A stretch of 64,000 bases of DNA from a virus. Location of the stretch: IMG/VR virus record IMGVR_UViG_3300009078_000075, positions 1 to 64,000 of that record; one strand, given 5' to 3'. Each line of letters begins with the position of its first letter. Within the stretch, counting starts at the first letter, position 1. Position numbers and translations under genes: made by a program. The notes beneath the pieces were generated by a model. The model had not been told where the DNA came from. It was given only the letters and a program-made list of their open reading frames with translations, and searched no databases. This document shows, piece by piece, positions 1 to 64,000 of this stretch.

Positions 1-429
1 ACAATCTTTTTCAGACATATTCATATCAATTAATGGAAATTTAACAGGCCATTTACGTTTTAAAATTGTTTTAGATTGTGTTCTTTTTTTTTCATCAATT
101 GTAAAACCTATATATTCAATTTTGTCTCCCTTTATTTCATTTATAAATTTTTTACATGTGCTTATCTTACAATCAACACACCATCCACCTGAACCATGGG
201 GCCATCCATAAATCCGTAATAATTCATTAAAATGACGATAATATCTTAATCGTGTAATATATATATTTGTTTTTTCTTCTACTTGTTTTATATGTTTATC
301 CATTTGTGGAAAATCCCAACCACTTTCAAAATAAATAACATGTGTAATTGGAATATCATGTGTAAGTAATAAATGTAACATTGCAGTGGAATCTTTTCCA
401 CCTGAAAAGGAAACAATATGTTTATTCAT
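1..429 (-). CDS. Phosphoadenosine phosphosulfate (PAPS) reductase family protein, truncated by window edge
   Basis: Hand translation from ATG at 429: MNKHIVSFSGGKDSTAML...WC..CK...YIGFTIDEKKR...FPLID. Contains the SGGKDS PP-loop. Not in the ORF track because it runs off the window. Confidence 0.85.
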   Translation of the reverse strand, partial: MNKHIVSFSGGKDSTAMLHLLLTHDIPITHVIYFESGWDFPQMDKHIKQVEEKTNIYITRLRYYRHFNELLRIYGWPHGSGGWCVDCKISTCKKFINEIKGDKIEYIGFTIDEKKRTQSKTILKRKWPVKFPLIDMNMSEKDC

Positions 430-438
430 TATTTATAT

Positions 439-648
439 TCACTTTTTAGAAAAAAACATAAATTTAATAATTTTTATTGTGGTTGATATAAATAATATTT
501 CTAAAATTGTGCAAAAAATAACAATATAGGGTATTGATATAAATAACCACGATATTGTCAAGACGTTCATTAATTTCAATATTATTATTACATTTGTGAT
601 CAAAAAACCACATATAACAGCATATGCCCCTATAAATCCTTTTTTCAT
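439..648 (-). CDS. Small membrane protein
   Basis: Hydrophobic 69 aa. The LKL..V.TISW..I.IP motif is shared with 49449..49643. Confidence 0.6.
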   Translation of the reverse strand: MKKGFIGAYAVICGFLITNVIIILKLMNVLTISWLFISIPYIVIFCTILEILFISTTIKIIKFMFFSKK

Positions 649-669
649 ATCTAACCTTTCTTTATGATA

Positions 670-1248
670 TTAAGTGTTTTGTGTATATTTTTCGTATAAA
701 GAAGAAACCTTTTTAACATAATTCAATGTTTCTTTAAATCTTGGTACCCTTCCCAATTGTCTAACCTTTGTTTCCCCTGCATTATAAGCAGCAATTGTTT
801 TTTCAATGTCCCCATCAAATTTTTCAAGTAAATATTTTATGTATTGAGTTCCCGCTTGAATATTTTGATGGGGATCAAAAGGATCATCTACATTATATGT
901 ATTAGCAATTAAGGGCATAATCTGCATTAATCCCATTGCCCCTTTATTTGACGTTATTTTTGTTCGATAACTTGATTCAGTTTCCAATATTGCTAAAACT
1001 AAATGACGGGATACATTATGTTCTTCTGCCACATCCCGTACAATATTTTGAATCATCATCTTTGTACCACATTCAATAATTAATTGTTTTTTCTCTTTTT
1101 GAGGGGCAATTAATTCATAGTTAAATAATAATGTCCAATGGTAAATTTGTGCTCCGATATAAGTAAAAATAGCACATATAAAAATAAAAAATAGAATTGC
1201 AATAATTTCATTTTTTATCGATGGTTTATAATATTCAAGGGTTAACAT
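670..1248 (-). CDS. Lytic transglycosylase (SLT) with N-terminal membrane anchor
   Basis: ETESSY (catalytic Glu), GAMGLMQIMP, AAYNAGE and ETLNYV motifs; N-terminal TM helix. Confidence 0.9.
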   Translation of the reverse strand: MLTLEYYKPSIKNEIIAILFFIFICAIFTYIGAQIYHWTLLFNYELIAPQKEKKQLIIECGTKMMIQNIVRDVAEEHNVSRHLVLAILETESSYRTKITSNKGAMGLMQIMPLIANTYNVDDPFDPHQNIQAGTQYIKYLLEKFDGDIEKTIAAYNAGETKVRQLGRVPRFKETLNYVKKVSSLYEKYTQNT

Positions 1249-1283
1249 TTTTTTCTCCTTTGTTAAAGGTTTCTGTTTTCCCC

Positions 1284-1322
1284 CTCTATTATATATATCG
1301 ACACATATTACTTTTTTGATCG
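1284..1322 (-). promoter_or_regulatory. Repeated promoter class A (CGAT-N18-CGATATATATAATAGAG)
   Basis: One of six copies. Contains TATAAT and is followed by a conserved leader and an AGGAG RBS. Confidence 0.75.
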
Positions 1323-1334
1323 ATTAATTTTTTA

Positions 1335-1871
1335 TTATAAAGTATAAATTTCCTCTTTTAATTTATCTTTAATTAACTTATGTACTTTATTTTTTAATAA
1401 ATTAATGGTAAACAGGGACTTACCCATGACCTCCGCTATTTCATTTAATGAATAATCCTGTTCGTATCGTAGAAATACAAACATTTTTTCTTTTTCATTC
1501 AGTATATTATATATTATGTCAAATATTTTTTTATTATATTCTTTTTTTAGAACATTATCTTCATAATCTGTATTATCAATAATTGAAAGATCATTTATAT
1601 CAACTTTATTACAATCTTTTGTTACAAATGTATTTACTGCCGATAAAATCCGGCAATAAATACATTTTCGAGCGTAAGTAGCAAATGTTCCCTTACTTTC
1701 AATATAATGTTTTATTGCAAAAATTAATCCATCAATTCCCCCATCATATAAAATATCATATGGAATAAACTTAAATTTTGATGATAAATTATGAATTACA
1801 TAATGGACTAATTTACTGTTTAAATTAAAATACTCTTGCTGTTTATCCGTTAATTTTGTTTCCTTCTTCAT
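1335..1871 (-). CDS. Sigma-70-like RNA polymerase sigma factor
   Basis: Region 2-like (LVHYVI...GLIFAIKHY...KGTFATYA) and region 4 HTH (YSLNEIAEVMG). Confidence 0.75.
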   Translation of the reverse strand: MKKETKLTDKQQEYFNLNSKLVHYVIHNLSSKFKFIPYDILYDGGIDGLIFAIKHYIESKGTFATYARKCIYCRILSAVNTFVTKDCNKVDINDLSIIDNTDYEDNVLKKEYNKKIFDIIYNILNEKEKMFVFLRYEQDYSLNEIAEVMGKSLFTINLLKNKVHKLIKDKLKEEIYTL

Positions 1872-2289
1872 TACTCACTTCTTTTACTGATTCATCATTT
1901 GAGATTGAATTAGACTGCTCAACGGGAGAAGTATTTTCAGATTGAGATTCATTAATTTTTTCCATTTCCTCTTTTGTAAGGGGAATAAGCTCTACAATAA
2001 TTGATTTAGTTGATGTGTCTTTATATGATCGAATTTTTCCTTGATTATCTTTTACAAAATTCTTCATATCATCAATTGAAATTCTGACCCTATTATTTTC
2101 CTTATGAAGAAGGAAAGCTAAAATATTACCATTATTCATAAGGGATTGTTGAAGTTGCCCACAATATGCTTCAAGTTGCTGAATATAGGCTCTCCCCTGC
2201 TTTATTTGAAGAATTAATTCATTAACCTTTGCTTGCTCCTCTGAATTTCGACCGAGTATCGGGATACCATTCTTATCATATGCAGGCAT
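1843..2289 (-). CDS. Hypothetical protein
   Basis: 148-aa ORF in the operon, with RBS. Confidence 0.6.
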   Translation of the reverse strand: MPAYDKNGIPILGRNSEEQAKVNELILQIKQGRAYIQQLEAYCGQLQQSLMNNGNILAFLLHKENNRVRISIDDMKNFVKDNQGKIRSYKDTSTKSIIVELIPLTKEEMEKINESQSENTSPVEQSNSISNDESVKEVSNEEGNKING

Positions 2290-2316
2290 TTTTTTCTCCT
2301 CTTTTAAAAATAAAAA

Positions 2317-2604
2317 TTATTGTATATCAGATGATTCTGATAATCGTTTCTTCCTACCCGTTGCCAATTGTTTTCCCCGTTCTTTTCTCTTTTCAACACT
2401 TTCTTTATCCATTTTTATTGCCTTTTTCTTTTTAATTGTTCCATATGGCATATATGGATACAATGGGCACCCTGTAACTTCACAATCACAGGCACCATCT
2501 TCAAAAGATCCCATACATTCAGCACACTTAGCATATACTGATTGTTTCATCGATAAAGGTTCCCCTTTATTATACTTTTGTAATGCTTTTACTCCTATTG
2601 CCAT
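2317..2604 (-). CDS. Hypothetical Cys-rich phage protein
   Basis: CAECMG...CEVTGCPLYPY motif and basic tail. Confidence 0.6.
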   Translation of the reverse strand: MAIGVKALQKYNKGEPLSMKQSVYAKCAECMGSFEDGACDCEVTGCPLYPYMPYGTIKKKKAIKMDKESVEKRKERGKQLATGRKKRLSESSDIQ

Positions 2605-2795
2605 TTTTAATTATCCTTCTTTTTAAAAAATAAAAGACGATACCCAGTTTTTGAACATAAAGGCATATAAAAATTAATATTATCAATCCTCCATCCAAAA
2701 ATGTTTAAAAGATATATTAATGCATTTTCCATTCTTGCATTTATTGTATCCGTTTCATATTCAATTTTTAAATTTCTCATATATATATTATGTAT

Positions 2796-3395
2796 TTAAT
2801 ATCTAAAAATTGAATATTTTAAATAAATTTCGTATATTGATTTTACTGCCCAAAAATCAATTCCTTCCCTATATTTTATAAATAAAGATTTGGAATACAC
2901 TTCCGTGTATTTATTATATAATAAAAATGTTGGGAGTCCTAACTCAATTGATATCGTACAACCATGAGGGGCATCATCAATCCAATAATTTATTTTTTCT
3001 TCAATCATTTTTTCTTTTTTATCAGTTACATTTTTTACTAAAATTAATTTATCAATTAAATTTGGAAAAAACCTATTTATAATTTCTTCTGTTTGTTTTC
3101 TAATTTTCTCGGATCTTGCCGTTATTACTATAATTTTATGTCCTTCTTCTTTAAAATGAAGAAGGGCATCAATAGTGTATATATCGGTTATTATATTTTC
3201 TGGTCCCATAAAATAGGGATCTTCTATTAATTCTTCAACCCTATTTTTAAATTCCTGTGGAAAATTTGACCAAAAGTAATCAATTTGTTGAGGAAGATCC
3301 TTTTCTTTTATTTTAAAATCCATTGCAATTTGTTTTTTGAATCCTGTTAAAAATTCAATTAAAGTTCCATCTAAATCAATTCCAATATTACTCAT
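2796..3395 (-). CDS. HAD-family 5'(3')-deoxyribonucleotidase
   Basis: DLDGTL, ITAR and WIDDAP HAD motifs. Start moved to MSNIG. Confidence 0.85.
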   Translation of the reverse strand: MSNIGIDLDGTLIEFLTGFKKQIAMDFKIKEKDLPQQIDYFWSNFPQEFKNRVEELIEDPYFMGPENIITDIYTIDALLHFKEEGHKIIVITARSEKIRKQTEEIINRFFPNLIDKLILVKNVTDKKEKMIEEKINYWIDDAPHGCTISIELGLPTFLLYNKYTEVYSKSLFIKYREGIDFWAVKSIYEIYLKYSIFRY

Positions 3396-3396
3396 T

Positions 3397-4164
3397 TTAT
3401 TCCCCAATTATTTTAAAATTTTGTTCTTTATGAGTTAATATTTTTGCAACTTCCCAACAATGGTCATATAAGTGTAATCCTTTACTACTTGCAAAGGTTT
3501 GTCCTGGTGATACATTTAATTCATCTGCCATCATTTCTTTCAATATTTGAAAGGCAGCAAGGTTAAGGGGAAGTCCCCCCCATAAATCCCAGGATCGAAA
3601 ATATAAAAACATATTTAATCGATTTCCTTTCATATTAAAATCGATAATCCTACAACATGGAGGATCATTAAGTATAATATCAGACGGGATTCCAATGGTG
3701 GTACAACATTGATTTGTATTTTTTGTTTTTTTAAGTTTTTTTATCACATTTTGTATTTGATTTGTTTTTCTATTTTTAAAAATTTCATATTTTATATCTG
3801 ATTGTATTTCACCTTTTTCTAAATTAATAAAATTACCAAGATCTGAAAATAATCTTTCCCCATATGTATAAATTGTATTTTTTGGTTTATAGGTAGTAAT
3901 AATATAATTTAAATATTGTTCTAAAAACTCATTATCAAATGGAGGAGGAGTTTTAATAGTTTCAGGCATTACTATAAATGGCCTTGTTTCTGGAAAAGTT
4001 ATTTGAAATGAAAGAAAATCATATTCAAGACGTTTTTGTCCGATATATGATCCTTCTTCAATTATATAGGTTAAATTTGTTTTACTTCCTAAATTTAAAA
4101 GTAAACTCATTGCTTGGAACCATAAATCATTTATTGTTACTGCTTTTATTGTTTGTATTTTCAT
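3397..4164 (-). CDS. thyA: Thymidylate synthase family protein
   Basis: YTYGERL, DPPC (catalytic Cys), FRSWDLWGGLPLN and GLHLY motifs. Confidence 0.8.
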   Translation of the reverse strand: MKIQTIKAVTINDLWFQAMSLLLNLGSKTNLTYIIEEGSYIGQKRLEYDFLSFQITFPETRPFIVMPETIKTPPPFDNEFLEQYLNYIITTYKPKNTIYTYGERLFSDLGNFINLEKGEIQSDIKYEIFKNRKTNQIQNVIKKLKKTKNTNQCCTTIGIPSDIILNDPPCCRIIDFNMKGNRLNMFLYFRSWDLWGGLPLNLAAFQILKEMMADELNVSPGQTFASSKGLHLYDHCWEVAKILTHKEQNFKIIGE

Positions 4165-5030
4165 TATCTTATCCTTTCAATATGTGTATTTGATTTCCCC
4201 CAGTATGAATTTTCATTTAATAGAGCATTTATTGAACATTTCCAACCGATTGGTTTATTAATCGATTCTTGTTGAAGTATTTTCCATTTTGCTAAAATAT
4301 CTTCATGTCCTGAATACCAATCATTTTTAAATTCAACATCCTGTTTAAAATAATAGGCATAATGATCAAATTTTTGATTTAATAATATACCTTTATCAGT
4401 GTCAATTAATATAGGGGGCTCATGTTGTTTAAATTTTGTAAAATTCCATATCCATAATCTTCGATATGGTAGTAATTTTCCTTCCCCCCATTCCCCTTTT
4501 GCCTGTAAATTTACACCTACCCAATAATTACAAAGGAATTCCCCCATTGTATTTCCGGAAATAATCAAATCATTTTCCGCTTGTTCAATTGATGGTAAAT
4601 CCCATTGCTCATCAATATCGATTTCCCATAAAAATATTTTTTCTTTTCTTTGTGATTTATAATTATAATTATATTTACCTAAATAATAATGAAGAAGAAC
4701 ATTTATACACGAATTAACTTGATCATCTTTTGAATGCCAAAATTTTGTATTGTTATCAATATAACTGTTATTAAATGTATAATGATTTGATAAAAAAACA
4801 TTCTCATTATTATTACAAAGTTCTTCTAAAAATTTAACAGTTCCATCAACTGAATGTCCTTTATTATGATATTTATCGGGCATTTTTTTACACCAATTAG
4901 TAGATCCCTGTGAAAGACTCGCCCCTTCTGCAATAATCCATAAATCAAAATTTTTTGTAATAAAATCATAATAATTGTCATGTAATAAATGATGTTTCCC
5001 ATTTAAAATAATTGAAAAGGCAACTCTCAT
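4164..5030 (-). CDS. Putative glycosyltransferase (GT-A-like)
   Basis: HSVDGT motif and WEIDIDEQW DxD motif. Confidence 0.55.
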   Translation of the reverse strand: MRVAFSIILNGKHHLLHDNYYDFITKNFDLWIIAEGASLSQGSTNWCKKMPDKYHNKGHSVDGTVKFLEELCNNNENVFLSNHYTFNNSYIDNNTKFWHSKDDQVNSCINVLLHYYLGKYNYNYKSQRKEKIFLWEIDIDEQWDLPSIEQAENDLIISGNTMGEFLCNYWVGVNLQAKGEWGEGKLLPYRRLWIWNFTKFKQHEPPILIDTDKGILLNQKFDHYAYYFKQDVEFKNDWYSGHEDILAKWKILQQESINKPIGWKCSINALLNENSYWGKSNTHIERIR

Positions 5031-5665
5031 AATGACTCCTTTAATTTTTTATATTCTTTATTTGTTACCATTTTATTTCTTAATTTTCTAATTGCTTGAT
5101 CATGTATTTGTCTTATACGTTCCCTTGTCAAATTAAGGACATTTCCTATTTCTTGGTTATTTGATGATTCATTTCTATTAATTCCATAACACATTTTTAT
5201 TACTATTTGTTCTTTTTCTGTAAGAGTATTTATATACCTTTGTAAATGAATAGACATTTCATTATTATTTATTCGTTCCTCAACCAAATCAATTGGAAAC
5301 ATTTTATCTTGTAGATTAAGTGAATCCTCAAAATTTTCAATTTTTTCTCTAAAATATAAATCTTCTTGCCGGTCATTTTCAAATTCAGGAATTCTTATTG
5401 AAACATATGGAAATTTATTATATTTCCTCCTCCATTTTATAGCCCTAAGAATTTCAAAATTCATACATTTATACATCCATGTTGCTAATTTAATTCCTTC
5501 ATTCTTATCAAAAGATTCAATTGCTTTTATCATCCCTATTGATGCCACTTGAAAATAATCCTGTTTATCAAAAATTGAATTTGTTGTAAAATGACTAATT
5601 ACATTCCAAATTAAACCGATATGATCAAGAATAATCTCATTTCTTTTTTCAATTGTTATTTTCAT
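5027..5665 (-). CDS. Sigma-70 family RNA polymerase sigma factor
   Basis: DYFQVASIGMIKAIESFD..GIKLATW (region 2) and EIGNVLNLTRERIRQIHDQAIRKLR (region 4.2). Confidence 0.9.
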   Translation of the reverse strand: MKITIEKRNEIILDHIGLIWNVISHFTTNSIFDKQDYFQVASIGMIKAIESFDKNEGIKLATWMYKCMNFEILRAIKWRRKYNKFPYVSIRIPEFENDRQEDLYFREKIENFEDSLNLQDKMFPIDLVEERINNNEMSIHLQRYINTLTEKEQIVIKMCYGINRNESSNNQEIGNVLNLTRERIRQIHDQAIRKLRNKMVTNKEYKKLKESL

Positions 5666-5673
5666 ATTTTTAA

Positions 5674-6432
5674 TTACTCTTCTTTATTCGGGGTATGTAT
5701 TATTGTTAATCTTGCTTCTTTGTCCCATATTTCGTTGTATAAAATTGTTGAATTTATATGACTATAAAAATAATTTTCATCTAATGAAGTAAAATGATTT
5801 AACCAATCCCCTATTATCCCTTTTCTCGGGAAAATCCCACTTCCATTAAACAAAAGAGGTCTTGTTTTTTTGTGTACCGGGGATTCATCTATAAATTCAC
5901 TAATTCTATTAATTATTTTTGAAAAATAAATGTATAAATCATCATAAGTAATTATCAATGCAGATGCTTTTTTTGCATTCATTACCCATGAAATTACATG
6001 AGTTTCCCATCTTTGTATCATATTTTCAGATTTAATTTTTGAATAAGCATTATCAAATGAATAATTTGTTGGATTTTTCATCATTAAATCAGTAACCGTT
6101 TTTGAAAATGGAAATTCACATGAATTAGCATCATTAAAATAGTAATGCCATGAAACCATTGAATCTTTTCCTTCTCTCATAATATAAATTATATTAAATT
6201 TTTCTTTTACAATATCAATAATTGGTTCAAAAAATTCAAACTGGTGATGACTCTTAATTATATTATGTCCGGAGGGCTCATATTTTTTTAAAAATTTTTC
6301 AAATTTTTTTTGTTCCCCATTTGCAGGGATATCAATTCTTTTTTTATTAAATTTTGGAAAATTCCATATAATACTATCTATAAGAAAATGTGTTCCTGCT
6401 CTTTCACATGATACAATCATTAAATCTTTCAT
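5674..6432 (-). CDS. Sulfotransferase domain protein
   Basis: SCERAGTHFL (5'-PSB loop), IKSH, YIMREGKDSMVS (3'-PB), RKGIIGDW. Confidence 0.85.
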   Translation of the reverse strand: MKDLMIVSCERAGTHFLIDSIIWNFPKFNKKRIDIPANGEQKKFEKFLKKYEPSGHNIIKSHHQFEFFEPIIDIVKEKFNIIYIMREGKDSMVSWHYYFNDANSCEFPFSKTVTDLMMKNPTNYSFDNAYSKIKSENMIQRWETHVISWVMNAKKASALIITYDDLYIYFSKIINRISEFIDESPVHKKTRPLLFNGSGIFPRKGIIGDWLNHFTSLDENYFYSHINSTILYNEIWDKEARLTIIHTPNKEE

Positions 6433-6434
6433 AT

Positions 6435-9077
6435 TTATAACTCCTTATAAAAATTGGAAATAGGATACATTTTTGCCCAGTTACCATTTATTTCAGAGCA
6501 TTCAATTTCAATATCTAATGGGACAATAATCCATTCCCATTCCTTTCTTATATCCTCACACATTATTTTTCTTATAATTGGTACCAATTCCATCGTTTCA
6601 TTTGGAACCATGTCAAAAATAATACTATCGTGTATTTGAGCAACAATTTTACTTTTATATTTATTTTGTCTCAAAAATTTATTTATTGTTATTAAAGATT
6701 TTAATAAACAATGGAAAGCCGTCCCTTGTATTGGATAGTTAAGCACATTATTTTTTCTCATTATCCCAGTACATTCAAATCCTGATAATAAGGAAACTTT
6801 CCCCGTACTAAGATAATTTTGCCATGTTTCCTCTTTCCATTGTGTATATACTTTAAATTTTTGCTTCCAAAAAATTTCTTCACATTTTCTTACATGCTCT
6901 TCAAAATCATAATAATCAAAAATACCGTATTTTTCTAAATGTTTTATAACTAATATTCCATCAGCAGTTTTTTCATTTTGAATTGAGTTCCATAAATTTG
7001 GGGCACACTGTTTATAATACGATCCATAAAATTGTGGAAAAACCCACTCATTTTTGGTGATGTATCTTAATTTTTTTGTTACTTGTTGTTTATCTAATTT
7101 AAATAAAGATGCAGCTTCATCTCGATGCATATCAGTAGTTGGATCTTGTATATAATTAATCATTAAAGGATCATGATGATAACATGCACTAAAACGTACT
7201 TCAATTCCACTATAATCAACTTCCATTAAAAAATTTCCCGTTGATGGGATAAATCCGCTTCTTATAAGATATAATAATAATTTATCCCTTTTTGGTATAT
7301 TCTGAATATTTGGATTTAATGAATTGGATCTGTATGTTCGGGCAGTATCTAAATTAAGAAAAAAATGAATAACCCCATCAATTGATTCTTTTAATATATT
7401 GGAAATATATGTTTCATTTGCCTTTGAAAATCTTCTTAAATTTAATAAATCTGAACAAAAGGGGGAATCAATTTTTTCGAGGACTTCTTTATCAACGGAA
7501 TAATTTCCTTTGGTCGTTTCTTTTGTTTTTTCATAATGTAAAATTGTATTAAACAAATTTATAAGTTGGGGATCAGAATTTGGATTAAATTTTATATCGG
7601 GGTGAATTTCATTCCATTTTATAATTTCATCACTTTCCTGAATCCTTTCCCCTATTTTTTTAATTCTATTATCTAAATACCCTTGTTGTTCTATAAAGTA
7701 ATCATAATTTGTACTAATCCCATTTCTTTCAACATATGCAAGTTCAATATTTCCCTGTGTAAATAAATCAATTCCTTTTTTAAGAACAGGATTTTTTTCA
7801 ATTTCTACTAATTGTTTTTCATATTCTCGAAATTCATACATTGAATCCAATCCACAATATAATAATACCTTTTCAGGATTTTTTTCAAAGAATTCCTTCA
7901 TCCTATTAAATCCATTACATCCGTATTTTTCTTCTTCTTCAATAGGGGAACTAATATAAGGGTGAACATCATCATCATATCCGGTTACCCCAAAATCAAC
8001 ATATGTCCTAAATTTTAATCCCGTAGTACTGGGACGATTGTCAAGAATATGTGCTGAAGTTTTTGTGTCAAATAACCATGGGGATACTTCATGGCCACAA
8101 ATTACATTTGTCCATGTATCTTCAAATTTTAAATTTTGTGCTCCTTTTTGTATTTGTTCAGATTGAAGAACCTGCTGATATAAAAAACGAAATTCATCAT
8201 CTTTAAAAAATGGAAAAGCAGTTGCATTATAAGGTCCCGTTGAAATAGAAACACAAATTATTTCATGTCCTTTTCGATACGGCTTTAACCCGGTAGTTTC
8301 ATAATCAAAAAATATAACCGGAGGTTTTTCAAAAAGAAGTTTATTTAAATAATTCTTTGCATCTGATAAATTTAAAATTATTGAAATTTTTTCTTTATCA
8401 TTACTAAAATCAGGAAAAGGGACATCCCAAAAAATTGCCTCTTTTAAATGTTGAATAAATAATTTTTCAGCAGGGGGAGAACAGTTTGCAAATTGCTTTT
8501 CTTCTTTTTGGCGAAGAATAAAAGAAGGATGATACATTGGAAAAATCCATGTTTTTAATGTTTGATCAGGAATTTTCCATCCAACCCATTTTGATATTTT
8601 CCCAACACTATCAATATAATTTCCAATAACTGAATCAAGGGCCTCTTGTCCAAATAATATTATTTTTTTTGGTTGAAGTTCTTTTATTGCATCAAACAAA
8701 AATGGGCGACAACATTTTACATGTTTATTTGTTACCGAATCCATATAAGGAGAACATTTAATGGCATTATCTTTCCATCCATCCCGATCAAGCGAAAAAT
8801 GAAAAGATTTTAAAATTGATCGAAGATATTGCCCTGTAATTCCAATGAATTGTTCATTTTGATTGTCTTCAATAGGACCAGGGAATTGTCCAATAAATAA
8901 AATTCCCTTTTCACCAAGTCCGGTATAGGACATTTTGGGGGATTTACATACTAAATTTAATTTACATGACTCACATGAATACGTTCCTTTTTTTTCTTTT
9001 ACTGCACTTGGTCCCTTTTCTGTATTATTATTTCCCTGCTGTAGTTTTTTAGTTACCTGATCACTATCAAAAAACAT
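6435..9077 (-). CDS. polA: Family A DNA polymerase with N-terminal family-4 UDG-like domain and 3'-5' exonuclease
   Basis: UDG-like CESCKL..C/GQFPG/YHPS; Exo DYETTGL, NLKFE, YCGLD; Pol motifs DYSGIEVR, R...K...FPQFYG, IHDS. Confidence 0.92.
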   Translation of the reverse strand: MFFDSDQVTKKLQQGNNNTEKGPSAVKEKKGTYSCESCKLNLVCKSPKMSYTGLGEKGILFIGQFPGPIEDNQNEQFIGITGQYLRSILKSFHFSLDRDGWKDNAIKCSPYMDSVTNKHVKCCRPFLFDAIKELQPKKIILFGQEALDSVIGNYIDSVGKISKWVGWKIPDQTLKTWIFPMYHPSFILRQKEEKQFANCSPPAEKLFIQHLKEAIFWDVPFPDFSNDKEKISIILNLSDAKNYLNKLLFEKPPVIFFDYETTGLKPYRKGHEIICVSISTGPYNATAFPFFKDDEFRFLYQQVLQSEQIQKGAQNLKFEDTWTNVICGHEVSPWLFDTKTSAHILDNRPSTTGLKFRTYVDFGVTGYDDDVHPYISSPIEEEEKYGCNGFNRMKEFFEKNPEKVLLYCGLDSMYEFREYEKQLVEIEKNPVLKKGIDLFTQGNIELAYVERNGISTNYDYFIEQQGYLDNRIKKIGERIQESDEIIKWNEIHPDIKFNPNSDPQLINLFNTILHYEKTKETTKGNYSVDKEVLEKIDSPFCSDLLNLRRFSKANETYISNILKESIDGVIHFFLNLDTARTYRSNSLNPNIQNIPKRDKLLLYLIRSGFIPSTGNFLMEVDYSGIEVRFSACYHHDPLMINYIQDPTTDMHRDEAASLFKLDKQQVTKKLRYITKNEWVFPQFYGSYYKQCAPNLWNSIQNEKTADGILVIKHLEKYGIFDYYDFEEHVRKCEEIFWKQKFKVYTQWKEETWQNYLSTGKVSLLSGFECTGIMRKNNVLNYPIQGTAFHCLLKSLITINKFLRQNKYKSKIVAQIHDSIIFDMVPNETMELVPIIRKIMCEDIRKEWEWIIVPLDIEIECSEINGNWAKMYPISNFYKEL

Positions 9078-9078
9078 A

Positions 9079-10179
9079 TTATTTATTATCTAAATATGAA
9101 TTTAGTAAACACACACTGTATTTAAAATTACTCCCAATAAAAATAATTCTATTGTCACATAAAAGAACCTTTAATTCATTACATTTATTTTTCATATTTT
9201 TTAGTAAAATCGGATTTATATAAAATCTAAAATCCTTTACATTAAGATTTTTTTCTAATGAATAACAAGATGATCCTATCTTATTAGATATTGATTTACA
9301 TTCAATTAGAAATTTACCATTATAAGTGATAAGGACATTATAATACGGATTTAATTCATCCGCTTGATCATGAGAACAAATAACAACTGAATTTAGTATT
9401 TCAATAAATTCGTCAGAAATAAGTTGAGAAATATCAATAGCATTTTCATCAATATTTTCAACAAGACCAATAATTGTCTCATATTCTTCATCTGATAATG
9501 ATTCAATTCCATGTCTAAAACTTATGCAACTTACAATTCCTTTATAATCAGGTCCATTTTTCATTAAATGAATCCATCCCGATTCATTTGATTTATAATA
9601 ATATGTAGGGGAAATCTTTTTTATTGGATCAACTAAATTTACCGGAATTTGCATTTGTGTAATTTGTTTTGATAAATTTATTTTACAAACACTAAAAGTT
9701 GATCCCGAAAACATAACATCATCCTTTATATTAACACAAATAAGTCCCTTTTGCTGAATATCCTTACTTGCAGATGAGGCCGCCATTGATAATAAAGTAG
9801 TAAAATTATCGGGCAATTCTTCAAATAACGTTTGATTAAAATCGAAATCAATATTAAATTCATTTTTTATCTTTTTCATCAATAATTTAAAACAAAGGGT
9901 ATTTGAAATTGATGAAATGATTAAATTATTTTCCTCAACTGAAAGAACAATTTCATCATAAGGAAAAGTACTTAATATATTATTAAGATACGATGCCTTT
10001 ACTATCCCTTCAATCCCTGTGTTAAAAATAACATAACAGGCGGTGGTGTCTTTGTGTGTTTTTATTACATCCTTTGAAAAAAAATAACAATCAGATCCCG
10101 CTACAACATCTTTATCTGTTACTGCCAAACTTGCAATATTTAAAGCTTCAATTAATTGTTTTTTATTAATGGTATTCAT
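9079..10179 (-). CDS. Putative sliding clamp (DNA Pol III beta-like)
   Basis: 366 aa (beta-clamp size). N-terminus INKKQLIEALNIA, C-terminal FYINPILL; adjacent to the polymerase. Confidence 0.65.
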   Translation of the reverse strand: MNTINKKQLIEALNIASLAVTDKDVVAGSDCYFFSKDVIKTHKDTTACYVIFNTGIEGIVKASYLNNILSTFPYDEIVLSVEENNLIISSISNTLCFKLLMKKIKNEFNIDFDFNQTLFEELPDNFTTLLSMAASSASKDIQQKGLICVNIKDDVMFSGSTFSVCKINLSKQITQMQIPVNLVDPIKKISPTYYYKSNESGWIHLMKNGPDYKGIVSCISFRHGIESLSDEEYETIIGLVENIDENAIDISQLISDEFIEILNSVVICSHDQADELNPYYNVLITYNGKFLIECKSISNKIGSSCYSLEKNLNVKDFRFYINPILLKNMKNKCNELKVLLCDNRIIFIGSNFKYSVCLLNSYLDNK

Positions 10180-10188
10180 AAATTCTCC

Positions 10189-11124
10189 TTAAAAAAATCC
10201 AAATTTTTTAGGTTTTCTTACAAAAACCGAAGGATTTTGTGTAAGATATTCAGATATTTTTCTAAAATAGAAAAAATTTATTCGTCTTCTATACATATAA
10301 TGATTAGCTAAACCGGCCTCTTTTATAATTTCTATTTTTTTATTTGGAACTATCCATCTTTCATTTTCTTTTTTTATATGATTTGAAGGGACATTTATAT
10401 ATTCTGATATCCCCATTCTTGTATATTTTTTTGGAAAAAATGTATCAAAATATTCATCAATTTCTTTTTTTAATAATGAGTCCTTTGGAAGAAGATGGTA
10501 ATAAAAAAATCGATCAGAACTATTTATTTTTTTTGAATTTTCTTCCATATAAGCCATATGCACAATTCTATTATTAAGAAAATCCCATTTATTTTCTTTT
10601 TTTGTTGCTATCATAATATCTCCAAATCCAGCAACTAATATTGGTCGTACTGAATCAACTGATTCCCAGGGATAAGCAAACATTAAACTAATTGTTGTTA
10701 TTCCAAATCCGTGTACCTTTACTTTCGGATATCCCTTTTCATTACATATAATATCAAAACATTTTATTAACCAATTATGTACTGATTCAGTATCTGTTTT
10801 TGTCATTTTTGCCATTCCACCAAGTGCTATATATTCATATTTTTCAACATATAATTTTAATATTGAAAAATCTTCTCCATAATGAAAACAAGGGAGAACT
10901 TTTATATTTAAATTTGCATTATTTATTATTTCTTGATTTATTTGTGTTTGTTTTTGTGTTTCTTCCGTTCCACCGATAACATCTAAATTAGCAGCCATTA
11001 ATATTTCTTTTTCATTTTCTTTTAAAAAAGAAATATATTCATTTATATCAATTTTTTCTCCCTGTGTAAATGCAGTAAAGGCCCCTGAATCAACAAAAAT
11101 ATTTAATTTACTTTTAGCATTCAC
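10189..11124 (-). CDS. dpdA: DpdA-like / TGT-fold DNA 7-deazaguanine transglycosylase
   Basis: FVDSGAFT, NLDVIG, FHYGED, IALGGM, KVHGFG and YPWESVDS TGT-family motifs; que genes present in the same window. Confidence 0.75.
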   Translation of the reverse strand: MNAKSKLNIFVDSGAFTAFTQGEKIDINEYISFLKENEKEILMAANLDVIGGTEETQKQTQINQEIINNANLNIKVLPCFHYGEDFSILKLYVEKYEYIALGGMAKMTKTDTESVHNWLIKCFDIICNEKGYPKVKVHGFGITTISLMFAYPWESVDSVRPILVAGFGDIMIATKKENKWDFLNNRIVHMAYMEENSKKINSSDRFFYYHLLPKDSLLKKEIDEYFDTFFPKKYTRMGISEYINVPSNHIKKENERWIVPNKKIEIIKEAGLANHYMYRRRINFFYFRKISEYLTQNPSVFVRKPKKFGFF

Positions 11125-12247
11125 AATTATTTCCTATCTTTAATACTGCCCCACAAAACGGACAACATTTAATTTCATTTTCTATAAGTAATATATTTAT
11201 TTCCTTTTCAAAGGAGATTTTTTGTTTTGTTATCTCATCTTTTTGTATTAATAATCGTTTAATTTTTCCAGATAATGTTTCAATTTGTTCTAATTCTTTT
11301 ATTTTTTGCTTAATTTCAATAATCTTTTGTTCAATATTATTATGTATTTCATTTAATTTTTTTATTTCTAAATTATATTTTAATATCTGTTTATATTTTT
11401 TCTTTTCAAGTGACAAAATATATATTTTATTACTAAGTACTTGAATTAAGTTTATTCGTTTCTCTATTTGTTCTTTTTTGAATAAAATATTATTAATCGA
11501 TTCAATTGATGACAAACAATTTTCAATTTCATTTTTTTGTATTAAAATTTTTGAAAGATTTCTTTTTTTACTTTTTAACTCGGATATCCTTGCCATTAAA
11601 TTTATTAATGAGGTCATCCATGCTTTTATATATTCAATTCGATCATATATTTCTTTAACCTGCAAATGTTCTTTTTGTATATTTTCTAAATATGAATATT
11701 GCTCGAGTTTTATAGTTTCAAGTTCCAGTTGTTTTTTCCATGCTTTTAATGATGAAATAACATCCCTTTTATCCCGTTCAACTTCACTATAAAAAATATC
11801 AATATCTTCAAGATCAATTAATTTATTAATAAATCTTGATATTTCCGGGGGACTGTATGAAAGAAGAAAGGGCATTTGATATTGTGTTTGAAAATTCAAT
11901 TCCGAAATATTTAATATTTTTTGTACAGCATCTGGTACATTTTGACCAAATCCTTTTAATTCTTGACTATTAAGAACATACATGTTTTTTGTTTTTGATC
12001 GAATCCTTTCAATTATATTTCCTTCATATGTTTCAATTTTTACTTTAACTTCATCCGTGTCCTTACACCAATTTGATAATAAATCATCAACATTATTTGG
12101 ATCATTATTCATTACAAATCCAAACGCCCTGAAAATTGCAGATTTTCCACTATCAGAAGGCCCGGTAATGGCATTCGTGGATTTACAAAAATTTAAAATT
12201 GTATGGTCATGTGATTGTAAATTAGTTATTTCAATTGACTTAATCAT
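11114..12247 (-). CDS. SbcC/Rad50-like ATPase, N-terminal half
   Basis: IEITNLQSH, Walker A GPSDSGKS, coiled coil, ends at zinc hook CPFCG. Confidence 0.8.
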   Translation of the reverse strand: MIKSIEITNLQSHDHTILNFCKSTNAITGPSDSGKSAIFRAFGFVMNNDPNNVDDLLSNWCKDTDEVKVKIETYEGNIIERIRSKTKNMYVLNSQELKGFGQNVPDAVQKILNISELNFQTQYQMPFLLSYSPPEISRFINKLIDLEDIDIFYSEVERDKRDVISSLKAWKKQLELETIKLEQYSYLENIQKEHLQVKEIYDRIEYIKAWMTSLINLMARISELKSKKRNLSKILIQKNEIENCLSSIESINNILFKKEQIEKRINLIQVLSNKIYILSLEKKKYKQILKYNLEIKKLNEIHNNIEQKIIEIKQKIKELEQIETLSGKIKRLLIQKDEITKQKISFEKEINILLIENEIKCCPFCGAVLKIGNNCEC

Positions 12248-12761
12248 GTATATTTTTCTCTATTAAGTGGGAATAGATATTAAAAAATTCTTGGGCATCC
12301 ATTGTTATAATGGGTTTTGTATTTTTTTTCTTTGAAAACAATAACCAGGTTGTTCCTTCTCGTTGATTTGTAATTGCTTGCTTTATTGCATCATATAAAT
12401 TTAATTTTTCTTGTGCTTTACATTCAATTGAAAAGGGAAATATCTCTTTTGCTTTACCAATTAATTTTACATCAACACCACTTTGTCCCATTTCCCGGGA
12501 TTCAATTAATTGATCTTTTCCACATGGAATCCCTGTTATTTCACTTACTTTATTAGCTACCCATTTTTGTAATTCACGTGCCTTTCCCTTTCTCGATGCA
12601 ATTTTAATTGGTGTTCTTTTTAAAATTTTTTCAATTTGTTTTTGAATACTTTTTATATGAAATATTCCAATTGTAAAAAAATGAGTTAATAATGGGTTAC
12701 CCCCATATATTTCTAAAATAAAAGTATCAGGTTTAGTCCCCTTTATTATTTTAATTTTCAT
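12240..12761 (-). CDS. Holliday junction resolvase (PD-(D/E)xK)
   Basis: SRKGKARELQKWV, GQSGVDV and FSIECKAQE motifs. Confidence 0.75.
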   Translation of the reverse strand: MKIKIIKGTKPDTFILEIYGGNPLLTHFFTIGIFHIKSIQKQIEKILKRTPIKIASRKGKARELQKWVANKVSEITGIPCGKDQLIESREMGQSGVDVKLIGKAKEIFPFSIECKAQEKLNLYDAIKQAITNQREGTTWLLFSKKKNTKPIITMDAQEFFNIYSHLIEKNIHD

Positions 12762-13848
12762 TTTTTTTAGGTCTTCCCGCCGTCTTTTTTTGAGAAGAAT
12801 TTTCTTCAATAATGGGCGGGGGAATTTGTTTATATATTTGTTTCATTAAATCAAGTTTTGAACATCTCCCGGTACTTTCAATTGAAGTGGCAAAATCAAG
12901 GGCTTCCCATTGTTCATCCACCTTGTTTTGTAATTCTTTATGAAATCCATTTTTTTCAATAAAAAAAGTTAAATCATCTGGAGAATTAAATATTTGATCA
13001 TTCCATTTAATCTCAGGTAATTTTTTCCCTGCTTTTAATTTACCAAATCCGTCTCTTAGATTATACAAAAAATTGACATTTGAAAATGTATTATCAATTC
13101 CATAATCAAATCGAATATCAAAGAAACATGTTCTAAATGGCTTTCCAATTTTATTTTTCTCAACGTATGCCTTTACCGCTATTCCATAAGCACGTTCATC
13201 TTTGGTTTCATATTTTTCTGCTTCTGATAACCAAACCACTTGGGAACTATAAAAATCAAGGGCTTTTCCGCCATATCTTTTATATTTTTTACCAAATGTT
13301 ACTCCAATATTATCCCTGATTTGAGAGATAAAAATGAGTAAACAATTTTTATCTTTAATCCTTTGTCTTTGTGTTCGGAAAAATTGGTTGAATAATTTAT
13401 TCTTTTTTAACATATAAGATCCCTCATCAAAATCTTTTCCCTTTGCAATTGCTGCTCTTCTTTTTTCAACCAATTCCATTTCTTCTTCTGATGAAAGAGC
13501 ATCAAAGGAATCTACTACATATATAAATAATTCATCATCTTCAATTTGATTTAAACATCGATCCAAATTATAATCAAGTTCCTCCATTGTACTTGATGGT
13601 TTCCTTTCATCTGAAAGAATCTGAAATCCATAAATTAATTCGGTATTAAATGAAAATCCCGCCTCTGCATCATCGTAAAACCATTTTACTTTGTCCCCGT
13701 AAACTGCCTTTGCTTGTGCTATTGTTTCACAAGCGATTAATGTTTTCCCCGTTGATTTATCCCCAATAAGATTTACTATTTTTCCTGCTGGAAAACCATT
13801 TCCAAGTGCTTTATCAAATAGAAAAGATCCCGTTGTAAAAAAATTCAT
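12751..13848 (-). CDS. recA: RecA/UvsX-like recombinase
   Basis: Walker A GDKSTGKT, VVDSFDAL, FISQIRDNIG, GGKALDFYSS, KNKIGKPFR. Confidence 0.9.
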   Translation of the reverse strand: MNFFTTGSFLFDKALGNGFPAGKIVNLIGDKSTGKTLIACETIAQAKAVYGDKVKWFYDDAEAGFSFNTELIYGFQILSDERKPSSTMEELDYNLDRCLNQIEDDELFIYVVDSFDALSSEEEMELVEKRRAAIAKGKDFDEGSYMLKKNKLFNQFFRTQRQRIKDKNCLLIFISQIRDNIGVTFGKKYKRYGGKALDFYSSQVVWLSEAEKYETKDERAYGIAVKAYVEKNKIGKPFRTCFFDIRFDYGIDNTFSNVNFLYNLRDGFGKLKAGKKLPEIKWNDQIFNSPDDLTFFIEKNGFHKELQNKVDEQWEALDFATSIESTGRCSKLDLMKQIYKQIPPPIIEENSSQKKTAGRPKKNEN

Positions 13849-13872
13849 ATATACTCCTTTATAAAAAATTGT

Positions 13873-14075
13873 GTAATTATTATTTAAGGGTGAATCTTGC
13901 CACTTCCATGTGTTTGGCCCATTTTATCCCCTTAGACGTTTATAGGGGGTGATACATTATATCACTTATTAGCTTTTTCCCGATTCACAGGGGGATCATT
14001 CCTAATCCATATTTTAAATATGATACGTCCGTATATGATCCCATTACTCAACCTACTTCCTTAAATAATAATTAC
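13873..14075 (-). ncRNA. Putative structured RNA (~200 nt) between ssb and recA
   Basis: Perfect 17-bp terminal inverted repeat (13873-13889 / 14059-14075) enclosing several nested stems. Confidence 0.55.
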
Positions 14076-15169
14076 TTATTTAATGCCTTTCTCGCAGCTT
14101 TTTTCATCTCAATTTGTTTATCAGAACACGCTTCCCATTTGGGACAGTTAATACATTCTGGTTTTGTATCACAATCTTTAGCAAAAATATGTTTATTAGG
14201 GCAATTATCGTCATCTGTATGATTAAGTTGTTGAATTGCCTCTTTTTCATTTTTTACTTCATCTATGATCCCCATTGTCCCTTCTTGTTTAAGAGGTGTT
14301 TCAATTGGACGCATAAATTGGTTTATAACAGATGGTAATGGAGGCTGTTCCCGTTGTTTATTTTGCTCAATTGATGTATCTGAGGTTTTTTCATTCTCTT
14401 CCTGTTCCCCTTCAACATCATAAAAAGCTGTTTTTACTTCATCATAAGTAGGAATATACAAAATCGAATCAAGAGGAATTGTCATTTCAAGGATTGAAGG
14501 ATCAAATGCCTGTGTTCTATCTTCAAGAGTAAAATTCTTATACTTAAAATAAGGGATTTCTCCCCACTTTTCAGCGGATGCTTTAAAAGAAATTGATTTG
14601 CCTTCCAAAAGATCAGCAAATAATGGTGCCATTGTAAGATTTTTCTTTATCTTGTAATCATTAACGGCATCAAGAAGTTCCTTTTCAAAATAAGCATAAC
14701 TCGCATAAAAAAGTTGAATCCCCTTATCAAGGTTTTTCAAATCAAGAACATTATGAAGCACTTTTCTGGAACAATTAAGCGCTGATACTTCGGGTTCCTT
14801 CCAATTTTTCTTTTCTTCCTTAATCAATCGTTGCCTTTCCTGACAAACAAAACAAGGTCGTCCAAATGTCTTTTCAAGACAAATATAATGATTATTAAGT
14901 AATCCAATTCCAGAATGAACATATACCTCAATAACGTAATCAATTTGCCCAGGTTTAAATTCCTGAGGATGATATTTACTTTTTATAATAAAAGGAAGAA
15001 CATCAAGAAAATTATACCCTTCAATTACATTATAGAAAGTTGGAGGTTTTTCAAATGAGGAAAAATCAAAAATACTTTTTCCCTTTTTCCCATATGTTTT
15101 TTTATCTTTATTATCTACATTTGTATTTGTTCTATTTCTTAAACCTTCTTGTTGCTGACGATAATCCAT
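14072..15169 (-). CDS. Single-stranded DNA-binding protein (gp32-like)
   Basis: H...YICLEKTFGRPCFVC zinc site, acidic linker, C-terminal Cys cluster; lies between UvsY-like and recA. Confidence 0.65.
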   Translation of the reverse strand: MDYRQQQEGLRNRTNTNVDNKDKKTYGKKGKSIFDFSSFEKPPTFYNVIEGYNFLDVLPFIIKSKYHPQEFKPGQIDYVIEVYVHSGIGLLNNHYICLEKTFGRPCFVCQERQRLIKEEKKNWKEPEVSALNCSRKVLHNVLDLKNLDKGIQLFYASYAYFEKELLDAVNDYKIKKNLTMAPLFADLLEGKSISFKASAEKWGEIPYFKYKNFTLEDRTQAFDPSILEMTIPLDSILYIPTYDEVKTAFYDVEGEQEENEKTSDTSIEQNKQREQPPLPSVINQFMRPIETPLKQEGTMGIIDEVKNEKEAIQQLNHTDDDNCPNKHIFAKDCDTKPECINCPKWEACSDKQIEMKKAARKALNK

Positions 15170-15198
15170 GATTTACCTCTCTTTTAAAAAATTAGAAT

Positions 15199-15699
15199 TT
15201 ACTTATTAAGTGCTTCCCTTTGTTGATCAACAATATCTTCCCTTGTTTTTTCTTTTTCTTTTTCACCCCTATTTCTTACAATGTTTCCTCTTTCTTTAAA
15301 ATTTTGTTTTAAATCTTTTGATGAGTTCCAATATTCATTAACCCACAAATCAGTTAGTTTTTCTAACATCTTTCTGTGTGTATATAATGCATCTAAAATT
15401 GATTTTAATTTATCTACATTTTTTTGAAATTGATTATATACAGAATCTTCTTCAACCGATGCCTTTACCTTTGATTCACTTATTTTTAAATCATTTTCTC
15501 TTAAATTTGAGCAAAATAATGATTTATACCCAGATTGTTCATATTTTACTTCTGATAATAGATCCCCATAATCAAGAACAAGTGTTGATAACATGGTCAT
15601 TTCTTGATGCAGAGCGTCTAAATCTAATGTCAAATTCGGTTTTGTTATTTCAATATATAAATACTTATATTGTGATATATCAATTTTTAATTCATCCAT
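15199..15699 (-). CDS. Putative UvsY-like recombination mediator
   Basis: Helical protein with KISESKVKASV...ALYTHRKMLEKL; context next to SSB/RecA. Confidence 0.5.
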   Translation of the reverse strand: MDELKIDISQYKYLYIEITKPNLTLDLDALHQEMTMLSTLVLDYGDLLSEVKYEQSGYKSLFCSNLRENDLKISESKVKASVEEDSVYNQFQKNVDKLKSILDALYTHRKMLEKLTDLWVNEYWNSSKDLKQNFKERGNIVRNRGEKEKEKTREDIVDQQREALNK

Positions 15700-16628
15700 T
15701 TTTGCTCATCTCCATTAAAATATTTAAAACATGATAACATCAATCCCGCTTTTCCTGTATAAAAAGCAGGGTCCTTAAAACAATAAATTCCAAATCCTGC
15801 CCTTATATCTGTATATGATTTTTCTATCATTTTTGAAAAATAACTGCATATTCCCCTTCTCATTTTTTCTACATTTTCACAGTCATTTATTACATTACAT
15901 ATAATGTCCCATTCCTTTTTTTTATACAAACATTGACACAATTGCCGAAAGACCCCTCCTGAAAGAACTGTTTTTTGAATTTCATCAAGGGCTTCTTCCT
16001 CTGATAACCCAATAACAGATTCTAAAATTGATATGGCATTTCTGTAAGCCCCTTCCGATGCTTTACATATTTCCCTTATTACATCATCGGAAATTTTAAT
16101 TTTTTCTTTTATACATATATCAGTTAATGCTTTTTTAATTCCAATATAGGGGGGATTTAATTTTTGAAGATGAAATACACTTGCCCTACTTATAATTCCA
16201 GCATTTATTTGTTCAATGTTTGTAGTACATAAAATAAAATAAACATGTTTGGGAGGTTCCTCAAAAACTTTTAAAAGTGATCCTTGAAAGGCACTGCTGG
16301 TTTCTTGAATTTCATCAATAATCCATACTCGAATTTTTCCGGAAGAAGGGGCAAGATCCAAATTTAATTTTAATTTATCCGCTGATCCTACTCCCCGATC
16401 TGTTCCAGCATCAATTTCGGTAAGGTCCCATTTTGAACAACCAAGTTCTTTTGCAAAAACTCGAGCAAATGTTGTTTTCCCTGTTCCATATGGTCCTGAA
16501 AATATAAAAAAATGTTTTGTAGAAGGATCATCCTTTTTTGAAACAATATATTTTAATTGTTTCTTAATCGAATCTTGTCCGATTATTTCATCAAAATCAT
16601 TTGGTCTATGTTTATTATATAATGACAT
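15687..16628 (-). CDS. dnaX: Clamp loader, DNA Pol III gamma/tau-like AAA+ ATPase
   Basis: LYNKHRPNDFDEIIGQ, GPYGTGKTT, IIDE, LLKVFEEPP, FILCTT. Confidence 0.88.
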   Translation of the reverse strand: MSLYNKHRPNDFDEIIGQDSIKKQLKYIVSKKDDPSTKHFFIFSGPYGTGKTTFARVFAKELGCSKWDLTEIDAGTDRGVGSADKLKLNLDLAPSSGKIRVWIIDEIQETSSAFQGSLLKVFEEPPKHVYFILCTTNIEQINAGIISRASVFHLQKLNPPYIGIKKALTDICIKEKIKISDDVIREICKASEGAYRNAISILESVIGLSEEEALDEIQKTVLSGGVFRQLCQCLYKKKEWDIICNVINDCENVEKMRRGICSYFSKMIEKSYTDIRAGFGIYCFKDPAFYTGKAGLMLSCFKYFNGDEQKWMN

Positions 16629-16681
16629 ATTCCTTCTTTTAAGGGTTTTTTAAAATTAAAAAACAAATATCAAAATTTATA

Positions 16682-16743
16682 AGGGCAAAGAGGAGGCTTG
16701 TCAGTTATGGGTTTCTTCATATTATTGGTTCCACCTTTGCCCT
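16682..16743 (-). ncRNA. Stem-enclosed dual-spacer unit 3 (TIGR-like)
   Basis: On the minus strand: AGGGCAAAG-gtgg-AACCA-ataatatga-AGAAACCCA-taactgaca-AGCC-tcct-CTTTGCCCT. TACATAATA motif upstream at 16749-16757. Confidence 0.7.
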
Positions 16744-16773
16744 GTTTATATTATGTAACGTCCATTAAAATTT

Positions 16774-17511
16774 TTACACCGAAATCCAATCATTAGATAC
16801 AAAGGGGGATAAAAGGGGTAAATCTTTTAGCGAGTAATATTCATTCCAAAAATGAACAAATCTTCCATCTGGTGGGATTATTTTACATTGATCGATCAGA
16901 TTTAAAAAACAACTATCTACACAATATATTTTACGTGCCCCTTGTAATAAAGAAATCCAATCAAAAATTTCCCATCTATTTGAAGGAAATTGTTTTATTT
17001 CAATTGTTTTTATAGCTTTATCAATTTTAAAATCAAAATGTCTTCCGTTACTTCCATTTTGATGAATCACTATATAAGGATCATTTTTTATATCAAAAAA
17101 ATTAAGTAAATCTTTTTCAATTTCCGGAATTCTATTTATTATTTTTAATAAAAGATATTTATGAAAATAAGGAATACAGGCTTTTTTATATTTCCAAACA
17201 TCAAATGATAAATTTGTCTTTTTCCATTCATCATTTAGATTTTGATTTCCAAAACCAATTGCAAGATCCAAAGTCCCATTAAAATTATTACCTATATTTT
17301 TTGACCTCTCATATGCTTCAATCCCACTTGTTAGAGGACCAATATCAATTACGTTTATTGGAAAATTGACATATAAAAACAAATTTTGATATTCATTGCA
17401 AATGGGCCATGTTATTTCATATCCGAGATCATAATAATACTTTGCAATTGGAAGAACCAATAGGATATCCCCTTTTCGCCCTGGTTGTATTATTAATAAT
17501 TCTTTTCTCAT
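16774..17511 (-). CDS. Putative glycosyltransferase (GT9/GT-B-like)
   Basis: GRKGDILLVLPIA N-terminal motif, YIVIHQ, IYCVDSCFLNL. Confidence 0.6.
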   Translation of the reverse strand: MRKELLIIQPGRKGDILLVLPIAKYYYDLGYEITWPICNEYQNLFLYVNFPINVIDIGPLTSGIEAYERSKNIGNNFNGTLDLAIGFGNQNLNDEWKKTNLSFDVWKYKKACIPYFHKYLLLKIINRIPEIEKDLLNFFDIKNDPYIVIHQNGSNGRHFDFKIDKAIKTIEIKQFPSNRWEIFDWISLLQGARKIYCVDSCFLNLIDQCKIIPPDGRFVHFWNEYYSLKDLPLLSPFVSNDWISV

Positions 17512-17750
17512 TTTTGTATCCAATAATGGTATATTCCTTTTACCCAACTAAAGGTAAAAAAAATTGAAGTTATGAATAAACCAAATCTGAACACCGGGAA
17601 AAAACATATATAAAAATATGAAACCTGCCCTGCAAATAACAACAAAAAACCCCATTTTATTATATTTTTATTTTTTGAAGCTACAAAAAAACTTCCCAAA
17701 ATTGAAGTAACAATCATCCAAATTTGTAAAATTTGCTCAAATATAAACAT
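17508..17750 (-). CDS. Small membrane protein
   Basis: Three hydrophobic segments, WGF...GQ...GIYHW. Confidence 0.55.
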   Translation of the reverse strand: MFIFEQILQIWMIVTSILGSFFVASKNKNIIKWGFLLLFAGQVSYFYICFFPVFRFGLFITSIFFTFSWVKGIYHYWIQK

Positions 17751-17754
17751 AATT

Positions 17755-19404
17755 TTACCTTTTATTTTGAATAAAAGAAATATATTTTTTTAACCTATCA
17801 ATTGATTCATTTCTTTTTTCTTTTTCTTCATCGGTATTATATAATGACATATCAGCTAAAACTTGCTCATGTGCCTTTCCTTTTCTTCTCAATTCATGGG
17901 TTTCATCTTTATCCGCTCTTCCCAATACAATTGCATGATGGTATGTATTAACATGTTCAAGATATTTATAACATTGCACTTGTTGACAAACATCGCTTAA
18001 ATATTGATCCATACATACCAATTTATATTGATCGGGCATATAAAATCCAAGGGCAGAATGAAGAACTTTATTAGTAAAAAATAACACTGCCATTTCTTTT
18101 TGAAAACTGTCATTGGTACGAATCATTAATGGCATTTCCTCATTTTTTAAAAATTCACATATTATCATTGAATCCCATCCACCTGTTTTAAATTCTACAT
18201 CATCCCCGTAAAATCCAACATAATTTGACCATGTATTTTCAGCATATAAATTATTCCATAATTCAGAGAGATTTACATCTGCTTTTATTTTTGCTTGTTC
18301 ATAATTAATAAAAATATTAGGATATGTTTTTTGTAATTCTTTAATTTTCTTTTTATTTTCTGTATCTGAATTTGAAATTAAAAATGAAATACCTACTCTT
18401 TCAGGATAAGAAGCAGTTTCATATACAGATTTTGTTAATCGATGAATATTAGTCGGACGTTTTCTTGATGGAACCAATAAAAGTATTTTTTCGGTATCAA
18501 TTTTTGTTTGTTTTCTATACCTTCTACTTGCTTGATAATGTTCAATTACAGGGACTTCATTTTTTAATGAATCAAAAATTTGACAATAACATTTTGGAAG
18601 ATGTTCAATATCAATTCTTCTTTTTTGAACACATTCTTTTAAAATATTTTGATCCCAAACATCTTTATTTATAAGACATTCATTTTTCCACATTTCTATT
18701 AATTTTAAACTTTCCAATGTATTTTTAAAATACAGGGTTCCGGATAAAAGATTTCCACTTTCTGAAAAATAAGCAGCAATATCCTTTTTTATATTTTCAA
18801 ACAATTCAGGGTATTTTTTTATAACTGCATCTGCATCAAGAAAAACAATAGGACGATTAAATAATAATAATGCCCTTTTAATCACCCAAGGTTTATAATG
18901 GGTATTTAACACCCAATTATTTTTATCTTTTAATTCTTCAATATAATAACTTAACCCGTATTTATTTATAGATGTTAAAAGATTTTGAAGTTCTTTTTTA
19001 TATTTATCATTTGTAAAATAGGAAACAATTATAAATTTTGTATTATCGGTTATATTTGAAATAATCGATTTTACTTCTTTATCTGTTTCTTCATTTATTG
19101 TATTGTCAATGATTAATTCTTTTATTACTTTTTTTGTTTCAATATTTTGTTTAAGTGATTTGGTTTCTTGTACAAATAATTCAGTTTTTTGTTTATATGA
19201 GGAAATATCCAATTTGAGGGATTTAACCTCCTGTTCATGAAAAGTTATTTTTTGTTTAAGTAATGATATCTCTTGTGTTTCTAATTCATTTTTCTTTAAT
19301 TTAATTTGTTTTAATAACTCCCTTTGTTGGGGCCAGGGGAGAGATTTTATATCAATATTTAATAACTGATCTAATGAAAAATTCAGAAAATTATAATTAT
19401 TCAT
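17755..19404 (-). CDS. Coiled coil plus two glycosyltransferase domains
   Basis: First domain KPWVIK...FLDADA...SGTLYF...WDQ..L...IEHYQASR (nucleotide-diphospho-sugar transferase). Second domain LLVPSRKRP...GDDVEF..GWD (GT2-like). Confidence 0.75.
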   Translation of the reverse strand: MNNYNFLNFSLDQLLNIDIKSLPWPQQRELLKQIKLKKNELETQEISLLKQKITFHEQEVKSLKLDISSYKQKTELFVQETKSLKQNIETKKVIKELIIDNTINEETDKEVKSIISNITDNTKFIIVSYFTNDKYKKELQNLLTSINKYGLSYYIEELKDKNNWVLNTHYKPWVIKRALLLFNRPIVFLDADAVIKKYPELFENIKKDIAAYFSESGNLLSGTLYFKNTLESLKLIEMWKNECLINKDVWDQNILKECVQKRRIDIEHLPKCYCQIFDSLKNEVPVIEHYQASRRYRKQTKIDTEKILLLVPSRKRPTNIHRLTKSVYETASYPERVGISFLISNSDTENKKKIKELQKTYPNIFINYEQAKIKADVNLSELWNNLYAENTWSNYVGFYGDDVEFKTGGWDSMIICEFLKNEEMPLMIRTNDSFQKEMAVLFFTNKVLHSALGFYMPDQYKLVCMDQYLSDVCQQVQCYKYLEHVNTYHHAIVLGRADKDETHELRRKGKAHEQVLADMSLYNTDEEKEKRNESIDRLKKYISFIQNKR

Positions 19405-20098
19405 TATTTTTCCTCATATAATATATTTTATTATTTAAATAAGAAGTTAATTTAAAATTATATTTTTCAATTAAGTTATTTAACTTATCTTTACTATAAA
19501 CATTAACATAGGCCCCTTCATGATTAAATCCATCCCGATCATTCCATGTAAATTTTTCTTCACCGGGGGGGCAAAACCATGAAATGATACACAATTTCTT
19601 TGTTGCCTTTAATATGTTTTCAAAAAATAGGTAACAATTATCAGGATGTTGATGTTCTAACACATGCCGAGTATATATGATATCTGATTTTAATAATGAA
19701 TTAAAATCCCCTACTTTAAATTTATAATTATTATATTTACAAAATTCCTCTCTTGCAAATTCAACAAATTGAGGGGTAACCTCTTGTCCCGTGTATTCTA
19801 TTGTTTCTATATCATGAAGTAACATGAAACAATGGGCAAAATCATAACATTGTCCAAATCCCAGTTCCAAAAAAGTTAATGGAGATTTATAATAAAAAGC
19901 AGAATTTGTAACTGCACTTTGAGGGGGGGAAATACTTTCCAAATATGAATGAAGCAATTCATATACCTTTTCCCGATCTTCTTGATGAAAGGTATGAGTC
20001 AGAAATTGAATCCATTGTTCTTTTGTTATTTTAGATTGCCATGGGGCAGTAAAATCATGAGCTAAAAAATTTGAATCTTTTTGTGTTTCTGTTTTCAT
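19397..20098 (-). CDS. Class I SAM-dependent methyltransferase
   Basis: FLELGFG, YTGQEVT and DIIYTRHVLEH motifs. Confidence 0.75.
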   Translation of the reverse strand: MKTETQKDSNFLAHDFTAPWQSKITKEQWIQFLTHTFHQEDREKVYELLHSYLESISPPQSAVTNSAFYYKSPLTFLELGFGQCYDFAHCFMLLHDIETIEYTGQEVTPQFVEFAREEFCKYNNYKFKVGDFNSLLKSDIIYTRHVLEHQHPDNCYLFFENILKATKKLCIISWFCPPGEEKFTWNDRDGFNHEGAYVNVYSKDKLNNLIEKYNFKLTSYLNNKIYYMRKNNE

Positions 20099-20273
20099 TA
20101 TTTATTTCCTATCTGCCTTCGGCGATCATCAATTGCTTTTTGAATTAAAGGAATTTGATTTTTTTGTGCCCTTTGTTTGGCATTCCCTCCTGCATATCTT
20201 GTCCAATTTCCTTCTTGTCGAAAAGTTATCTTTCTAAAATCTTTTCCTTGAATTATTTGTCCCATGTTATCTC

Positions 20274-20465
20274 CTATTCTAATGTATTTAAAAACGGATT
20301 ATAATATTTTGAATCTTTATTAATATATTCTACTTTACCATTTTTAATAAGCTTTTGTCTTCCAGTATTCCCTTCACGAACAACAATATAATCATCCTTA
20401 TCATCGATTAAATCTTCCTGTTCCCACCTTTCCGCTATCGGAGGTTGTTTTGGTAATTTTTTCAT
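20274..20465 (-). CDS. Small protein, candidate immunity partner of the ADP-ribosyltransferase
   Basis: 63-aa ORF directly downstream of the ART-domain gene; function inferred from position only. Confidence 0.45.
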   Translation of the reverse strand: MKKLPKQPPIAERWEQEDLIDDKDDYIVVREGNTGRQKLIKNGKVEYINKDSKYYNPFLNTLE

Positions 20466-20478
20466 ATTATTATTCCTT

Positions 20479-21633
20479 TCATTTAATTATTATTGAATCA
20501 AGAGGTGTAATTTTTTTAAGTTGAGCTTGAACAAAAAGAATTGGTTCTTTATTCAATCCTAATTTTATTTCTCTTTTTGATAAAATTTCCAATACATTTC
20601 TTTTACTAATAATAACTTCTTTTTCACTATAATATTCAGATAAAAATTTAACAGAACTTCCAGCAGGAGTTCCCCCAATTATATGTAATAAAACCCCTTT
20701 TCCATATTGTTTATGATTTAAAAATAATTTACTACTGTTCATTGCTATTTTTTTATCTGTACTTGTTGAAGAAAAAGCAGACAATTGATAAGTGTCCCCT
20801 TTTTTTAAATTTTCAAAATCACCACGTTTTCCTCTCATTCCTCGCCATAAATCCCCTGTTGGCATTCTGGGAGCTAAATCAAGCCATTTTTCAATAAGAT
20901 TTGCTTTTTTTATTTCATTTGGATCATCATTTTTTCCTTTTTGTGCTTTTCTTAAATCTACACTTGTTCTGGTAAATTGTAATAAACCATTATGTAAATT
21001 AATTATTTCATCTGTTTGTTCTTTTGATAATTTAAAATATTCTTTATTAAATAAATCTTTTGCAAGAGTATTATATTGTTCAGGATATGACATTTCATCA
21101 TTTTTTGAATAATGTCCTCTTATAGGTTTATTATATAAATAATGATCTTTTAATGATTTTTTTTCTTCTTCCAATTTTTTAATTTCTTTTTCAAGTTGTT
21201 TTTTCATTTCTTCCGCTTGACGTATTACTTTTTCTCTTTCTTTTTTTTCTTCCACTTTTTGTTTTTCCTGCAAATGTTTTAACTTTGCATCATTCAAATC
21301 TTTTGCCGATAATTTATATTTTGTTTTTAAATCATTAACAGTTAAAATTTTATTTGATTTTATATCTGAAAATTGTTCAAATTTTACTTTACCTTCTTTA
21401 TATAAAGCATATTTTGTTCCCCCCAATACCTCTTTCTGAAAATCCCCTGATTGCCTTTCAAACCAGTCACTATAAGAAACCGATCCTGGTACATTTTTAT
21501 AAACATATTTTCCCTGTTTTTCATCCCATTCTTTTGCTGGTCTCTCAATTTCTTCTAAATTTTCAAGCCGGGTAACAGCAGAGATAATACATCGACAACC
21601 AGGATGAAGAGGCGGAATAGGTAATTGTTTCAT
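20479..21633 (-). CDS. MuF (SPP1 gp7-like) C-terminal fragment fused to ADP-ribosyltransferase toxin domain
   Basis: Begins PPLHPGCRC, then SYSDWF..Q...Q.EVLG. C-terminal R-S-E motifs LWRG, FSSTS, SEKEVI. Confidence 0.8.
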   Translation of the reverse strand: MKQLPIPPLHPGCRCIISAVTRLENLEEIERPAKEWDEKQGKYVYKNVPGSVSYSDWFERQSGDFQKEVLGGTKYALYKEGKVKFEQFSDIKSNKILTVNDLKTKYKLSAKDLNDAKLKHLQEKQKVEEKKEREKVIRQAEEMKKQLEKEIKKLEEEKKSLKDHYLYNKPIRGHYSKNDEMSYPEQYNTLAKDLFNKEYFKLSKEQTDEIINLHNGLLQFTRTSVDLRKAQKGKNDDPNEIKKANLIEKWLDLAPRMPTGDLWRGMRGKRGDFENLKKGDTYQLSAFSSTSTDKKIAMNSSKLFLNHKQYGKGVLLHIIGGTPAGSSVKFLSEYYSEKEVIISKRNVLEILSKREIKLGLNKEPILFVQAQLKKITPLDSIIIK

Positions 21634-21818
21634 TTTATTTCAATATATCCTTTATAATCCTTGCCTTCAATAATTTTTATTATCTCATCATAAGATATAT
21701 TAAATATGCTCTCATCGGGGGAAAGTTCTTGTATAATATCCCCAATATATGTTTTCCCATATGCCCCTGCCTGTACAAATAAATTACCATTTTTCATTTT
21801 AGATATAAACAATTTCAT
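21630..21818 (-). CDS. Small protein, candidate immunity partner of the metallopeptidase
   Basis: MKLFISK start has ATGA overlaps with both neighbours; paralog at 57853..58050. Confidence 0.6.
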   Translation of the reverse strand: MKLFISKMKNGNLFVQAGAYGKTYIGDIIQELSPDESIFNISYDEIIKIIEGKDYKGYIEIK

Positions 21819-23287
21819 TTTATTTCCACTCCAAATCTCTTTTTTAAAAAGTCTTTCATATATGATGCCGTATTCGGCCAATCTTCATAATAAGAATCTG
21901 GAAGTATCCCCAAATTACTTGGTTGTCCCATCATAACAGCAAATAATTCTGCAAATGTTTCTCTTTGACCAATCCCCTTTTGTTGAAGAAGATATGCATA
22001 TTTATTTTGATTATAAGTAAGCCCTGTTTGTTGAAAAGTAGCTTGATCCCAAGGATCTTTTTTATTAGCAATATTAGCCCTATCTTTTATATATGCATCT
22101 ACAAAACCTGTATCATGATTACTAAATACTCCATATTGTATCTTTGGAAAAAATTCACTTCCTAAAAGTTGATCTATTGCATGTCCTGATTCATGAAATG
22201 TCATTCCTTTTACTCGTGATATAGATTCTTTATATACCTTTGATCTATCAATAGAACCTATTTTTGTTACTTTTTCAGCAAATGACATTTGTTTATTATT
22301 CCAGTCATAAATACCGCTAACATTATCAAAAGATGCGTCTTTACCCCATCCCGTTGGTTTTTCATTTATAAGATGTGGATTTATATTTGTTTGGAATTCC
22401 CCTATTTTAATAGTAGTTCCATATTTATTTAAAGCATTTTGTATTGGAACAGGAATTGTTTTTATATAATTATTTATATTAATTACGAAATCAGCAGAAA
22501 CATTTTCACCAGCAACTACAGTAATCGGAATTTTTTTCATTTCTTCTTTTTTCATTTCTTCTTTTTTCATTTCTTTTACTTTTTTTAATTTCAGAATATC
22601 CCCTGTTTTTCCATCAAGTTTAGCACAAAGCAAACATGTTTTATGATCAAGGGTTGCCACAAAGCGGTATGTTTCAATAAATTCAGAATTATCATTATAA
22701 CATTGTTGTAATGCTTTATTTGATGCATCCATTATTGCCGTTCTTGTTAATGTCTTTGCCTGTGCTGAGGACATTCCAAATGTATTTTTGATATCCCTTG
22801 AAATATCATTTATTCCTTTTCCGAGAATTAACCCGGACATAAGGTTATGTTTAATCCCCTGTAAAGTATTTGCTTCGAGTTTTGAAATCCAATTTTCAAG
22901 GGTATTTCCACAAATAGGATTTGTTAAAATAGAATTTAACGCTTCACCCGGGAGACCCATTAAAGGGGCATTTTCAGCAATTGCTTTTATCCCTGCATCT
23001 GTCTTTATTGCATTTGAAATTGAATTATACTCAACTTGGGCTGTATCAGACATGGCGTTTCTTATCACGTCATTTATTTCTTCATATTGAGATTGTAATA
23101 TAGCAATGGATTCGGCTAACACTGCTTCATAATGTGCCCTTGTTATTTCATTCATTTTTTTTGATTCCAATTTTTTTAAAATATCAAATTGGGCTTTTCT
23201 TAATTCTTCAAAGACATCTTTAGTTACCCCATTTTCAAATTGTTCAAGAAAATGTCTATTTTTAATTATAAGATCATTAATAGTCAT
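21815..23287 (-). CDS. MuF minor head protein N-terminal part fused to zinc metallopeptidase domain
   Basis: AKTLTRT, YRFVATLDHKTCLLCAKLDGK (MuF), then HESGH (HExxH) and ETFAE (lethal-factor/MPTase-like). Confidence 0.8.
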   Translation of the reverse strand: MTINDLIIKNRHFLEQFENGVTKDVFEELRKAQFDILKKLESKKMNEITRAHYEAVLAESIAILQSQYEEINDVIRNAMSDTAQVEYNSISNAIKTDAGIKAIAENAPLMGLPGEALNSILTNPICGNTLENWISKLEANTLQGIKHNLMSGLILGKGINDISRDIKNTFGMSSAQAKTLTRTAIMDASNKALQQCYNDNSEFIETYRFVATLDHKTCLLCAKLDGKTGDILKLKKVKEMKKEEMKKEEMKKIPITVVAGENVSADFVININNYIKTIPVPIQNALNKYGTTIKIGEFQTNINPHLINEKPTGWGKDASFDNVSGIYDWNNKQMSFAEKVTKIGSIDRSKVYKESISRVKGMTFHESGHAIDQLLGSEFFPKIQYGVFSNHDTGFVDAYIKDRANIANKKDPWDQATFQQTGLTYNQNKYAYLLQQKGIGQRETFAELFAVMMGQPSNLGILPDSYYEDWPNTASYMKDFLKKRFGVEIK

Positions 23288-23299
23288 ATATAATATGTA

Positions 23300-24823
23300 T
23301 TATTCATTAGAAAAAGGAATCGAAGAAACTTCCTCTTCATTAATTTGTTCCTTTTCTTTTTCTTCATCAAAATTTCTTGGTAAAATTTCTCCCTCTTTCA
23401 TTATATTCCATAATGTTGATTGACTAAGGTCTTTTGTGCTTCTCATATTTAACAAAGTGGCAAGTAATTGTGCATCAATTTGATCGACATCATAATCTAA
23501 ATTATACCCAATGGTAATATTATCAATTTCTGATTCATTTAACTGCATCCATTCACCGGCAAATTTATGACATTGTTGTTCAGCAATAGCAAAATTAATT
23601 GATCTCCTTTGTAAATCCGACAATGAATCCAATCGATCCATTTTTTTTGCTTCTGCTGTTTCCCTTTGATTTGATAAATTTCTAACCTGTTTTAAGGCAA
23701 TATCATATATTGCAGTTAATATATCTTGTTCTGATAATCTTATTTTTTCAATCGATTGTCCACTTATTTCAACATATTGAAGTTTTGAATTAGCATCGGG
23801 ATTTGAAATTCCCATATCTTCCGATACCTTAATAGCATCTTGTGTATCCCATCCTGCAAAAAATAATAATGGGAAGGCACTCATTACCTCTGCATAATGC
23901 CGAGCCGAATGTTTATTAAAAAGCTCAATACACAAATCAGTAATATCTGCAATTGCAGATTTTCCTACCCCAAAAGATATTTTTTTATTGTAAAAAGGAA
24001 CTAATGGAATTTTTCCCAATGATATAGGAATTTCCCCAACAAGAACCGCCTGTTCTTTATCTCCTGTTTTTATATATTGCCAAATTTGATGTTTATTGGG
24101 ATATAAAATCCTATATTGTGTCACTGTTTGTTCGGGAAGAAACGGAACATTAAATGTAGACACATTTTCCCTTATCACAGCATATATGAGTTCTTGTTTC
24201 CCATTGTTTATATTAATCCCCCAGTCTAATACATTTCTTGGATCAATGGGGACATAATATGGGAATAACCCCGCTTTTTGTTCATCTAATATACTTACAT
24301 TTTCTTGTTCCATTAAAATTGTATTAACAGGAAATTCAACAAGGACCCAATATATTCCAAATACTTGTGCCTTTTCTGTAATATCAGAAAAAAATGAATT
24401 TCTACTTGTTCCCTTTCCATCTACATTATAAACTAATTCATCAAGACGATTTGGAAGAACCCGTTCTGGTTCTTTCCTCCATAAATGCCCTTGAAAGGTT
24501 TCAATTATTTGGGCACATTTATTGTAATAAACAGCTTCTTTTTTTCGTGTATCATATTTTTTTTGATGTTCATTCGGTCGCTTTATTAAATAAGTATTAT
24601 CAGGGGCATTTTGAATTTTCCCCCCGCCCTCAAAACAGTCAGATAATTTTTGCCAGCAAGGGATTAATAAATCATAATCTTTATTTTTTTTCTCTAAATC
24701 AAGCTCCTGATTATTTACTTGTTGTTTTGCCTTTAAAAAGGATACACTTTGTTTGTGCACTGTTTCAACATAAGAAACTTCTTGTCCATCAATTACCGTT
24801 GTTTTTTTTCTTTCAATTGCCAT
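23300..24823 (-). CDS. Portal protein
   Basis: 507 aa between TerL and MuF; YLIKRPNE..Y..R, NVDGKG, IPLVPFY, ETAEAKKMD motifs (DUF4055-like). Confidence 0.85.
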   Translation of the reverse strand: MAIERKKTTVIDGQEVSYVETVHKQSVSFLKAKQQVNNQELDLEKKNKDYDLLIPCWQKLSDCFEGGGKIQNAPDNTYLIKRPNEHQKKYDTRKKEAVYYNKCAQIIETFQGHLWRKEPERVLPNRLDELVYNVDGKGTSRNSFFSDITEKAQVFGIYWVLVEFPVNTILMEQENVSILDEQKAGLFPYYVPIDPRNVLDWGININNGKQELIYAVIRENVSTFNVPFLPEQTVTQYRILYPNKHQIWQYIKTGDKEQAVLVGEIPISLGKIPLVPFYNKKISFGVGKSAIADITDLCIELFNKHSARHYAEVMSAFPLLFFAGWDTQDAIKVSEDMGISNPDANSKLQYVEISGQSIEKIRLSEQDILTAIYDIALKQVRNLSNQRETAEAKKMDRLDSLSDLQRRSINFAIAEQQCHKFAGEWMQLNESEIDNITIGYNLDYDVDQIDAQLLATLLNMRSTKDLSQSTLWNIMKEGEILPRNFDEEKEKEQINEEEVSSIPFSNE

Positions 24824-24845
24824 TTTATTTTGTCCTTTCTAAAAA

Positions 24846-27209
24846 TTAAGCTATATAAACATCGGAAATATTAAAAGTATGGGCTAATCTTGATCTTTTT
24901 CTAAACATACAAGCATAACGTACTTCATCTGCTATATGATCCTCTTGACTATTTGCTATATCATCGGGATTTTTATCATCCCGAACAAGAAAAGGAACTG
25001 TTCTAATAAAATCAGTACATGTTGCTAATACATATAATAAAGGTCCCTGTGATTCCTCTTCCCCTTCAAATCGTCCCCTTAATTGTTGCCATCCTGGTAT
25101 TCTTGATTTATCAGATTGTACAAATAAATCATACCCCATTTGTTTAGCTATTGAATCTCCACCCCGCTCTTCCCAAATTTGATTATCTGCGGGCCCTTTC
25201 CTTATATTTAATGATGACCATTTTTTTTCTCTTTCAATTATTCCTTCCCCAATTTTTTTATTAAGTAATCGTAGCCCTGTATTTGGATTAATCGCTTTTT
25301 TATCATTTCCATACCATTCAGAAAATCGAATTAAGGTTCCCCTTGGATATGTTACCCCATTTGGTGCAGGGGTCCCATCTGATTCTGTCCACCATCCAAC
25401 TGAAAATGGGGACCCTGATCCCCAGTCAAAAGAACGAAAACAGAACCAATGTCTGGGAGGTATAAAACATTTTGACAAAGGAATTACATTTTTTGATGAG
25501 TTCCAAACATCGGAAAAAAATCCTCCAACATTTACATCCCATCGTCCATATACCCATGCTTTTACAAGTTCTTTATCGGGAAGAGCCAAAAGACGGGATC
25601 GATATTCGGGGTCCATATTCATAAAAGGAATATTTTCAAGCATGTTTCCAAATATAGAGACCCTTTTATGTCCTTTATCATTAATAACCGTTCCCCATGG
25701 TGCAGGATCAATAAAATAATTTTTAACTGCACTACGTCCGATTCCCCATGGATTCCCTGTGGACCGGATACGGATAGGAATACCCATCCCCGTTGCTCGG
25801 TTACAGCTAATCATACTTTGATAACAATCCATGTCTGGCCAATTTAATAATTCTTCCCATCCGATCCACGAATAACTATTTCCTGATAACCAAGTAGATC
25901 CATTTTGTCTAATAAAAAAATTATGATTTTTTTCAACACCTAAACAATAAACTTTACCATTATATTTTATTCGTTTAATTTGTGATTTTAATTTCTTTTT
26001 ATTTAATTTTCTAATTCTATTGTCAGTATATAATTTAAGTTCTTTTTTTGGATTAAAAGCAATTGTATATAAAATTTTATTTTTACAACCTTCTTTTTTT
26101 TGAATAGCAGAATAAACAGAATACCCGAGTTTTACCCCAATTTCTTGTAAATCATCACTCATTTTTTTAGATATTGTATATATATAAACTCTATTTTGCT
26201 GTTTTGTTCCATCTCCAAGTGCATATGCATCAAAAAAAGCTTGTAAACATTCTCTATTACTTTGTTTTATATTATTAGGAATATATTTATCTTTACATTT
26301 TCCAAATTTAGAAAGGTATAAATATTGTTTTTTATCTCTCCAAACAAATCCAAAATTAGTTTTATTATATTTAATTTTTAAATTGTCAAGAAGATTTTGT
26401 ATAATTTTTACATTTTGTTCCTTTTGTTGACAAATTCCTATTGTATAATGTTTTTTATAAAGATTGGTGTATCCCTCTGATAAAAACCATCCCATAAATT
26501 TACAATAATTAATATCTAAATTCTTTCCTTTTGTTAATTTCCATCCACTATTTTTTATTTTAGTTATTCTTGGTAATTTTGAATATTCTATCAATTCGTT
26601 TGAGATTGAAGGAAGTTTATGTTCTGGGGTAAAAGACATATATTTTCCACGACCATTATAAATTATTAAATCTCCATTATAATCTTCTATTGTTTTGGTT
26701 TTAACCATTTGATAAGATAATTCATTTTTTTTATTAGTACTTAAAACTTTTTCTCCTATTTTTATATTTTGAATAGGTATCCACCCATTTTTTGTTAAAA
26801 TATCCCCTTTATCTACACAATGCCCATGATAGTTATCGTAGTCATTTCGATCCCAAAAATATCGTAAATATAAAAGTTCCCCCCCCGGAAAAGCCCATGT
26901 ATAATCTGCTTTATTAAATTCTGCCTTTGGACATGCCATCCGAAACCATTTTTTTGATTTAATAACAAGATCTGATAATTGTTTATATGTTCGCCTAAAA
27001 AGAATCCCTCTCCAATCTGAGCCATACCCTTTTCCAACCTCTTGAAAGAAATCCATGATTAAAGCATCGGTCTTACCAACTGCCCGTGTACCTGTGTATA
27101 GTACTTGATGATAAGGACATGAAAGAAACAAACATTGAGATCCCGGATTTGGTTTCCAAACAACACTTAAATTATCAAGATTTTTTTTATTATTAAGTTC
27201 TCGGTTCAT
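24846..27209 (-). CDS. terL: Terminase large subunit containing an intein
   Basis: Walker A GTRAVGKT, Walker B-like WIGWEEL, STGNPWG, nuclease FDWG and EDHIADEVRY. Confidence 0.92.
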   Translation of the reverse strand: MNRELNNKKNLDNLSVVWKPNPGSQCLFLSCPYHQVLYTGTRAVGKTDALIMDFFQEVGKGYGSDWRGILFRRTYKQLSDLVIKSKKWFRMACPKAEFNKADYTWAFPGGELLYLRYFWDRNDYDNYHGHCVDKGDILTKNGWIPIQNIKIGEKVLSTNKKNELSYQMVKTKTIEDYNGDLIIYNGRGKYMSFTPEHKLPSISNELIEYSKLPRITKIKNSGWKLTKGKNLDINYCKFMGWFLSEGYTNLYKKHYTIGICQQKEQNVKIIQNLLDNLKIKYNKTNFGFVWRDKKQYLYLSKFGKCKDKYIPNNIKQSNRECLQAFFDAYALGDGTKQQNRVYIYTISKKMSDDLQEIGVKLGYSVYSAIQKKEGCKNKILYTIAFNPKKELKLYTDNRIRKLNKKKLKSQIKRIKYNGKVYCLGVEKNHNFFIRQNGSTWLSGNSYSWIGWEELLNWPDMDCYQSMISCNRATGMGIPIRIRSTGNPWGIGRSAVKNYFIDPAPWGTVINDKGHKRVSIFGNMLENIPFMNMDPEYRSRLLALPDKELVKAWVYGRWDVNVGGFFSDVWNSSKNVIPLSKCFIPPRHWFCFRSFDWGSGSPFSVGWWTESDGTPAPNGVTYPRGTLIRFSEWYGNDKKAINPNTGLRLLNKKIGEGIIEREKKWSSLNIRKGPADNQIWEERGGDSIAKQMGYDLFVQSDKSRIPGWQQLRGRFEGEEESQGPLLYVLATCTDFIRTVPFLVRDDKNPDDIANSQEDHIADEVRYACMFRKRSRLAHTFNISDVYIA
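25878..26819 (-). mobile_element. Intein (314 aa) with LAGLIDADG homing endonuclease
   Basis: Starts at Cys131 (CVDKGDILTKNGW), block B TPEHK, LAGLIDADG-like FMGWFLSEG and AYALGDG, ends VYCLGVEKNHNFF..GN followed by Ser+1. Confidence 0.9.
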
Positions 27210-27733
27210 TATTCTTTATCATTCATTTCCTCAATTTTGACTCTTGTTTCCTTCATCTGGGTATCCCAGTCTTTGTCATTAAAAATACCCGGTACTACCA
27301 CAACTCCAGTTTTTGTTTCAACATCAATATGAATATTTTGATTTGGATACATATTTTTCATTTTGGCGCAGGAATCAAAAAATTTATGAATTACATTATA
27401 ATCTTTTTCTCGATTTATTTCATTACCATTTTTATCATAAATACCCTTATCTGCTTCAAGTCCCTTTTTTGCTACTGAAATAAGATAAGGGGTAGTAATT
27501 CCCTGTGCTTCCATTTCTTCTGCAATAGTAATTCTAACTTTTTTCATTACGGCATCGGCCCGTACTGATGCCCTGTTATAATCATTTTTATCGGATAAGT
27601 CATATCCTTTTACGGCGGCAATTGCTCGGATCATGTTACCACCATTTTTAAGGTACTCTTCAACAAACCTAATATCAGAAGGTTTCAAATTTTCAAATCT
27701 TGGATTTAATTCTCGTTCTTGTTTTTTACTCAT
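27209..27733 (-). CDS. terS: Terminase small subunit
   Basis: RFVEEYLKNGGN...A HTH-like N-terminus; immediately upstream of TerL. Confidence 0.75.
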   Translation of the reverse strand: MSKKQERELNPRFENLKPSDIRFVEEYLKNGGNMIRAIAAVKGYDLSDKNDYNRASVRADAVMKKVRITIAEEMEAQGITTPYLISVAKKGLEADKGIYDKNGNEINREKDYNVIHKFFDSCAKMKNMYPNQNIHIDVETKTGVVVVPGIFNDKDWDTQMKETRVKIEEMNDKE

Positions 27734-27831
27734 TTTTTCTCCTTTTTTTATAAAAAACTCAATTAAAATGTATTTTCATATTTAATATACATAAAAATTT
27801 AAAAAAAATGTATTTATAATATATGATTCTT

Positions 27832-28039
27832 TTTCACATAATTACATCCCTTTTCATATCCCTTTTCCTTTTTCTTGTACTATTATATAAAAATAAACAT
27901 ATATTTATAGTATCCTCTTTCTTTTTTCTGTGCATATTTCTTGCAATATATAAATATTAACCGATTGAAAAAGCAAAATATGCCGATATATATAATAGAG
28001 AGGGAAAACAGCAACCTTTAACACAGGAGAAAGACAATG
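27832..28039 (+). repeat. 208-bp imperfect direct repeat, copy 1, containing promoter class A and RBS
   Basis: Collinear with 57648..57855 from TTTCACATAATTACATCCC to AGGAGAAAGAnAATG. Confidence 0.85.
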
Positions 28040-28279
28040 CATACAATGGAACATCTTGAAATGGAATTAAAAGATGCTCAATATGTTTATCATTTATCCC
28101 GTTTAAAAGCAGATCACATTGAAAAGGAATTGAATGACGCCAAACGGCAAGTTGAAATTCTTTCAAACCTATTGAAAGAAAAAAGGGAAGAGGAAACAAA
28201 CAATCATTTAAAAGTAATTGAAATTCATAGAAAAACAATTGAAATCATTCAAAAAGAGGAAAATTGTTATATTAAGTAA
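28037..28279 (+). CDS. Hypothetical coiled-coil protein
   Basis: AGGAG RBS; first gene after a class A promoter. Confidence 0.6.
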   Translation: MHTMEHLEMELKDAQYVYHLSRLKADHIEKELNDAKRQVEILSNLLKEKREEETNNHLKVIEIHRKTIEIIQKEENCYIK

Positions 28280-28351
28280 CATTTAAATATAAGGTTAATG
28301 AGAGAGGTTTTTGAAAGAAAACAGTAACCTTTAAATATAAGGAAATTTTAA

Positions 28352-30322
28352 ATGAAAATTGATGAAATTGTTCAATCGAATGAATATACAATTTCAGCAT
28401 TATTAGCTCTTTACGGGTATCAAACACAAGATGAACAAACTTCAGAATACACAACATCATTAAATGGAGCAGGATTTAATAAAATTGATGCCCCTATTCT
28501 TTCCTCTATTTCACAATTTTTTCTTAAAAATGGATTTTTAACCGAAAAACAATTATCCCTTGTAAAAAGATCAATTAAAAAATATCATACACAAATTGAA
28601 GCATTTGAATTAACTCCTGTAAAAACAAAAGAACCAAAAACAAAAGAACCAAAAACACAAGAAAATGGGGGGACCCCTTTTGAGGGAATTAAAAAGGCAA
28701 GACTCGAAAAAGATTTTATTTATCTTAAATTTCATTTTGCAAAGGGAGATAAAAAATTCTTTGAAATTCTTACAAAAGTAAAAACATTAGCATGGAGACA
28801 ATGGGACCCCGATACAAAAGAATGGAAAGTAAGGCGTTCCCTTGAAACATTAAAAAAATTACATGAGTGGGAATTTAAATTTGATGTTGAATTACAGAAA
28901 TGGTATGAATCAGTTTTTAGCAATAACATTAATAAGGATCTTGACGTTCCCATTGATATGTCTCTTTACCCATTTCAAAAAGAAGGGGTAGCATTTATTG
29001 ATCTTAAAAATGGAAGGGCATTAATCGGGGATGAAATGGGACTTGGGAAAACCTGTCAAGCAATCGGATGGACATCCCTTCATCCTGATAAAAAACCCGT
29101 ACTTATCATATGTCCTTCCAATGTCAAATTAAATTGGAAAAGGGAAATCAAAAAGTGTCTTCCCCGGGCAAGGGTTGAATTGGTAGAAGGACGGGATTAT
29201 AAGGGAGCAATGGACGGTGATTATGTTATTTGTAATTATGATATAGTGTCAAAAAATAAGGAAAAACTCATATCCACAAATTTTAAAGTATTGATACTTG
29301 ATGAATGTCATTATATAAAAAACTATAAAGCAAAACGAACTGCAGTAATTACTGAAATCGGAAAGGCAATTGAACATGTTATTTGTTTATCAGGGACTCC
29401 GATTGTTAATCGTCCCATTGAATTTTTTACAGCATTAAATTTACTACGTCCTGATTTATTCCCCTCATATTGGGAATATGTTAATAAATATTGTCCGGCA
29501 GATGGATGGACAAAGTGGCAAACAACAAAAGGTTCTGCAAATGAAATTGAACTTCATAATAATTTAATTCAAACCATGATGTTAAGACGATTAAAAAAAG
29601 ATGTTTTAACACAGCTTCCGTTAAAGCAACGGCAAGTTATCCCTATGGAATGTGATTTGACAGAATACAATAAAGCGGAAGACGATTTAATTTCATGGAT
29701 GAAAGAAAATGGATATGGTAAAGACAAAATTTTTTGTGCTATGAATGCTGAAATTATTACAAGGATTGAGTATTTAAAACAAATTGCAGTAAAGGCAAAA
29801 TATGAATCAATTGTTGATTGGATTAATAATTATTTAAGCTCAGGGAAAAAATTAGTTATTTTTTGTACTCATCATGCAACGATTGATTTTTTAATGGAAA
29901 CATTTAAAGGAATTGCAGTAAAATTAGATGGGCGTGATAATATGGGAAAAAAACAAATTGCCATTGATCGATTTCAAAGTGATCAAGAAATTAGACTTTT
30001 TATAGGAAATATAAAAGCGGCAGGAGTGGGAATTGATGGTTTACAAAATGTAGCAGAGGACACATGTTTTATTGAGTTAGGATGGACCCCTGGTGATCAT
30101 AATCAAGCAGAAGATCGAGTACATCGAATTGGACAAGAGGCAGATTCAGTGACAGCTTTTTATTTATTGACTGCTGGTACAATTGAAGAGGAAATTGCAG
30201 AATTAATTGATAAAAAAAGAAATGTATTAAATCAGATTTTAGACGGAAAAGTGCCCGATGAAACCGAATTGATAAGTATTTTATTAAATAACCTTTTAAA
30301 TAAGGAGACAAAAAATGGATAA
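28352..30322 (+). CDS. SNF2-family helicase (SMARCAL1/HARP-like)
   Basis: LYPFQKEG, GDEMGLGKT, DECH, LSGTP, LRRLKKDVL, QAEDRVHRIGQ. Confidence 0.92.
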   Translation: MKIDEIVQSNEYTISALLALYGYQTQDEQTSEYTTSLNGAGFNKIDAPILSSISQFFLKNGFLTEKQLSLVKRSIKKYHTQIEAFELTPVKTKEPKTKEPKTQENGGTPFEGIKKARLEKDFIYLKFHFAKGDKKFFEILTKVKTLAWRQWDPDTKEWKVRRSLETLKKLHEWEFKFDVELQKWYESVFSNNINKDLDVPIDMSLYPFQKEGVAFIDLKNGRALIGDEMGLGKTCQAIGWTSLHPDKKPVLIICPSNVKLNWKREIKKCLPRARVELVEGRDYKGAMDGDYVICNYDIVSKNKEKLISTNFKVLILDECHYIKNYKAKRTAVITEIGKAIEHVICLSGTPIVNRPIEFFTALNLLRPDLFPSYWEYVNKYCPADGWTKWQTTKGSANEIELHNNLIQTMMLRRLKKDVLTQLPLKQRQVIPMECDLTEYNKAEDDLISWMKENGYGKDKIFCAMNAEIITRIEYLKQIAVKAKYESIVDWINNYLSSGKKLVIFCTHHATIDFLMETFKGIAVKLDGRDNMGKKQIAIDRFQSDQEIRLFIGNIKAAGVGIDGLQNVAEDTCFIELGWTPGDHNQAEDRVHRIGQEADSVTAFYLLTAGTIEEEIAELIDKKRNVLNQILDGKVPDETELISILLNNLLNKETKNG

Positions 30323-30869
30323 GAAAATTGAATTTACAAAAGAAATGGAAAAGATTTGTTGTTACTGGGCTTGGAAATATACAACAAAAAGTCATATGTT
30401 ATTTGACGAATTAAAATCAGTTGCATTTTATACTTTTTGTGACGTTCGGAGAACATATTTAGAAAATCATTCACAGGCCCCATTTAAGGCGTATCTACAA
30501 AGGGCATTAGATATTACCTTAAAAAGGGCCGTTTCAAATGATTTACGTTTTACTAATGTCTCATATGATTCAGTATTTAATGTTAAGGTTCCCTGTAAAT
30601 ATTATCCGCAGGATATTTCAGAATGTGATTTTTTACAACTGGATCAAATGGACAATGTTGATGAAATTCTTAGTAGGGAACAATTAATAGAAAACCTTTC
30701 ATGTGAATCAAAGGAAATGATTTACATTATAATAAAGAATCACGGAGATATTTTTTTAGGACGAAAAGAAACAAAACAAAGGGTTTTAAATTATTTTCTT
30801 TCCCTTAATTGGAAAAGAGGAAAAATAACCAAATGTTTTAATGAAATTAAATCAATTTTGTCATTATAG
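30315..30869 (+). CDS. Divergent sigma-factor-like protein
   Basis: FDELKSVA...APFKAYL region 2-like; weak C-terminal similarity. Confidence 0.45.
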
Positions 30870-30883
30870 AAAGGAAAAAGCCA

Positions 30884-31423
30884 ATGATACAAATCAAAAG
30901 TAAAAATGGAAAAATATTAAAAAAAGTAAATGTTGAAACATTACAGGGGGCCAATCTTGAGGGGGCCGATCTTCGGAGGGCCAATCTTGAGGGGGCCGAT
31001 CTTCAAAAAACTGATCTTCGATGGGCCAATCTTCGGGAGGCCAATCTTTACGGGGCCGATCTTGAAGGGGCCAATCTTTACAGGGCTAATCTTCAGGGGG
31101 CCAATCTTGAGGGGGCCGATCTTCGGAGGGCCAATCTTGAGGGGGCCAATCTTCAGAGGGCCAATCTTTACAGGGCTAATCTTTACGGGGCCGATCTTGA
31201 AGGGGCTAATCTTTACAGGGCTAATGTTGATTTTTCTTGTTGGCCATTATCATGTGGTTCATTTAATATAACTGTTGATGAAAAAATTTTATATCAACTT
31301 TTATTTCATATTTATAATTTAAAATGTGATAGTCCTATTTTTAAATTAATTAAAATTGCAATTAAACCTTTTGTTGAAAAATCACATTTAATTACTAAAC
31401 ATAATTGTAAAATTATAGATTAA
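30884..31423 (+). CDS. Pentapeptide repeat protein
   Basis: About 19 A(N/D)Lxx repeats. Confidence 0.92.
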
Positions 31424-31446
31424 AAAAATTATAGAAAGGAAATAAC

Positions 31447-32115
31447 ATGTATCTCATCCATTTTATTGGAAAACAATATTATAGTATTGCACAATTTATA
31501 AAAGAAGCAAAACAATATAGGATTTCAAGAAAAATTGCTCCCAATATGTTAAAAAAATTATCCTTTGGTGATATTATATTACTCGCTCAAGGGGATTCCA
31601 AAGGGTCCTTAATTTTTGGATTTTTCATATTTACTTCAATTTTTGGATTAAAACATGAATTATTTGAAAAACTTGAACAAGAAAAAATTATATCATTACA
31701 ATCAAATAATCCTATTCCGGTAAATCGTGGATGCGGCAGTTATGTTATTACAGCAAGTTATGGGATAACAAATCAACAAAGGTTTTTTGAATTTATAAAA
31801 GAACAAAATGATGAAGATTTAAAAGGCGTTTTAATTGGAGGAACTTTTTATGAATTATCTGATCTTCTCCCTGAAAAAGAAATTCATACAAATATTCCTT
31901 TTCAACAAGGATTTCGATTTTTTGATTTTGAATCATTTAAAAAAGAATATTTAAAACAAAAAGAAAATAAAAAAAGAATTAGGATTATAGGAATGTTTTA
32001 TACAAAAGAAATACATGGTAATATTTTTACAGATTCAGATCCAAAATTTTTTGAAATAAAGGACTATCAAAAAAATACTGAATCAAGAAAACGGGGACAT
32101 AAAAAGAGGGGGTAG
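31447..32115 (+). CDS. Hypothetical protein
   Basis: 222-aa ORF with AAGGA RBS. Confidence 0.65.
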   Translation: MYLIHFIGKQYYSIAQFIKEAKQYRISRKIAPNMLKKLSFGDIILLAQGDSKGSLIFGFFIFTSIFGLKHELFEKLEQEKIISLQSNNPIPVNRGCGSYVITASYGITNQQRFFEFIKEQNDEDLKGVLIGGTFYELSDLLPEKEIHTNIPFQQGFRFFDFESFKKEYLKQKENKKRIRIIGMFYTKEIHGNIFTDSDPKFFEIKDYQKNTESRKRGHKKRG

Positions 32116-32208
32116 TTTTTATTCATTTTTCATTACACTTTATTATGTTTTCAAAGTAAAAGGGAAATATGATACAAGGATACGTTTTTTAACCTTAAAA
32201 ATAAATTT

Positions 32209-33138
32209 ATGGGGATTGCCTTGGTTTTTGACGTAAAGAGATTTATACAGGATTACGATATAAATAACTACCCAGAGGGGAAGAATGTAGGGAAGGGATG
32301 GATTGGAATTGAATGTCCTTTTTGTAAGGATGGAACAGTTCATGGGGGATTTAATATCAAAGAGGGTTATTTCAGTTGTTGGAAATGTGGGGGACATAAT
32401 TTATATGAATCAATAAAAGCTCTTACCGAATTAAATCATTCAGATATAATAGATATCCTTAAAAATTATAAAATAGGGGATAATGATACTGATATAAAAA
32501 TTGAACCATCAAATGAAGTAAAAAATGAATTTGTTATTATTCCCGGAAATCCTTTGTATGGCCCCTATATTCAGTATCTTATAAATAGAAATTTTGATCC
32601 CGTAAAATTAGAAAAACAATATGCATTAAAAGCGACCGGGCCAATTGGAGATTATAAATTTCGTATTGTGGCCCCTATTGTATTTAGAGGAAAAGAGGTA
32701 TCATATCAAGCTCGAAGCATTATAAATCATGAAAATGTTGCTAAATACCTTCCCTGTCCAAAAGAAAAAGAAGTGATTCATTATAAAAAAATCCTGTACA
32801 ATCTTGATAATTGTAATGGGGACAACATTATTGTAGTAGAAGGGATTACCAGTGTATGGCGGCTTGGTAATCATTCTGCTGCCACTTTTGGCATTCAATA
32901 CACAACCAAGCAAGCTTATTTATTAAGTAAATTTAAAAAAATTTTTTTGGTATTTGACAATGATCCGGAAAGAATTTCGCAGTCTACAATTCAAGCAAAA
33001 AAATTAATTTCCTGTGTACATCAATTTACTGATCATTCTGAAATTTTTTTGATCAATTTTACTGGGAAAAAGGACCCGGGTGAATTTACTGATCAAGAAG
33101 CAGCAGAATTTAAGAACGATCTTTTTAAAAATTCCTAA
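32209..33138 (+). CDS. DNA primase (zinc finger + TOPRIM)
   Basis: CPFC...CWKCG zinc finger, VVEG, FDND, KDPGE. Confidence 0.85.
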   Translation: MGIALVFDVKRFIQDYDINNYPEGKNVGKGWIGIECPFCKDGTVHGGFNIKEGYFSCWKCGGHNLYESIKALTELNHSDIIDILKNYKIGDNDTDIKIEPSNEVKNEFVIIPGNPLYGPYIQYLINRNFDPVKLEKQYALKATGPIGDYKFRIVAPIVFRGKEVSYQARSIINHENVAKYLPCPKEKEVIHYKKILYNLDNCNGDNIIVVEGITSVWRLGNHSAATFGIQYTTKQAYLLSKFKKIFLVFDNDPERISQSTIQAKKLISCVHQFTDHSEIFLINFTGKKDPGEFTDQEAAEFKNDLFKNS

Positions 33139-33840
33139 TTATAATAAAATATAAAAAATCTTTATCTTTTTATATCTTGCTAAACAATAAGCTAACAATA
33201 AGCTAACAATAAGCCAGCAAATTGTTTTTTCCCTTGTTTTTTAAATTTTAGCATTTTTTTAATCAATTTGACAGGAAAAGACGATTATGAATCAAAATAC
33301 AAAAATAAGCAAATTTTAATGATTTTTATATTTTTCATATAGTTAAGGATAAAATTATAATAAATAAAATAAAATTTATTATACTTTATAAATAATAGGG
33401 CAAAAGTTATAAGTACATAGGATTTCAATAGTTTACAAAAAATTTTAATATATTAGAAATCAATAATATAGATATATTATAAAAATTTCAATGGATTTAT
33501 TTTTTACTAAAGTTGAATAAAAATGAATAAAATTTTACCCGTTTTGGATTTTTTCAATCGATTTTTTAACAAAATTAAAATGTTTAACTATTACAATAAG
33601 TTAACCTTGAATAAAGACAAGCAAAGTAAACATATCGGGATCACACAAAAACAATATGCTTCCGTATCCCCGTAGGGGATACGGAGCTTATTGTTTGTGT
33701 ATCCCATACTCGGAATGTATTTTTACAGAATATAAAAAAATGAGATTTTTTATATTCCATTGAATTGAAGAATATTTCTTTTGTAAAATATAAAAAAATA
33801 AAGATTTTTATAAAATATTAAAAATAAAAAAATTTAACTG
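33139..33840. other. Putative replication origin
   Basis: Very AT-rich non-coding gap between primase and helicase, with three tandem AACAATAAGCT and a 69-bp palindrome. Confidence 0.55.
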
Positions 33841-33861
33841 AAAATACATAATAATATCATG

Positions 33862-33922
33862 AGGGCAAAGGGGAACCATAAAAGGGAAGAAACCCAATCC
33901 GTTCAAGCCTCACCTTTGCCCT
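33862..33922 (+). ncRNA. Stem-enclosed dual-spacer unit 1 (TIGR-like)
   Basis: AGGGCAAAG-ggg-AACCA-taaaaggga-AGAAACCCA-atccgttca-AGCC-tcac-CTTTGCCCT; TACATAATA at 33845. Confidence 0.7.
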
Positions 33923-33955
33923 TATAAATTTTGATGGACGTTACATAATAATAAC

Positions 33956-34016
33956 AGGGCAAAGGGGAACCAAAAAGAAAAAGAAACCCATATGAATAAA
34001 GCCTCCTCTTTGCCCT
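33956..34016 (+). ncRNA. Stem-enclosed dual-spacer unit 2 (TIGR-like)
   Basis: AGGGCAAAG-ggg-AACCA-aaaagaaaa-AGAAACCCA-tatgaataa-AGCC-tcct-CTTTGCCCT; TACATAATA at 33942. Confidence 0.7.
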
Positions 34017-34155
34017 ATATTTTTAAAAAAGGAATATATGAAAGAAAAAAAAGAAAGTATTAAAAAAGTAAATGAAAGAAAAACACTCTTTGAAAAATCT
34101 GAAAAAATGAAAAAATGCATCCAGTCTATAAATGAAATTTTAAGAAAGGGTACAA

Positions 34156-35715
34156 ATGCCAAGTAACCCGATCACATGGACAAAACAAAGAATTAATGTA
34201 AACATAGAAAAACTTATTCTCACGGGTATCATCGTATCCGACGAATTTACAAAAGAAATATTCAAAATAATAAATCGTGATAACTTAAAGATATTCAATT
34301 TGCCTTATTTTAAGCTAATTGTGCCCTGGTGCATGGAGTATTATAATAAGTTCCATAAATGTCCCGGGAGAACAATACAAGATTTATTTATTGAAAATTT
34401 TCGATCCCTAAGTGATGAAGATTCCGTTTTTATAAAAGAATTTTTGTCAAACCTTTCCGATCAATACGATTCCGAAGCAAATTCTTTTGATGTTAATTAT
34501 GTACTTGAAAAAGCAAAAAAATATATAAAACTTCAGTCTTATTCATTTTATGGAGAAAAAATATATAAGACTTCATTATCAGGGAATGTAGATGAATGTG
34601 ATTTGATACGTGAAGATTTTAATAAAATGACAATAACAGGTTCCGGAAGTGGAGATATATTAGATAAGTTTGCTAAATCGATTGGTGATTTTCTTCAGAT
34701 GGATATTGAAACAAATCGGTTTTTTCTTAAACCTTTTTTATATCGGGGTGCCCTCATATTAGTACATGGAAAAAGAGGTGCTGGAAAATCATTTTTTAGT
34801 CAATCGATTGCTTTAAGTATTTCAACCGAATTGAAAAATAACAAGGATATTGATTTTGGATCATGGGAAGTATGGAATAAGGCAAAAGTGTTATATGTTA
34901 ATGGGGATGATCCACCGGGGGAAATTTTGTATAGGTTAAAAAAACTTACTCATCGATTTGATTTGACACATGAAAAGAATGCTCTTTTTGAAATTTTGTC
35001 GGTTTTACAATTAAACCAAGAAACACAGACCACTTTTAATTTATATCATAGACCGGATCGTGAAATACTTACTGATTATGTTAGAAAAAATCATGTTGAT
35101 GTTTTGATTCTTGACAACTTGAGTACATTATCTTATGGGGCAGATGATAAAGAGGCAACAAGTTGGGCCCCGGTAAATTTGTGGTTAGTGCAGTTACGGC
35201 AATTTGGTATTTCCGTTATCGTAATTGATCATGAGGGAAAGGACTCGAGTAAGGGGGCACGGGGAACATCGGCAAAATCTGATAGCATGGATGCTGTAAT
35301 AAGTGTTTCAGCAATGAATAATGAAGATGATGAGAATCAAAGCGATTGTTTTTGTGAGATTCGTTTTCAAAAAAGACCAAGAACACAAATTGAAAAAGTT
35401 GATTTAAGTCCTTTTCTTTTTAATATGAAACGGATTGATGAAGAGGAAAATTTAGTGTGGGAAGTACAAAAAAATAAAAGAATCCCAATTGAAAAAAAGG
35501 ATTCTGTATCAAATATAACCATAAAAACCATGGTTCTTGAAGGGTATAATAATAAAGATATTATAAAGGAATGTAATTTAAAAGGGGACTGGGCAATTCA
35601 GAATGTAAAAAAAGATTTAAAAAACAGAGGATACATTGAAGATAATCGATATGGTAAAATTACTGAATCAGGGAAAGAATACCTTGAAAAATTAAAGAAA
35701 TCAGGGATGGAATGA
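34156..35715 (+). CDS. Replicative helicase (SF4/RepA-like AAA_25)
   Basis: Walker A GKRGAGKS, LILDNLSTL, IDHEGK, ARGTSAK. Confidence 0.8.
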   Translation: MPSNPITWTKQRINVNIEKLILTGIIVSDEFTKEIFKIINRDNLKIFNLPYFKLIVPWCMEYYNKFHKCPGRTIQDLFIENFRSLSDEDSVFIKEFLSNLSDQYDSEANSFDVNYVLEKAKKYIKLQSYSFYGEKIYKTSLSGNVDECDLIREDFNKMTITGSGSGDILDKFAKSIGDFLQMDIETNRFFLKPFLYRGALILVHGKRGAGKSFFSQSIALSISTELKNNKDIDFGSWEVWNKAKVLYVNGDDPPGEILYRLKKLTHRFDLTHEKNALFEILSVLQLNQETQTTFNLYHRPDREILTDYVRKNHVDVLILDNLSTLSYGADDKEATSWAPVNLWLVQLRQFGISVIVIDHEGKDSSKGARGTSAKSDSMDAVISVSAMNNEDDENQSDCFCEIRFQKRPRTQIEKVDLSPFLFNMKRIDEEENLVWEVQKNKRIPIEKKDSVSNITIKTMVLEGYNNKDIIKECNLKGDWAIQNVKKDLKNRGYIEDNRYGKITESGKEYLEKLKKSGME

Positions 35716-35985
35716 AAATTTATACTGTTATAAGTGGGAAAAATGATTTGGATGCTCTTGTTCCCTTTGATGAGACACAGGATCAAGAGGTTTATATTTT
35801 AGTGAGTTTTCTTAATTTTACTGGAGGAAAAAAAATGGTAAAAGAATTGCATGATCATTATAATAAATTGTTGAAACAAATTACAGAGGAAAAATAAAAT
35901 GTGCCCTTATTGTAGTGTTTTTTTATTGTTCGGATTTATTTTAGGATTACTTGTTTATCATCTTTTTTTTTAAGGAGAAATAAAT

Positions 35986-36924
35986 ATGATTTGTAAAGAA
36001 TGTGGAATTAATTTTTCTATAATAACCCATACTCATTTAAAAAAACATAATCTTACAATAAATGAATATAAAAATAAATATAATATAGTTTCTTTGGTTG
36101 ATCCATGTTTTGGACAAAAAATGAGTATGAAGTTAAAGGGGAAAATTAATATAGGAGAAAAAAATGCAAGTAAACGAAAAGAAGTAAGATCAAAAATTTC
36201 TGAATCTGTTAAAAATAGATGGGAAGAAGGAAAGTATAAAAATCGTATAAATGGGATGTTAGGAAAACTCGGAGAATTGTCTCCTAATTTTAAGATTGAA
36301 AAAAGAACTCCTTTGTTTTTGGCAGAACACAATTATGTAAAATTTTTGTCTCAATTTCAAGATACACATGTTTGTAGTTTGTGTAAAAGTTCCGATAAAA
36401 AAATTAATATACATCATATTGATGAAGATCATTCTAATTTTCTTCCTTCTAATTTAGAACCTTTATGTGTTCCGTGTCATTCTCAATATCATTATAAATT
36501 TGCAAAGGGACCTTTTATGAGAATTGGTAAATTTTTTTCTTTTGCTGGTGCTCATTTTTTACCTGATTATGATGGTATTTGTAATCATCTTCATGGGCAT
36601 GAATGGAAATTAGAAGTGTTTGTAAAAAAAAGAGTTAATTATAAGACTGGAATGGTTTTAGATTTTACTATTTTAAAAAAAATAGTAGATAATTTTATTA
36701 TTTCAAAATTAGATCATTGTTTTTTAAATGATATTATATCTAATCCAACTGCGGAAAATATATTAATTTGGATATGGGAAAAATTAATGTTTGATGGTTT
36801 ATTAAAAGGAATAGATGAAATAAATTTATGGGAAACAGAAAAAAGTAAAATTTCTCTCAGTAGTAAAGAAATGCTATCTATTTTTTCAAATAATATTGAA
36901 GAATATATTTTGGGGGAAATATGA
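35986..36924 (+). CDS. queD: QueD (6-carboxytetrahydropterin synthase) fused to N-terminal zinc finger/HNH domain
   Basis: C-terminal FAGAHFL..CNHLHGHEW, GMVLDF, LDH..LN, PTAENI, WET. N-terminal CKECG..THLKKH and HHIDEDHSN...NL..LC..CH. Confidence 0.85.
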   Translation: MICKECGINFSIITHTHLKKHNLTINEYKNKYNIVSLVDPCFGQKMSMKLKGKINIGEKNASKRKEVRSKISESVKNRWEEGKYKNRINGMLGKLGELSPNFKIEKRTPLFLAEHNYVKFLSQFQDTHVCSLCKSSDKKINIHHIDEDHSNFLPSNLEPLCVPCHSQYHYKFAKGPFMRIGKFFSFAGAHFLPDYDGICNHLHGHEWKLEVFVKKRVNYKTGMVLDFTILKKIVDNFIISKLDHCFLNDIISNPTAENILIWIWEKLMFDGLLKGIDEINLWETEKSKISLSSKEMLSIFSNNIEEYILGEI

Positions 36925-37592
36925 TGATAAAAGTAAATGAAATATTTTTATCAATTGATGGTGAAGTAAATGCCTTTGGTCAGGGGGGATTTTCTACATT
37001 TATTCGTTTTTCTGGTTGTAATTGTAAATGTAATTATTGTGATACTCAGTATCATAATACTGGTACTTATTATTCAATTGCACAAATTATGGATAAAGTA
37101 AGGGAAATCGGATGTAATAAAATAACAATCACAGGGGGGGAACCTTTGCTTCAATCAGAAAGTATACCCTTGATTGAAGCATTAGTATTTAGTCATCATA
37201 GTGTTTCCGTTGAAACAAATGGATCAATTGAAGTTCCTTTTATAATGGGATCATTTTATTTGTCATTTGTGGTGGATTATAAATTACCATCATCCGGAAT
37301 GATGGATCGAATGAAACCGATAAAAATGTTTCAAAAATTAGGACCCCTTGATTTTGTAAAATTTGTTATTCAAAATGATGAAGACTTTTTATGTGCTTGC
37401 CGTATTGCAAAAGAGGTGAGAAGTGTAAATTATGGGACATCAATTGCTTTTAGTCCTGTATTTTTAAAACAAGATGATGGTCGTTTTATTCAATCGTATC
37501 CCTTATATGATAAAATGATTGAAGCAAAACTATTTGAAATTCCAAAAATGTTTCTTAATTATCAAATTCATAAAATAATAGGATTAAAGTAA
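36921..37592 (+). CDS. queE: 7-carboxy-7-deazaguanine synthase (radical SAM)
   Basis: EIFLSIDGE, FIRFSGCNCKCNYCDT, ITGGEP, VETNG, QIHK. Confidence 0.9.
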   Translation: MMIKVNEIFLSIDGEVNAFGQGGFSTFIRFSGCNCKCNYCDTQYHNTGTYYSIAQIMDKVREIGCNKITITGGEPLLQSESIPLIEALVFSHHSVSVETNGSIEVPFIMGSFYLSFVVDYKLPSSGMMDRMKPIKMFQKLGPLDFVKFVIQNDEDFLCACRIAKEVRSVNYGTSIAFSPVFLKQDDGRFIQSYPLYDKMIEAKLFEIPKMFLNYQIHKIIGLK

Positions 37593-37604
37593 AGGAGAAA
37601 AATC

Positions 37605-38285
37605 ATGAAATTAGATAATGATAATTGTCTTGTTCTTTTATCTGGGGGACAAGATTCTACTACTTGTCTTTTTTGGGCATTAAATAATTTTAATGAAGTA
37701 AATGCTCTGTTTATTAATTATAAACAAAGGCATCGAATAGAAGAGGAATCAGCTTTTAAAATTGCAAATCTTGCTGGTGTTCCCATTGGATTGATATGTA
37801 CTGATATTATAGCAGATATTGGGGATTCTGCCCTTGTTATGACGGGAGATATTTTAAGTAAACATAGATCCGGGGATTTACCGGCTTCTTTTGTACCAGG
37901 AAGAAATATTTTATTTTTGACAATAGCTGCTATGTATGCTTATAAATTAGGAATACATAATATTGTGGCAGGGGTTTGTGAAACTGATTATTCAGGATAT
38001 CCCGATTGTAGACAAAAAACGATTGATTCTGTTCAAAATACCCTTAATTTGGGAATGGAATATGATTTTGTTATACATACCCCTTTGATGTATAAAACTA
38101 AATGTGAAACTGTTATAATGGCTTCTTTATTGTCCGGGTGTTGGGATGCCCTTGCATGGAGTCATACATGTTATGAGGGAAAAATTCCACCTTGTGGTAA
38201 ATGCCCTTCATGTGTGTTGAGGGCACGTGGATTTGAAGAAGCCGGATATGAAGATCCTTTAATAAAAAGACTGGGGATTAAGTAA
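37605..38285 (+). CDS. queC: 7-cyano-7-deazaguanine synthase
   Basis: LSGGQDSTT, FVPGRN, YPDCR, SHTCY, CGKCPSCVLR. Confidence 0.95.
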   Translation: MKLDNDNCLVLLSGGQDSTTCLFWALNNFNEVNALFINYKQRHRIEEESAFKIANLAGVPIGLICTDIIADIGDSALVMTGDILSKHRSGDLPASFVPGRNILFLTIAAMYAYKLGIHNIVAGVCETDYSGYPDCRQKTIDSVQNTLNLGMEYDFVIHTPLMYKTKCETVIMASLLSGCWDALAWSHTCYEGKIPPCGKCPSCVLRARGFEEAGYEDPLIKRLGIK

Positions 38286-39187
38286 TGAATAAATTATTTT
38301 ATACTTGGAGAGATTTTCAAAAAGATGTTAATTTATTAGTTGAGACGTGTACAAGATATTCAGCAATATATGGGGTTCCCAGAGGGGGAATTCCCTTGGC
38401 CGTTGCTTTGTCTCAAAGAACCGGAATTCCTATTATTGAAGATAAAGAACAAGTAATACATGATAATACAGTATTAGTGGTTGATGATATAGTAGATTCA
38501 GGAAAAACAAGGAATAAATTTTTAAAAAATAATTTTATTGCAATTCATGGTCGATGTAAATGGGAAGACACATTGACTATAAATTGTTTAAATTATTCGG
38601 ATGATTGGATTGTTTATCCTTGGGAGGTTGATACTGAAAATACAGGTCCTACAGATTCAGTAACCCGATTGATTGAATTTATAGGGGAAGATCCAAATAG
38701 GGAAGGCATTATTGATACCCCAAAGAGAGTTATTAAATCATATGAAGAAATATTTAAGGGGTATATACAAGAACCTTCTCAAATATTTACTACTTTTGAT
38801 TCAGAGGGATATGATTCCCTTGTAATGCTTAAAAATATAGAAATATATTCTATGTGTGAGCATCATATGCTTCCTTTTTTTGGAAAAGCCCATATAGCGT
38901 ATATTCCAGATGGAAAAATAATCGGGATATCTAAATTAGCAAGACTTGCAGAAATTTATTCACGGAGAATGCAAATTCAAGAAAGAATAGGGGAACAAAT
39001 TACCTCTGATTTAATGAAATATCTTAAACCAAAGGGGGCAGCATGTATTATTGAGGCTTCCCATTTATGTATGAGGATGAGAGGGGTAAGTAAGCAAAAT
39101 TCTACAATGATGACCAGTTCTTTAAAAGGTGTTTTCCTTGAAAATATTTCTGCTCGACAAGAGCTTATGGAATTGATAAAAGATTAA
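38285..39187 (+). CDS. folE: Phosphoribosyltransferase fused to GTP cyclohydrolase I
   Basis: N-terminal GVPRGG, LVVDDIVDSGKT, WIVYPWE (Gpt-like). C-terminal DTPKRV, SMCEHHMLPF, GISKLAR, QER, HLCMRMRG. Confidence 0.92.
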   Translation: MNKLFYTWRDFQKDVNLLVETCTRYSAIYGVPRGGIPLAVALSQRTGIPIIEDKEQVIHDNTVLVVDDIVDSGKTRNKFLKNNFIAIHGRCKWEDTLTINCLNYSDDWIVYPWEVDTENTGPTDSVTRLIEFIGEDPNREGIIDTPKRVIKSYEEIFKGYIQEPSQIFTTFDSEGYDSLVMLKNIEIYSMCEHHMLPFFGKAHIAYIPDGKIIGISKLARLAEIYSRRMQIQERIGEQITSDLMKYLKPKGAACIIEASHLCMRMRGVSKQNSTMMTSSLKGVFLENISARQELMELIKD

Positions 39188-39267
39188 TTTTGTAAAATTT
39201 TGTTTATAAATACATAATATATATACAGAAAGTTTAAACAGTAACCCTTATAAAAGGAGATCCGAAA

Positions 39268-39762
39268 ATGGATCAGGAAAAGAATGAAATTCCGGTTTAT
39301 GTTTCAAATTTTGAGATGTATCAGAGAGCCCTGCAGAAGGAAATTCAAATGTGGGAGCGAAATGTTCGGCTTCTTAACGAAAGTCTTGGAAAGCGATATT
39401 TGAAAGATCCCGATCTTTGTATTTTTATTGAGGATATTGGGAAACTTTCATATGGGGGGGCTGTTGTGTGTCATTTTTCAGAGAAAATGGCAAAGGAAGC
39501 TGGGAAAAATCCTTCATGTTGTGATTTTTGTCCTGCTGTTATGTGCGGGAATGGCCATTGTGAAGAGCGGGATAACAATCGGAAGATGGTCGGGGTGTGG
39601 GGATTATTTGACAATTCTCTTGATTATCTTATTCAGGGGAATGAGCGGCCGAGAATTCAAATGTATCATGTAGAGGCTGCTACAGCAATTCTTTTGTGGT
39701 TGAGAAAGACAAAATTCAATCTACAAAAGATGTATTCACAATGGTACAACGGGGGGGATTAA
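39268..39762 (+). CDS. Hypothetical protein
   Basis: AGGAG RBS; downstream of TACATAATA motif at 39211; Cys cluster. Confidence 0.65.
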   Translation: MDQEKNEIPVYVSNFEMYQRALQKEIQMWERNVRLLNESLGKRYLKDPDLCIFIEDIGKLSYGGAVVCHFSEKMAKEAGKNPSCCDFCPAVMCGNGHCEERDNNRKMVGVWGLFDNSLDYLIQGNERPRIQMYHVEAATAILLWLRKTKFNLQKMYSQWYNGGD

Positions 39763-39861
39763 TTAGAGGAGGTGATTATTAATGAGGCGATTTTAAATTT
39801 GTAAAAGTATATTGATTTTTTTCGGCATGGTAGTATTTTGTGAGATCGTTTAAAAATTTGG

Positions 39862-39936
39862 TGAGGAAAATTAAAACTCGTAAGTCCTTTATAAGAATTT
39901 TTAAATGTATGAGGAAAATTAAAACTCGTAAGTCCT
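39862..39936 (+). repeat. Two exact 27-bp direct repeats
   Basis: TGAGGAAAATTAAAACTCGTAAGTCCT at 39862 and 39910. Confidence 0.85.
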
Positions 39937-39971
39937 CTTATCTTACAATCTTTTTGGAAAGGGGAAACAAA

Positions 39972-40391
39972 ATGAAAGAAAATTTTCCAATTGAAAAGGA
40001 ATTTGAATATAATAAAATTGGTTCATGGTATGATGGGAATCCATATACCATTGCATTTTGTTATCCAAAAGATTTTTCCCCCTTTATTGTAAAGGGGGGA
40101 ATAATTGACGTTCGATCACATATTGAAAAGAAAATGCTTGGTAAGGCATTTTTAGTTTATTATACAATGTTTTGGAAAGGAAAGACAAGAACAATTATTG
40201 ATATTTATTTAGGAAATACAAAAAATAGTGCTTATTTAAGAAATAGGGAAAACCTCTGTAATAAGCATCAACATTATCAACTTATTGTTTTTTTAAAAAA
40301 TACTAATGTTTCTGGTACCCTTTCTTTTGAAAAATGGTTTCGACGACCACCCCGAAAATGGATAAAGGAATTAAATCCTTATATTGTTTAA
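39972..40391 (+). CDS. Hypothetical protein
   Basis: Likely start MKENF after AAGGGG RBS. Confidence 0.6.
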   Translation: MKENFPIEKEFEYNKIGSWYDGNPYTIAFCYPKDFSPFIVKGGIIDVRSHIEKKMLGKAFLVYYTMFWKGKTRTIIDIYLGNTKNSAYLRNRENLCNKHQHYQLIVFLKNTNVSGTLSFEKWFRRPPRKWIKELNPYIV

Positions 40392-40398
40392 AAAATAA

Positions 40399-40474
40399 GG
40401 GGTATTAACTCAGTTGGTAGAGTATTTGCCTTTTAAGCAAAGAGTCATCGGTTCGAGCCCGATATACCCCACCA
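40399..40474 (+). tRNA. tRNA-Lys(UUU)
   Basis: Acceptor GGGGTAT/ATACCCC plus ACCA; D arm CTCAGTTGGTAGAG; anticodon stem TTTGC/GCAAA with loop CTTTTAA; T loop GTTCGAG. Confidence 0.95.
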
Positions 40475-40738
40475 ATTTTAAATATTGAAGGGAATATGAT
40501 TACAAAAATAGTAAATTCAAAAGAAGAATTTTTAATTATCCCTTTGATAATGTCTCAAAGTATGGTGGTAGAGGAAGATATGGAGGTGATTTTAAATAAT
40601 AAAACAGGAACTAAATATCTTTTTCATCCTTGTCCATCAAATAATAAATTTTATAAAAAAATGTATTATAATGTAAAAAGAATGAGTGATCGTGAATTTA
40701 AATTTAAAACAGGTGGATTTTTTTCTTAAAATATTGAA

Positions 40739-41035
40739 ATGGAGAAAAAAATGGAAAACATTAATGAAGTACAGTCAGATTTGAAGGAAGAAGTTATGCA
40801 GAAATTAAATCAGATAAAAAAACCAGTGAGGTCTTTTATTTCTCATCATAGTGGAAAAAATGCATTGGCATTTCTTTCATTGGCTTCTCTTTTTGCTCCA
40901 CCAATGAATGTTCCCCTTGATGATGAATCAGGATTATGTATTCCTAAACTTGATAAATGTTTATTAAATAAAAAGAACAGGAATAGGCGAAGGAATCAGA
41001 TTGCAAAAATGTCAAGGAAAAGGAACAGAGGATAA
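40739..41035 (+). CDS. Hypothetical protein with basic C-terminus
   Basis: ORF in operon. Confidence 0.5.
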   Translation: MEKKMENINEVQSDLKEEVMQKLNQIKKPVRSFISHHSGKNALAFLSLASLFAPPMNVPLDDESGLCIPKLDKCLLNKKNRNRRRNQIAKMSRKRNRG

Positions 41036-41036
41036 A

Positions 41037-41612
41037 ATGATCATTGGGATAACTGGATATAAAGGTGTTGGGAAGGATGTTGCCGCTCAGGTATTTACAA
41101 ACATGGGATTTGTTCATTACAAATTTGCAAATGCTTTAAAACAAGCATTAAAGATTTTGTTTTTATGGGATGATCAATATATTGAGGGTCCTTTAAAGGA
41201 AACGATTGATGAAAGATGGGGAATTTCTCCGAGACAAGCAATGCAATTTTTTGGTACTGAAATAGGACGTGAATTATTGCCAAAAACATTTCCTTTATTT
41301 AAAGAAAAAAATGGGGACAATTATTGGGTAAGATATTTTAAATATTGGCGTGAGCAATTTAAATATCAAGAGGTTAATATTGTTGTTTCTGATGTTCGAT
41401 TTCCTAATGAAGTTGACAGTATTAGAGAGATGGGGGGGGTTATTTTACGAATATCTCGCCCTTCTGTCATAAATAATGATCCTCATGTATCTGAAAAATT
41501 TATTAAACAAATTGATCCTGAATATGAAATAGCTAATATGCATTCATTAGAAGAGTTTATACAACAAGTTAAATGTGTTTATTCATTAATTTTATCATGG
41601 AAGTGTGTATAA
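41037..41612 (+). CDS. Deoxynucleoside monophosphate kinase
   Basis: IIGITGYKGVGKD, FANALK, SPRQAMQFFGTE, DVRFPNE. Confidence 0.9.
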   Translation: MIIGITGYKGVGKDVAAQVFTNMGFVHYKFANALKQALKILFLWDDQYIEGPLKETIDERWGISPRQAMQFFGTEIGRELLPKTFPLFKEKNGDNYWVRYFKYWREQFKYQEVNIVVSDVRFPNEVDSIREMGGVILRISRPSVINNDPHVSEKFIKQIDPEYEIANMHSLEEFIQQVKCVYSLILSWKCV

Positions 41613-41621
41613 GATTTTAAT

Positions 41622-42089
41622 ATGAAAATATTGGTAATGAGTGAAAAGCTTTGTTTGTCAAAAATGAAAGAGCCTTTTTTTGAAAGTTTTATTGTTATAT
41701 CAATATCCAGTCCTGATAGAAAAGGAATACGTTTGTATAATCCTTTTATGAGGGAAGCTTTATATTTACAATTTTATGATCTTGATACAAAACCATTAGA
41801 TAAATTTTTTTATACTGTTAATGGGACAAAAGAAAAATTTGTTCTTTTTAATAAAAAGGATGCTAAAAATATTTTACAGTTTGTTAAAAAATATGAAAAA
41901 GAGGTTGATTTAATTATAGTAAATTGTGGGGCAGGTATTTCCCGATCTGCCGGTGTTGCTGCTGCTCTATCTTTTATATATAATGGAGATAATTCTTTTT
42001 ATTTTAGGCAATATTCACCAAATAAACTTGTATATCGGATTATTCTTAATGAGTATAATAAGGGGAAAAATAATGGGATTGTCTGCTAA
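41622..42089 (+). CDS. Protein tyrosine / dual-specificity phosphatase-like
   Basis: CX5R motif CGAGISRS. Confidence 0.8.
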   Translation: MKILVMSEKLCLSKMKEPFFESFIVISISSPDRKGIRLYNPFMREALYLQFYDLDTKPLDKFFYTVNGTKEKFVLFNKKDAKNILQFVKKYEKEVDLIIVNCGAGISRSAGVAAALSFIYNGDNSFYFRQYSPNKLVYRIILNEYNKGKNNGIVC

Positions 42090-42684
42090 ATCTTTTTTTG
42101 CTATTTGTAATGATGTTGCCCAAAATTCAAAATGCTTATCTCGAAAAATAGGCGCTGTTATTGTACGGGATGGAGCTATTGTAGGGACAGGGTATAATGG
42201 TCCTCCGAGAGGGGTCCCCCATTGTGGTGTCAGACATCAATATGATAATAAATTACAGGAGGAATATTATAATAAAAAAGCATGTTTTTGTTCTGATTGT
42301 TCTTGGGATGGAAAAAGTTTTCCAATAATAATAAGTGGAAATACTATTACATCTGCAATTACAAGTACAATATGTCCTCGCCAAATATTGGGATATAAAT
42401 CAGGGGAAGGATTAGAATGGTGCATAGCGGGACATGCTGAACGGAATGCCCTTATAAATTGTGCCCGAGAGGGAATTTCTACAAAGGGGTGTTCTATGTA
42501 TATGTCTTGTGGAATTTCCTGCACTCCTTGTTTAGTGGAAATTATTAATGCCGGGATTGTGGAAATTATTGTTACCAAATTTTCATTTTATGATTTATCA
42601 GGGGAGTATTTAGTTAGAAATTCATCACTTATAGTAAAAAATTTTGACGGAGAGGTTTTTAAAAAATGGGAAAGAAAAAAGTAA
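42073..42684 (+). CDS. dCMP deaminase
   Basis: SKCLSRKIGAVIV, GYNGPP, HAERNA, PCLVE. Confidence 0.88.
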   Translation: MGLSAKSFFAICNDVAQNSKCLSRKIGAVIVRDGAIVGTGYNGPPRGVPHCGVRHQYDNKLQEEYYNKKACFCSDCSWDGKSFPIIISGNTITSAITSTICPRQILGYKSGEGLEWCIAGHAERNALINCAREGISTKGCSMYMSCGISCTPCLVEIINAGIVEIIVTKFSFYDLSGEYLVRNSSLIVKNFDGEVFKKWERKK

Positions 42685-43020
42685 AAAAAATCAGTGACCT
42701 TGCTTTTTTTTATAAAATAAGGAAACAAATGCCTGATCCTTCAGAGGCACATTCTTTGAAAAATAAGTATAATAAGTCAAAATTTAAGAAAGAAGAAAAG
42801 GAATTTAACAAAACATATAAAGGGAAATCTTTTTTTGAAAGTGATGATGAATAATGGAAACTGTTCTTCTTCAATGTTCAAAATGTGAAAAAATAGTGAG
42901 AAGGAATATTATTAAAAATGGGACTTCTTTATTTTTTTGCATTACGTGTAATGAAATTATGGAAATTGTAGAAGTGTATACTGTAACTGCTCCCCCTAAT
43001 ATTGAAAATGAGGAAAAAGA

Positions 43021-43593
43021 ATGATTCAAGTTAAATTTAAAAAAATTAATGAAAATGCTGTTATTCCAAAATATGCATACCCCAATGATTCCGGTTTTGA
43101 TTTTTGTACAATTGAAGGTGTTTCAGTTTTTTATGGGGAAATTACTTTAATAAGAACAGGATTACAAATTGAATTACCAGGGGGAATTTCTTTTCTTAAA
43201 GAAAAATCGATTGATGATTATGAACAAAATAGAAAAGATATATTTCATTCCCCTTTACCTATTAATGATTATCCTTTTTTTAATAATATACGAAATGGAC
43301 AATTAATCCTTGTTCCAGAATTACAAATTAGAGCAAAAAGTGGATTAGCATTAAATCATGGGATACAAGTTGTAAATGGCCCTGCAACGGTGGATAATTC
43401 ATATCGAGGAGAAATTAAAGTATTAATTACAAGGGTCATTCCCGGACAATATTTTTTTAATAAAGGGGAAAAATTTGCTCAAGGGGTAATTTCATTGGTA
43501 ATGAGTACCCCGTCTGTTCAATTTCAAGAAGTTTTAGAATTGTCAAAAACAGAAAGATCAGATGGGGGATTTGGTAGTACAGGGAATTGGTAA
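43021..43593 (+). CDS. dut: Trimeric dUTPase with insertion
   Basis: DSGFD, KSGLA, TVDNSYRGEI, FAQ, RSDGGFGSTG. Confidence 0.9.
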   Translation: MIQVKFKKINENAVIPKYAYPNDSGFDFCTIEGVSVFYGEITLIRTGLQIELPGGISFLKEKSIDDYEQNRKDIFHSPLPINDYPFFNNIRNGQLILVPELQIRAKSGLALNHGIQVVNGPATVDNSYRGEIKVLITRVIPGQYFFNKGEKFAQGVISLVMSTPSVQFQEVLELSKTERSDGGFGSTGNW

Positions 43594-43722
43594 AAATTTT
43601 TGTATATTATATATGATCATTATTTTTTTAATTTTAATAATTTAAAAGTTTGGAGGATTTTATAAATGAGTCTAAATTATATTTCTTCTTCAAGTTAATT
43701 TTAGAATTGTGTTGGCAGTAAT

Positions 43723-44499
43723 ATGAAATCAATTACATGTTTAGGTGACTTTCATTGTGGAAATAGAACAGGATTAACGATTGAACCAAGAAATAAGGTT
43801 CAGGAGTTTCTTTTAGATGAATATAAAAAGAATATTAATTTATGGAATGATGTTAGTATCGTTATTGCTAACGGTGATCTTATTGATGGGTTGGGATTTT
43901 ATGATCCATCTCAAACACAAAATGATTTGTTGAAACAAGCAAAAGATGCATTTGAATTACTTAAATTGTGGAATGCAGATAAGTATTTTCTTACCTTTGG
44001 TACTCCTTTTCATGTTACAGATAAAAAAACAGGAGTTGATTATGAACAGCTCATTTGTGATTTTTTAAATACATGGAGACCAGGATGTGCAAGGATTGAG
44101 GATGATTATAATGTAAATCCTGCTCTTACCATTAAAGGAATTAGATTTAATATACGTCATAAAGTAGGGACGTCCATTGTTCCTTATGGAAAAGCTACTT
44201 TATTATTACGCACTGTAATTGCATCATTAATGAGAAATGCTATCAATAAACAAGAACTTCCTCATATAATTATTCGTTCCCATGCTCATTATTATTTAAA
44301 AGTGGAGGAATACGGAATTATTGCAATGATATTACCTTGCTGGCAAGCTCCGGGATCAAAATTTGGGACAAGACATTGTGAGGGATTAATTGATGTTGGG
44401 TCCGTAAAAATTGATATTAATGAGGAGACGAAAGAATTTTGGATAAACAAACGTATTGTGCTATTCTCATCGATGGATGGAGAGCATATAGTGATATAA
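43723..44499 (+). CDS. Calcineurin-like metallophosphoesterase
   Basis: GDFHCG, NGDLIDG and RSHAH motifs. Confidence 0.8.
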   Translation: MKSITCLGDFHCGNRTGLTIEPRNKVQEFLLDEYKKNINLWNDVSIVIANGDLIDGLGFYDPSQTQNDLLKQAKDAFELLKLWNADKYFLTFGTPFHVTDKKTGVDYEQLICDFLNTWRPGCARIEDDYNVNPALTIKGIRFNIRHKVGTSIVPYGKATLLLRTVIASLMRNAINKQELPHIIIRSHAHYYLKVEEYGIIAMILPCWQAPGSKFGTRHCEGLIDVGSVKIDINEETKEFWINKRIVLFSSMDGEHIVI

Positions 44500-44909
44500 A
44501 TGATATTGATTTAATAGAGAAAAGAAAACAAAAGGAAAAAGATTTTTGTTGTACTAAATGTCAAGATAAGAGAAAATGTGAATATTATATAGAAAGAAAT
44601 AATGAACGTAGCACCGATTGGAAAAGAAATAATTATGAATTAAATTTAAATGTATGTACTGTATATAATGGATCAGAAAAGGGAAAGGAGAGATATAAAA
44701 GATATAATTTATCAGAAAAGGGAAAGGAAAGGTGTAGAAAACATGAACGTACTGAGAAAAGAAAGGAACAAAGACGATTATATAATCTACTCCCGGCGGT
44801 AAAGAAAAAACGAAAAGAAAGAGAATATACTTTACAAAGAAAGTTATACAAAAAATTATATTATGAGAGAAAAAAACAAGAACGATTACTTAAAGACAAG
44901 GGTAATTAG
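44439..44909 (+). CDS. Hypothetical basic protein
   Basis: Lys/Arg-rich with YN.SEKGKER repeats; start uncertain. Confidence 0.45.
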   Translation: MDKQTYCAILIDGWRAYSDINDIDLIEKRKQKEKDFCCTKCQDKRKCEYYIERNNERSTDWKRNNYELNLNVCTVYNGSEKGKERYKRYNLSEKGKERCRKHERTEKRKEQRRLYNLLPAVKKKRKEREYTLQRKLYKKLYYERKKQERLLKDKGN

Positions 44910-45059
44910 TGTTCATTTTTTACAGTGTTTCCGTTGTGGTAAAACGGTAAGTATTTGTGATAATCCCGCCTGTTATAAACCCCTTAATTCAAGAAAAAAA
45001 ATATTTTGTACTCGTCAATCTCATTTTTGTTCTGAACATTGTTTAAATTATAAAAATAA

Positions 45060-45887
45060 TTGGAAAGGTTTTCAAAAATGATTACCAGTTCTTTAATTGT
45101 AAAATTATTGAAACAAAAACACATACTTGATTTGTGTTTCCCTGAATGTAAAGTAGGACCAACATACGGTGTAAACACTCATCCAATCCGTCTTGATTTT
45201 GTGGCAATAAAAAAATCATGGACCCAGTCATACATATATGGGTATGAAATAAAGACGCATCGACAAGATTTTGTAAATGATAATAAATGGCCCGAATATC
45301 TAAAATACTGCACTTCTTTTTATTTTGTGTGCCCTCCCGGGGTTATTAATAAAACGGAACTTCCTGATTCTGCAGGGTTATATAATACATCAAAAAATGG
45401 GACCCGTCTTTTTTGTATTAAAAAAGCTCCAATACGTGATATAACAATCCCTGAGTCCTTTTTTTGGTACTTATTAATAAACAGGGTTATTGCATCGGAA
45501 AATACATGGAAGCAACAAGAGACAAATTATGAGTATTGGAAGCGGTGGCTTAGTGAAAAAGACGAAAAAAAGAATCTCGGTAGTTTTGTTTCAAAGAAAC
45601 TTCGGAAACTTGTTGATGATAAAATTTCCTGTGTTGAAAAAGAAAATAGACATTTTAAAGATATGATACAGGGATTTGATACATTAAAGCAATTTCTTTT
45701 ATCAATCGGGGTATCTCAATATGATATTGATAATGGGAGTAGTTGGACATTAAGAAGAAGGGTAAATGATATAAGACAATTAATTTCCCCCGATTTGTTA
45801 CATAATATAAATACAAGTATTAATGAGCTTGATAAATTGAAACAATTAATAATTGAATTGACAAAGGAGAAAAATGAAAACATTTGA
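45060..45887 (+). CDS. MmcB-like PD-(D/E)xK nuclease family protein
   Basis: ECK...RLD...GYEIKTHRQDF..DNKW..Y..YC..FYFVCP. Confidence 0.7.
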   Translation: MERFSKMITSSLIVKLLKQKHILDLCFPECKVGPTYGVNTHPIRLDFVAIKKSWTQSYIYGYEIKTHRQDFVNDNKWPEYLKYCTSFYFVCPPGVINKTELPDSAGLYNTSKNGTRLFCIKKAPIRDITIPESFFWYLLINRVIASENTWKQQETNYEYWKRWLSEKDEKKNLGSFVSKKLRKLVDDKISCVEKENRHFKDMIQGFDTLKQFLLSIGVSQYDIDNGSSWTLRRRVNDIRQLISPDLLHNINTSINELDKLKQLIIELTKEKNENI

Positions 45888-46077
45888 GCAGGAATTACAG
45901 GAACTTATAAATCGTTATAGTAAAGAATCAGGATCGGATACCCCTGATTTTATGCTTGCTGAATATCTTTATGATTGTCTTATCGTGTTTGGGAAGACTA
46001 TGAAAGCAAGGGATAAATGGTATGGAAAGGAAAAATTTACTGGATTAAATTCAAATATTTTAGAAAAAAACGATTGA
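45874..46077 (+). CDS. Hypothetical phage protein
   Basis: LINRYSKE..SDTPDFMLAEYL; AGGAG RBS. Confidence 0.6.
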   Translation: MKTFEQELQELINRYSKESGSDTPDFMLAEYLYDCLIVFGKTMKARDKWYGKEKFTGLNSNILEKND

Positions 46078-46109
46078 AAAGACAAAATATGCCGATATAT
46101 ATAATAGAG
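46071..46109 (+). promoter_or_regulatory. Repeated promoter class A
   Basis: CGAT-N18-CGATATATATAATAGAG. Confidence 0.75.
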
Positions 46110-46144
46110 AGGGAAATAACAATAACCTTTAACAAAGGAGAAAG

Positions 46145-46447
46145 TTGATGAAAAGATTAGTAATTTTAATTTTAGTTTTTTTTGTAATTTTGAATTTTTC
46201 AGTTTGTAATGCTTACGGATGTTTTAATTATACAACCGGGACTGGGAATGATAACCATACCCCTATATTTGATCAGCCATTGGGTAAAGGTAGACTTATC
46301 GCTTGGATTCCAAATAATACTGCATTACGGTGTTCAGCTCATAATGGTATTTGGGTGAAGGTTATTTATTGGTTGGGAGAAAGAGGTAAATCAGATTGTA
46401 TTATTGGGTGGATTCCTAAAGATTTTTTAAAATGTTTGTCTAAGTAA
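46145..46447 (+). CDS. Secreted SH3b-like protein
   Basis: Signal peptide, WVKV...GWIP. Confidence 0.5.
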   Translation: MMKRLVILILVFFVILNFSVCNAYGCFNYTTGTGNDNHTPIFDQPLGKGRLIAWIPNNTALRCSAHNGIWVKVIYWLGERGKSDCIIGWIPKDFLKCLSK

Positions 46448-46471
46448 TATGAAGTTAACTTTTGACAAAAG

Positions 46472-46939
46472 GTGAATCCGATGAAAAAAATTATTATCTT
46501 CATTGTTATGTTTTTAGTTTTAGCAAATATTGTTCAAGCAGCTTCCCCTTTAGGATATGGGGGTAATTGGGATTATAATGAAGTTAGGTCCTTTCCAAGA
46601 ACAAAATTAGATTTATCATGGAATACATGGGATTCTTATGATAAAGCTCTTTTTTGCACTTGGATGAGTACACGGATTGTAGATTATGGACAGACAAATT
46701 ATTGTATACATCATTCTGAAACAAATGGTGAGCGAAATGAATTAATTAATGATCTTACTGATAGATGGGGCCGGGATGCTACATTACCTTATTTTATTGC
46801 AGGATCTATTCTTGGATATCTTGTTGCTAATGCTATGCCTTCTGGTAAGTTACGAAAAGCATTATTGCTTTCATTTGTTTTTTTACAGGGGAGAAATTGT
46901 GTATTCAATGCTTGTGGAGGATGTGGGGTTAGATTTTAA
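46472..46939 (+). CDS. Exported/membrane hypothetical protein
   Basis: Signal peptide and hydrophobic helices. Confidence 0.55.
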   Translation: MNPMKKIIIFIVMFLVLANIVQAASPLGYGGNWDYNEVRSFPRTKLDLSWNTWDSYDKALFCTWMSTRIVDYGQTNYCIHHSETNGERNELINDLTDRWGRDATLPYFIAGSILGYLVANAMPSGKLRKALLLSFVFLQGRNCVFNACGGCGVRF

Positions 46940-47416
46940 AAATGATTAAGTTAAAGGATTTAACAAAAAAAGAATTATTTGAAATTATTAAAGAACTGGG
47001 ATTAGATAAATTAATTTCGGATAGTGATATTAATTTTAAAAGGTATAATTCAAGATGTAAAAAAGCTCAAATGCTTATGGATAATGCAATGAAAAGAATG
47101 AATTTATTTCGTGGTACTGGGAAAATGCTTTTATATTGCAGAGCTTCTAATGACTGGGATCAGGGGAAAAGACAATTTGAGTTAGCCCAACTTGATTATG
47201 ATGCTTTTTTAAAGGAAAAGGAAAATGAGAAAAACATATAAACGATTTTGTATATAAAAAAAATTCTATTTTATTCAAATTGACACAAATTTATTTATAT
47301 AATGAAATTTATTTATATAATGAAATTGATTTTGATGTTACCCTTCCAGAAATAAAGGATTTAGTTAAAAGGTTTAAAGAAAATTTAAATCGAAAAATGA
47401 ATAGGGAAATCAAAAA

Positions 47417-47869
47417 ATGAAATATTTAGAATATCGAAATATGACATCTAAGCAAATTGCAGGTAAGTTAAGAAAAGAAAAATTATGGTATGATTATGTA
47501 ACTGCACTTCGGGGGCCAGATTTTTGTGAAAATAATTTAAAGGATCTTTTTACATGTTTTCTCCGGGGAAAAATGAAACTATTATCCGGGATGATGGGAA
47601 TAGTTTATTTTGAAAGAAAAATTTATTCAATTTATAAAGAAATAATTTCATCTGAAAAATCTGATTATTTTATTGAATTTCCTGGTATTGAATTTAATTT
47701 TGGTAGAAAACATTGGATAAGACATATATATTCAGGATTACAAGCAGTTGAATCATTTGGTGAAGAAGTGGAAGAAATTGCAAATGCATTGGAAATAGCT
47801 TTGTGCAATGACAATGCATTTTCTTTTATAAATATTGAAAGAATTGTAAATATAATAAAACCATTATAA
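47417..47869 (+). CDS. Hypothetical protein, paralog of 49647..50153
   Basis: Shared W.DY.TALRGPD...LK.LFTCFLRG and HW..H...LQA. Confidence 0.7.
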   Translation: MKYLEYRNMTSKQIAGKLRKEKLWYDYVTALRGPDFCENNLKDLFTCFLRGKMKLLSGMMGIVYFERKIYSIYKEIISSEKSDYFIEFPGIEFNFGRKHWIRHIYSGLQAVESFGEEVEEIANALEIALCNDNAFSFINIERIVNIIKPL

Positions 47870-48091
47870 AAAATACGGGAGGAGATATGAAATTTAGGGT
47901 GATCATGATTGAAGAGTATGAAGTTGATCCTTCATTGTATCCCAAGGGAAGTACCCCGGATGCAATGCGGAAAATTGATGAAGATAATTATAATAATGAT
48001 CCTTCATTTATCCTTGATGCAGATAATTTGAGGATATCGGTGGAAATCGTTGCAGAAGGGGAGATGCGAAGTGGAAAAAAGAAGATTATTA

Positions 48092-48694
48092 ATGTGGGAT
48101 AATCCTTATGTTCAAAAAGCAAGGGACTTTGCAATAAAAGCACATGGGGAGCAGAGGTATGGGGAACATCCGTTTATTTATCATCTTGATAAAGTAAATG
48201 AAATTCTTTCTAATCAAAGTCCCTGTATACAAGTAATCGGATATTTACATGATGTTTTGGAAGATACCGATATAACGATTGATATTCTTATAAATGAGTT
48301 TGGTGTATATATTGCCAATTGTGTTTATTTTCTTTCAGATGTAAAGGGGGAATCTCGAAAAATAAGAAAACAGAAAACATACGCAAAGTTAAAAACCCTT
48401 TGTATTAAAAATCAAGAATGGGCTTATAAGGAAGCCCTCATTGTAAAAATGGCTGATCGGTTGGCAAATATGCGGGCATGTATTAAGGATGGTAATCAGG
48501 GACTTTTAAAGATGTATCAGCAAGAAATGGCAGATTTTATAGATGTGGTATATCGTCCCGGATTATGTGACTCTCTTTGGATAGAGCTTTTTAAATTATA
48601 TGTCACACTTGATGATATTTATAAAAATCGAATGATTGAAAAGAATACTTTTTTTGCTGAATTGTATGGAAAAGAAAAAAAGGGGAAAGAATGA
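48092..48694 (+). CDS. HD-domain (p)ppGpp hydrolase-like protein (Mesh1/SpoT HD)
   Basis: FAIKAHGEQRY...PFIYHL, LHDVLEDT, VKMADRLAN. Confidence 0.85.
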   Translation: MWDNPYVQKARDFAIKAHGEQRYGEHPFIYHLDKVNEILSNQSPCIQVIGYLHDVLEDTDITIDILINEFGVYIANCVYFLSDVKGESRKIRKQKTYAKLKTLCIKNQEWAYKEALIVKMADRLANMRACIKDGNQGLLKMYQQEMADFIDVVYRPGLCDSLWIELFKLYVTLDDIYKNRMIEKNTFFAELYGKEKKGKE

Positions 48695-49448
48695 GGTCCA
48701 AAAAAATGAGAACTCGGGTTATAGTAGAACATAATGGGGTTCCTATTATAAAAGAATCATTTGCAATTCATGATTATCCGGATTCAATGGATAATCCCGG
48801 AAGCAGTTATTTATTGATATCCGGAGAACATCATTTAAATAGGGAAGAGGTAATCGAATTGATTACAAGGTTACAGGATTGGCTTACTTATAAAAGGTTA
48901 CAAATTCCATGATTATTTGAAGGGAGAAATAATTAAAATGACATTAATAGAACAATTGACAGAATGGGTAAAAGGGAATCCTGTTCATAATGATACTGCT
49001 AATGAATGTTGTCCTGATTTTTCTTGTTGTAGAGGAAAAGAATATATAGCCCCGTTGAAACAAAGGGAGAGGTTTCTTAAAGCTGTCCTCGAAAATGATG
49101 AAGATACCAAATATCAAATGTTAATGATGTTTTTAGGTAATGCATTCGCGGGTAAGAATGTTTATATTGCAGGGGAAAATTCTCCATCTGAAATGCATTA
49201 AATTTATTAACAATATACATAATAATATATGGAGGGATTATGAAAAGAATGATTGAAACAATGGACCAGAAAATACGTGAAGAGATGGGTGAGTATTATA
49301 TCGTATCAAAAACAAGGTTACAAAATCTTTTGGATTGTTTTGATGGTGGGGCTAAAAGGATAGTCGAATTGACAGAGATAATAAATAAACAACAAGTTGA
49401 GATCGGACGGCTTAGCAGACAATTAATTGACATTGCTAAGGAGTAAAT

Positions 49449-49643
49449 ATGAATTTAAAATTAAATATATTAAATATTGGTTTTTGTAATATATTGGCAA
49501 TTATTTTTATTACACTTAAGTTAATCGGTAAAATAACCTGGTCCTGGTGGTGGGTTTTGTCCCCGTTATGGATTCCATTTTCTATTGTTTTTATATTGTC
49601 TATTTTTTATGTATTGATTATTATCATAGAAGGTATTGATTAA
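49449..49643 (+). CDS. Small membrane protein
   Basis: FITLKLIGKITWSWWWVLSPLWIP. Confidence 0.65.
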   Translation: MNLKLNILNIGFCNILAIIFITLKLIGKITWSWWWVLSPLWIPFSIVFILSIFYVLIIIIEGID

Positions 49644-49646
49644 TAT

Positions 49647-50153
49647 ATGAAAAATCTTTCGTATAAACAATATCGTAAGTTATCTCCTGAGGCTATTGTA
49701 AATCGAATAAAAATTAGATACCCCGTTGAAAAAAGGAATATAATATGGTGGGATTATATAACAGCACTTCGGGGACCCGATGTTGATAATGAGCCTTTAA
49801 AGAAATTATTTACATGTTTTCTTCGAGGTTCTTTTGGTTTGTATACAAAACAATGTAACTATTTTGGTATATTCTTTTTTGAGTCTTTTGTTTTTAGACG
49901 TGCAAAAAAATATGGAGATCGAACATTAAATGATACATTTTGTTATACATTTATTGATTCAAATGACCATTGGAGGGCTCATATGTGTTGTGCATTACAA
50001 GCAACTGTTTGTCTTGGCCCCGAGATTGAAGAAATTGCATTAACTTTGTATACGTGTTTAAAAGAGAAAAAAGTAACGGTAGGAGATATTTTGAAGCTTT
50101 CAGAATTATTAAAGAAATACATTCCTGATTCTGATTTATATTTATTTGACTAA
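49647..50153 (+). CDS. Hypothetical protein, paralog of 47417..47869
   Basis: See paralog. Confidence 0.7.
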   Translation: MKNLSYKQYRKLSPEAIVNRIKIRYPVEKRNIIWWDYITALRGPDVDNEPLKKLFTCFLRGSFGLYTKQCNYFGIFFFESFVFRRAKKYGDRTLNDTFCYTFIDSNDHWRAHMCCALQATVCLGPEIEEIALTLYTCLKEKKVTVGDILKLSELLKKYIPDSDLYLFD

Positions 50154-50340
50154 ATTAAAGTAATTTTCAGGGGAAAATGGGGTAGGACTTTTATTGGTTT
50201 CTTGTTTTTTAAACGTATAAGTTAGTTAAAAGGTAAAAATTCAGTAGAAAATAAAAAACCGAATATAATAGTATTTAAAATAAAAATAGTTGTGTTTTTT
50301 CATATTATATATCCGATTTTGATAGAAAGGAATAAAGAAA

Positions 50341-50619
50341 ATGGAATATAAAAGGTTTTTTTCTTTTGATTTAGTAGAATGGGAATCACAGGCCGGGGGC
50401 CATTGGACAAACAAAAAGGGGGTTGTTGTAGGAATTGTCCCGAAGAATACACATCCTTCTTCATTAAATTTCCCCGCACTCCGTACTGATGTATATTCAG
50501 ATAGAAATCATGAAAGTTATATTGTGCGGGTGAAAGTGGGGAAAACTCAATATCGTGATTACTGGCCCCGAGTATCGGCATTAAGATGGATTCAGGGGAT
50601 TGAAATAATATCGTTGTGA
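50341..50619 (+). CDS. Hypothetical phage protein
   Basis: V.WESQAGG...KKG.VV...RNHESYIV...YWPRVSAL. Confidence 0.6.
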   Translation: MEYKRFFSFDLVEWESQAGGHWTNKKGVVVGIVPKNTHPSSLNFPALRTDVYSDRNHESYIVRVKVGKTQYRDYWPRVSALRWIQGIEIISL

Positions 50620-50633
50620 AGTGAAGTAATAAC

Positions 50634-50660
50634 CGATAATTGTCGATATATATAATAGAG
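50634..50660 (+). promoter_or_regulatory. Repeated promoter class A (variant spacing)
   Basis: CGATATATATAATAGAG at 50644 with upstream CGAT at 50634. Confidence 0.7.
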
Positions 50661-51199
50661 GGGAATAACAACTTTTAACATAGGGGGGGACAATGAATAA
50701 ATATATGCTTTCTGGAATTGAAGGCCCATTTAAGATCAGGAAAGATAATTATATAGCAAGAATATTGTCCGAGCGTGGGAAAAGTGTTGTTTATATTTTA
50801 TCTATTTTATTGATTTTTATAAATATGTCTTTAATTTTATGGCATTTATGTTTATTTACAAAAATTGGTACCATTATAAAAGATTCTGATTTTGTTAAAT
50901 CGATTCATATTGAATCAATGAATACAGTTATTATACATTCATTACCCGGATATAGTGATGAAGATATAAAATTTGAAGTGGAAAAAATTTTATATAGTTA
51001 TAACTATATGGACCCGGTGGCAATAATAATTGGATACGATGTTATTGTCACATCCGGGATTCCTAATGATATTGAAAATTACCCAATGCCTGATACTGGT
51101 AAAAAGAAACATAAAGATTATTCTGGAAGAAGACGGATATGATAATTATTTTTATTTTTGTTTTTCTTATTCTTTTAATTACATTTAAGTGAGGGGTAT

Positions 51200-51733
51200 A
51201 TGGAATTTATTGGGTTTCCAAAAATTGCAAGGATTAGTCGAGAAGTAATTGTAACGGAAATGATTGATGGAACAAATGTACAAATTTATATAACAGAAGA
51301 TGGCGAATTTTATACGGGATCAAAATCCCGATGGATTACCCCTGAAAATGATAATGCCGGGTTTTCTCGATGGGCCTATGAACACAAATCAGACCTTTTA
51401 ACCCTTGGCCCTGGGAGGCATTTTGGTGAATGGTGGGGATCAGGGATTCAAAGGGCATATGGGTTAAGTAAAGGGGATAAAAGGTTTTCCCTTTTTAATG
51501 TTTCCCGGTGGGGGATGGAACGGCCCCTTTGTTGTGAGGTTGTTCCTGTGTTGTGGGAGGGTAATTTTGATGATTTAAATGTAAATCAGATAATGAATAT
51601 ACTTTCCTTTCATGGTAGTGTTGCTGTTCCTGGTTTTATGCGGCCAGAGGGGATCGTTATATATCATACTGCTGCCAATATGTGTTTTAAGAAAACATTT
51701 GAGAAAGATGGGACAGGAAAGTGGGAAAAATAA
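51200..51733 (+). CDS. RNA ligase-like nucleotidyltransferase with Lys-to-Met in motif I
   Basis: FPKIAR, TEMIDGTN (expected TEKxDGTN), GEWWG, PEGIV, FKK. Confidence 0.75.
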   Translation: MEFIGFPKIARISREVIVTEMIDGTNVQIYITEDGEFYTGSKSRWITPENDNAGFSRWAYEHKSDLLTLGPGRHFGEWWGSGIQRAYGLSKGDKRFSLFNVSRWGMERPLCCEVVPVLWEGNFDDLNVNQIMNILSFHGSVAVPGFMRPEGIVIYHTAANMCFKKTFEKDGTGKWEK

Positions 51734-51759
51734 AGAGGATAATACATAATATATTTGAA

Positions 51760-51984
51760 GGTGATGGCGCCAAAATCACCGAGAGGAGGTCGGCAGGGGT
51801 AATGAGGTTATATTTTCCCGAGTCCCTTCTCTTACTTGTTTTTTGATGGGATGCACGGTTGTTATTTCGTTGATTCGATCGGGATGTCTTATTAAAGGCC
51901 AGTGGCTATTTTGCCATGAAGTGTTTGATATAATAAAGGGCCTTATCGTTCCGTTCATTTCAAGGGATATTTCGTGCATCCCAT
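51760..51984 (+). ncRNA. Putative structured RNA(s) behind a TACATAATA motif
   Basis: Relatively GC-rich; hairpin GGTGAT/ATCACC and 12-bp stem ATGGGATGCACG(51846)/CGTGCATCCCAT(51973). Confidence 0.45.
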
Positions 51985-52099
51985 TATTTATTATTTTTAG
52001 AAAGGAATAAAAATGGACCTTGATCAAGCTATTCAGATTCTTGTTATTCTTGCAATGATCAATTTGTGTTTAATGTTTATTTGTTATATATTTTAATAT

Positions 52100-52534
52100 A
52101 TGAAAAAATTACTGATATTCCTTTTTCTTCTTATTCCTGTTTCTTCTTTTGCTGTTCAAAATAAAATCATGGTGGGAAAATCATTTGAAAAATACAATTA
52201 TTATGGGTATCAATTACAGGGGGATCATTTATTTACTCAGTTAACAGCAATTGGGGATGGTCTTTTTCTTGGTTGGGGGATTCATTTAGATTATCGTCAA
52301 TGGACGATTGGATCATCAATTGGAAAATGGTCCCCTGGTGAGAATTCCCCTGATCTGGGATGTCCCGTTGAGTTTTTTTCATTTATTGAGTATAGATTTT
52401 CCCTTGAAATTGAGATTGATCAAAGTGTTGTTTTTTATCCTGACTTGTCTATTTCAATCGGACATATGTCAAATGCCCATTTAGAACATAAAAATCCGGG
52501 GATTAATATTATTTCACTTAATTTTTTATTTTAG
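52100..52534 (+). CDS. pagL: PagL-like lipid A 3-O-deacylase (outer-membrane beta-barrel)
   Basis: Signal peptide, HMSNA catalytic His-x-Ser, NPGIN, terminal Phe. Confidence 0.7.
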   Translation: MKKLLIFLFLLIPVSSFAVQNKIMVGKSFEKYNYYGYQLQGDHLFTQLTAIGDGLFLGWGIHLDYRQWTIGSSIGKWSPGENSPDLGCPVEFFSFIEYRFSLEIEIDQSVVFYPDLSISIGHMSNAHLEHKNPGINIISLNFLF

Positions 52535-53049
52535 GGGGTGAACATGCTTGATCTTAGTGATGAGAAAATGACATTGGAGGAGGTTTTAAAAAAAATACGT
52601 GATTTAGAATTGAAAATATCCGAATTAATTATTGATAATATTGGAGAAATTAAACTTCCTCATAATTTAACAATAGATAATGAAATAGTAATTCCGATTT
52701 TTGAACAAATGGTATACGGAGAAAGAATATTTGTTCCGGGGATATGTCAAATTAATATAGAGATAAAGAGGTAAATATATGTTAAAAGGGAATACCGTTC
52801 AATTTATTCTTGAATCGAGAATGTGTACTCAAATAGATTCAGTTCCAGAAAAAAAAGAAGAATGGGTTTTAAAATGTAAAATGGGAGATTGTTCTTTTTG
52901 GTGTTTTAAAGTATATGAAGATTATCCAAGTGAGGGGACAATAAAAAGGGATATACAATTAATAATGAAGTCCTTTGAATTTTATCATAAGCATTTGGAA
53001 ATTCCTGAATTTTCACTTCAACCTATTGTATATTTTTTGGAGTAAAAAA

Positions 53050-53298
53050 ATGTCTACACAAAGAACCATTGTAGTGAAGCAGATTATTATATTGGCAGAT
53101 GGGGGGCTTGTTGTTAATCGGTTTTGTGGGGGGAAACGGTCAATATTTTGTAAACAAAATCCATTTACCCCTTGTGGGGATTGGTGTCAAGATTTTGAAG
53201 TTGAGTATGGGAAAAGGGTCCGTTTGTGTTCTCGGGTTTTTGAAGTGAAAGAAGGTGGACTTTTTGATCTAAGGAAAAATGAAAATCCAGATGGTTAA
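53050..53298 (+). CDS. Cys-rich hypothetical protein, paralog of 53725..53982
   Basis: VK...I...G.L...CK....TPCG.WC.DF...LC...DLRK. Confidence 0.6.
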   Translation: MSTQRTIVVKQIIILADGGLVVNRFCGGKRSIFCKQNPFTPCGDWCQDFEVEYGKRVRLCSRVFEVKEGGLFDLRKNENPDG

Positions 53299-53403
53299 TA
53301 CATAATATTAGTATAAGGTTAATCGAAGGGGGAAGGGGAATTTTAAACGGTCGTGAGTTTCCTTTCCCTCCTTTTTTATAAAATTATAAGAGGAGACAAC
53401 AAT

Positions 53404-53709
53404 ATGAATTACTATTCAAAGGCAATTGAAATTTTAAATGGGAAGAATGAAATAACCGATAATGAACTTTTAGTTGAGATTGCAAAGATATCCCCATCTG
53501 TTTTATGTAAAGCATTCCATATTATTGTAAAAAGGAATACTCAACAAGAGGCAGAAGAAAGGATTTCTGAATTGGCCCCCATTATTGTATTATTGAAAGC
53601 AGGAAGAAAAGTAGAGGCAGTAAAGGCATATCGTGAAAAATATGGAGCCGGATTGAAAGAAGCAGTTGATGAAATTAATCTCTTGATAAAATCAATACCT
53701 TTAGAATGA
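53404..53709 (+). CDS. Protein with ribosomal L7/L12 C-terminal-like domain
   Basis: KVEAVKAYREKYGAGLKEAVDEI. Confidence 0.7.
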   Translation: MNYYSKAIEILNGKNEITDNELLVEIAKISPSVLCKAFHIIVKRNTQQEAEERISELAPIIVLLKAGRKVEAVKAYREKYGAGLKEAVDEINLLIKSIPLE

Positions 53710-53724
53710 GAATGAAGTAAAAAA

Positions 53725-53982
53725 ATGAATAATGAATTTTATGTAAAAAGGATGCTGATCTCGGGTAATGGAAATTTATATATTGATAAGGGAAAGGGGT
53801 TACGGAAACAGGAATGTAAACATTATACCCTTGGAACCCCTTGTGGTGAATATTGTCCCGATTTTTTTATTATTAATCATGAGAATCTTGGAATTGTAAC
53901 TATTCGCCTTTGTAATTCCTCTTATTGGACAGAGATAAAGCATTTTAATGATCTACGAAAAGATGGGGATGAAGAATTTTGA
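53725..53982 (+). CDS. Cys-rich hypothetical protein, paralog of 53050..53298
   Basis: See paralog. Confidence 0.6.
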   Translation: MNNEFYVKRMLISGNGNLYIDKGKGLRKQECKHYTLGTPCGEYCPDFFIINHENLGIVTIRLCNSSYWTEIKHFNDLRKDGDEEF

Positions 53983-54010
53983 ATAAAATACATAATAATA
54001 ACAGGGGGTA

Positions 54011-54247
54011 ATGATGCCACAATATGATTATAAGTGTAGTATATGTGAAAAGGAACGTATCGTGATTCATCGTATAAATGAATCCCCTGTTATCCGTTGT
54101 ATATGTGGTTCTGAGATGAAACGAATTATTAAAAAGGCCCCCGCCTTTAAAATCAATGGTTATTTTACGTCAAAGACGGGGTATAGTAAAGACCCTCAAT
54201 ATATGAAAATGGTCGAACAGAAAAGGAAAAGGGAAAGGCAAAGATGA
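54011..54247 (+). CDS. FmdB-family zinc ribbon protein
   Basis: MPQYDYKCSIC...CICG..MKRII..F...G..Y. Confidence 0.8.
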   Translation: MMPQYDYKCSICEKERIVIHRINESPVIRCICGSEMKRIIKKAPAFKINGYFTSKTGYSKDPQYMKMVEQKRKRERQR

Positions 54248-55119
54248 TTACTATTATTAAAAAATTTGTTACATCAAGTGGAAAGGAATTTGATTCGGAA
54301 GAAGCCGCATTGAAAGAAGAAAAAAATGAAATTATAGAGAAAATTGTTAATGACGTTCCAGATGAATTAATAAATGATGTTTTATCAATACTTGAAAAAA
54401 AGAATAATCAAAAATTACTATTAACAAAATTTGCTATGTTTAATAATAAAAAAGTAAGTGATAAAAAAGAAAAAGTAAGTGATAAAAAAGAAAAAGTAAG
54501 TGATAAAAAAGAAAAAGTAAGTGATAGAAAAGTAAGTAAGAAGAAAAGGAATAAAGGTCTTATATTGGGGGAGGATGCAAGAAGATATAAACAGGCACAA
54601 ATAGATAATAATGAGGAAAGAAAAAAATGTAAGGAAATGGGTTTAAAAATAAATAAAATTAAAAAAATTAGAAAACAAAAAAATGTTCCAGTGGATATGT
54701 TATTAATTAACCTTGTTGAGGAACAGACTAAAGAACTTATATTAAAAATACAAATCAGGGAAATTAAGAATCGTAGAAAAGAAAATGGAATTTGTGCAAG
54801 ATGTGGAAAATGTTATTCAATGGCTCATGTTTATAATATGGCATTAGAACATATAATAAAGGGTGAATTAGATTGGTGTCTTCCGGAACAATGGGAAGAT
54901 GAAAAAATAGCGGTGGATTGTTTAGAATGTGAGATTAATAGAATTATATCATTTGATCCTGAGGATTATGAAAAAGCAAAAAGAGATCCTGTTTATAATA
55001 TGAAAAGATTGGAAAAGTTAAGTAATATAAAAAGAATTTTTGATCTTTCTCCTGCTAAAAATTTAACAGGTTCCCCTACACCCAAAGAATTATTAAAAGT
55101 AAAATTTGAAAAGGAATGA
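54244..55119 (+). CDS. Hypothetical Lys-rich protein with KVSDKKE tandem repeats
   Basis: 21-nt tandem repeat at about 54451-54525; CARC/CLEC pairs. Confidence 0.6.
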   Translation: MITIIKKFVTSSGKEFDSEEAALKEEKNEIIEKIVNDVPDELINDVLSILEKKNNQKLLLTKFAMFNNKKVSDKKEKVSDKKEKVSDKKEKVSDRKVSKKKRNKGLILGEDARRYKQAQIDNNEERKKCKEMGLKINKIKKIRKQKNVPVDMLLINLVEEQTKELILKIQIREIKNRRKENGICARCGKCYSMAHVYNMALEHIIKGELDWCLPEQWEDEKIAVDCLECEINRIISFDPEDYEKAKRDPVYNMKRLEKLSNIKRIFDLSPAKNLTGSPTPKELLKVKFEKE

Positions 55120-55131
55120 AAGGCAAAGAGG

Positions 55132-55785
55132 ATGAATTATATTGATGAGTTTTACAAGCTGAATTGTTCTCGGGATGTGCTTGCCGTCACCGGGGATCTG
55201 GGAAAAAAGACGGGGAAAGAAATTACGGAAGCAATGGCGATAAAACGGCAAATAAAAAAGATTCTGTTTGTAAGGGGGAAAAGGCAAATTCAAAGGGGAT
55301 GTGGCGTGGTAGATTTGTGCACTGGAAAGGCCTTGATCCCGGTACTAACTGCTCATTTATTCCCAATGCTTACAATTTCAATCGGGGTGGATATAAGGGA
55401 GCCCCTTTTAGATTTTAATACAGGGATCAAGAAATTTATTTACTTTAAAAAGGATATATATAGTGATTTGGTTTTTGATAATTATATCCGATATAATTAT
55501 AATGATTACATTTTGACTTGTTGCCATGGTTGTGGTGATTTGTCAACAAGGGTGATTGATATATTTTGTAGGTACAATAAATTTAAGCACCTGGTGTTAA
55601 TGCCGTGTTGCCGGGGGAATCAGGATAGGCATTTACCTGCATTTATAAAGAAAAAGATTGGAAGTTACATCGATTGGTGTTATTATTTGTATGAGCGGAT
55701 ACGGGTAGTTACATTAGATGTAAAGATGATTCAAGATTCAAATTGTCTTTCTCCCTGTAATGTGTTGATAGTGGCAAATAAATAA
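55132..55785 (+). CDS. SAM-dependent methyltransferase domain protein
   Basis: VVDLCTGKA, HGCGDLS, LMPCC. Confidence 0.75.
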   Translation: MNYIDEFYKLNCSRDVLAVTGDLGKKTGKEITEAMAIKRQIKKILFVRGKRQIQRGCGVVDLCTGKALIPVLTAHLFPMLTISIGVDIREPLLDFNTGIKKFIYFKKDIYSDLVFDNYIRYNYNDYILTCCHGCGDLSTRVIDIFCRYNKFKHLVLMPCCRGNQDRHLPAFIKKKIGSYIDWCYYLYERIRVVTLDVKMIQDSNCLSPCNVLIVANK

Positions 55786-56132
55786 ACGAAATACATAATA
55801 ATATAGAAGGAGAAAATAAATATGAGTTTAATCGTTTGGTTTATTCTTCAAATTATTGAGCTGGTAAAAGAAGAGGAACGTCAATTTTGGAAGGATGAGG
55901 GTTTCTCATTGGTTCCTATTTTTAAGAAAAAAGGGAAGTGGTATTTTTGGGATGAAATTTGGGCAGATTTTTATGGCCCTTTTGATACAAAACGGGAAGT
56001 GATAAAAGCGTTAAAGGATTATTGTTTTATTTTAGATATGGATATAAGAAAAAGCATTGAAGCAAATAAGGGGACTGTTTGGGCTGAGATTCAAAAAGGA
56101 ATTGCCTGTTCTTTTAAGGGGGAACATTATTT

Positions 56133-57005
56133 ATGATTATTTTTAATCATAAGGGGTTATCATGGTATCAAGATCCCGTGTTTGAATGTGTCCGTAAGTA
56201 CAATCCGAATGAGGATATTGTATTAATCGGGGATAACACAAATAAATACCTTGCTGATAAATATCATTTTATTTTTGCTCATAGGGATTGTCTTGATTAT
56301 TCTGACCGGTATAGGGGATTTTTAAGTAATGTTCAAATTATTGGAACAGTAAAGGGGGAAATAGGCATAAGGACAACCCTTGAAAGCCGTTTGAGATGGT
56401 TTAGAATATATACTTTTATGAAATCAAACGGGGTTAAGGATGCTTGGTATTTTGATAGTGATGTCCTGGTGTATCAGAATTTAAAAATGATCGAAGAAAA
56501 ATATAATGCCTTGCCCTATTGGATTATTGACACAATTTCCGGTAGTAGCACCCGAATAAATGATATTGATTACCTTAATGAGTTATGTGATACAATATAT
56601 CTGCTTCATTTGGACCCTAAATTTACATATAATCAAAGATTGCAGGTCCTTCAAAGGATTAATGATGGGAAGCAATACAATTTCTGTGATATGACTTGTA
56701 TCGATCAATTTCGAAAGAATAACAGTGGAAGTATAGGGGATTTATCCAATATATTAAATGGATGTACCTTTGATCCTAATATAAATAATCTTGAAATAAA
56801 TATGAAACCCTCACCATATCGTTTTTCACAAGTAATTTCAGATCGAGGACAGCCGAGAAAGAAAATAATGATGTCAAAAGACGATATGGGGAAATACCCC
56901 TATGGGTTTGATGAGATCAGTCAGCAAAATATACGGTTGTATACACTTAATATGAGCTGGCTCCCTCCACAGGAATTTAGTCGAATTTATAATAGTGATA
57001 CATAA
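56133..57005 (+). CDS. Putative glycosyltransferase (GT-A)
   Basis: IVLIGD, RWF..Y.FM, YFDSDVL, CDMT. Confidence 0.6.
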   Translation: MIIFNHKGLSWYQDPVFECVRKYNPNEDIVLIGDNTNKYLADKYHFIFAHRDCLDYSDRYRGFLSNVQIIGTVKGEIGIRTTLESRLRWFRIYTFMKSNGVKDAWYFDSDVLVYQNLKMIEEKYNALPYWIIDTISGSSTRINDIDYLNELCDTIYLLHLDPKFTYNQRLQVLQRINDGKQYNFCDMTCIDQFRKNNSGSIGDLSNILNGCTFDPNINNLEINMKPSPYRFSQVISDRGQPRKKIMMSKDDMGKYPYGFDEISQQNIRLYTLNMSWLPPQEFSRIYNSDT

Positions 57006-57016
57006 TATAAATAGAG

Positions 57017-57427
57017 GTGACAATGATTCCCGTATACCAATTGATTAATTCTCTTAGTAAGGGTGATTGTTTTCGGGCGTGTGTAGCTTCAATTTTAGAG
57101 CTTCCCATTGAAGAGGTCCCTAATTTTATGGAAGACGGGGAAGATAAATTTAATGATCATATTGTAGATTGGATAAAGGATAGAACTTTTACTATTCGAT
57201 ATGTTGAGATTAATAATGACGATGATCAGAAGGAATTTGAACAAACAACAAAGGATCATTATGTGATTGCTATTGGTCAAAACGCTTTTTGTTATCACGC
57301 AGTGGTTTGGAGGAATGGGAAAATTGTACATGATCCGAATCCAAATGGAAGGTATTTTCCTTTTTTAGAAAAGCCAACTGCATTTGTTTATTTTGAACAT
57401 AAGGGGACCGGGGAAATTTTATTTTAG
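57017..57427 (+). CDS. Papain-fold / peptidase C39-like protein
   Basis: GDCFRACVASILEL...HAVV...HDP (Cys-His-Asp). Confidence 0.55.
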   Translation: MTMIPVYQLINSLSKGDCFRACVASILELPIEEVPNFMEDGEDKFNDHIVDWIKDRTFTIRYVEINNDDDQKEFEQTTKDHYVIAIGQNAFCYHAVVWRNGKIVHDPNPNGRYFPFLEKPTAFVYFEHKGTGEILF

Positions 57428-57647
57428 AGGAGGGGGATATATGGTTACCGATCACGACCGAGATATGATTTGCTATTTTTTGAAAGAAAAAGGTGATATT
57501 ACTCGGTGGGGGGAATGGGAAGAACGTAAAGCTGATATTGAGAAGGAATACCCCGAGTTAATTGATGCATTGAATAGGCTTATAATTGCAGAAAGAACTC
57601 TTAAAGCAATAGTTGATATGATTGGAAACGATTGTGTTTATTAATTA

Positions 57648-57855
57648 TTTCACATAATTACATCCCTTTTCACATTCCTTTTCTTTTTTCTTATACTATT
57701 ACATAAAAAGAGGTATCATTTTTATTGATACCTCTTTCTTTTTCCTGTGCATATTTCTTGCATTTATATGAATTGACCGATCAAAAAGGTAATATATGCC
57801 GATATATATAATAGAGAGGGAAATAAAGAAACCCTAACATAGGAGAAAGATAATG
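57648..57855 (+). repeat. 208-bp imperfect direct repeat, copy 2, containing terminator-like hairpin, promoter class A and RBS
   Basis: Collinear with 27832..28039; hairpin AAAGAGGTATCA/TGATACCTCTTT followed by a T-tract. Confidence 0.85.
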
Positions 57856-58050
57856 AGATTGTTCATATCAAAAATTAACGGTAGTGAGAATTTATTAATT
57901 GAAGCAGCTGTATTTAGTAATGGTGTTACTGATGAAATACTTGAAGAGTTGGCTCCTGGTGAAATGATTTTTGGCGTATCATTTGAAGAAATCTTGGAAC
58001 TTGTCGAAGCGGAGGATTATAAGGGGTATATAGAGATTGATGTAAATTGA
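57853..58050 (+). CDS. Paralog of candidate immunity protein 21630..21818
   Basis: M.LFISK...NL...A.......I..EL.P.E.IF..S..EI....E..DYKGYIEI. Confidence 0.75.
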   Translation: MRLFISKINGSENLLIEAAVFSNGVTDEILEELAPGEMIFGVSFEEILELVEAEDYKGYIEIDVN

Positions 58051-58065
58051 TTTAATATAATTAAC

Positions 58066-58104
58066 CGATCAAAAAGGTAATATATGCCGATATATATAAT
58101 AGAG
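58066..58104 (+). promoter_or_regulatory. Repeated promoter class A
   Basis: CGAT-N18-CGATATATATAATAGAG. Confidence 0.75.
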
Positions 58105-58148
58105 ATGAATTTAATGTAATCTTTTAAAATCAACATAAAGGGGATATT

Positions 58149-58517
58149 ATGAAAGACTCCCTGGTCGAACAGAAAATTAATGACATATTTGATAAAGCGG
58201 AACAGGTATATGGACGTTCCTTTAATCGTCCTGCCCTTTATTTTACAGAGGGCAAGGCAATGATATTGGCAATGGCTTATGTGAAGTCAAATTATATTAA
58301 TTTCAACCCTTATTTCATGGGGATTGCATTGGAAACCGTGTTGAATGAAACCGTGATTCATGAAGCTGCCCATATTATTGCCCATCAACTTTATGGATGT
58401 AAAGCATTTGGACATTCCCCATTGTGGGCAGGTGTAGCAAGGAAATTAGGATTAGAAAAGCCTCAAAGGATAACCTTAATAGATTTTCCACAAAAATTAA
58501 AACCCATCCGATATTAA
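58149..58517 (+). CDS. SprT-like zinc metalloprotease
   Basis: INFNP...ETVIHEAAH...GHSPLW. Confidence 0.85.
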   Translation: MKDSLVEQKINDIFDKAEQVYGRSFNRPALYFTEGKAMILAMAYVKSNYINFNPYFMGIALETVLNETVIHEAAHIIAHQLYGCKAFGHSPLWAGVARKLGLEKPQRITLIDFPQKLKPIRY

Positions 58518-58786
58518 ATATAGGATATAATTCCCTTCCACAATCCCCTTGAATGATTCAAATACCCCTGGCCCTGATAATGGCCCCCCGGCATGTGATC
58601 GTGCATTTGGAGGGGTCTTCTTGGTAATGTTTTTAATAAAACATTTCTTTGTTCCTTAAATATCTTAATAAAACATATCTTTTACTATATAAAAATTTTA
58701 AATATATGTATATTATAAAATGAATGAATGATTTATTGTTTCTTAAATTTTTTAACCAAAAAAGGGGAGAAATGGGAGAATAATTT

Positions 58787-59737
58787 ATGCCTTGGAAAAT
58801 TGAAAAGATTTCGATTCCGGATCAAAGTGGAAAAACAGTTGATAAAAATATTATCGTTATGGACCCATCGGGGAACCCTGTATGGATTCATGAACATGAT
58901 AAAAAAGAAGTAGGGGTGGATGCCGGACATTATTTTTCAAAGATCCCCGAGTTACTTGAAGAGCAACGGACGTTAAAGAAAAGTAAAAAGGATGTGGATG
59001 ATCAATTGGCCGCTTTGAAAGCATCCTTTGACGGGATTGATGATCCGGTGAAGGCGAAAGAAGCCCTTGACATTATCAAGAATCTTGATGCAAAGAAACT
59101 TGTTGATGCAAAGAAAATAGATGAATTGAAAATGCAATTGAAAGGTGAATATGATCAAGCGTTGCTAAAGGTAACAGGGGAAAATAAAACGATTATTGAA
59201 AAACTTACCGCTGATTTACAGAAGAGTCAATCACATATACATTCCCTTACTATTTCAAATGCTTTTAGAAGCTCAAAGATTTTAAATGGGGAAGACAAGA
59301 AAGTGATTGTCCCCGTTGACATGGCAGAGAAATATTGGGCTGATTATTTTAAACCTACTGAAGTAAATGGTAAATTGGTTCCCGTTGCTTCAATTGGGGA
59401 TAAGCCTATTTATAGTAAAGAGAAACCGGGTGAATTGGCTGATTTTGATGAAGCCATTATGACGATTATTTCTGATTATTGTCCTTTCAAGGAATCGATA
59501 TTGAAAGGAAATCAAAATTCAGGTGGTGGATCAACGGGTGGAGGTAATGGTGGTGGTAATGGAGGGGTGAGGGATATTTCTTCATATAAATCTGATGCCG
59601 ATTTTAAAACCCCTAAAGAAAAGCAGGAATACATTACAAAATACGGTCTTGACAAGTTTCAAGGGCTGGTAAGGGCTGGAAGGTCCTCTCGTGTTTCTGA
59701 CATGAAGAAGGCGGGACAGGCCCCTTTACATAAGTAA
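58787..59737 (+). CDS. Capsid scaffold/assembly protein
   Basis: Coiled coil, PGELADFDEAI, Gly-rich linker; directly upstream of the capsid gene. Confidence 0.75.
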   Translation: MPWKIEKISIPDQSGKTVDKNIIVMDPSGNPVWIHEHDKKEVGVDAGHYFSKIPELLEEQRTLKKSKKDVDDQLAALKASFDGIDDPVKAKEALDIIKNLDAKKLVDAKKIDELKMQLKGEYDQALLKVTGENKTIIEKLTADLQKSQSHIHSLTISNAFRSSKILNGEDKKVIVPVDMAEKYWADYFKPTEVNGKLVPVASIGDKPIYSKEKPGELADFDEAIMTIISDYCPFKESILKGNQNSGGGSTGGGNGGGNGGVRDISSYKSDADFKTPKEKQEYITKYGLDKFQGLVRAGRSSRVSDMKKAGQAPLHK

Positions 59738-59745
59738 GCGATATA

Positions 59746-59832
59746 AATTCTATTTTTTGAGAGATTTAAAAAATAGGATTAAAGTTTTAAGGGAGATCCT
59801 AATAAGGTATGCTGTTCGGGAGATCCAGCAGC
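59746..59832 (+). promoter_or_regulatory. Three hairpins with GAGAT loops in the capsid leader
   Basis: CTATTTTTTGA-GAGAT-TTAAAAAATAG; AAGG-GAGAT-CCTA; GCTGTTCGG-GAGAT-CCAGCAGC. Confidence 0.6.
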
Positions 59833-59872
59833 TGGTTTTTTACATTTTTTCATTTTTAAAAAGGAGTTAAAA

Positions 59873-60901
59873 ATGAACGCTGGATTTTATATTCGTCGGA
59901 TTCCAAAGGCCGCTGGTACTGCAAGCGATTTTAAAGTTTATCATGAACAGTTTTATGGTGGAATGTATGAAGAGCTTTCACAGGAAGTTGATATTTTTAA
60001 TGTTGCTTCCCGGAACACCATCCGATTGATCACCCAGGATCAGCTCGGTGATTATGAGAAAGAATCATTTTTTGATAGGGTTTCGAGTTTGGTTACTCGT
60101 AGGGATACCACTTCTGTTTCAGCTGCTACTTCTCAAAAAATGACTCAAGGAGAAATTGTTGGCGTAAAGGTTAATCGTAAGATTGGCCCCGTTGATGAAA
60201 CGCTTGACGCCTGGGAAAAAGTTGGGAAATATGGTGAAGAGGCCCAGAAGGAAATGAGTTTTCAGCTCGGAAAACAGATCGGTGAGGAAATTGCTCATGA
60301 TATGGTGGAATCAAGCATTAACTGTATTGAGGCGGCTCTTTCAGGGCAGGCTGACAATACGTATGATGCTACTGGGCAGACTACAAAAACCATGACTGTT
60401 ACTCATTTGCTTAATGGTCTTGCAAAAATGGGTGATAAAGCTTCTAAAGTGCTTTGCTGGTTTATGCATAGCAAGCAGTATTTTGATCTTATGAAGCAGG
60501 CTGTTTCCGATAAGATCTATGAGGAAGCGGGTGTTGTGGTGTACGGGGGGACCCCTGGTACCCTTGGACGCCCTTGTGTTGTGGTTGATGCCGATGGGCT
60601 TTATCTCGGTGCCGATTCATTGGATACTACTTATCAGTGTCTGGGTCTTGTTGAAAATGCCGGTATCGTTTGTGAATCCGAGTCAAAACGTCTTGTGGAT
60701 GAGATTGTGACAGGTCTTGAAAACTTGGTTTTCAGGATTCAGGGTGAGTATGCTTATAATCTCAAAATCAAGGGGTTTGCATGGGACACGACCAATGGTG
60801 GGGCCAATCCTACGGAAGCAAGCATTCGGACCGCTACAAACTGGGACAAAGTGTATTCCAGTGCGAAAAATCTTGCTGGTATTCGTATCGTTACTCAGTA
60901 A
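59873..60901 (+). CDS. Major capsid protein
   Basis: 342 aa after scaffold; FNVAS..I.L, WFMHSK.YFDL, TLGRP.VV.D, IKGFAWD...GGANPT...NW. Confidence 0.85.
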   Translation: MNAGFYIRRIPKAAGTASDFKVYHEQFYGGMYEELSQEVDIFNVASRNTIRLITQDQLGDYEKESFFDRVSSLVTRRDTTSVSAATSQKMTQGEIVGVKVNRKIGPVDETLDAWEKVGKYGEEAQKEMSFQLGKQIGEEIAHDMVESSINCIEAALSGQADNTYDATGQTTKTMTVTHLLNGLAKMGDKASKVLCWFMHSKQYFDLMKQAVSDKIYEEAGVVVYGGTPGTLGRPCVVVDADGLYLGADSLDTTYQCLGLVENAGIVCESESKRLVDEIVTGLENLVFRIQGEYAYNLKIKGFAWDTTNGGANPTEASIRTATNWDKVYSSAKNLAGIRIVTQ

Positions 60902-60931
60902 ATTTTATCTCTAAGAAAAGGGGAGAAACTT

Positions 60932-61714
60932 ATGAGATACATTGTTTTTGATAAATGGACAGTAGAGCGGATCGAAAGATCCGCTCTTATTGCCATTGGT
61001 GATTTTTTGAAATCCGAGAATCATTTGGTTGAGTATTTTCCGCCATCATGCCTTTCTTCATGTTTGCCCTCTACTCCAATTGATCAATTAGATGGGGTAT
61101 TTACTTGGGGGGCCAATAATTTATCCGTTATTGATTATTATAAAAAGAATGCTCCGAATGTCCCCATTTATACAGTAGATTCCGGATATTTAAGACGTGA
61201 TTTAATGTATAAATATATTCTTAAAAATGGAAAATTTCCTGTAATTGGGGCTTCTGATGATCGATTTAAAGCACTTGGATTGAAAATAAAGAGCACTTGG
61301 AGTGCCGAAGGACATATCCTTGTTATTGCACAAAATCATCATGAAGAGTGGTATGATCAAACGGTGAAGCAATTAAATAGTATTGTCAAAGATACAAAGG
61401 AAATAAGGATTCGTCCGTATCCCTCTGATGTAAATATAAAAGAGGAATATGGGAAGACTTTAAAAGAAGATTTAAAGGGATGTTTTGCCGTTGTCACATA
61501 CAATTCAGCGTGTCTTTATGAAGCCCTTATAAAAACTATTCCTGTATTTTGTAGTCAAGATTGTCCCGCCTCTATTTTCTGTGAGACAAATTTATATAAG
61601 ATTATGAAGGCTGTTCAATTGGGGGATGATGTTAATCAATTTTTGTATGATGTTGCTTATTCTCAATACACAATGGATGAATTGAGGAAAGGTATTTTTA
61701 CTTCGATTCTTTAA
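60932..61714 (+). CDS. Capsule-polysaccharide/glycosyltransferase-like protein
   Basis: VDSGYL, IRPYP and AVVTYNSA..EAL...IPVF GT-B-like motifs. Confidence 0.5.
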   Translation: MRYIVFDKWTVERIERSALIAIGDFLKSENHLVEYFPPSCLSSCLPSTPIDQLDGVFTWGANNLSVIDYYKKNAPNVPIYTVDSGYLRRDLMYKYILKNGKFPVIGASDDRFKALGLKIKSTWSAEGHILVIAQNHHEEWYDQTVKQLNSIVKDTKEIRIRPYPSDVNIKEEYGKTLKEDLKGCFAVVTYNSACLYEALIKTIPVFCSQDCPASIFCETNLYKIMKAVQLGDDVNQFLYDVAYSQYTMDELRKGIFTSIL

Positions 61715-61735
61715 TTATAAGAAATGGATTAAAAA

Positions 61736-62137
61736 ATGGGGAATGAAGCAGGGATGTCATACAGACATTATTGTTTTAGCGTTTGTTTGGAAACCTTTGC
61801 GATATTGCTAATTGGTACTGCAATTGTTGAGATGCATATTTTACATTTGGCAAATCCCGTTTGTTATCTTACTACAATTGGATCACTTATTTTTTCAATT
61901 GGATCTGGGTATTATGCAAAGATTATTAAATGGAATAGAGCAAAAGAGCAATGTTCAGAATGTAATGGATATATTAAACAAATATTACATTTGAAAAATG
62001 AGGCAATTAAGAAAATAAATTTAAAAATAAAATATGAAGAAAATATATCTCTTTTAAAAGGGTTAATTATGAAGGGACAATTAAAAAATAAAAAATATAT
62101 ATTGCTTTTAAAAAAGTTGATTAAGAAGGGATATTAA
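61736..62137 (+). CDS. Membrane protein (possible holin)
   Basis: Two TM segments and basic tail. Confidence 0.35.
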   Translation: MGNEAGMSYRHYCFSVCLETFAILLIGTAIVEMHILHLANPVCYLTTIGSLIFSIGSGYYAKIIKWNRAKEQCSECNGYIKQILHLKNEAIKKINLKIKYEENISLLKGLIMKGQLKNKKYILLLKKLIKKGY

Positions 62138-62138
62138 A

Positions 62139-62648
62139 ATGGCTGTAACCATTGTTACATCGGTATCAGGGGAAAGTTCAAATTCTTATGCTTCTCTTAC
62201 TGAAATTAATACCTATATTGAAGCTCATCCGTTGTTTTATGCAACTTGGGCGGCATTAACCGATGCTGTAAAAAATACATGGTTAGTGTATGCGACCAGG
62301 GCAATTGACCGGGCATATCGATATAGGGGGGCCCGGTATGATAAGGATCAGGCATTGGAATTTCCACGTTCTATCACTGATGATCATACAGATGAGGGGG
62401 CGATGCCCCAAAAGGTAAAAGATGCACAGGGAGAAATGATCATATACCTCTATAAACACATTTCTTCTGATGATATGTCTCCAGAACAGGAAATTAGTCA
62501 ATTGTCGATTGGTCGAGGGGCATTGTCCCTTGTATTTAAGGATAAACGTGCTGATTTTAAGGCGGGCGGGGGATATCTTGATACTGTTCGATCCCTATTG
62601 AGGGAATGGATAATTAGTGATTCAAATATCGAATTGTTGAGAGGATAA
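62139..62648 (+). CDS. Head-tail adaptor (DnaT-like family)
   Basis: NSYASLTE...ATRAID...QALEFPR...PQKVKDAQ.E. Confidence 0.75.
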   Translation: MAVTIVTSVSGESSNSYASLTEINTYIEAHPLFYATWAALTDAVKNTWLVYATRAIDRAYRYRGARYDKDQALEFPRSITDDHTDEGAMPQKVKDAQGEMIIYLYKHISSDDMSPEQEISQLSIGRGALSLVFKDKRADFKAGGGYLDTVRSLLREWIISDSNIELLRG

Positions 62649-63108
62649 TAAAATGAAAAAAGAACTTGTTATATGTGAAAAAGCTGGTAAATGCAAGGAT
62701 AAACAAATTGATGATGATTTTGTATGCCCTCACTCCGTTGAACATACTCCGAATGGTTGTTGTGATTCATTAAGTTGTTTTATTAACGGACATTTTGAAC
62801 AAGTTAAATGTATAAAAAGTGTCAATAAATAAAATTATTGAAAAATTATTGGAACAGGAAAAAACACATCCTAATCCAATTCATATCGATCTTGAGTCAT
62901 CTCTTCCCGTGTATACAATTTGTGAGGTTATACGGGAAATATATACATTATCTTCTGATGGTGAAATTAAAAATAGATGTATTTTAGTACAGATAATGGC
63001 GAAAAAAATGAGTAGAAAGTTGCAAGAAAATTATAAAAAGGAACATCCTGAATCAAAGGGGGACTGGACCGAGAATAAATTTTTTCCAAAAAAGATTGAG
63101 GATAAATA

Positions 63109-63279
63109 ATGCCAACCATGACTTGTCAAAAAAACGGGAAACCCGGGTATAAGTATGGGGAGCATGGAACGTGTTATACTGGTTCAGGGGGAAAGAGGAA
63201 AGCATTAAAACAAGCGGTGGCAATACATGCTTCAGGTTTTCGTGAAATGAAACATTCAAAGGTGAAAAAGGTTAAATAA
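63109..63279 (+). CDS. Small basic phage protein
   Basis: Hand translation MPTMTCQKNGKPGYKYGEHGTCYTG...ALKQAVAIHAS (56 aa, below the track cutoff). Confidence 0.6.
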   Translation: MPTMTCQKNGKPGYKYGEHGTCYTGSGGKRKALKQAVAIHASGFREMKHSKVKKVK

Positions 63280-63281
63280 AA

Positions 63282-63668
63282 ATGGGACTTGTTAGTGGGG
63301 GATTTGTAAAGGGCATTGTTAATAAATATCTTTCAGATTCTTCTATTACCGTTGCCCTTGTTTATAAAAGTATTACAAATTCATATAGCATCACCACTGC
63401 TGAAAACACAGAAACAGCAACATCCATTTCAGTAAGAGGAATAAGAATTATTTATACAAAAGAAGGTGTTCCTGTATCTGCGGGTGATTTACAGGGAAGG
63501 ACAATTTCATTTTTAATAAGGGAAAAATATTTTTCTGATAATTTAATTACCCCAAAAAAGGGTGATAAAATTACCTATGACGGAATTGATTTTGAAATAT
63601 CTGATTTTGAAAAAACAGTGGTGGGATCAACTGAAATGATGCTTGAATTTAATTGTGTGAAAACATAA
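63282..63668 (+). CDS. Head closure / head-tail joining protein
   Basis: 128 aa beta-rich, TPKKGDKI.YDG..FEI; position in neck module. Confidence 0.6.
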   Translation: MGLVSGGFVKGIVNKYLSDSSITVALVYKSITNSYSITTAENTETATSISVRGIRIIYTKEGVPVSAGDLQGRTISFLIREKYFSDNLITPKKGDKITYDGIDFEISDFEKTVVGSTEMMLEFNCVKT

Positions 63669-64000
63669 GGGGATATAAATGTCAAAAAATCAGAAAATCA
63701 CATTTGAAAAATTAACAGGAAGAACAGATCGATCTGTTATTTTACCTACCCATGCTTTTCCAATGACAAAAATGAGGACTTCAAATGGATTACCCTTTTA
63801 TAGGGTTACTATTGAAGGGGGAACAAGAGACATTCAATATCCCATGATTAAACGATAATGGCCGGTGAGTTTAATGTATCCCTTAAATCAAATTTTCATC
63901 AATTTTTTGAATCCGTTCAAAGGGATCTTAAAAAATTCGATGAAAAGTCTATTGGTATAGCAAAAACCGTTGCAATTCAAGCCCTTTCCGATTTACAATT

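What the first reader, a model, noticed from the sequence alone, without database searches (positions are those of the whole stretch)
16682..16770. Third, solitary TIGR-like unit 17 kb away on the opposite strand, with no recognisable Tas gene in the window
Seen: a minus-strand copy with new spacers (ataatatga / taactgaca) and core at 16695-16730. It shares upstream sequence AAATTTT.ATGGACGTTACATAATA with the unit at 33956, so promoter plus unit appear to have been duplicated as a cassette, with the differences concentrated in the spacers. It sits at the head of the clamp loader-SSB-recA-Pol operon, just as the other two sit before the helicase-que operon. I could not recognise a Nop-domain ORF in these 64 kb. 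Inference: the guides are dispersed and act in trans with an effector encoded elsewhere or a non-canonical effector. Alternatively they are orphan/decoy guides, or 5' leader elements coordinating replication genes.
Basis: partly seen in the sequence, partly recalled or inferred. Interest (0 to 1): 0.8.

Follow-up and report, generated by a model that had tools for sequence, protein, structure and literature searches.

The report
Promoter-driven lone TIGR guide-RNA hairpins
A 60-base hairpin in front of a phage's DNA-replication genes is a single copy of the two-spacer guide RNAs used by the recently discovered TIGR-Tas DNA-targeting systems. It is one of three such copies in this phage, and no gene for the partner Tas protein is found in the 82.5 kb of the genome that could be read.

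Summary
Window 16683-16742 (minus strand) is the third copy of a ~60-nt element. The other two lie at 33863-33921 and 33957-34015, and there are none elsewhere in the 82.5-kb virus record.

- **Anatomy:** each copy reads stem, GG-AACCA, 9 nt, AGAAACCCA, 9 nt, AG-CC, stem.
- **Match to real arrays:** the constant letters and spacing equal the edge and loop repeats of genuine 36-nt dual-repeat TIGR arrays next to Tas genes in other phage contigs. A model built from 102 of those units hits only these three sites (E 2e-6 to 1e-5).
- **Spacers:** copies differ at 10-12 of 18 spacer positions but at 0-2 of 41 constant positions.
- **Promoter:** each copy sits 6-9 nt after TACATAATA, a motif found 14 times in the window against 1.6 expected.

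So it is a stem-closed, promoter-driven tigRNA unit lying in the leader of the clamp loader-SSB-RecA-PolA operon.

No Tas was found by Pfam models, Tas profiles or HH comparison. However, the record is cut at both ends, and a 91.6-kb contig of the same phage exists that I could not fetch. Whether the units act as guides, decoys or leaders remains open. Earlier notes of this scan report similar orphan TIGR units in other phages. I rate it a new variant of a known kind.

The parts
16683..16742 (-). Unit C, a stem-closed tigRNA-like unit of 60 nt: 5' arm 16731-16742, box C AACCA 16726-16730, spacer A 16717-16725, loop repeat AGAAACCCA 16708-16716, spacer B 16699-16707, box D plus CC (AGCC) 16695-16698, 3' arm 16683-16694.
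   Evidence: RNA fold -17.8 kcal/mol, z -3.1. Model R1, built from canonical TIGR units, hits 16697-16731 on the minus strand at E 1.4e-5.
16749..16757 (-). TACATAATA promoter-like motif, 6 nt upstream of the stem of unit C. It lies inside the conserved linker-like box 16743-16775, which begins right after the stop codon of ORF 16774-17547.
   Evidence: The motif occurs 14 times in the window against 1.58 expected. Most copies lie 9-66 nt before an RBS and ORF. The box is shared with unit B.
16669..16682 (-). Downstream flank TTATAAATTTTGAT. With the last stem C it reads CUU at the stem base. It is identical to the flank after unit A.
   Evidence: Alignment. The CUU processing motif of stem-loop tigRNAs is described in bioRxiv 10.64898/2026.09.09.750476.
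15687..16628 (-). Clamp-loader gene, first gene of the replication operon whose leader holds unit C.
   Evidence: Pfam DNA_pol3_delta2 5e-20 and phrog_5846 4e-55. No terminator-like site on this strand between the unit and the gene.
33863..33921 (+). Unit A: spacers TAAAAGGGA (33879-33887) and ATCCGTTCA (33897-33905). Its promoter motif is at 33845-33853.
   Evidence: R1 E 2.4e-6.
33957..34015 (+). Unit B: spacers AAAAGAAAA (33973-33981) and TATGAATAA (33991-33999). Its promoter motif at 33942-33950 lies inside the 35-nt linker 33922-33956. The unit is followed by an RBS, a 42-aa ORF and the helicase gene 34156-35715.
   Evidence: R1 E 1.3e-5. Helicase: Pfam AAA_25 1e-18.

Best explanation
The element is a single guide-RNA gene of the TIGR family. 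It has a two-spacer core whose box C (CCA), box D (AG) and 9-nt loop repeat (AGAAACCCA) are those of a widespread family of 36-nt dual-repeat TIGR arrays. Here the two half edge repeats are joined by a 9-13 bp stem, so the unit stands alone as a 'stem-loop tigRNA'.

Inferred steps:
- Transcription starts a few nucleotides after the phage promoter motif TACATAATA, at or next to the first stem base. The 5' end then needs no processing.
- The 3' end is made at the CUU at the stem base, or the hairpin stays on the mRNA as its leader.
- The RNA loads onto a dimer of a Tas (Nop-domain) protein and presents two 9-nt spacers that read an 18-bp DNA site, one spacer on each strand.

The Tas protein is not encoded near the units. 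Most simply it lies in the roughly 9 kb of this phage genome that is missing from the record. Otherwise it is supplied by another element in the same cell.

Three units, each with its own promoter, sit at the heads of the two replication operons. Guide production would therefore be tied to early or middle replication-gene transcription.
For: Shown here:
- There are three copies and no more.
- A scan of IMG/VR with only the constant letters of the element returned 10 contigs. Six of them hold dual-repeat TIGR arrays of period 36, with edge repeat AGTGAACCA and loop repeat AGAAACCCA.
- The ORF next to the 27-unit array in L007 matches the solved TaTasR 9mty at E 1.7e-12 and TasH at 3e-6. Related Tas genes flank the arrays in L011, L006 and L012 and occur in G004.
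- A sequence-only model of 102 of those units hits only the three units across 82.5 kb on both strands, at E 2.4e-6 to 1.4e-5; the next best hit is 0.19. Their 22-25 bits fall within the 14-29 bits of genuine array units.
- Spacer lengths are exactly 9 + 9, with a 9-nt loop between them.
- The closing stems fold with z about -3. In unit B the whole two-spacer core is an open loop.
- Copies differ at 10-12 of 18 spacer positions against 0-2 of 41 constant positions.
- TACATAATA is about 9-fold enriched and mostly precedes an RBS and ORF. The units therefore use this phage's own promoter type.
- Arrays of this family can lie far from tas. In G004, tas is at 108.3-109.4 kb and arrays are at 4.9-5.4 kb and 44.3-45.9 kb.
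- The record is incomplete. ORFs are cut at both ends, and five proteins from across the record (both end-proximal ORFs, the clamp loader, the capsid protein and ORF 54244-55119) are each recorded on six contigs, the longest 91,613 nt.

From papers:
- Units A and C have the CUU.
Against: - No Tas or Nop gene was found in 82.5 kb. Pfam Nop, Transposase_20, Nop5_56-rel_N_Arc and DEDD_Tnp_IS110 in six frames gave nothing. The L007 Tas as a query gave nothing. A 5-sequence Tas HMM gave a best E of 0.48, a 149-sequence Tas HMM a best E of 1, and HH comparison a best probability of 1.4%.
- No target was found. The own genome has no tandem match better than shuffled spacers give; the best is 2 mismatches for unit A, reached by 3.5% of shuffles before correcting for three units. 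Exact 18-mers in IMG/VR are at chance level.
- There is no terminator-like site after any unit. The hairpins may therefore exist only as mRNA leaders.
- No relative carries the element, so spacer turnover could not be tested.
- The comparison arrays were found with a pattern taken from this element. The model's hits are thus partly by construction. The independent facts are that such arrays exist, lie next to Tas genes, and have this consensus and spacing.
Confidence: 0.5

Rival explanations
1. Leftover or co-opted leader hairpins. The phage, or an ancestor, lost its Tas gene, or took up a fragment of a stem-loop array. The units persist because they sit just after the start of essential replication transcripts. 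There a 5'-terminal stem can protect the mRNA or bind another regulator, and the spacers have no guiding role.
For: - No Tas in 82.5 kb.
- Units B and C lie in the 5' leaders of the helicase and clamp-loader operons, with no terminator-like site after them.
- No target was found.
- The contrast between variable spacers and constant repeats could be inherited from the parent array rather than kept by selection in this phage.
- More distant relatives of the phage lack the element, so it is a recent gain.
Against: - All box C, box D and loop letters and both 9-nt lengths are intact in all three copies.
- Unit A is followed by another promoter, not by a gene, so it is not the immediate leader of any gene.
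- The linkers carry this phage's own promoter motif. That speaks for adaptation to expression here rather than debris.
Confidence: 0.27
2. Decoy RNA, a counterpart of RNA anti-CRISPRs. A phage without Tas expresses guide mimics early. They load onto the Tas protein of a competing phage or element in the same cell, filling it with harmless or self-serving guides.
For: - The units are solitary, promoter-driven and repeat-like, in a genome with no effector found. That is the layout described for Racrs (PMC10651486, abstract seen).
- Phage-encoded CRISPR-like RNAs that take over host Cas proteins are reported (bioRxiv 10.1101/2024.10.29.618823).
- TIGR-Tas systems are mostly phage-borne (PMC12045711), so competition between phages is a plausible setting.
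Against: - A decoy needs only the protein-binding parts. Here both spacers keep the exact working length of 9 nt and differ between copies, as real guides do.
- No evidence of any Tas-bearing competitor in the same sample.
- The genome is incomplete.
Confidence: 0.15
3. An unrelated hairpin repeat, such as a protein-binding inverted repeat or an attenuator, that resembles TIGR units by chance.
For: - Rfam has no match.
- The outer GGGCAAAGG/CCTTTGCCC arms form an inverted repeat in DNA as well.
Against: - About 16 constant letters match the consensus of real arrays at exactly the canonical spacing.
- The two-fold internal symmetry (AACCA-9-AG twice) and the restriction of variation to the two 9-nt segments are not expected of an operator or terminator.
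Confidence: 0.03

Closest known systems
Stem-loop TIGR arrays with TasA or inactive TasR (PlTasA, PateTasR, CsTasR, BlTasA, MbTasA; PMC12045711; bioRxiv 10.64898/2026.09.09.750476 and 10.64898/2026.08.11.744272)
   Same: [quoted passage not shown] The loop between the spacers is 9 nt. A CUU sits at the stem base (units A and C). Unit length of about 60 nt compares with about 54 nt for PateTasR. Positions are flexible, and there are few units per system.
   Different: - Published units were catalogued within 10 kb of a tas gene. Here none is found within 16 kb of any unit, or anywhere in 82.5 kb.
- Each unit has its own promoter motif.
- Units lie 17 kb apart on opposite strands, in the leaders of replication operons.
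- The stems are nearly identical between units, whereas published stems are said to diverge within an array.
Dual-repeat TIGR arrays with edge repeat AGUGAACCA and loop repeat AGAAACCCA (IMG/VR loci L006, L007, L009-L012; TasA of about 285 aa or TasH)
   Same: The box C letters of the edge repeat (AACCA), the complete loop repeat and the box D AG are the same, with exactly 9-nt spacers.
   Different: These are tandem arrays of period 36, with 11-30 units and no long stem. The ends of each unit are made by cutting in the edge repeat. In our units the edge repeat is split by a 9-13 bp stem (AG-CC...GG-AACCA in place of AG-UG-AACCA), and the units are 94 nt or 17 kb apart.
RNA anti-CRISPRs (Racrs) and phage CRISPR-like regulatory RNAs (PMC10651486; bioRxiv 10.1101/2024.10.29.618823)
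   Same: Solitary repeat-derived small RNA genes in phage genomes that lack the matching effector.
   Different: They belong to a different RNA-guided system (CRISPR-Cas). No interaction with any effector was tested here.
Archaeal box C/D sRNAs and IS110 bridge RNAs
   Same: [quoted passage not shown] The papers compare the extended helices of stem-loop tigRNAs with those of bridge RNAs.
   Different: There are no RUGAUGA/CUGA boxes or K-turn, and no fibrillarin, L7Ae or IS110 transposase gene: PF01548 and PF02371 are absent.

Membership tests
TIGR guide RNA (tigRNA), stem-loop type | Two spacers of 8-12 nt, each preceded by box C and followed by box D | tested here: met
   CCA-9 nt-AG occurs twice in all three units, in the same register as 102 canonical units.
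TIGR guide RNA (tigRNA), stem-loop type | Short loop between the spacers, mostly 9 nt | tested here: met
   AGAAACCCA is 9 nt and identical to the loop-repeat consensus of real arrays.
TIGR guide RNA (tigRNA), stem-loop type | Palindromic stem flanking the spacer pair | tested here: met
   Closing stems of 9-13 bp. Folds of -17.8 to -24.1 kcal/mol, z -3.0 to -3.3.
TIGR guide RNA (tigRNA), stem-loop type | CUU at the base of the stem (processing boundary) | tested here: inconclusive
   Units A and C end in CCC-UU. Unit B ends in CCC-UA.
TIGR guide RNA (tigRNA), stem-loop type | Spacers vary between units while the constant parts are kept | tested here: met
   10-12 of 18 against 0-2 of 41 differences, p about 1e-6.
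TIGR-Tas system (complete) | A Tas (Nop-domain) protein gene in the same locus or genome | tested here: not met
   Nothing in 82.5 kb by Pfam six-frame searches, Tas HMMs or HH comparison. As a control, the same profile finds Tas in 4 of 5 array-bearing records. About 9 kb of the genome is unread, and stem-loop Tas clades may escape these profiles.
TIGR-Tas system (complete) | Units arranged in a tandem array | tested here: inconclusive
   Two units lie in tandem 94 nt apart, and one is solitary 17 kb away on the other strand.
TIGR-Tas system (complete) | Units expressed and processed to discrete small RNAs bound by Tas | not testable with these tools
Dual-repeat TIGR array | Alternating edge and loop repeats with a fixed 36-nt period | tested here: not met
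   The loop repeat and the box letters are present, but the edge repeat is interrupted by a long stem and there is no 36-nt periodicity.
RNA decoy of an RNA-guided effector (Racr-like) | Binds and disables an effector that the phage itself does not encode | not testable with these tools
   Only the layout fits: solitary, promoter-driven, no effector found.

The most novel reading that the evidence does not exclude
The phage truly has no Tas gene. Its three promoter-driven tigRNA units, expressed together with its replication genes, work on the Tas protein of another phage or element in the same cell. They either reprogramme it with the phage's own spacers or block it as decoys. This would be the first RNA-based hijack of, or countermeasure to, TIGR-Tas.
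Probability: 0.25. Interest if true: 0.85.

Novelty: new variant of a known kind. Interest (0 to 1): 0.6.

Why it matters
TIGR-Tas systems were described in 2025, and their natural roles, guide biogenesis and array evolution remain open. The published catalogue looked only within 10 kb of tas genes.

This locus shows three things:
- A single tigRNA unit can be a free-standing gene with its own promoter.
- A unit of the dual-repeat family can be converted to the stem-loop form simply by closing the split edge repeat with a stem. That gives a concrete intermediate between the two published architectures.
- Such units can be scattered to the heads of essential operons, far from any effector gene or without one.

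It bears directly on a question that Xu et al. leave open, namely whether units are transcribed from their own promoters or cut from a precursor. It also bears on their 'arrayless' Tas proteins, which would need a guide source elsewhere. If the phage proves to lack Tas, it becomes a test case for guides or decoys that act on a foreign effector.

Tried and rejected
- **Rfam:** nothing but one tRNA at gathering thresholds. Only chance-level matches appeared around the unit.
- **Relatives carrying the element:**
  - The stem pattern in IMG/VR gave only chance hits without the core.
  - The fixed-spacing pattern in 185,579 prokaryote genomes gave one chance hit, in a Mycobacterium.
  - Relatives found through the clamp loader (33% identity) and the capsid protein (45%) lack the element.
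- **Expression:** no RNA holder was listed.
- **Extending the record:** A 33-mer from the right end found nothing in IMG/VR. The two ends do not overlap.
- **Structure route to a hidden Tas:**
  - The ESM Atlas had no usable neighbour for ORF 54244-55119.
  - AlphaFold2 without an alignment gave pLDDT 44 for 54244-55119 and 34 for 31447-32115. Both are too poor for a fold search.
  - ORF 54244 has no homologue apart from itself.
  - PF23667, taken from the list in the 2025 paper, is an unrelated CUB family in this Pfam copy.
- **Targets:** Nothing exceeded shuffled controls. Exact 18-mers in IMG/VR gave 0 hits for unit A and 3 independent hits for unit C, which is about chance.
- **ORF 79683-81065:** rejected as a Tas candidate. 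It has Cys-rich repeats and two HNH motifs but no Nop part.
- **ORF 16774-17547:** it lies directly upstream of the unit and looks like a GT9-type glycosyltransferase by eye. It has no family hit.

Full report
**The observation**

The window holds exactly three copies of an element of about 60 nt, bounded by GGGCAAAG...CTTTGCCC. They lie at 16683-16742, 33863-33921 and 33957-34015, and none was expected in shuffled sequence. The whole 82,517-base virus record, of which the window is the first 64 kb, has no further copy.

The copy under review reads on the minus strand as follows:
- stem arm, 16731-16742
- AACCA, 16726-16730
- ATAATATGA, 16717-16725
- AGAAACCCA, 16708-16716
- TAACTGACA, 16699-16707
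- AGCC, 16695-16698
- stem arm, 16683-16694

Each unit folds into a closing stem of 9-13 bp, at -17.8 to -24.1 kcal/mol and z about -3. In unit B the whole two-spacer core is an open loop.

**Is it TIGR-like?**

I scanned IMG/VR with only the constant letters of the element (AACCA-N8-AAGAAACCCA-N8-AAG). Six of the ten contigs returned hold long tandem arrays of period 36. Their edge repeat is AGTGAACCA, their loop repeat is AGAAACCCA, and their spacers are 9 nt.

These are genuine TIGR arrays. The 306-aa ORF next to the 27-unit array in L007 matches the solved TaTasR structure 9mty (E 1.7e-12) and TasH (E 3e-6). Related Tas genes flank the arrays in L011, L006 (two genes) and L012 (a TasH form). 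One also lies in the record that holds L009.

Aligned to 102 such units, our element has the same box C letters, the same complete loop repeat, the same box D AG and the same 9 + 9 spacing. The only change is that the middle of the edge repeat is replaced by a long stem: AG-CC...stem...GG-AACCA in place of AG-UG-AACCA.

A sequence-only covariance model of the 102 units hits just the three units across 82.5 kb on both strands. The E-values are 2.4e-6, 1.3e-5 and 1.4e-5, and the next best hit is 0.19. Their 22-25 bits lie within the range of real array units, 14-29 bits.

One caveat applies. The arrays were found with a pattern taken from the element, so the model's hits are partly by construction. 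The independent facts are that such arrays exist, sit beside Tas genes, and have this consensus and register.

The architecture also matches the published 'stem-loop tigRNA'. [quoted passage not shown] The sources are PMC12045711 and bioRxiv 10.64898/2026.09.09.750476. Units A and C end in CCC-UU; unit B ends in CCC-UA.

**Pattern of variation and the cassette**

Between any two copies, 10-12 of the 18 spacer positions differ, against 0-2 of 41 constant positions (Fisher p about 1e-6).

The 35-nt linker between units A and B (33922-33956) recurs on both sides of unit C. Its first part, TTATAAATTTTGAT, lies downstream, and its promoter-bearing part lies upstream with 1 mismatch in 25.

**Promoter**

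The linker holds TACATAATA. This motif occurs 14 times in the window against 1.58 expected, and no shuffle out of 100 reached 14. Most copies lie in intergenic DNA, 9-66 nt before an RBS and ORF. It is not a sigma-70 consensus promoter. The phage encodes at least two sigma-like proteins.

The stems start 6 nt (units B and C) or 9 nt (unit A) after the motif. Transcription probably begins at or just before the first stem base; this is inference. No terminator-like site follows any unit.

Units B and C are followed by an RBS and the first genes of two operons. Unit B precedes the helicase-QueD/E/C-FolE operon, and unit C precedes the clamp loader-SSB-RecA-PolA operon. The hairpins are thus at least part of those leaders. 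Unit A is followed only by the promoter of unit B.

**The missing effector**

Nothing in the 82.5 kb resembles a Tas protein:
- Pfam Nop, Transposase_20, Nop5_56-rel_N_Arc and DEDD_Tnp_IS110 in six frames gave nothing.
- The L007 Tas as a query gave nothing.
- An HMM of five Tas proteins gave a best E of 0.48.
- An HMM of 149 diverse representatives gave a best E of 1. The family is large, with 5,645 clusters at E of 0.001 or better.
- HH comparison against all 97 ORFs of 110 aa or more gave a best probability of 1.4%.

As a control, the five-sequence profile finds Tas in four of five array-bearing records. These include one that did not contribute to the profile (E 3e-44). In the fifth record the array abuts the contig end.

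Most other ORFs of suitable size have ordinary assignments. Structure prediction of two unassigned ORFs failed, with pLDDT 44 and 34.

Two reservations remain. First, these profiles come from the dual-repeat clade and might miss a stem-loop-clade Tas. Second, the record is incomplete. A PAPS-reductase-like ORF is cut at the left end and a pentapeptide-repeat ORF at the right end. Five proteins from across the record, including both end-proximal ORFs, are each recorded on six contigs, the longest 91,613 nt. About 9 kb of this phage therefore exists in public data, but I could not fetch it.

Distance alone is no objection to a remote Tas. In record G004, tas lies at 108.3-109.4 kb, while arrays of the same repeat family lie at 4.9-5.4 kb and 44.3-45.9 kb.

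**Targets**

Reasoning from the reported 3' overhangs, spacer A should match one strand and spacer B the other strand of an adjacent site. I tried both arrangements with gaps of 0-2.

The phage's own genome has no match better than shuffled spacers give. The best is 2 mismatches for unit A at 11763, reached by 3.5% of shuffles before correcting for three units. Neighbouring genes show no excess of near-matches. Exact 18-mers in IMG/VR are at chance level. The natural targets are unknown, as is the case for most TIGR spacers.

**Reading**

I am confident, about 0.9, that the element is by descent and by anatomy a tigRNA unit. It is a stem-closed version of a dual-repeat-family unit.

What it does now is less certain:
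- **Working guide genes (0.5).** The units keep every protein-contact letter and the exact 9 + 9 geometry. They carry this phage's own promoter type, and one of them (unit A) is not the immediate leader of any gene. I therefore favour guide genes whose Tas lies in the unread ~9 kb or comes from another element. Given the published activity of nuclease-free TasA and inactive TasR as RNA-guided repressors, the outcome could be either silencing or cleavage of foreign DNA.
- **Relics or co-opted 5' leader hairpins (0.27).**
- **Decoys modelled on RNA anti-CRISPRs (0.15).**
- **A chance look-alike (0.03).**

**Novelty**

TIGR-Tas and stem-loop tigRNAs are known. The following I did not find in the papers I could read; a search for 'tigRNA' together with 'orphan' returned one review, and Xu et al. 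do not use 'solitary' or 'in trans' and extracted at most 10 kb on each side of tas:
- a hybrid unit, with a dual-repeat core closed by a stem;
- one promoter per unit;
- dispersal over 17 kb on both strands, into the leaders of the replication operons;
- the absence of a detectable Tas.

Earlier AI notes of this scan report comparable orphan or solitary TIGR units in other phages, some apparently without Tas. The phenomenon is therefore not unique to this genome.

Noticed in passing
window 10189-11124 (-): This 311-aa ORF matches phage queuine tRNA-ribosyltransferase (DpdA/TGT-like) families: phrog_887 at E 1e-46 and phrog_7068 at 4e-15. It has no Pfam hit. It would supply the base-exchange enzyme for the preQ0 pathway genes at 35986-39187, which another first-reader note said was missing from the window.
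   Followed up: partly
G004 (record of L009): tas at 108311-109420; arrays at 4884-5422, 44267-44666 and 45616-45915 (L262): A 113-kb phage contig has one Tas gene and several dual-repeat mini-arrays scattered between small genes, 40-100 kb from tas on the linear record. Published surveys looked only within 10 kb of tas.
   Followed up: partly
window 2786-57007, 14 sites (e.g. 39211, 49216, 53989, 55792, 56999): TACATAATA is a recurrent promoter-like motif of this phage, with 14 copies against 1.6 expected. It mostly lies just upstream of an RBS and ORF in the cluster of small unknown genes at 39-58 kb. It is not a sigma-70 consensus.
   Followed up: partly
window 5027-5665 (-), 1335-1871 (-), perhaps 30315-30869 (+): There are two ORFs with sigma-70 region 2 and/or region 4 domains, and a third helical ORF that looks sigma-like by eye. 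The phage may redirect transcription with its own sigma factors.
   Followed up: no
L132 15683-17065 (-), which is record 79683-81065: A 460-aa protein built of repeated Cys-rich (zinc-finger-like) modules followed by two HNH nuclease motifs. The HNH part weakly resembles the Cas9 HNH domain (E 0.006). It has no Nop part.
   Followed up: partly
window 1252-1322 and record 81676-81746: A direct repeat of about 70 nt lies upstream of two minus-strand genes, the SLT transglycosylase and a DUF7726 protein. It is probably a second shared promoter and RBS cassette.
   Followed up: no
window 24846-27209 (-): By eye, this terminase-like 787-aa ORF is interrupted by an intein or homing-endonuclease-like insert. 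It was not checked against families.
   Followed up: no
window 6435-9077 (-): The family A DNA polymerase carries an N-terminal uracil-DNA-glycosylase-superfamily domain (PF03167, E 5.5e-19) ahead of the 3'-5' exonuclease domain.
   Followed up: no
whole record: The record is not the full genome. ORFs are cut at both ends, and five proteins from across the record (both end-proximal ORFs, the clamp loader, the capsid protein and ORF 54244-55119) are each recorded on six contigs, the longest 91,613 nt.
   Followed up: partly

Follow-up and report, generated by a model that had tools for sequence, protein, structure and literature searches.

Probable orphan TIGR-family guide RNA genes in a freshwater-sediment phage with no detectable tas gene

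We identified three copies of a hairpin-closed, dual-spacer unit in a phage genome of ~91.6 kb, the 82.5 kb in hand containing no detectable tas gene. The units are probably orphan guide-type RNAs of the TIGR family, and the explanation that we favour, with modest confidence, is that they are three genes for hairpin-closed dual-spacer RNAs, promoted singly, which would use a Tas protein made elsewhere. Transcription of the units, binding of the RNAs by Tas and supply of that protein in trans are what we infer from the sequence.

The window analysed here, 64 kb in length, is the first part of an 82,517-bp IMG/VR virus record (29% GC, rated 90% complete by CheckV), and the sequencing runs that contain this phage DNA are freshwater-sediment metagenomes. 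ORFs are interrupted at both ends of the contig, and a 291-aa protein encoded by the phage is recorded in identical form on six JGI contigs, the longest of 91,613 bp; taken together, these observations show that ~9 kb of the genome is absent from the record. Approximately 70 ORFs were annotated, covering replication, nucleotide metabolism, 7-deazaguanine synthesis with DpdA, sigma factors, glycosyl- and methyltransferases and virion genes (Table 1). Given the DpdA-type transglycosylase and the QueD/E/C and FolE genes, the phage DNA probably carries 7-deazaguanine, and a PagL-like domain hints at a Gram-negative host. Neither of two paralogous small proteins matched any family. For the helicase, no relatives were found in IMG/VR or GenBank phages, and a 7.7-kb Logan contig encodes its sole close relative, with 83% identity; between the SNF2 helicase and proteins of cultured phages, identity does not exceed 35%. 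The major capsid protein has two relatives (45% identity), both without units and without Tas. Near-identical records were masked in the scans.

Anatomy and setting of the three units

All three units follow the same architecture, stem / CCA-N9-AG-AAAC-CCA-N9-AG / stem. Units 1 and 2, of 61 nt each with a start-to-start spacing of 94 bp, read AGGGCAAAGGGGAACCA-N9-AGAAACCCA-N9-AGCCTC(AC/CT)CTTTGCCCT, and the closing repeat of the units is AGGGCAAAG/CTTTGCCCT. The initial annotation had described this pair as a two-unit mini-array closed by 9-bp stems. On re-reading the sequence, the spacing, the AACCA-N9-AGAAACCCA-N9-AGCC cores (33874-33909 and 33968-34003), the closing repeat and the TACATAATA motifs at 33845 and 33942 were all as described. 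The pair is thus real, but the count was short by one: scanning the contig for the frame revealed a third exact unit on the minus strand. Likewise, the stems are present but longer than stated, at 10-13 bp with G-U pairs counted, and in RNA folds of the three units they enclose an open loop of ~35 nt. In the fold of unit 1 (-19.9 kcal/mol) the closing stem has 10 bp and the internal loop stays open, unit 2 folds with a 13-bp stem (-19.5 kcal/mol, z = -2.8), and the stem of unit 3 has a single bulged U.

Table 1 Features of the phage genome and of G001. Positions refer to the 64-kb window unless G000, L008 or G001 is named.
Feature	Position	Strand	Details
Left-end cut ORF	1-429	-	Start (SFSGGKDS) PAPS-reductase-like, by eye only
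Sigma-70-family protein	1335-1871	-	Pfam: region 4 alone
Sigma-70-family protein	5027-5665	-	Pfam: regions 2+4
DpdA-type queuine/7-deazaguanine transglycosylase	10189-11124	-	phrog_887, E = 1e-46
Clamp-loader gene	15687-16628	-	Directly 3' of unit 3; phrog_5846, E = 4e-55
Unit 3, solitary	16682-16743	-	Spacer A 16725-16717 (ATAATATGA); loop 16716-16708; spacer B 16707-16699 (TAACTGACA)
GGACGTTACATAATA 5' of unit 3	16749-16763	-	Same sequence precedes unit 2
Third sigma-like protein	30315-30869	+	Resemblance by eye only
Three 11-bp direct repeats (AACAATAAGCT)	33183-33220		In AT-rich primase-helicase gap
Long near-perfect palindrome	33640-33705		Terminator-like core; in AT-rich primase-helicase gap
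Promoter-like motif TACATAATA of unit 1	33845-33853	+	8 nt 5' of stem
Unit 1	33862-33922	+	5' stem 33862-33873; box C 33876-33878; spacer A 33879-33887 (TAAAAGGGA); loop AGAAACCCA 33888-33896; spacer B 33897-33905 (ATCCGTTCA); box D 33906-33907; 3' stem to 33922
Linker, 33 nt, TATAAATTTTGATGGACGTTACATAATAATAAC	33923-33955	+	Holds promoter-like motif TACATAATA of unit 2 (33942-33950)
Unit 2	33956-34016	+	Spacer A 33973-33981 (AAAAGAAAA); loop 33982-33990; spacer B 33991-33999 (TATGAATAA)
42-aa ORF and DnaB-like helicase gene	34038-35715	+	Directly 3' of unit 2; helicase 34156-35715
QueD/E/C and FolE genes	35986-39187
Two paralogous small proteins	47417-47869, 49647-50153	+	Common motif W(W/Y)DY(I/V)TALRGPD...LFTCFLRG
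RNA ligase	51200-51733
PagL-like lipid A deacylase domain	52100-52534	+	E = 8e-7
Orphan 291-aa lysine-rich protein	54244-55119	+	Four KVSDKKE repeats, CxxC...CxxC tail
Further TACATAATA sites, examples	39211, 49216, 53299, 53989, 55792, 56999 and 2786-
460-aa protein	G000 79683-81065 (L008 16683-18065)	-	Repeated Cys-rich GICTWGKC zinc-ribbon-like modules, two HNH-like motifs
Right-end cut ORF	G000 82318-82517	-	GC-rich, pentapeptide-repeat
G001 units, dispersed	G001 35879, 80712, 95522	+, -, +

The frame is found three times in the window against an expected 0.64 even when three mismatches are tolerated, and the stem word AGGGCAAAG occurs six times (0.27 expected). A relaxed TIGRFinder-like scan of the 82,517-bp record returned the three units, one chance-level match and nothing else; shuffled genomes run as a control yield 0-1. 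No match close to the gathering score was obtained in an Rfam search.

Variation between the copies is confined to the spacers, the N9 segments being random from one copy to the next. Outside the spacers, 69 of 74 positions (~93%; 31 nt of 5' linker included) are the same in units 2 and 3, against 8 of 18 within them (Fisher p = 1e-5). Both halves of the linker between units 1 and 2 reappear flanking unit 3, one on each side, and the unit copies consequently look like excerpts of a single array of 94-bp period in which only the N9 segments have been swapped.

Every unit starts 5-8 nt 3' of a TACATAATA motif. This motif is present in 14 copies in the window where 1.6 are expected, a ninefold enrichment; all copies lie on the coding strand, most of them 15-60 nt 5' of a ribosome binding site (RBS) and start codon. 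Its abundance, strand consistency and position ahead of genes argue for a promoter element, plausibly one read by a sigma factor of the phage itself, and the suggestion that the units are individually promoted cassettes gains support from this recurrence. No sigma-70 consensus promoter was found ahead of the units. The phage's sigma-family proteins are candidates for recognising this class of motif. The motif frequently stands just 6-25 nt ahead of an RBS, and one copy is located 5' of a structured intergenic region at 51743.

Genes point leftward below 28 kb and rightward above it, and the units are co-oriented with their arms. Units 1 and 2 lie inside a 1-kb AT-rich gap between the primase gene (32209-33138) and the gene for the DnaB-like helicase, and unit 3 between an ORF without a family match and the clamp-loader gene. 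The RBS/ATG at 34038 follows the end of unit 2 by 21 nt, too little space for a further promoter ahead of the helicase operon; for unit 3, the distance to the clamp-loader RBS/ATG at 16628 is 53 nt. With a motif immediately upstream and a gene start this close downstream, units 2 and 3 would be the first elements transcribed in the helicase and clamp-loader transcription units. The 11-bp iterons and the palindrome of the primase-helicase gap could be origin elements; however, the minimum and turn of the GC skew fall near 28 kb rather than at the gap, and the proposed location of the units next to an origin is therefore not established.

Relation to TIGR arrays and the search for a Tas protein

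TIGR-Tas systems and their stem-loop arrays are already published (2025-2026). A published tigRNA contains two ~9-nt spacers, each with a box C (CCA or a variant of it) on one side and a box D (UG/CG or a variant) on the other, joined by a loop that is mostly 9 nt long, equivalent to a 4-nt gap from D to C, and closed by edge repeats or by a stem; a Tas dimer binds the dual-spacer RNA. For stem-loop tigRNAs, TIGRFinder requires a palindromic stem of at least 5 bp, or at least 8 bp where box D is a variant. The units resemble the stem-loop systems (PlTasA, BlTasA, PateTasR, CsTasR; Faure et al. 2025; Xu et al. 2026; PMC12045711; bioRxiv 10.64898/2026.09.09.750476) in being hairpin-closed around two 9-nt spacers, in their CCA and xG boxes and 9-nt loop, in their flexible positions and in the tandem placement of two of them. 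The pattern CCA-N9-AG-AAAC-CCA-N9-AG is seen in three of three units, the 10-13-bp stems exceed the TIGRFinder threshold, and the three units share a frame while differing in their spacers. The earlier proposal of a TIGR-like dual-spacer RNA therefore holds up: the geometry is that of a TIGRFinder stem-loop tigRNA. In contrast to the published stem-loop systems, there is no tas gene in 82.5 of ~91.6 kb here, and there are just three units, each with a promoter-like motif. Stems and linkers are near-identical between the units, whereas published stem-loop stems differ within an array, and the AG of box D passes TIGRFinder only as a variant differing by one nucleotide.

Support for AG as a genuine box D comes from the experimentally characterised SpTasH array of Salicola phage CGphi29 (NC_020844; accession from PMC13421893), which reads CCA-N9-AG-CGAG-CCA-N9-AG-ACAA-CCA. 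More than 117 IMG/VR contigs match CCA-N9-AGAAACCCA-N9-AGC, approximately 40 of them with 2-21 matches each at a 36-nt period. We read these 36-nt-period loci as TIGR arrays of the dual-repeat kind, in which the edge is AGCGAGCCA and the loop AGAAACCCA. A TasH-derived HMM identified 46 Tas ORFs adjoining AGAAACCCA arrays; 14 of 37 array-linked Tas ORFs reach Pfam PF02371, two of them also with HNH. The units thus bear the loop repeat of a widespread, Tas-linked type of phage TIGR array. Cellular genomes yielded at least 120 loci with the array pattern, mostly single and at chance level, with more than one match in 2 of the 80 loci listed, a scarcity that fits the published statement that the TIGR family is mostly viral. 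The frame GGAACCA..AGCC gave no matches in IMG/VR, and the 30 matches to AACCA..AGCC in JGI metagenomes all lack a stem and are close to chance expectation.

The loop of the dual-repeat arrays (IMG/VR L045, L068 and others) is identical letter for letter to that of the units. Box C CCA, box D AG and 9-nt spacers are common to the units, the dual-repeat arrays and the SpTasH array, and AGC after spacer B is common to the AGAAACCCA arrays and the units. The dual-repeat arrays differ in alternating edge and loop repeats head to tail at a 36-nt period beside a Tas gene, stemless and with excision by Tas, whereas a unit has one tigRNA-sized core inside a 10-13-bp stem, and the tandem pair has a 94-bp period and a 33-nt promoter-bearing linker. 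The edges also differ, being AACCA/AGCC in the units and GAGCCA/AGCGAG in the arrays. As a result, the position beside box C/D is an A.C mismatch in the units and a G-C pair in canonical edge repeats: an extra G-C pair is lost, and short edge pairing is replaced by a long stem. Given this mismatch, the cognate Tas may differ from known ones, or its binding may be weak.

Searches of the 82.5-kb record for a Tas protein were uniformly negative. No match at E <= 10 was obtained with PF01798 (Nop), PF02371 or PF01548, with SpTasH as the query, or with profile A1, which was built from 37 array-linked Tas ORFs. HMMs of 120 TasH homologues (run on all six-frame ORFs) and of 46 array-linked Tas ORFs gave noise only (best E 0.24-0.39), and hhalign against every ORF of at least 100 aa gave a probability of at most 2%. 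As positive controls, in which no stem-loop-clade Tas sequence was included, SpTasH was recovered from NC_020844 by PF02371 (E = 2e-7) and A1 (E = 3e-72). Against the PDB, A1 reaches TasH, the IS621 and ISCro4 transposases and 9mty, a 331-aa IS110-CTD chain that we take to be TasR. The notion of a resident RNA-guided system with its own Tas thus found no backing, five independent searches with positive controls having detected no Nop or IS110-CTD gene in the 82.5-kb record; the absence of tas is established for 90% of the genome, with ~9 kb outside the record. An IS110 bridge RNA finds no counterpart either: no DEDD/Tnp transposase adjoins the units, and PF01548 and PF02371 are both absent.

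Individual ORFs were considered as Tas candidates and rejected. The ORF adjoining unit 3 (16774-17547, 257 aa) has no family match and is GT9-like by eye only; 4164-5030 has a glycosyltransferase fold, 9079-10179 encodes a sliding clamp, 10189-11124 is DpdA, and 79683-81065 combines a Zn-ribbon with HNH and has no Nop domain. In the last of these, a 460-aa protein encoded at the far end of the minus-strand arm, Pfam matches the second HNH-like motif only (HNH_5, HNH_4). The orphan 291-aa protein matched nothing in PDB, PHROG or Pfam and had no homologue but itself among 5.8 billion clusters; its ESM fold is of low confidence (pLDDT 0.49), and the protein does not resemble a Nop domain.

Recurrence in a second phage and search for targets

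Solo tigRNA-type units without Tas recur. G001 (IMGVR_UViG_3300028837_001424; 112,591 bp, 45% GC, rated 100% complete by CheckV) contains exactly three CCA-N9-AG-N4-CCA-N9-AG frames where 0.2 are expected, and no Tas was detected in it by PF02371, A1 or the 46-sequence HMM. Its dispersed units resemble those described above in being solo and of the form CCA-N9-AG(A/C)AACCCA-N9-AGCG; all end in AGCG, with the loop AGAAACCCA twice and AGCAACCCA once. Two have closing stems, of 9 and 14 pairs with one mismatch tolerated. One unit lies 3' of an extended -10-like element, TGGTACAAT. The two phages are unrelated, and the G001 units differ in retaining the canonical G-C pair at their edges and in lying away from replication genes; one has no closing stem and is followed by a terminator, and one runs antisense to the genes around it. 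Upstream of the unit at 35879 are an ADP-ribosyltransferase gene and then a 63-aa ORF, and a ChaB-domain gene lies downstream. One unit with a closing stem, again without Tas, is present on a 44-kb contig (G003, 78% complete). Most of the single IMG/VR matches are due to chance; a few are closed by stems.

Targets were modelled from the published cut geometry (8-nt 3' overhangs, C-5 rule) as spacer A with the reverse-complemented spacer B behind it, in both orders and with gaps of 0-2. The predicted 18-bp sites are TAAAAGGGA+TGAACGGAT, AAAAGAAAA+TTATTCATA and ATAATATGA+TGTCAGTTA. The search for such bipartite sites, proposed at the outset, gave nothing above shuffled controls, whether in the genome of this phage, in G001 or in viral loci with TIGR totalling 1 Mb. 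The best self match, 16 of 18 positions at 11763 in the alternative order, has p ~ 0.06 against shuffled spacers. In large collections exact 18-mers are expected by chance, and such a search has no statistical power there.

Possible roles and the source of Tas

In the mechanism that we favour, each unit would be transcribed from its own TACATAATA-class phage promoter, with the start at the stem or a little 5' of it. The stem, of 10-13 bp, would shut an open loop of ~35 nt that presents two variable 9-nt segments. Box C (CCA) and box D (AG) frame each of these segments, and the loop AGAAACCCA joins them. The long stem would take the place of Tas-dependent processing and shield the RNA ends, so that ready-made RNAs could load onto a AGAAACCCA-type Tas dimer encoded elsewhere. 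A source outside the record seems most likely since the record has no tas gene; the protein could come from the ~9 kb absent from the contig, from a resident prophage or from a co-infecting phage with a AGAAACCCA-type TIGR-Tas. Within this guide reading, the phage might have its own tas in the absent 9 kb, might pirate and re-aim a foreign Tas, or might use the RNAs as decoys.

The first of these versions, in which a stem-loop TIGR-Tas system belonging to the phage would have its guides scattered as the three units, we consider possible but on the whole doubtful. It accords with the ORFs cut at both contig ends, the 90% completeness estimate and the 91,613-bp JGI contig that carries the identical 291-aa protein, and published stem-loop tigRNAs are flexibly placed around tas. 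Such units usually lie within a few kb of tas, however, whereas all three here are 16-34 kb from the contig ends, and the pattern of three units without Tas is repeated in G001, for which the completeness rating is 100%.

It is rather unlikely that the units are pure RNA decoys, an RNA anti-TIGR whose harmless guides would occupy the Tas of a rival phage or of a prophage in the host. They are solitary and strongly promoted in a phage with no detectable Tas of its own, Tas-linked arrays of other phages have an identical frame, no self-target was found, the stem would make processing by Tas needless, and Racr RNAs, which mimic CRISPR repeats, are a documented precedent (PMC10651486). A decoy, however, would have no need of three different spacer pairs on near-identical flanks. 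This arrangement resembles specificity and leads us to favour guides over pure decoys; no Tas-bearing partner in the same host is known. The decoy idea retains some weight because no target was found and no partner is known.

Two further explanations are Tas-independent, and neither accounts for both the loop identity and the fixed 9-nt segments. It is improbable that the units act in cis as 5'-leader hairpins through which the helicase and clamp-loader mRNAs would be stabilised, attenuated or controlled in translation; the same estimate covers leaders derived from tigRNAs and mere lookalikes. The short distances from units 2 and 3 to replication genes with no intervening promoter and the U-rich tract 3' of each stem fit such leaders, but unit 1 precedes another unit and not a gene, the G001 units are not 5' of replication genes and include an antisense one, and the exact match of AGAAACCCA to TIGR arrays would be left unexplained. 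Least credible is a phage-specific repeat unrelated to TIGR, for instance a DNA palindrome close to the origin that binds a protein: the copies number only three and lie in or near the AT-rich, iteron-bearing gap, but the 15-nt frame CCA-N9-AGAAACCCA-N9-AGC is expected ~2e-5 times per genome from base composition and defines real arrays elsewhere, unit 3 is 17 kb from the gap, and the units are co-oriented with transcription behind a promoter-like motif.

The nearest analogues of the units are Racr RNAs and the crRNA-like RNAs or orphan mini-arrays of viruses (PMC10651486; PMC11656645; bioRxiv 10.1101/2024.10.29.618823). These too are guide-like RNA genes with their own promoters, in viruses without the effector, that act only via the protein of another element; here, likewise, solitary promoted guide-like units occur in a virus with no effector in the 82.5 kb in hand. 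The effector of those RNAs is Cas and not Tas, and the logic is analogous, not homologous. By extension, we tentatively suggest that Tas-less phages may keep promoted hairpin mimics of tigRNAs either for guide piracy or for Tas saturation, the latter being a first RNA anti-TIGR, with the same three-unit strategy in the unrelated G001.

What seems to be new is, first, the hybrid design, with a dual-repeat-type core in a long stem, one promoter per unit and a place at the head of replication operons, second, the lack of a detectable Tas in the 82.5 kb in hand, and third, the recurrence in a complete, unrelated phage. We found no paper on orphan tigRNAs or anti-TIGR RNAs in the literature. TIGR-Tas has been catalogued around tas genes only, and guide-like units in Tas-less genomes are consequently unsurveyed. 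Should tas lie in the absent 9 kb, the phage would simply have another scattered stem-loop TIGR system. Of practical interest is a stem-closed guide format on a dual-repeat frame, with one promoter and free of processing. If the RNAs act via a foreign Tas, they would represent a natural inhibitor or re-programmer of Tas proteins made of RNA, and would bear on the natural role of TIGR-Tas, pointing to conflict between phages.
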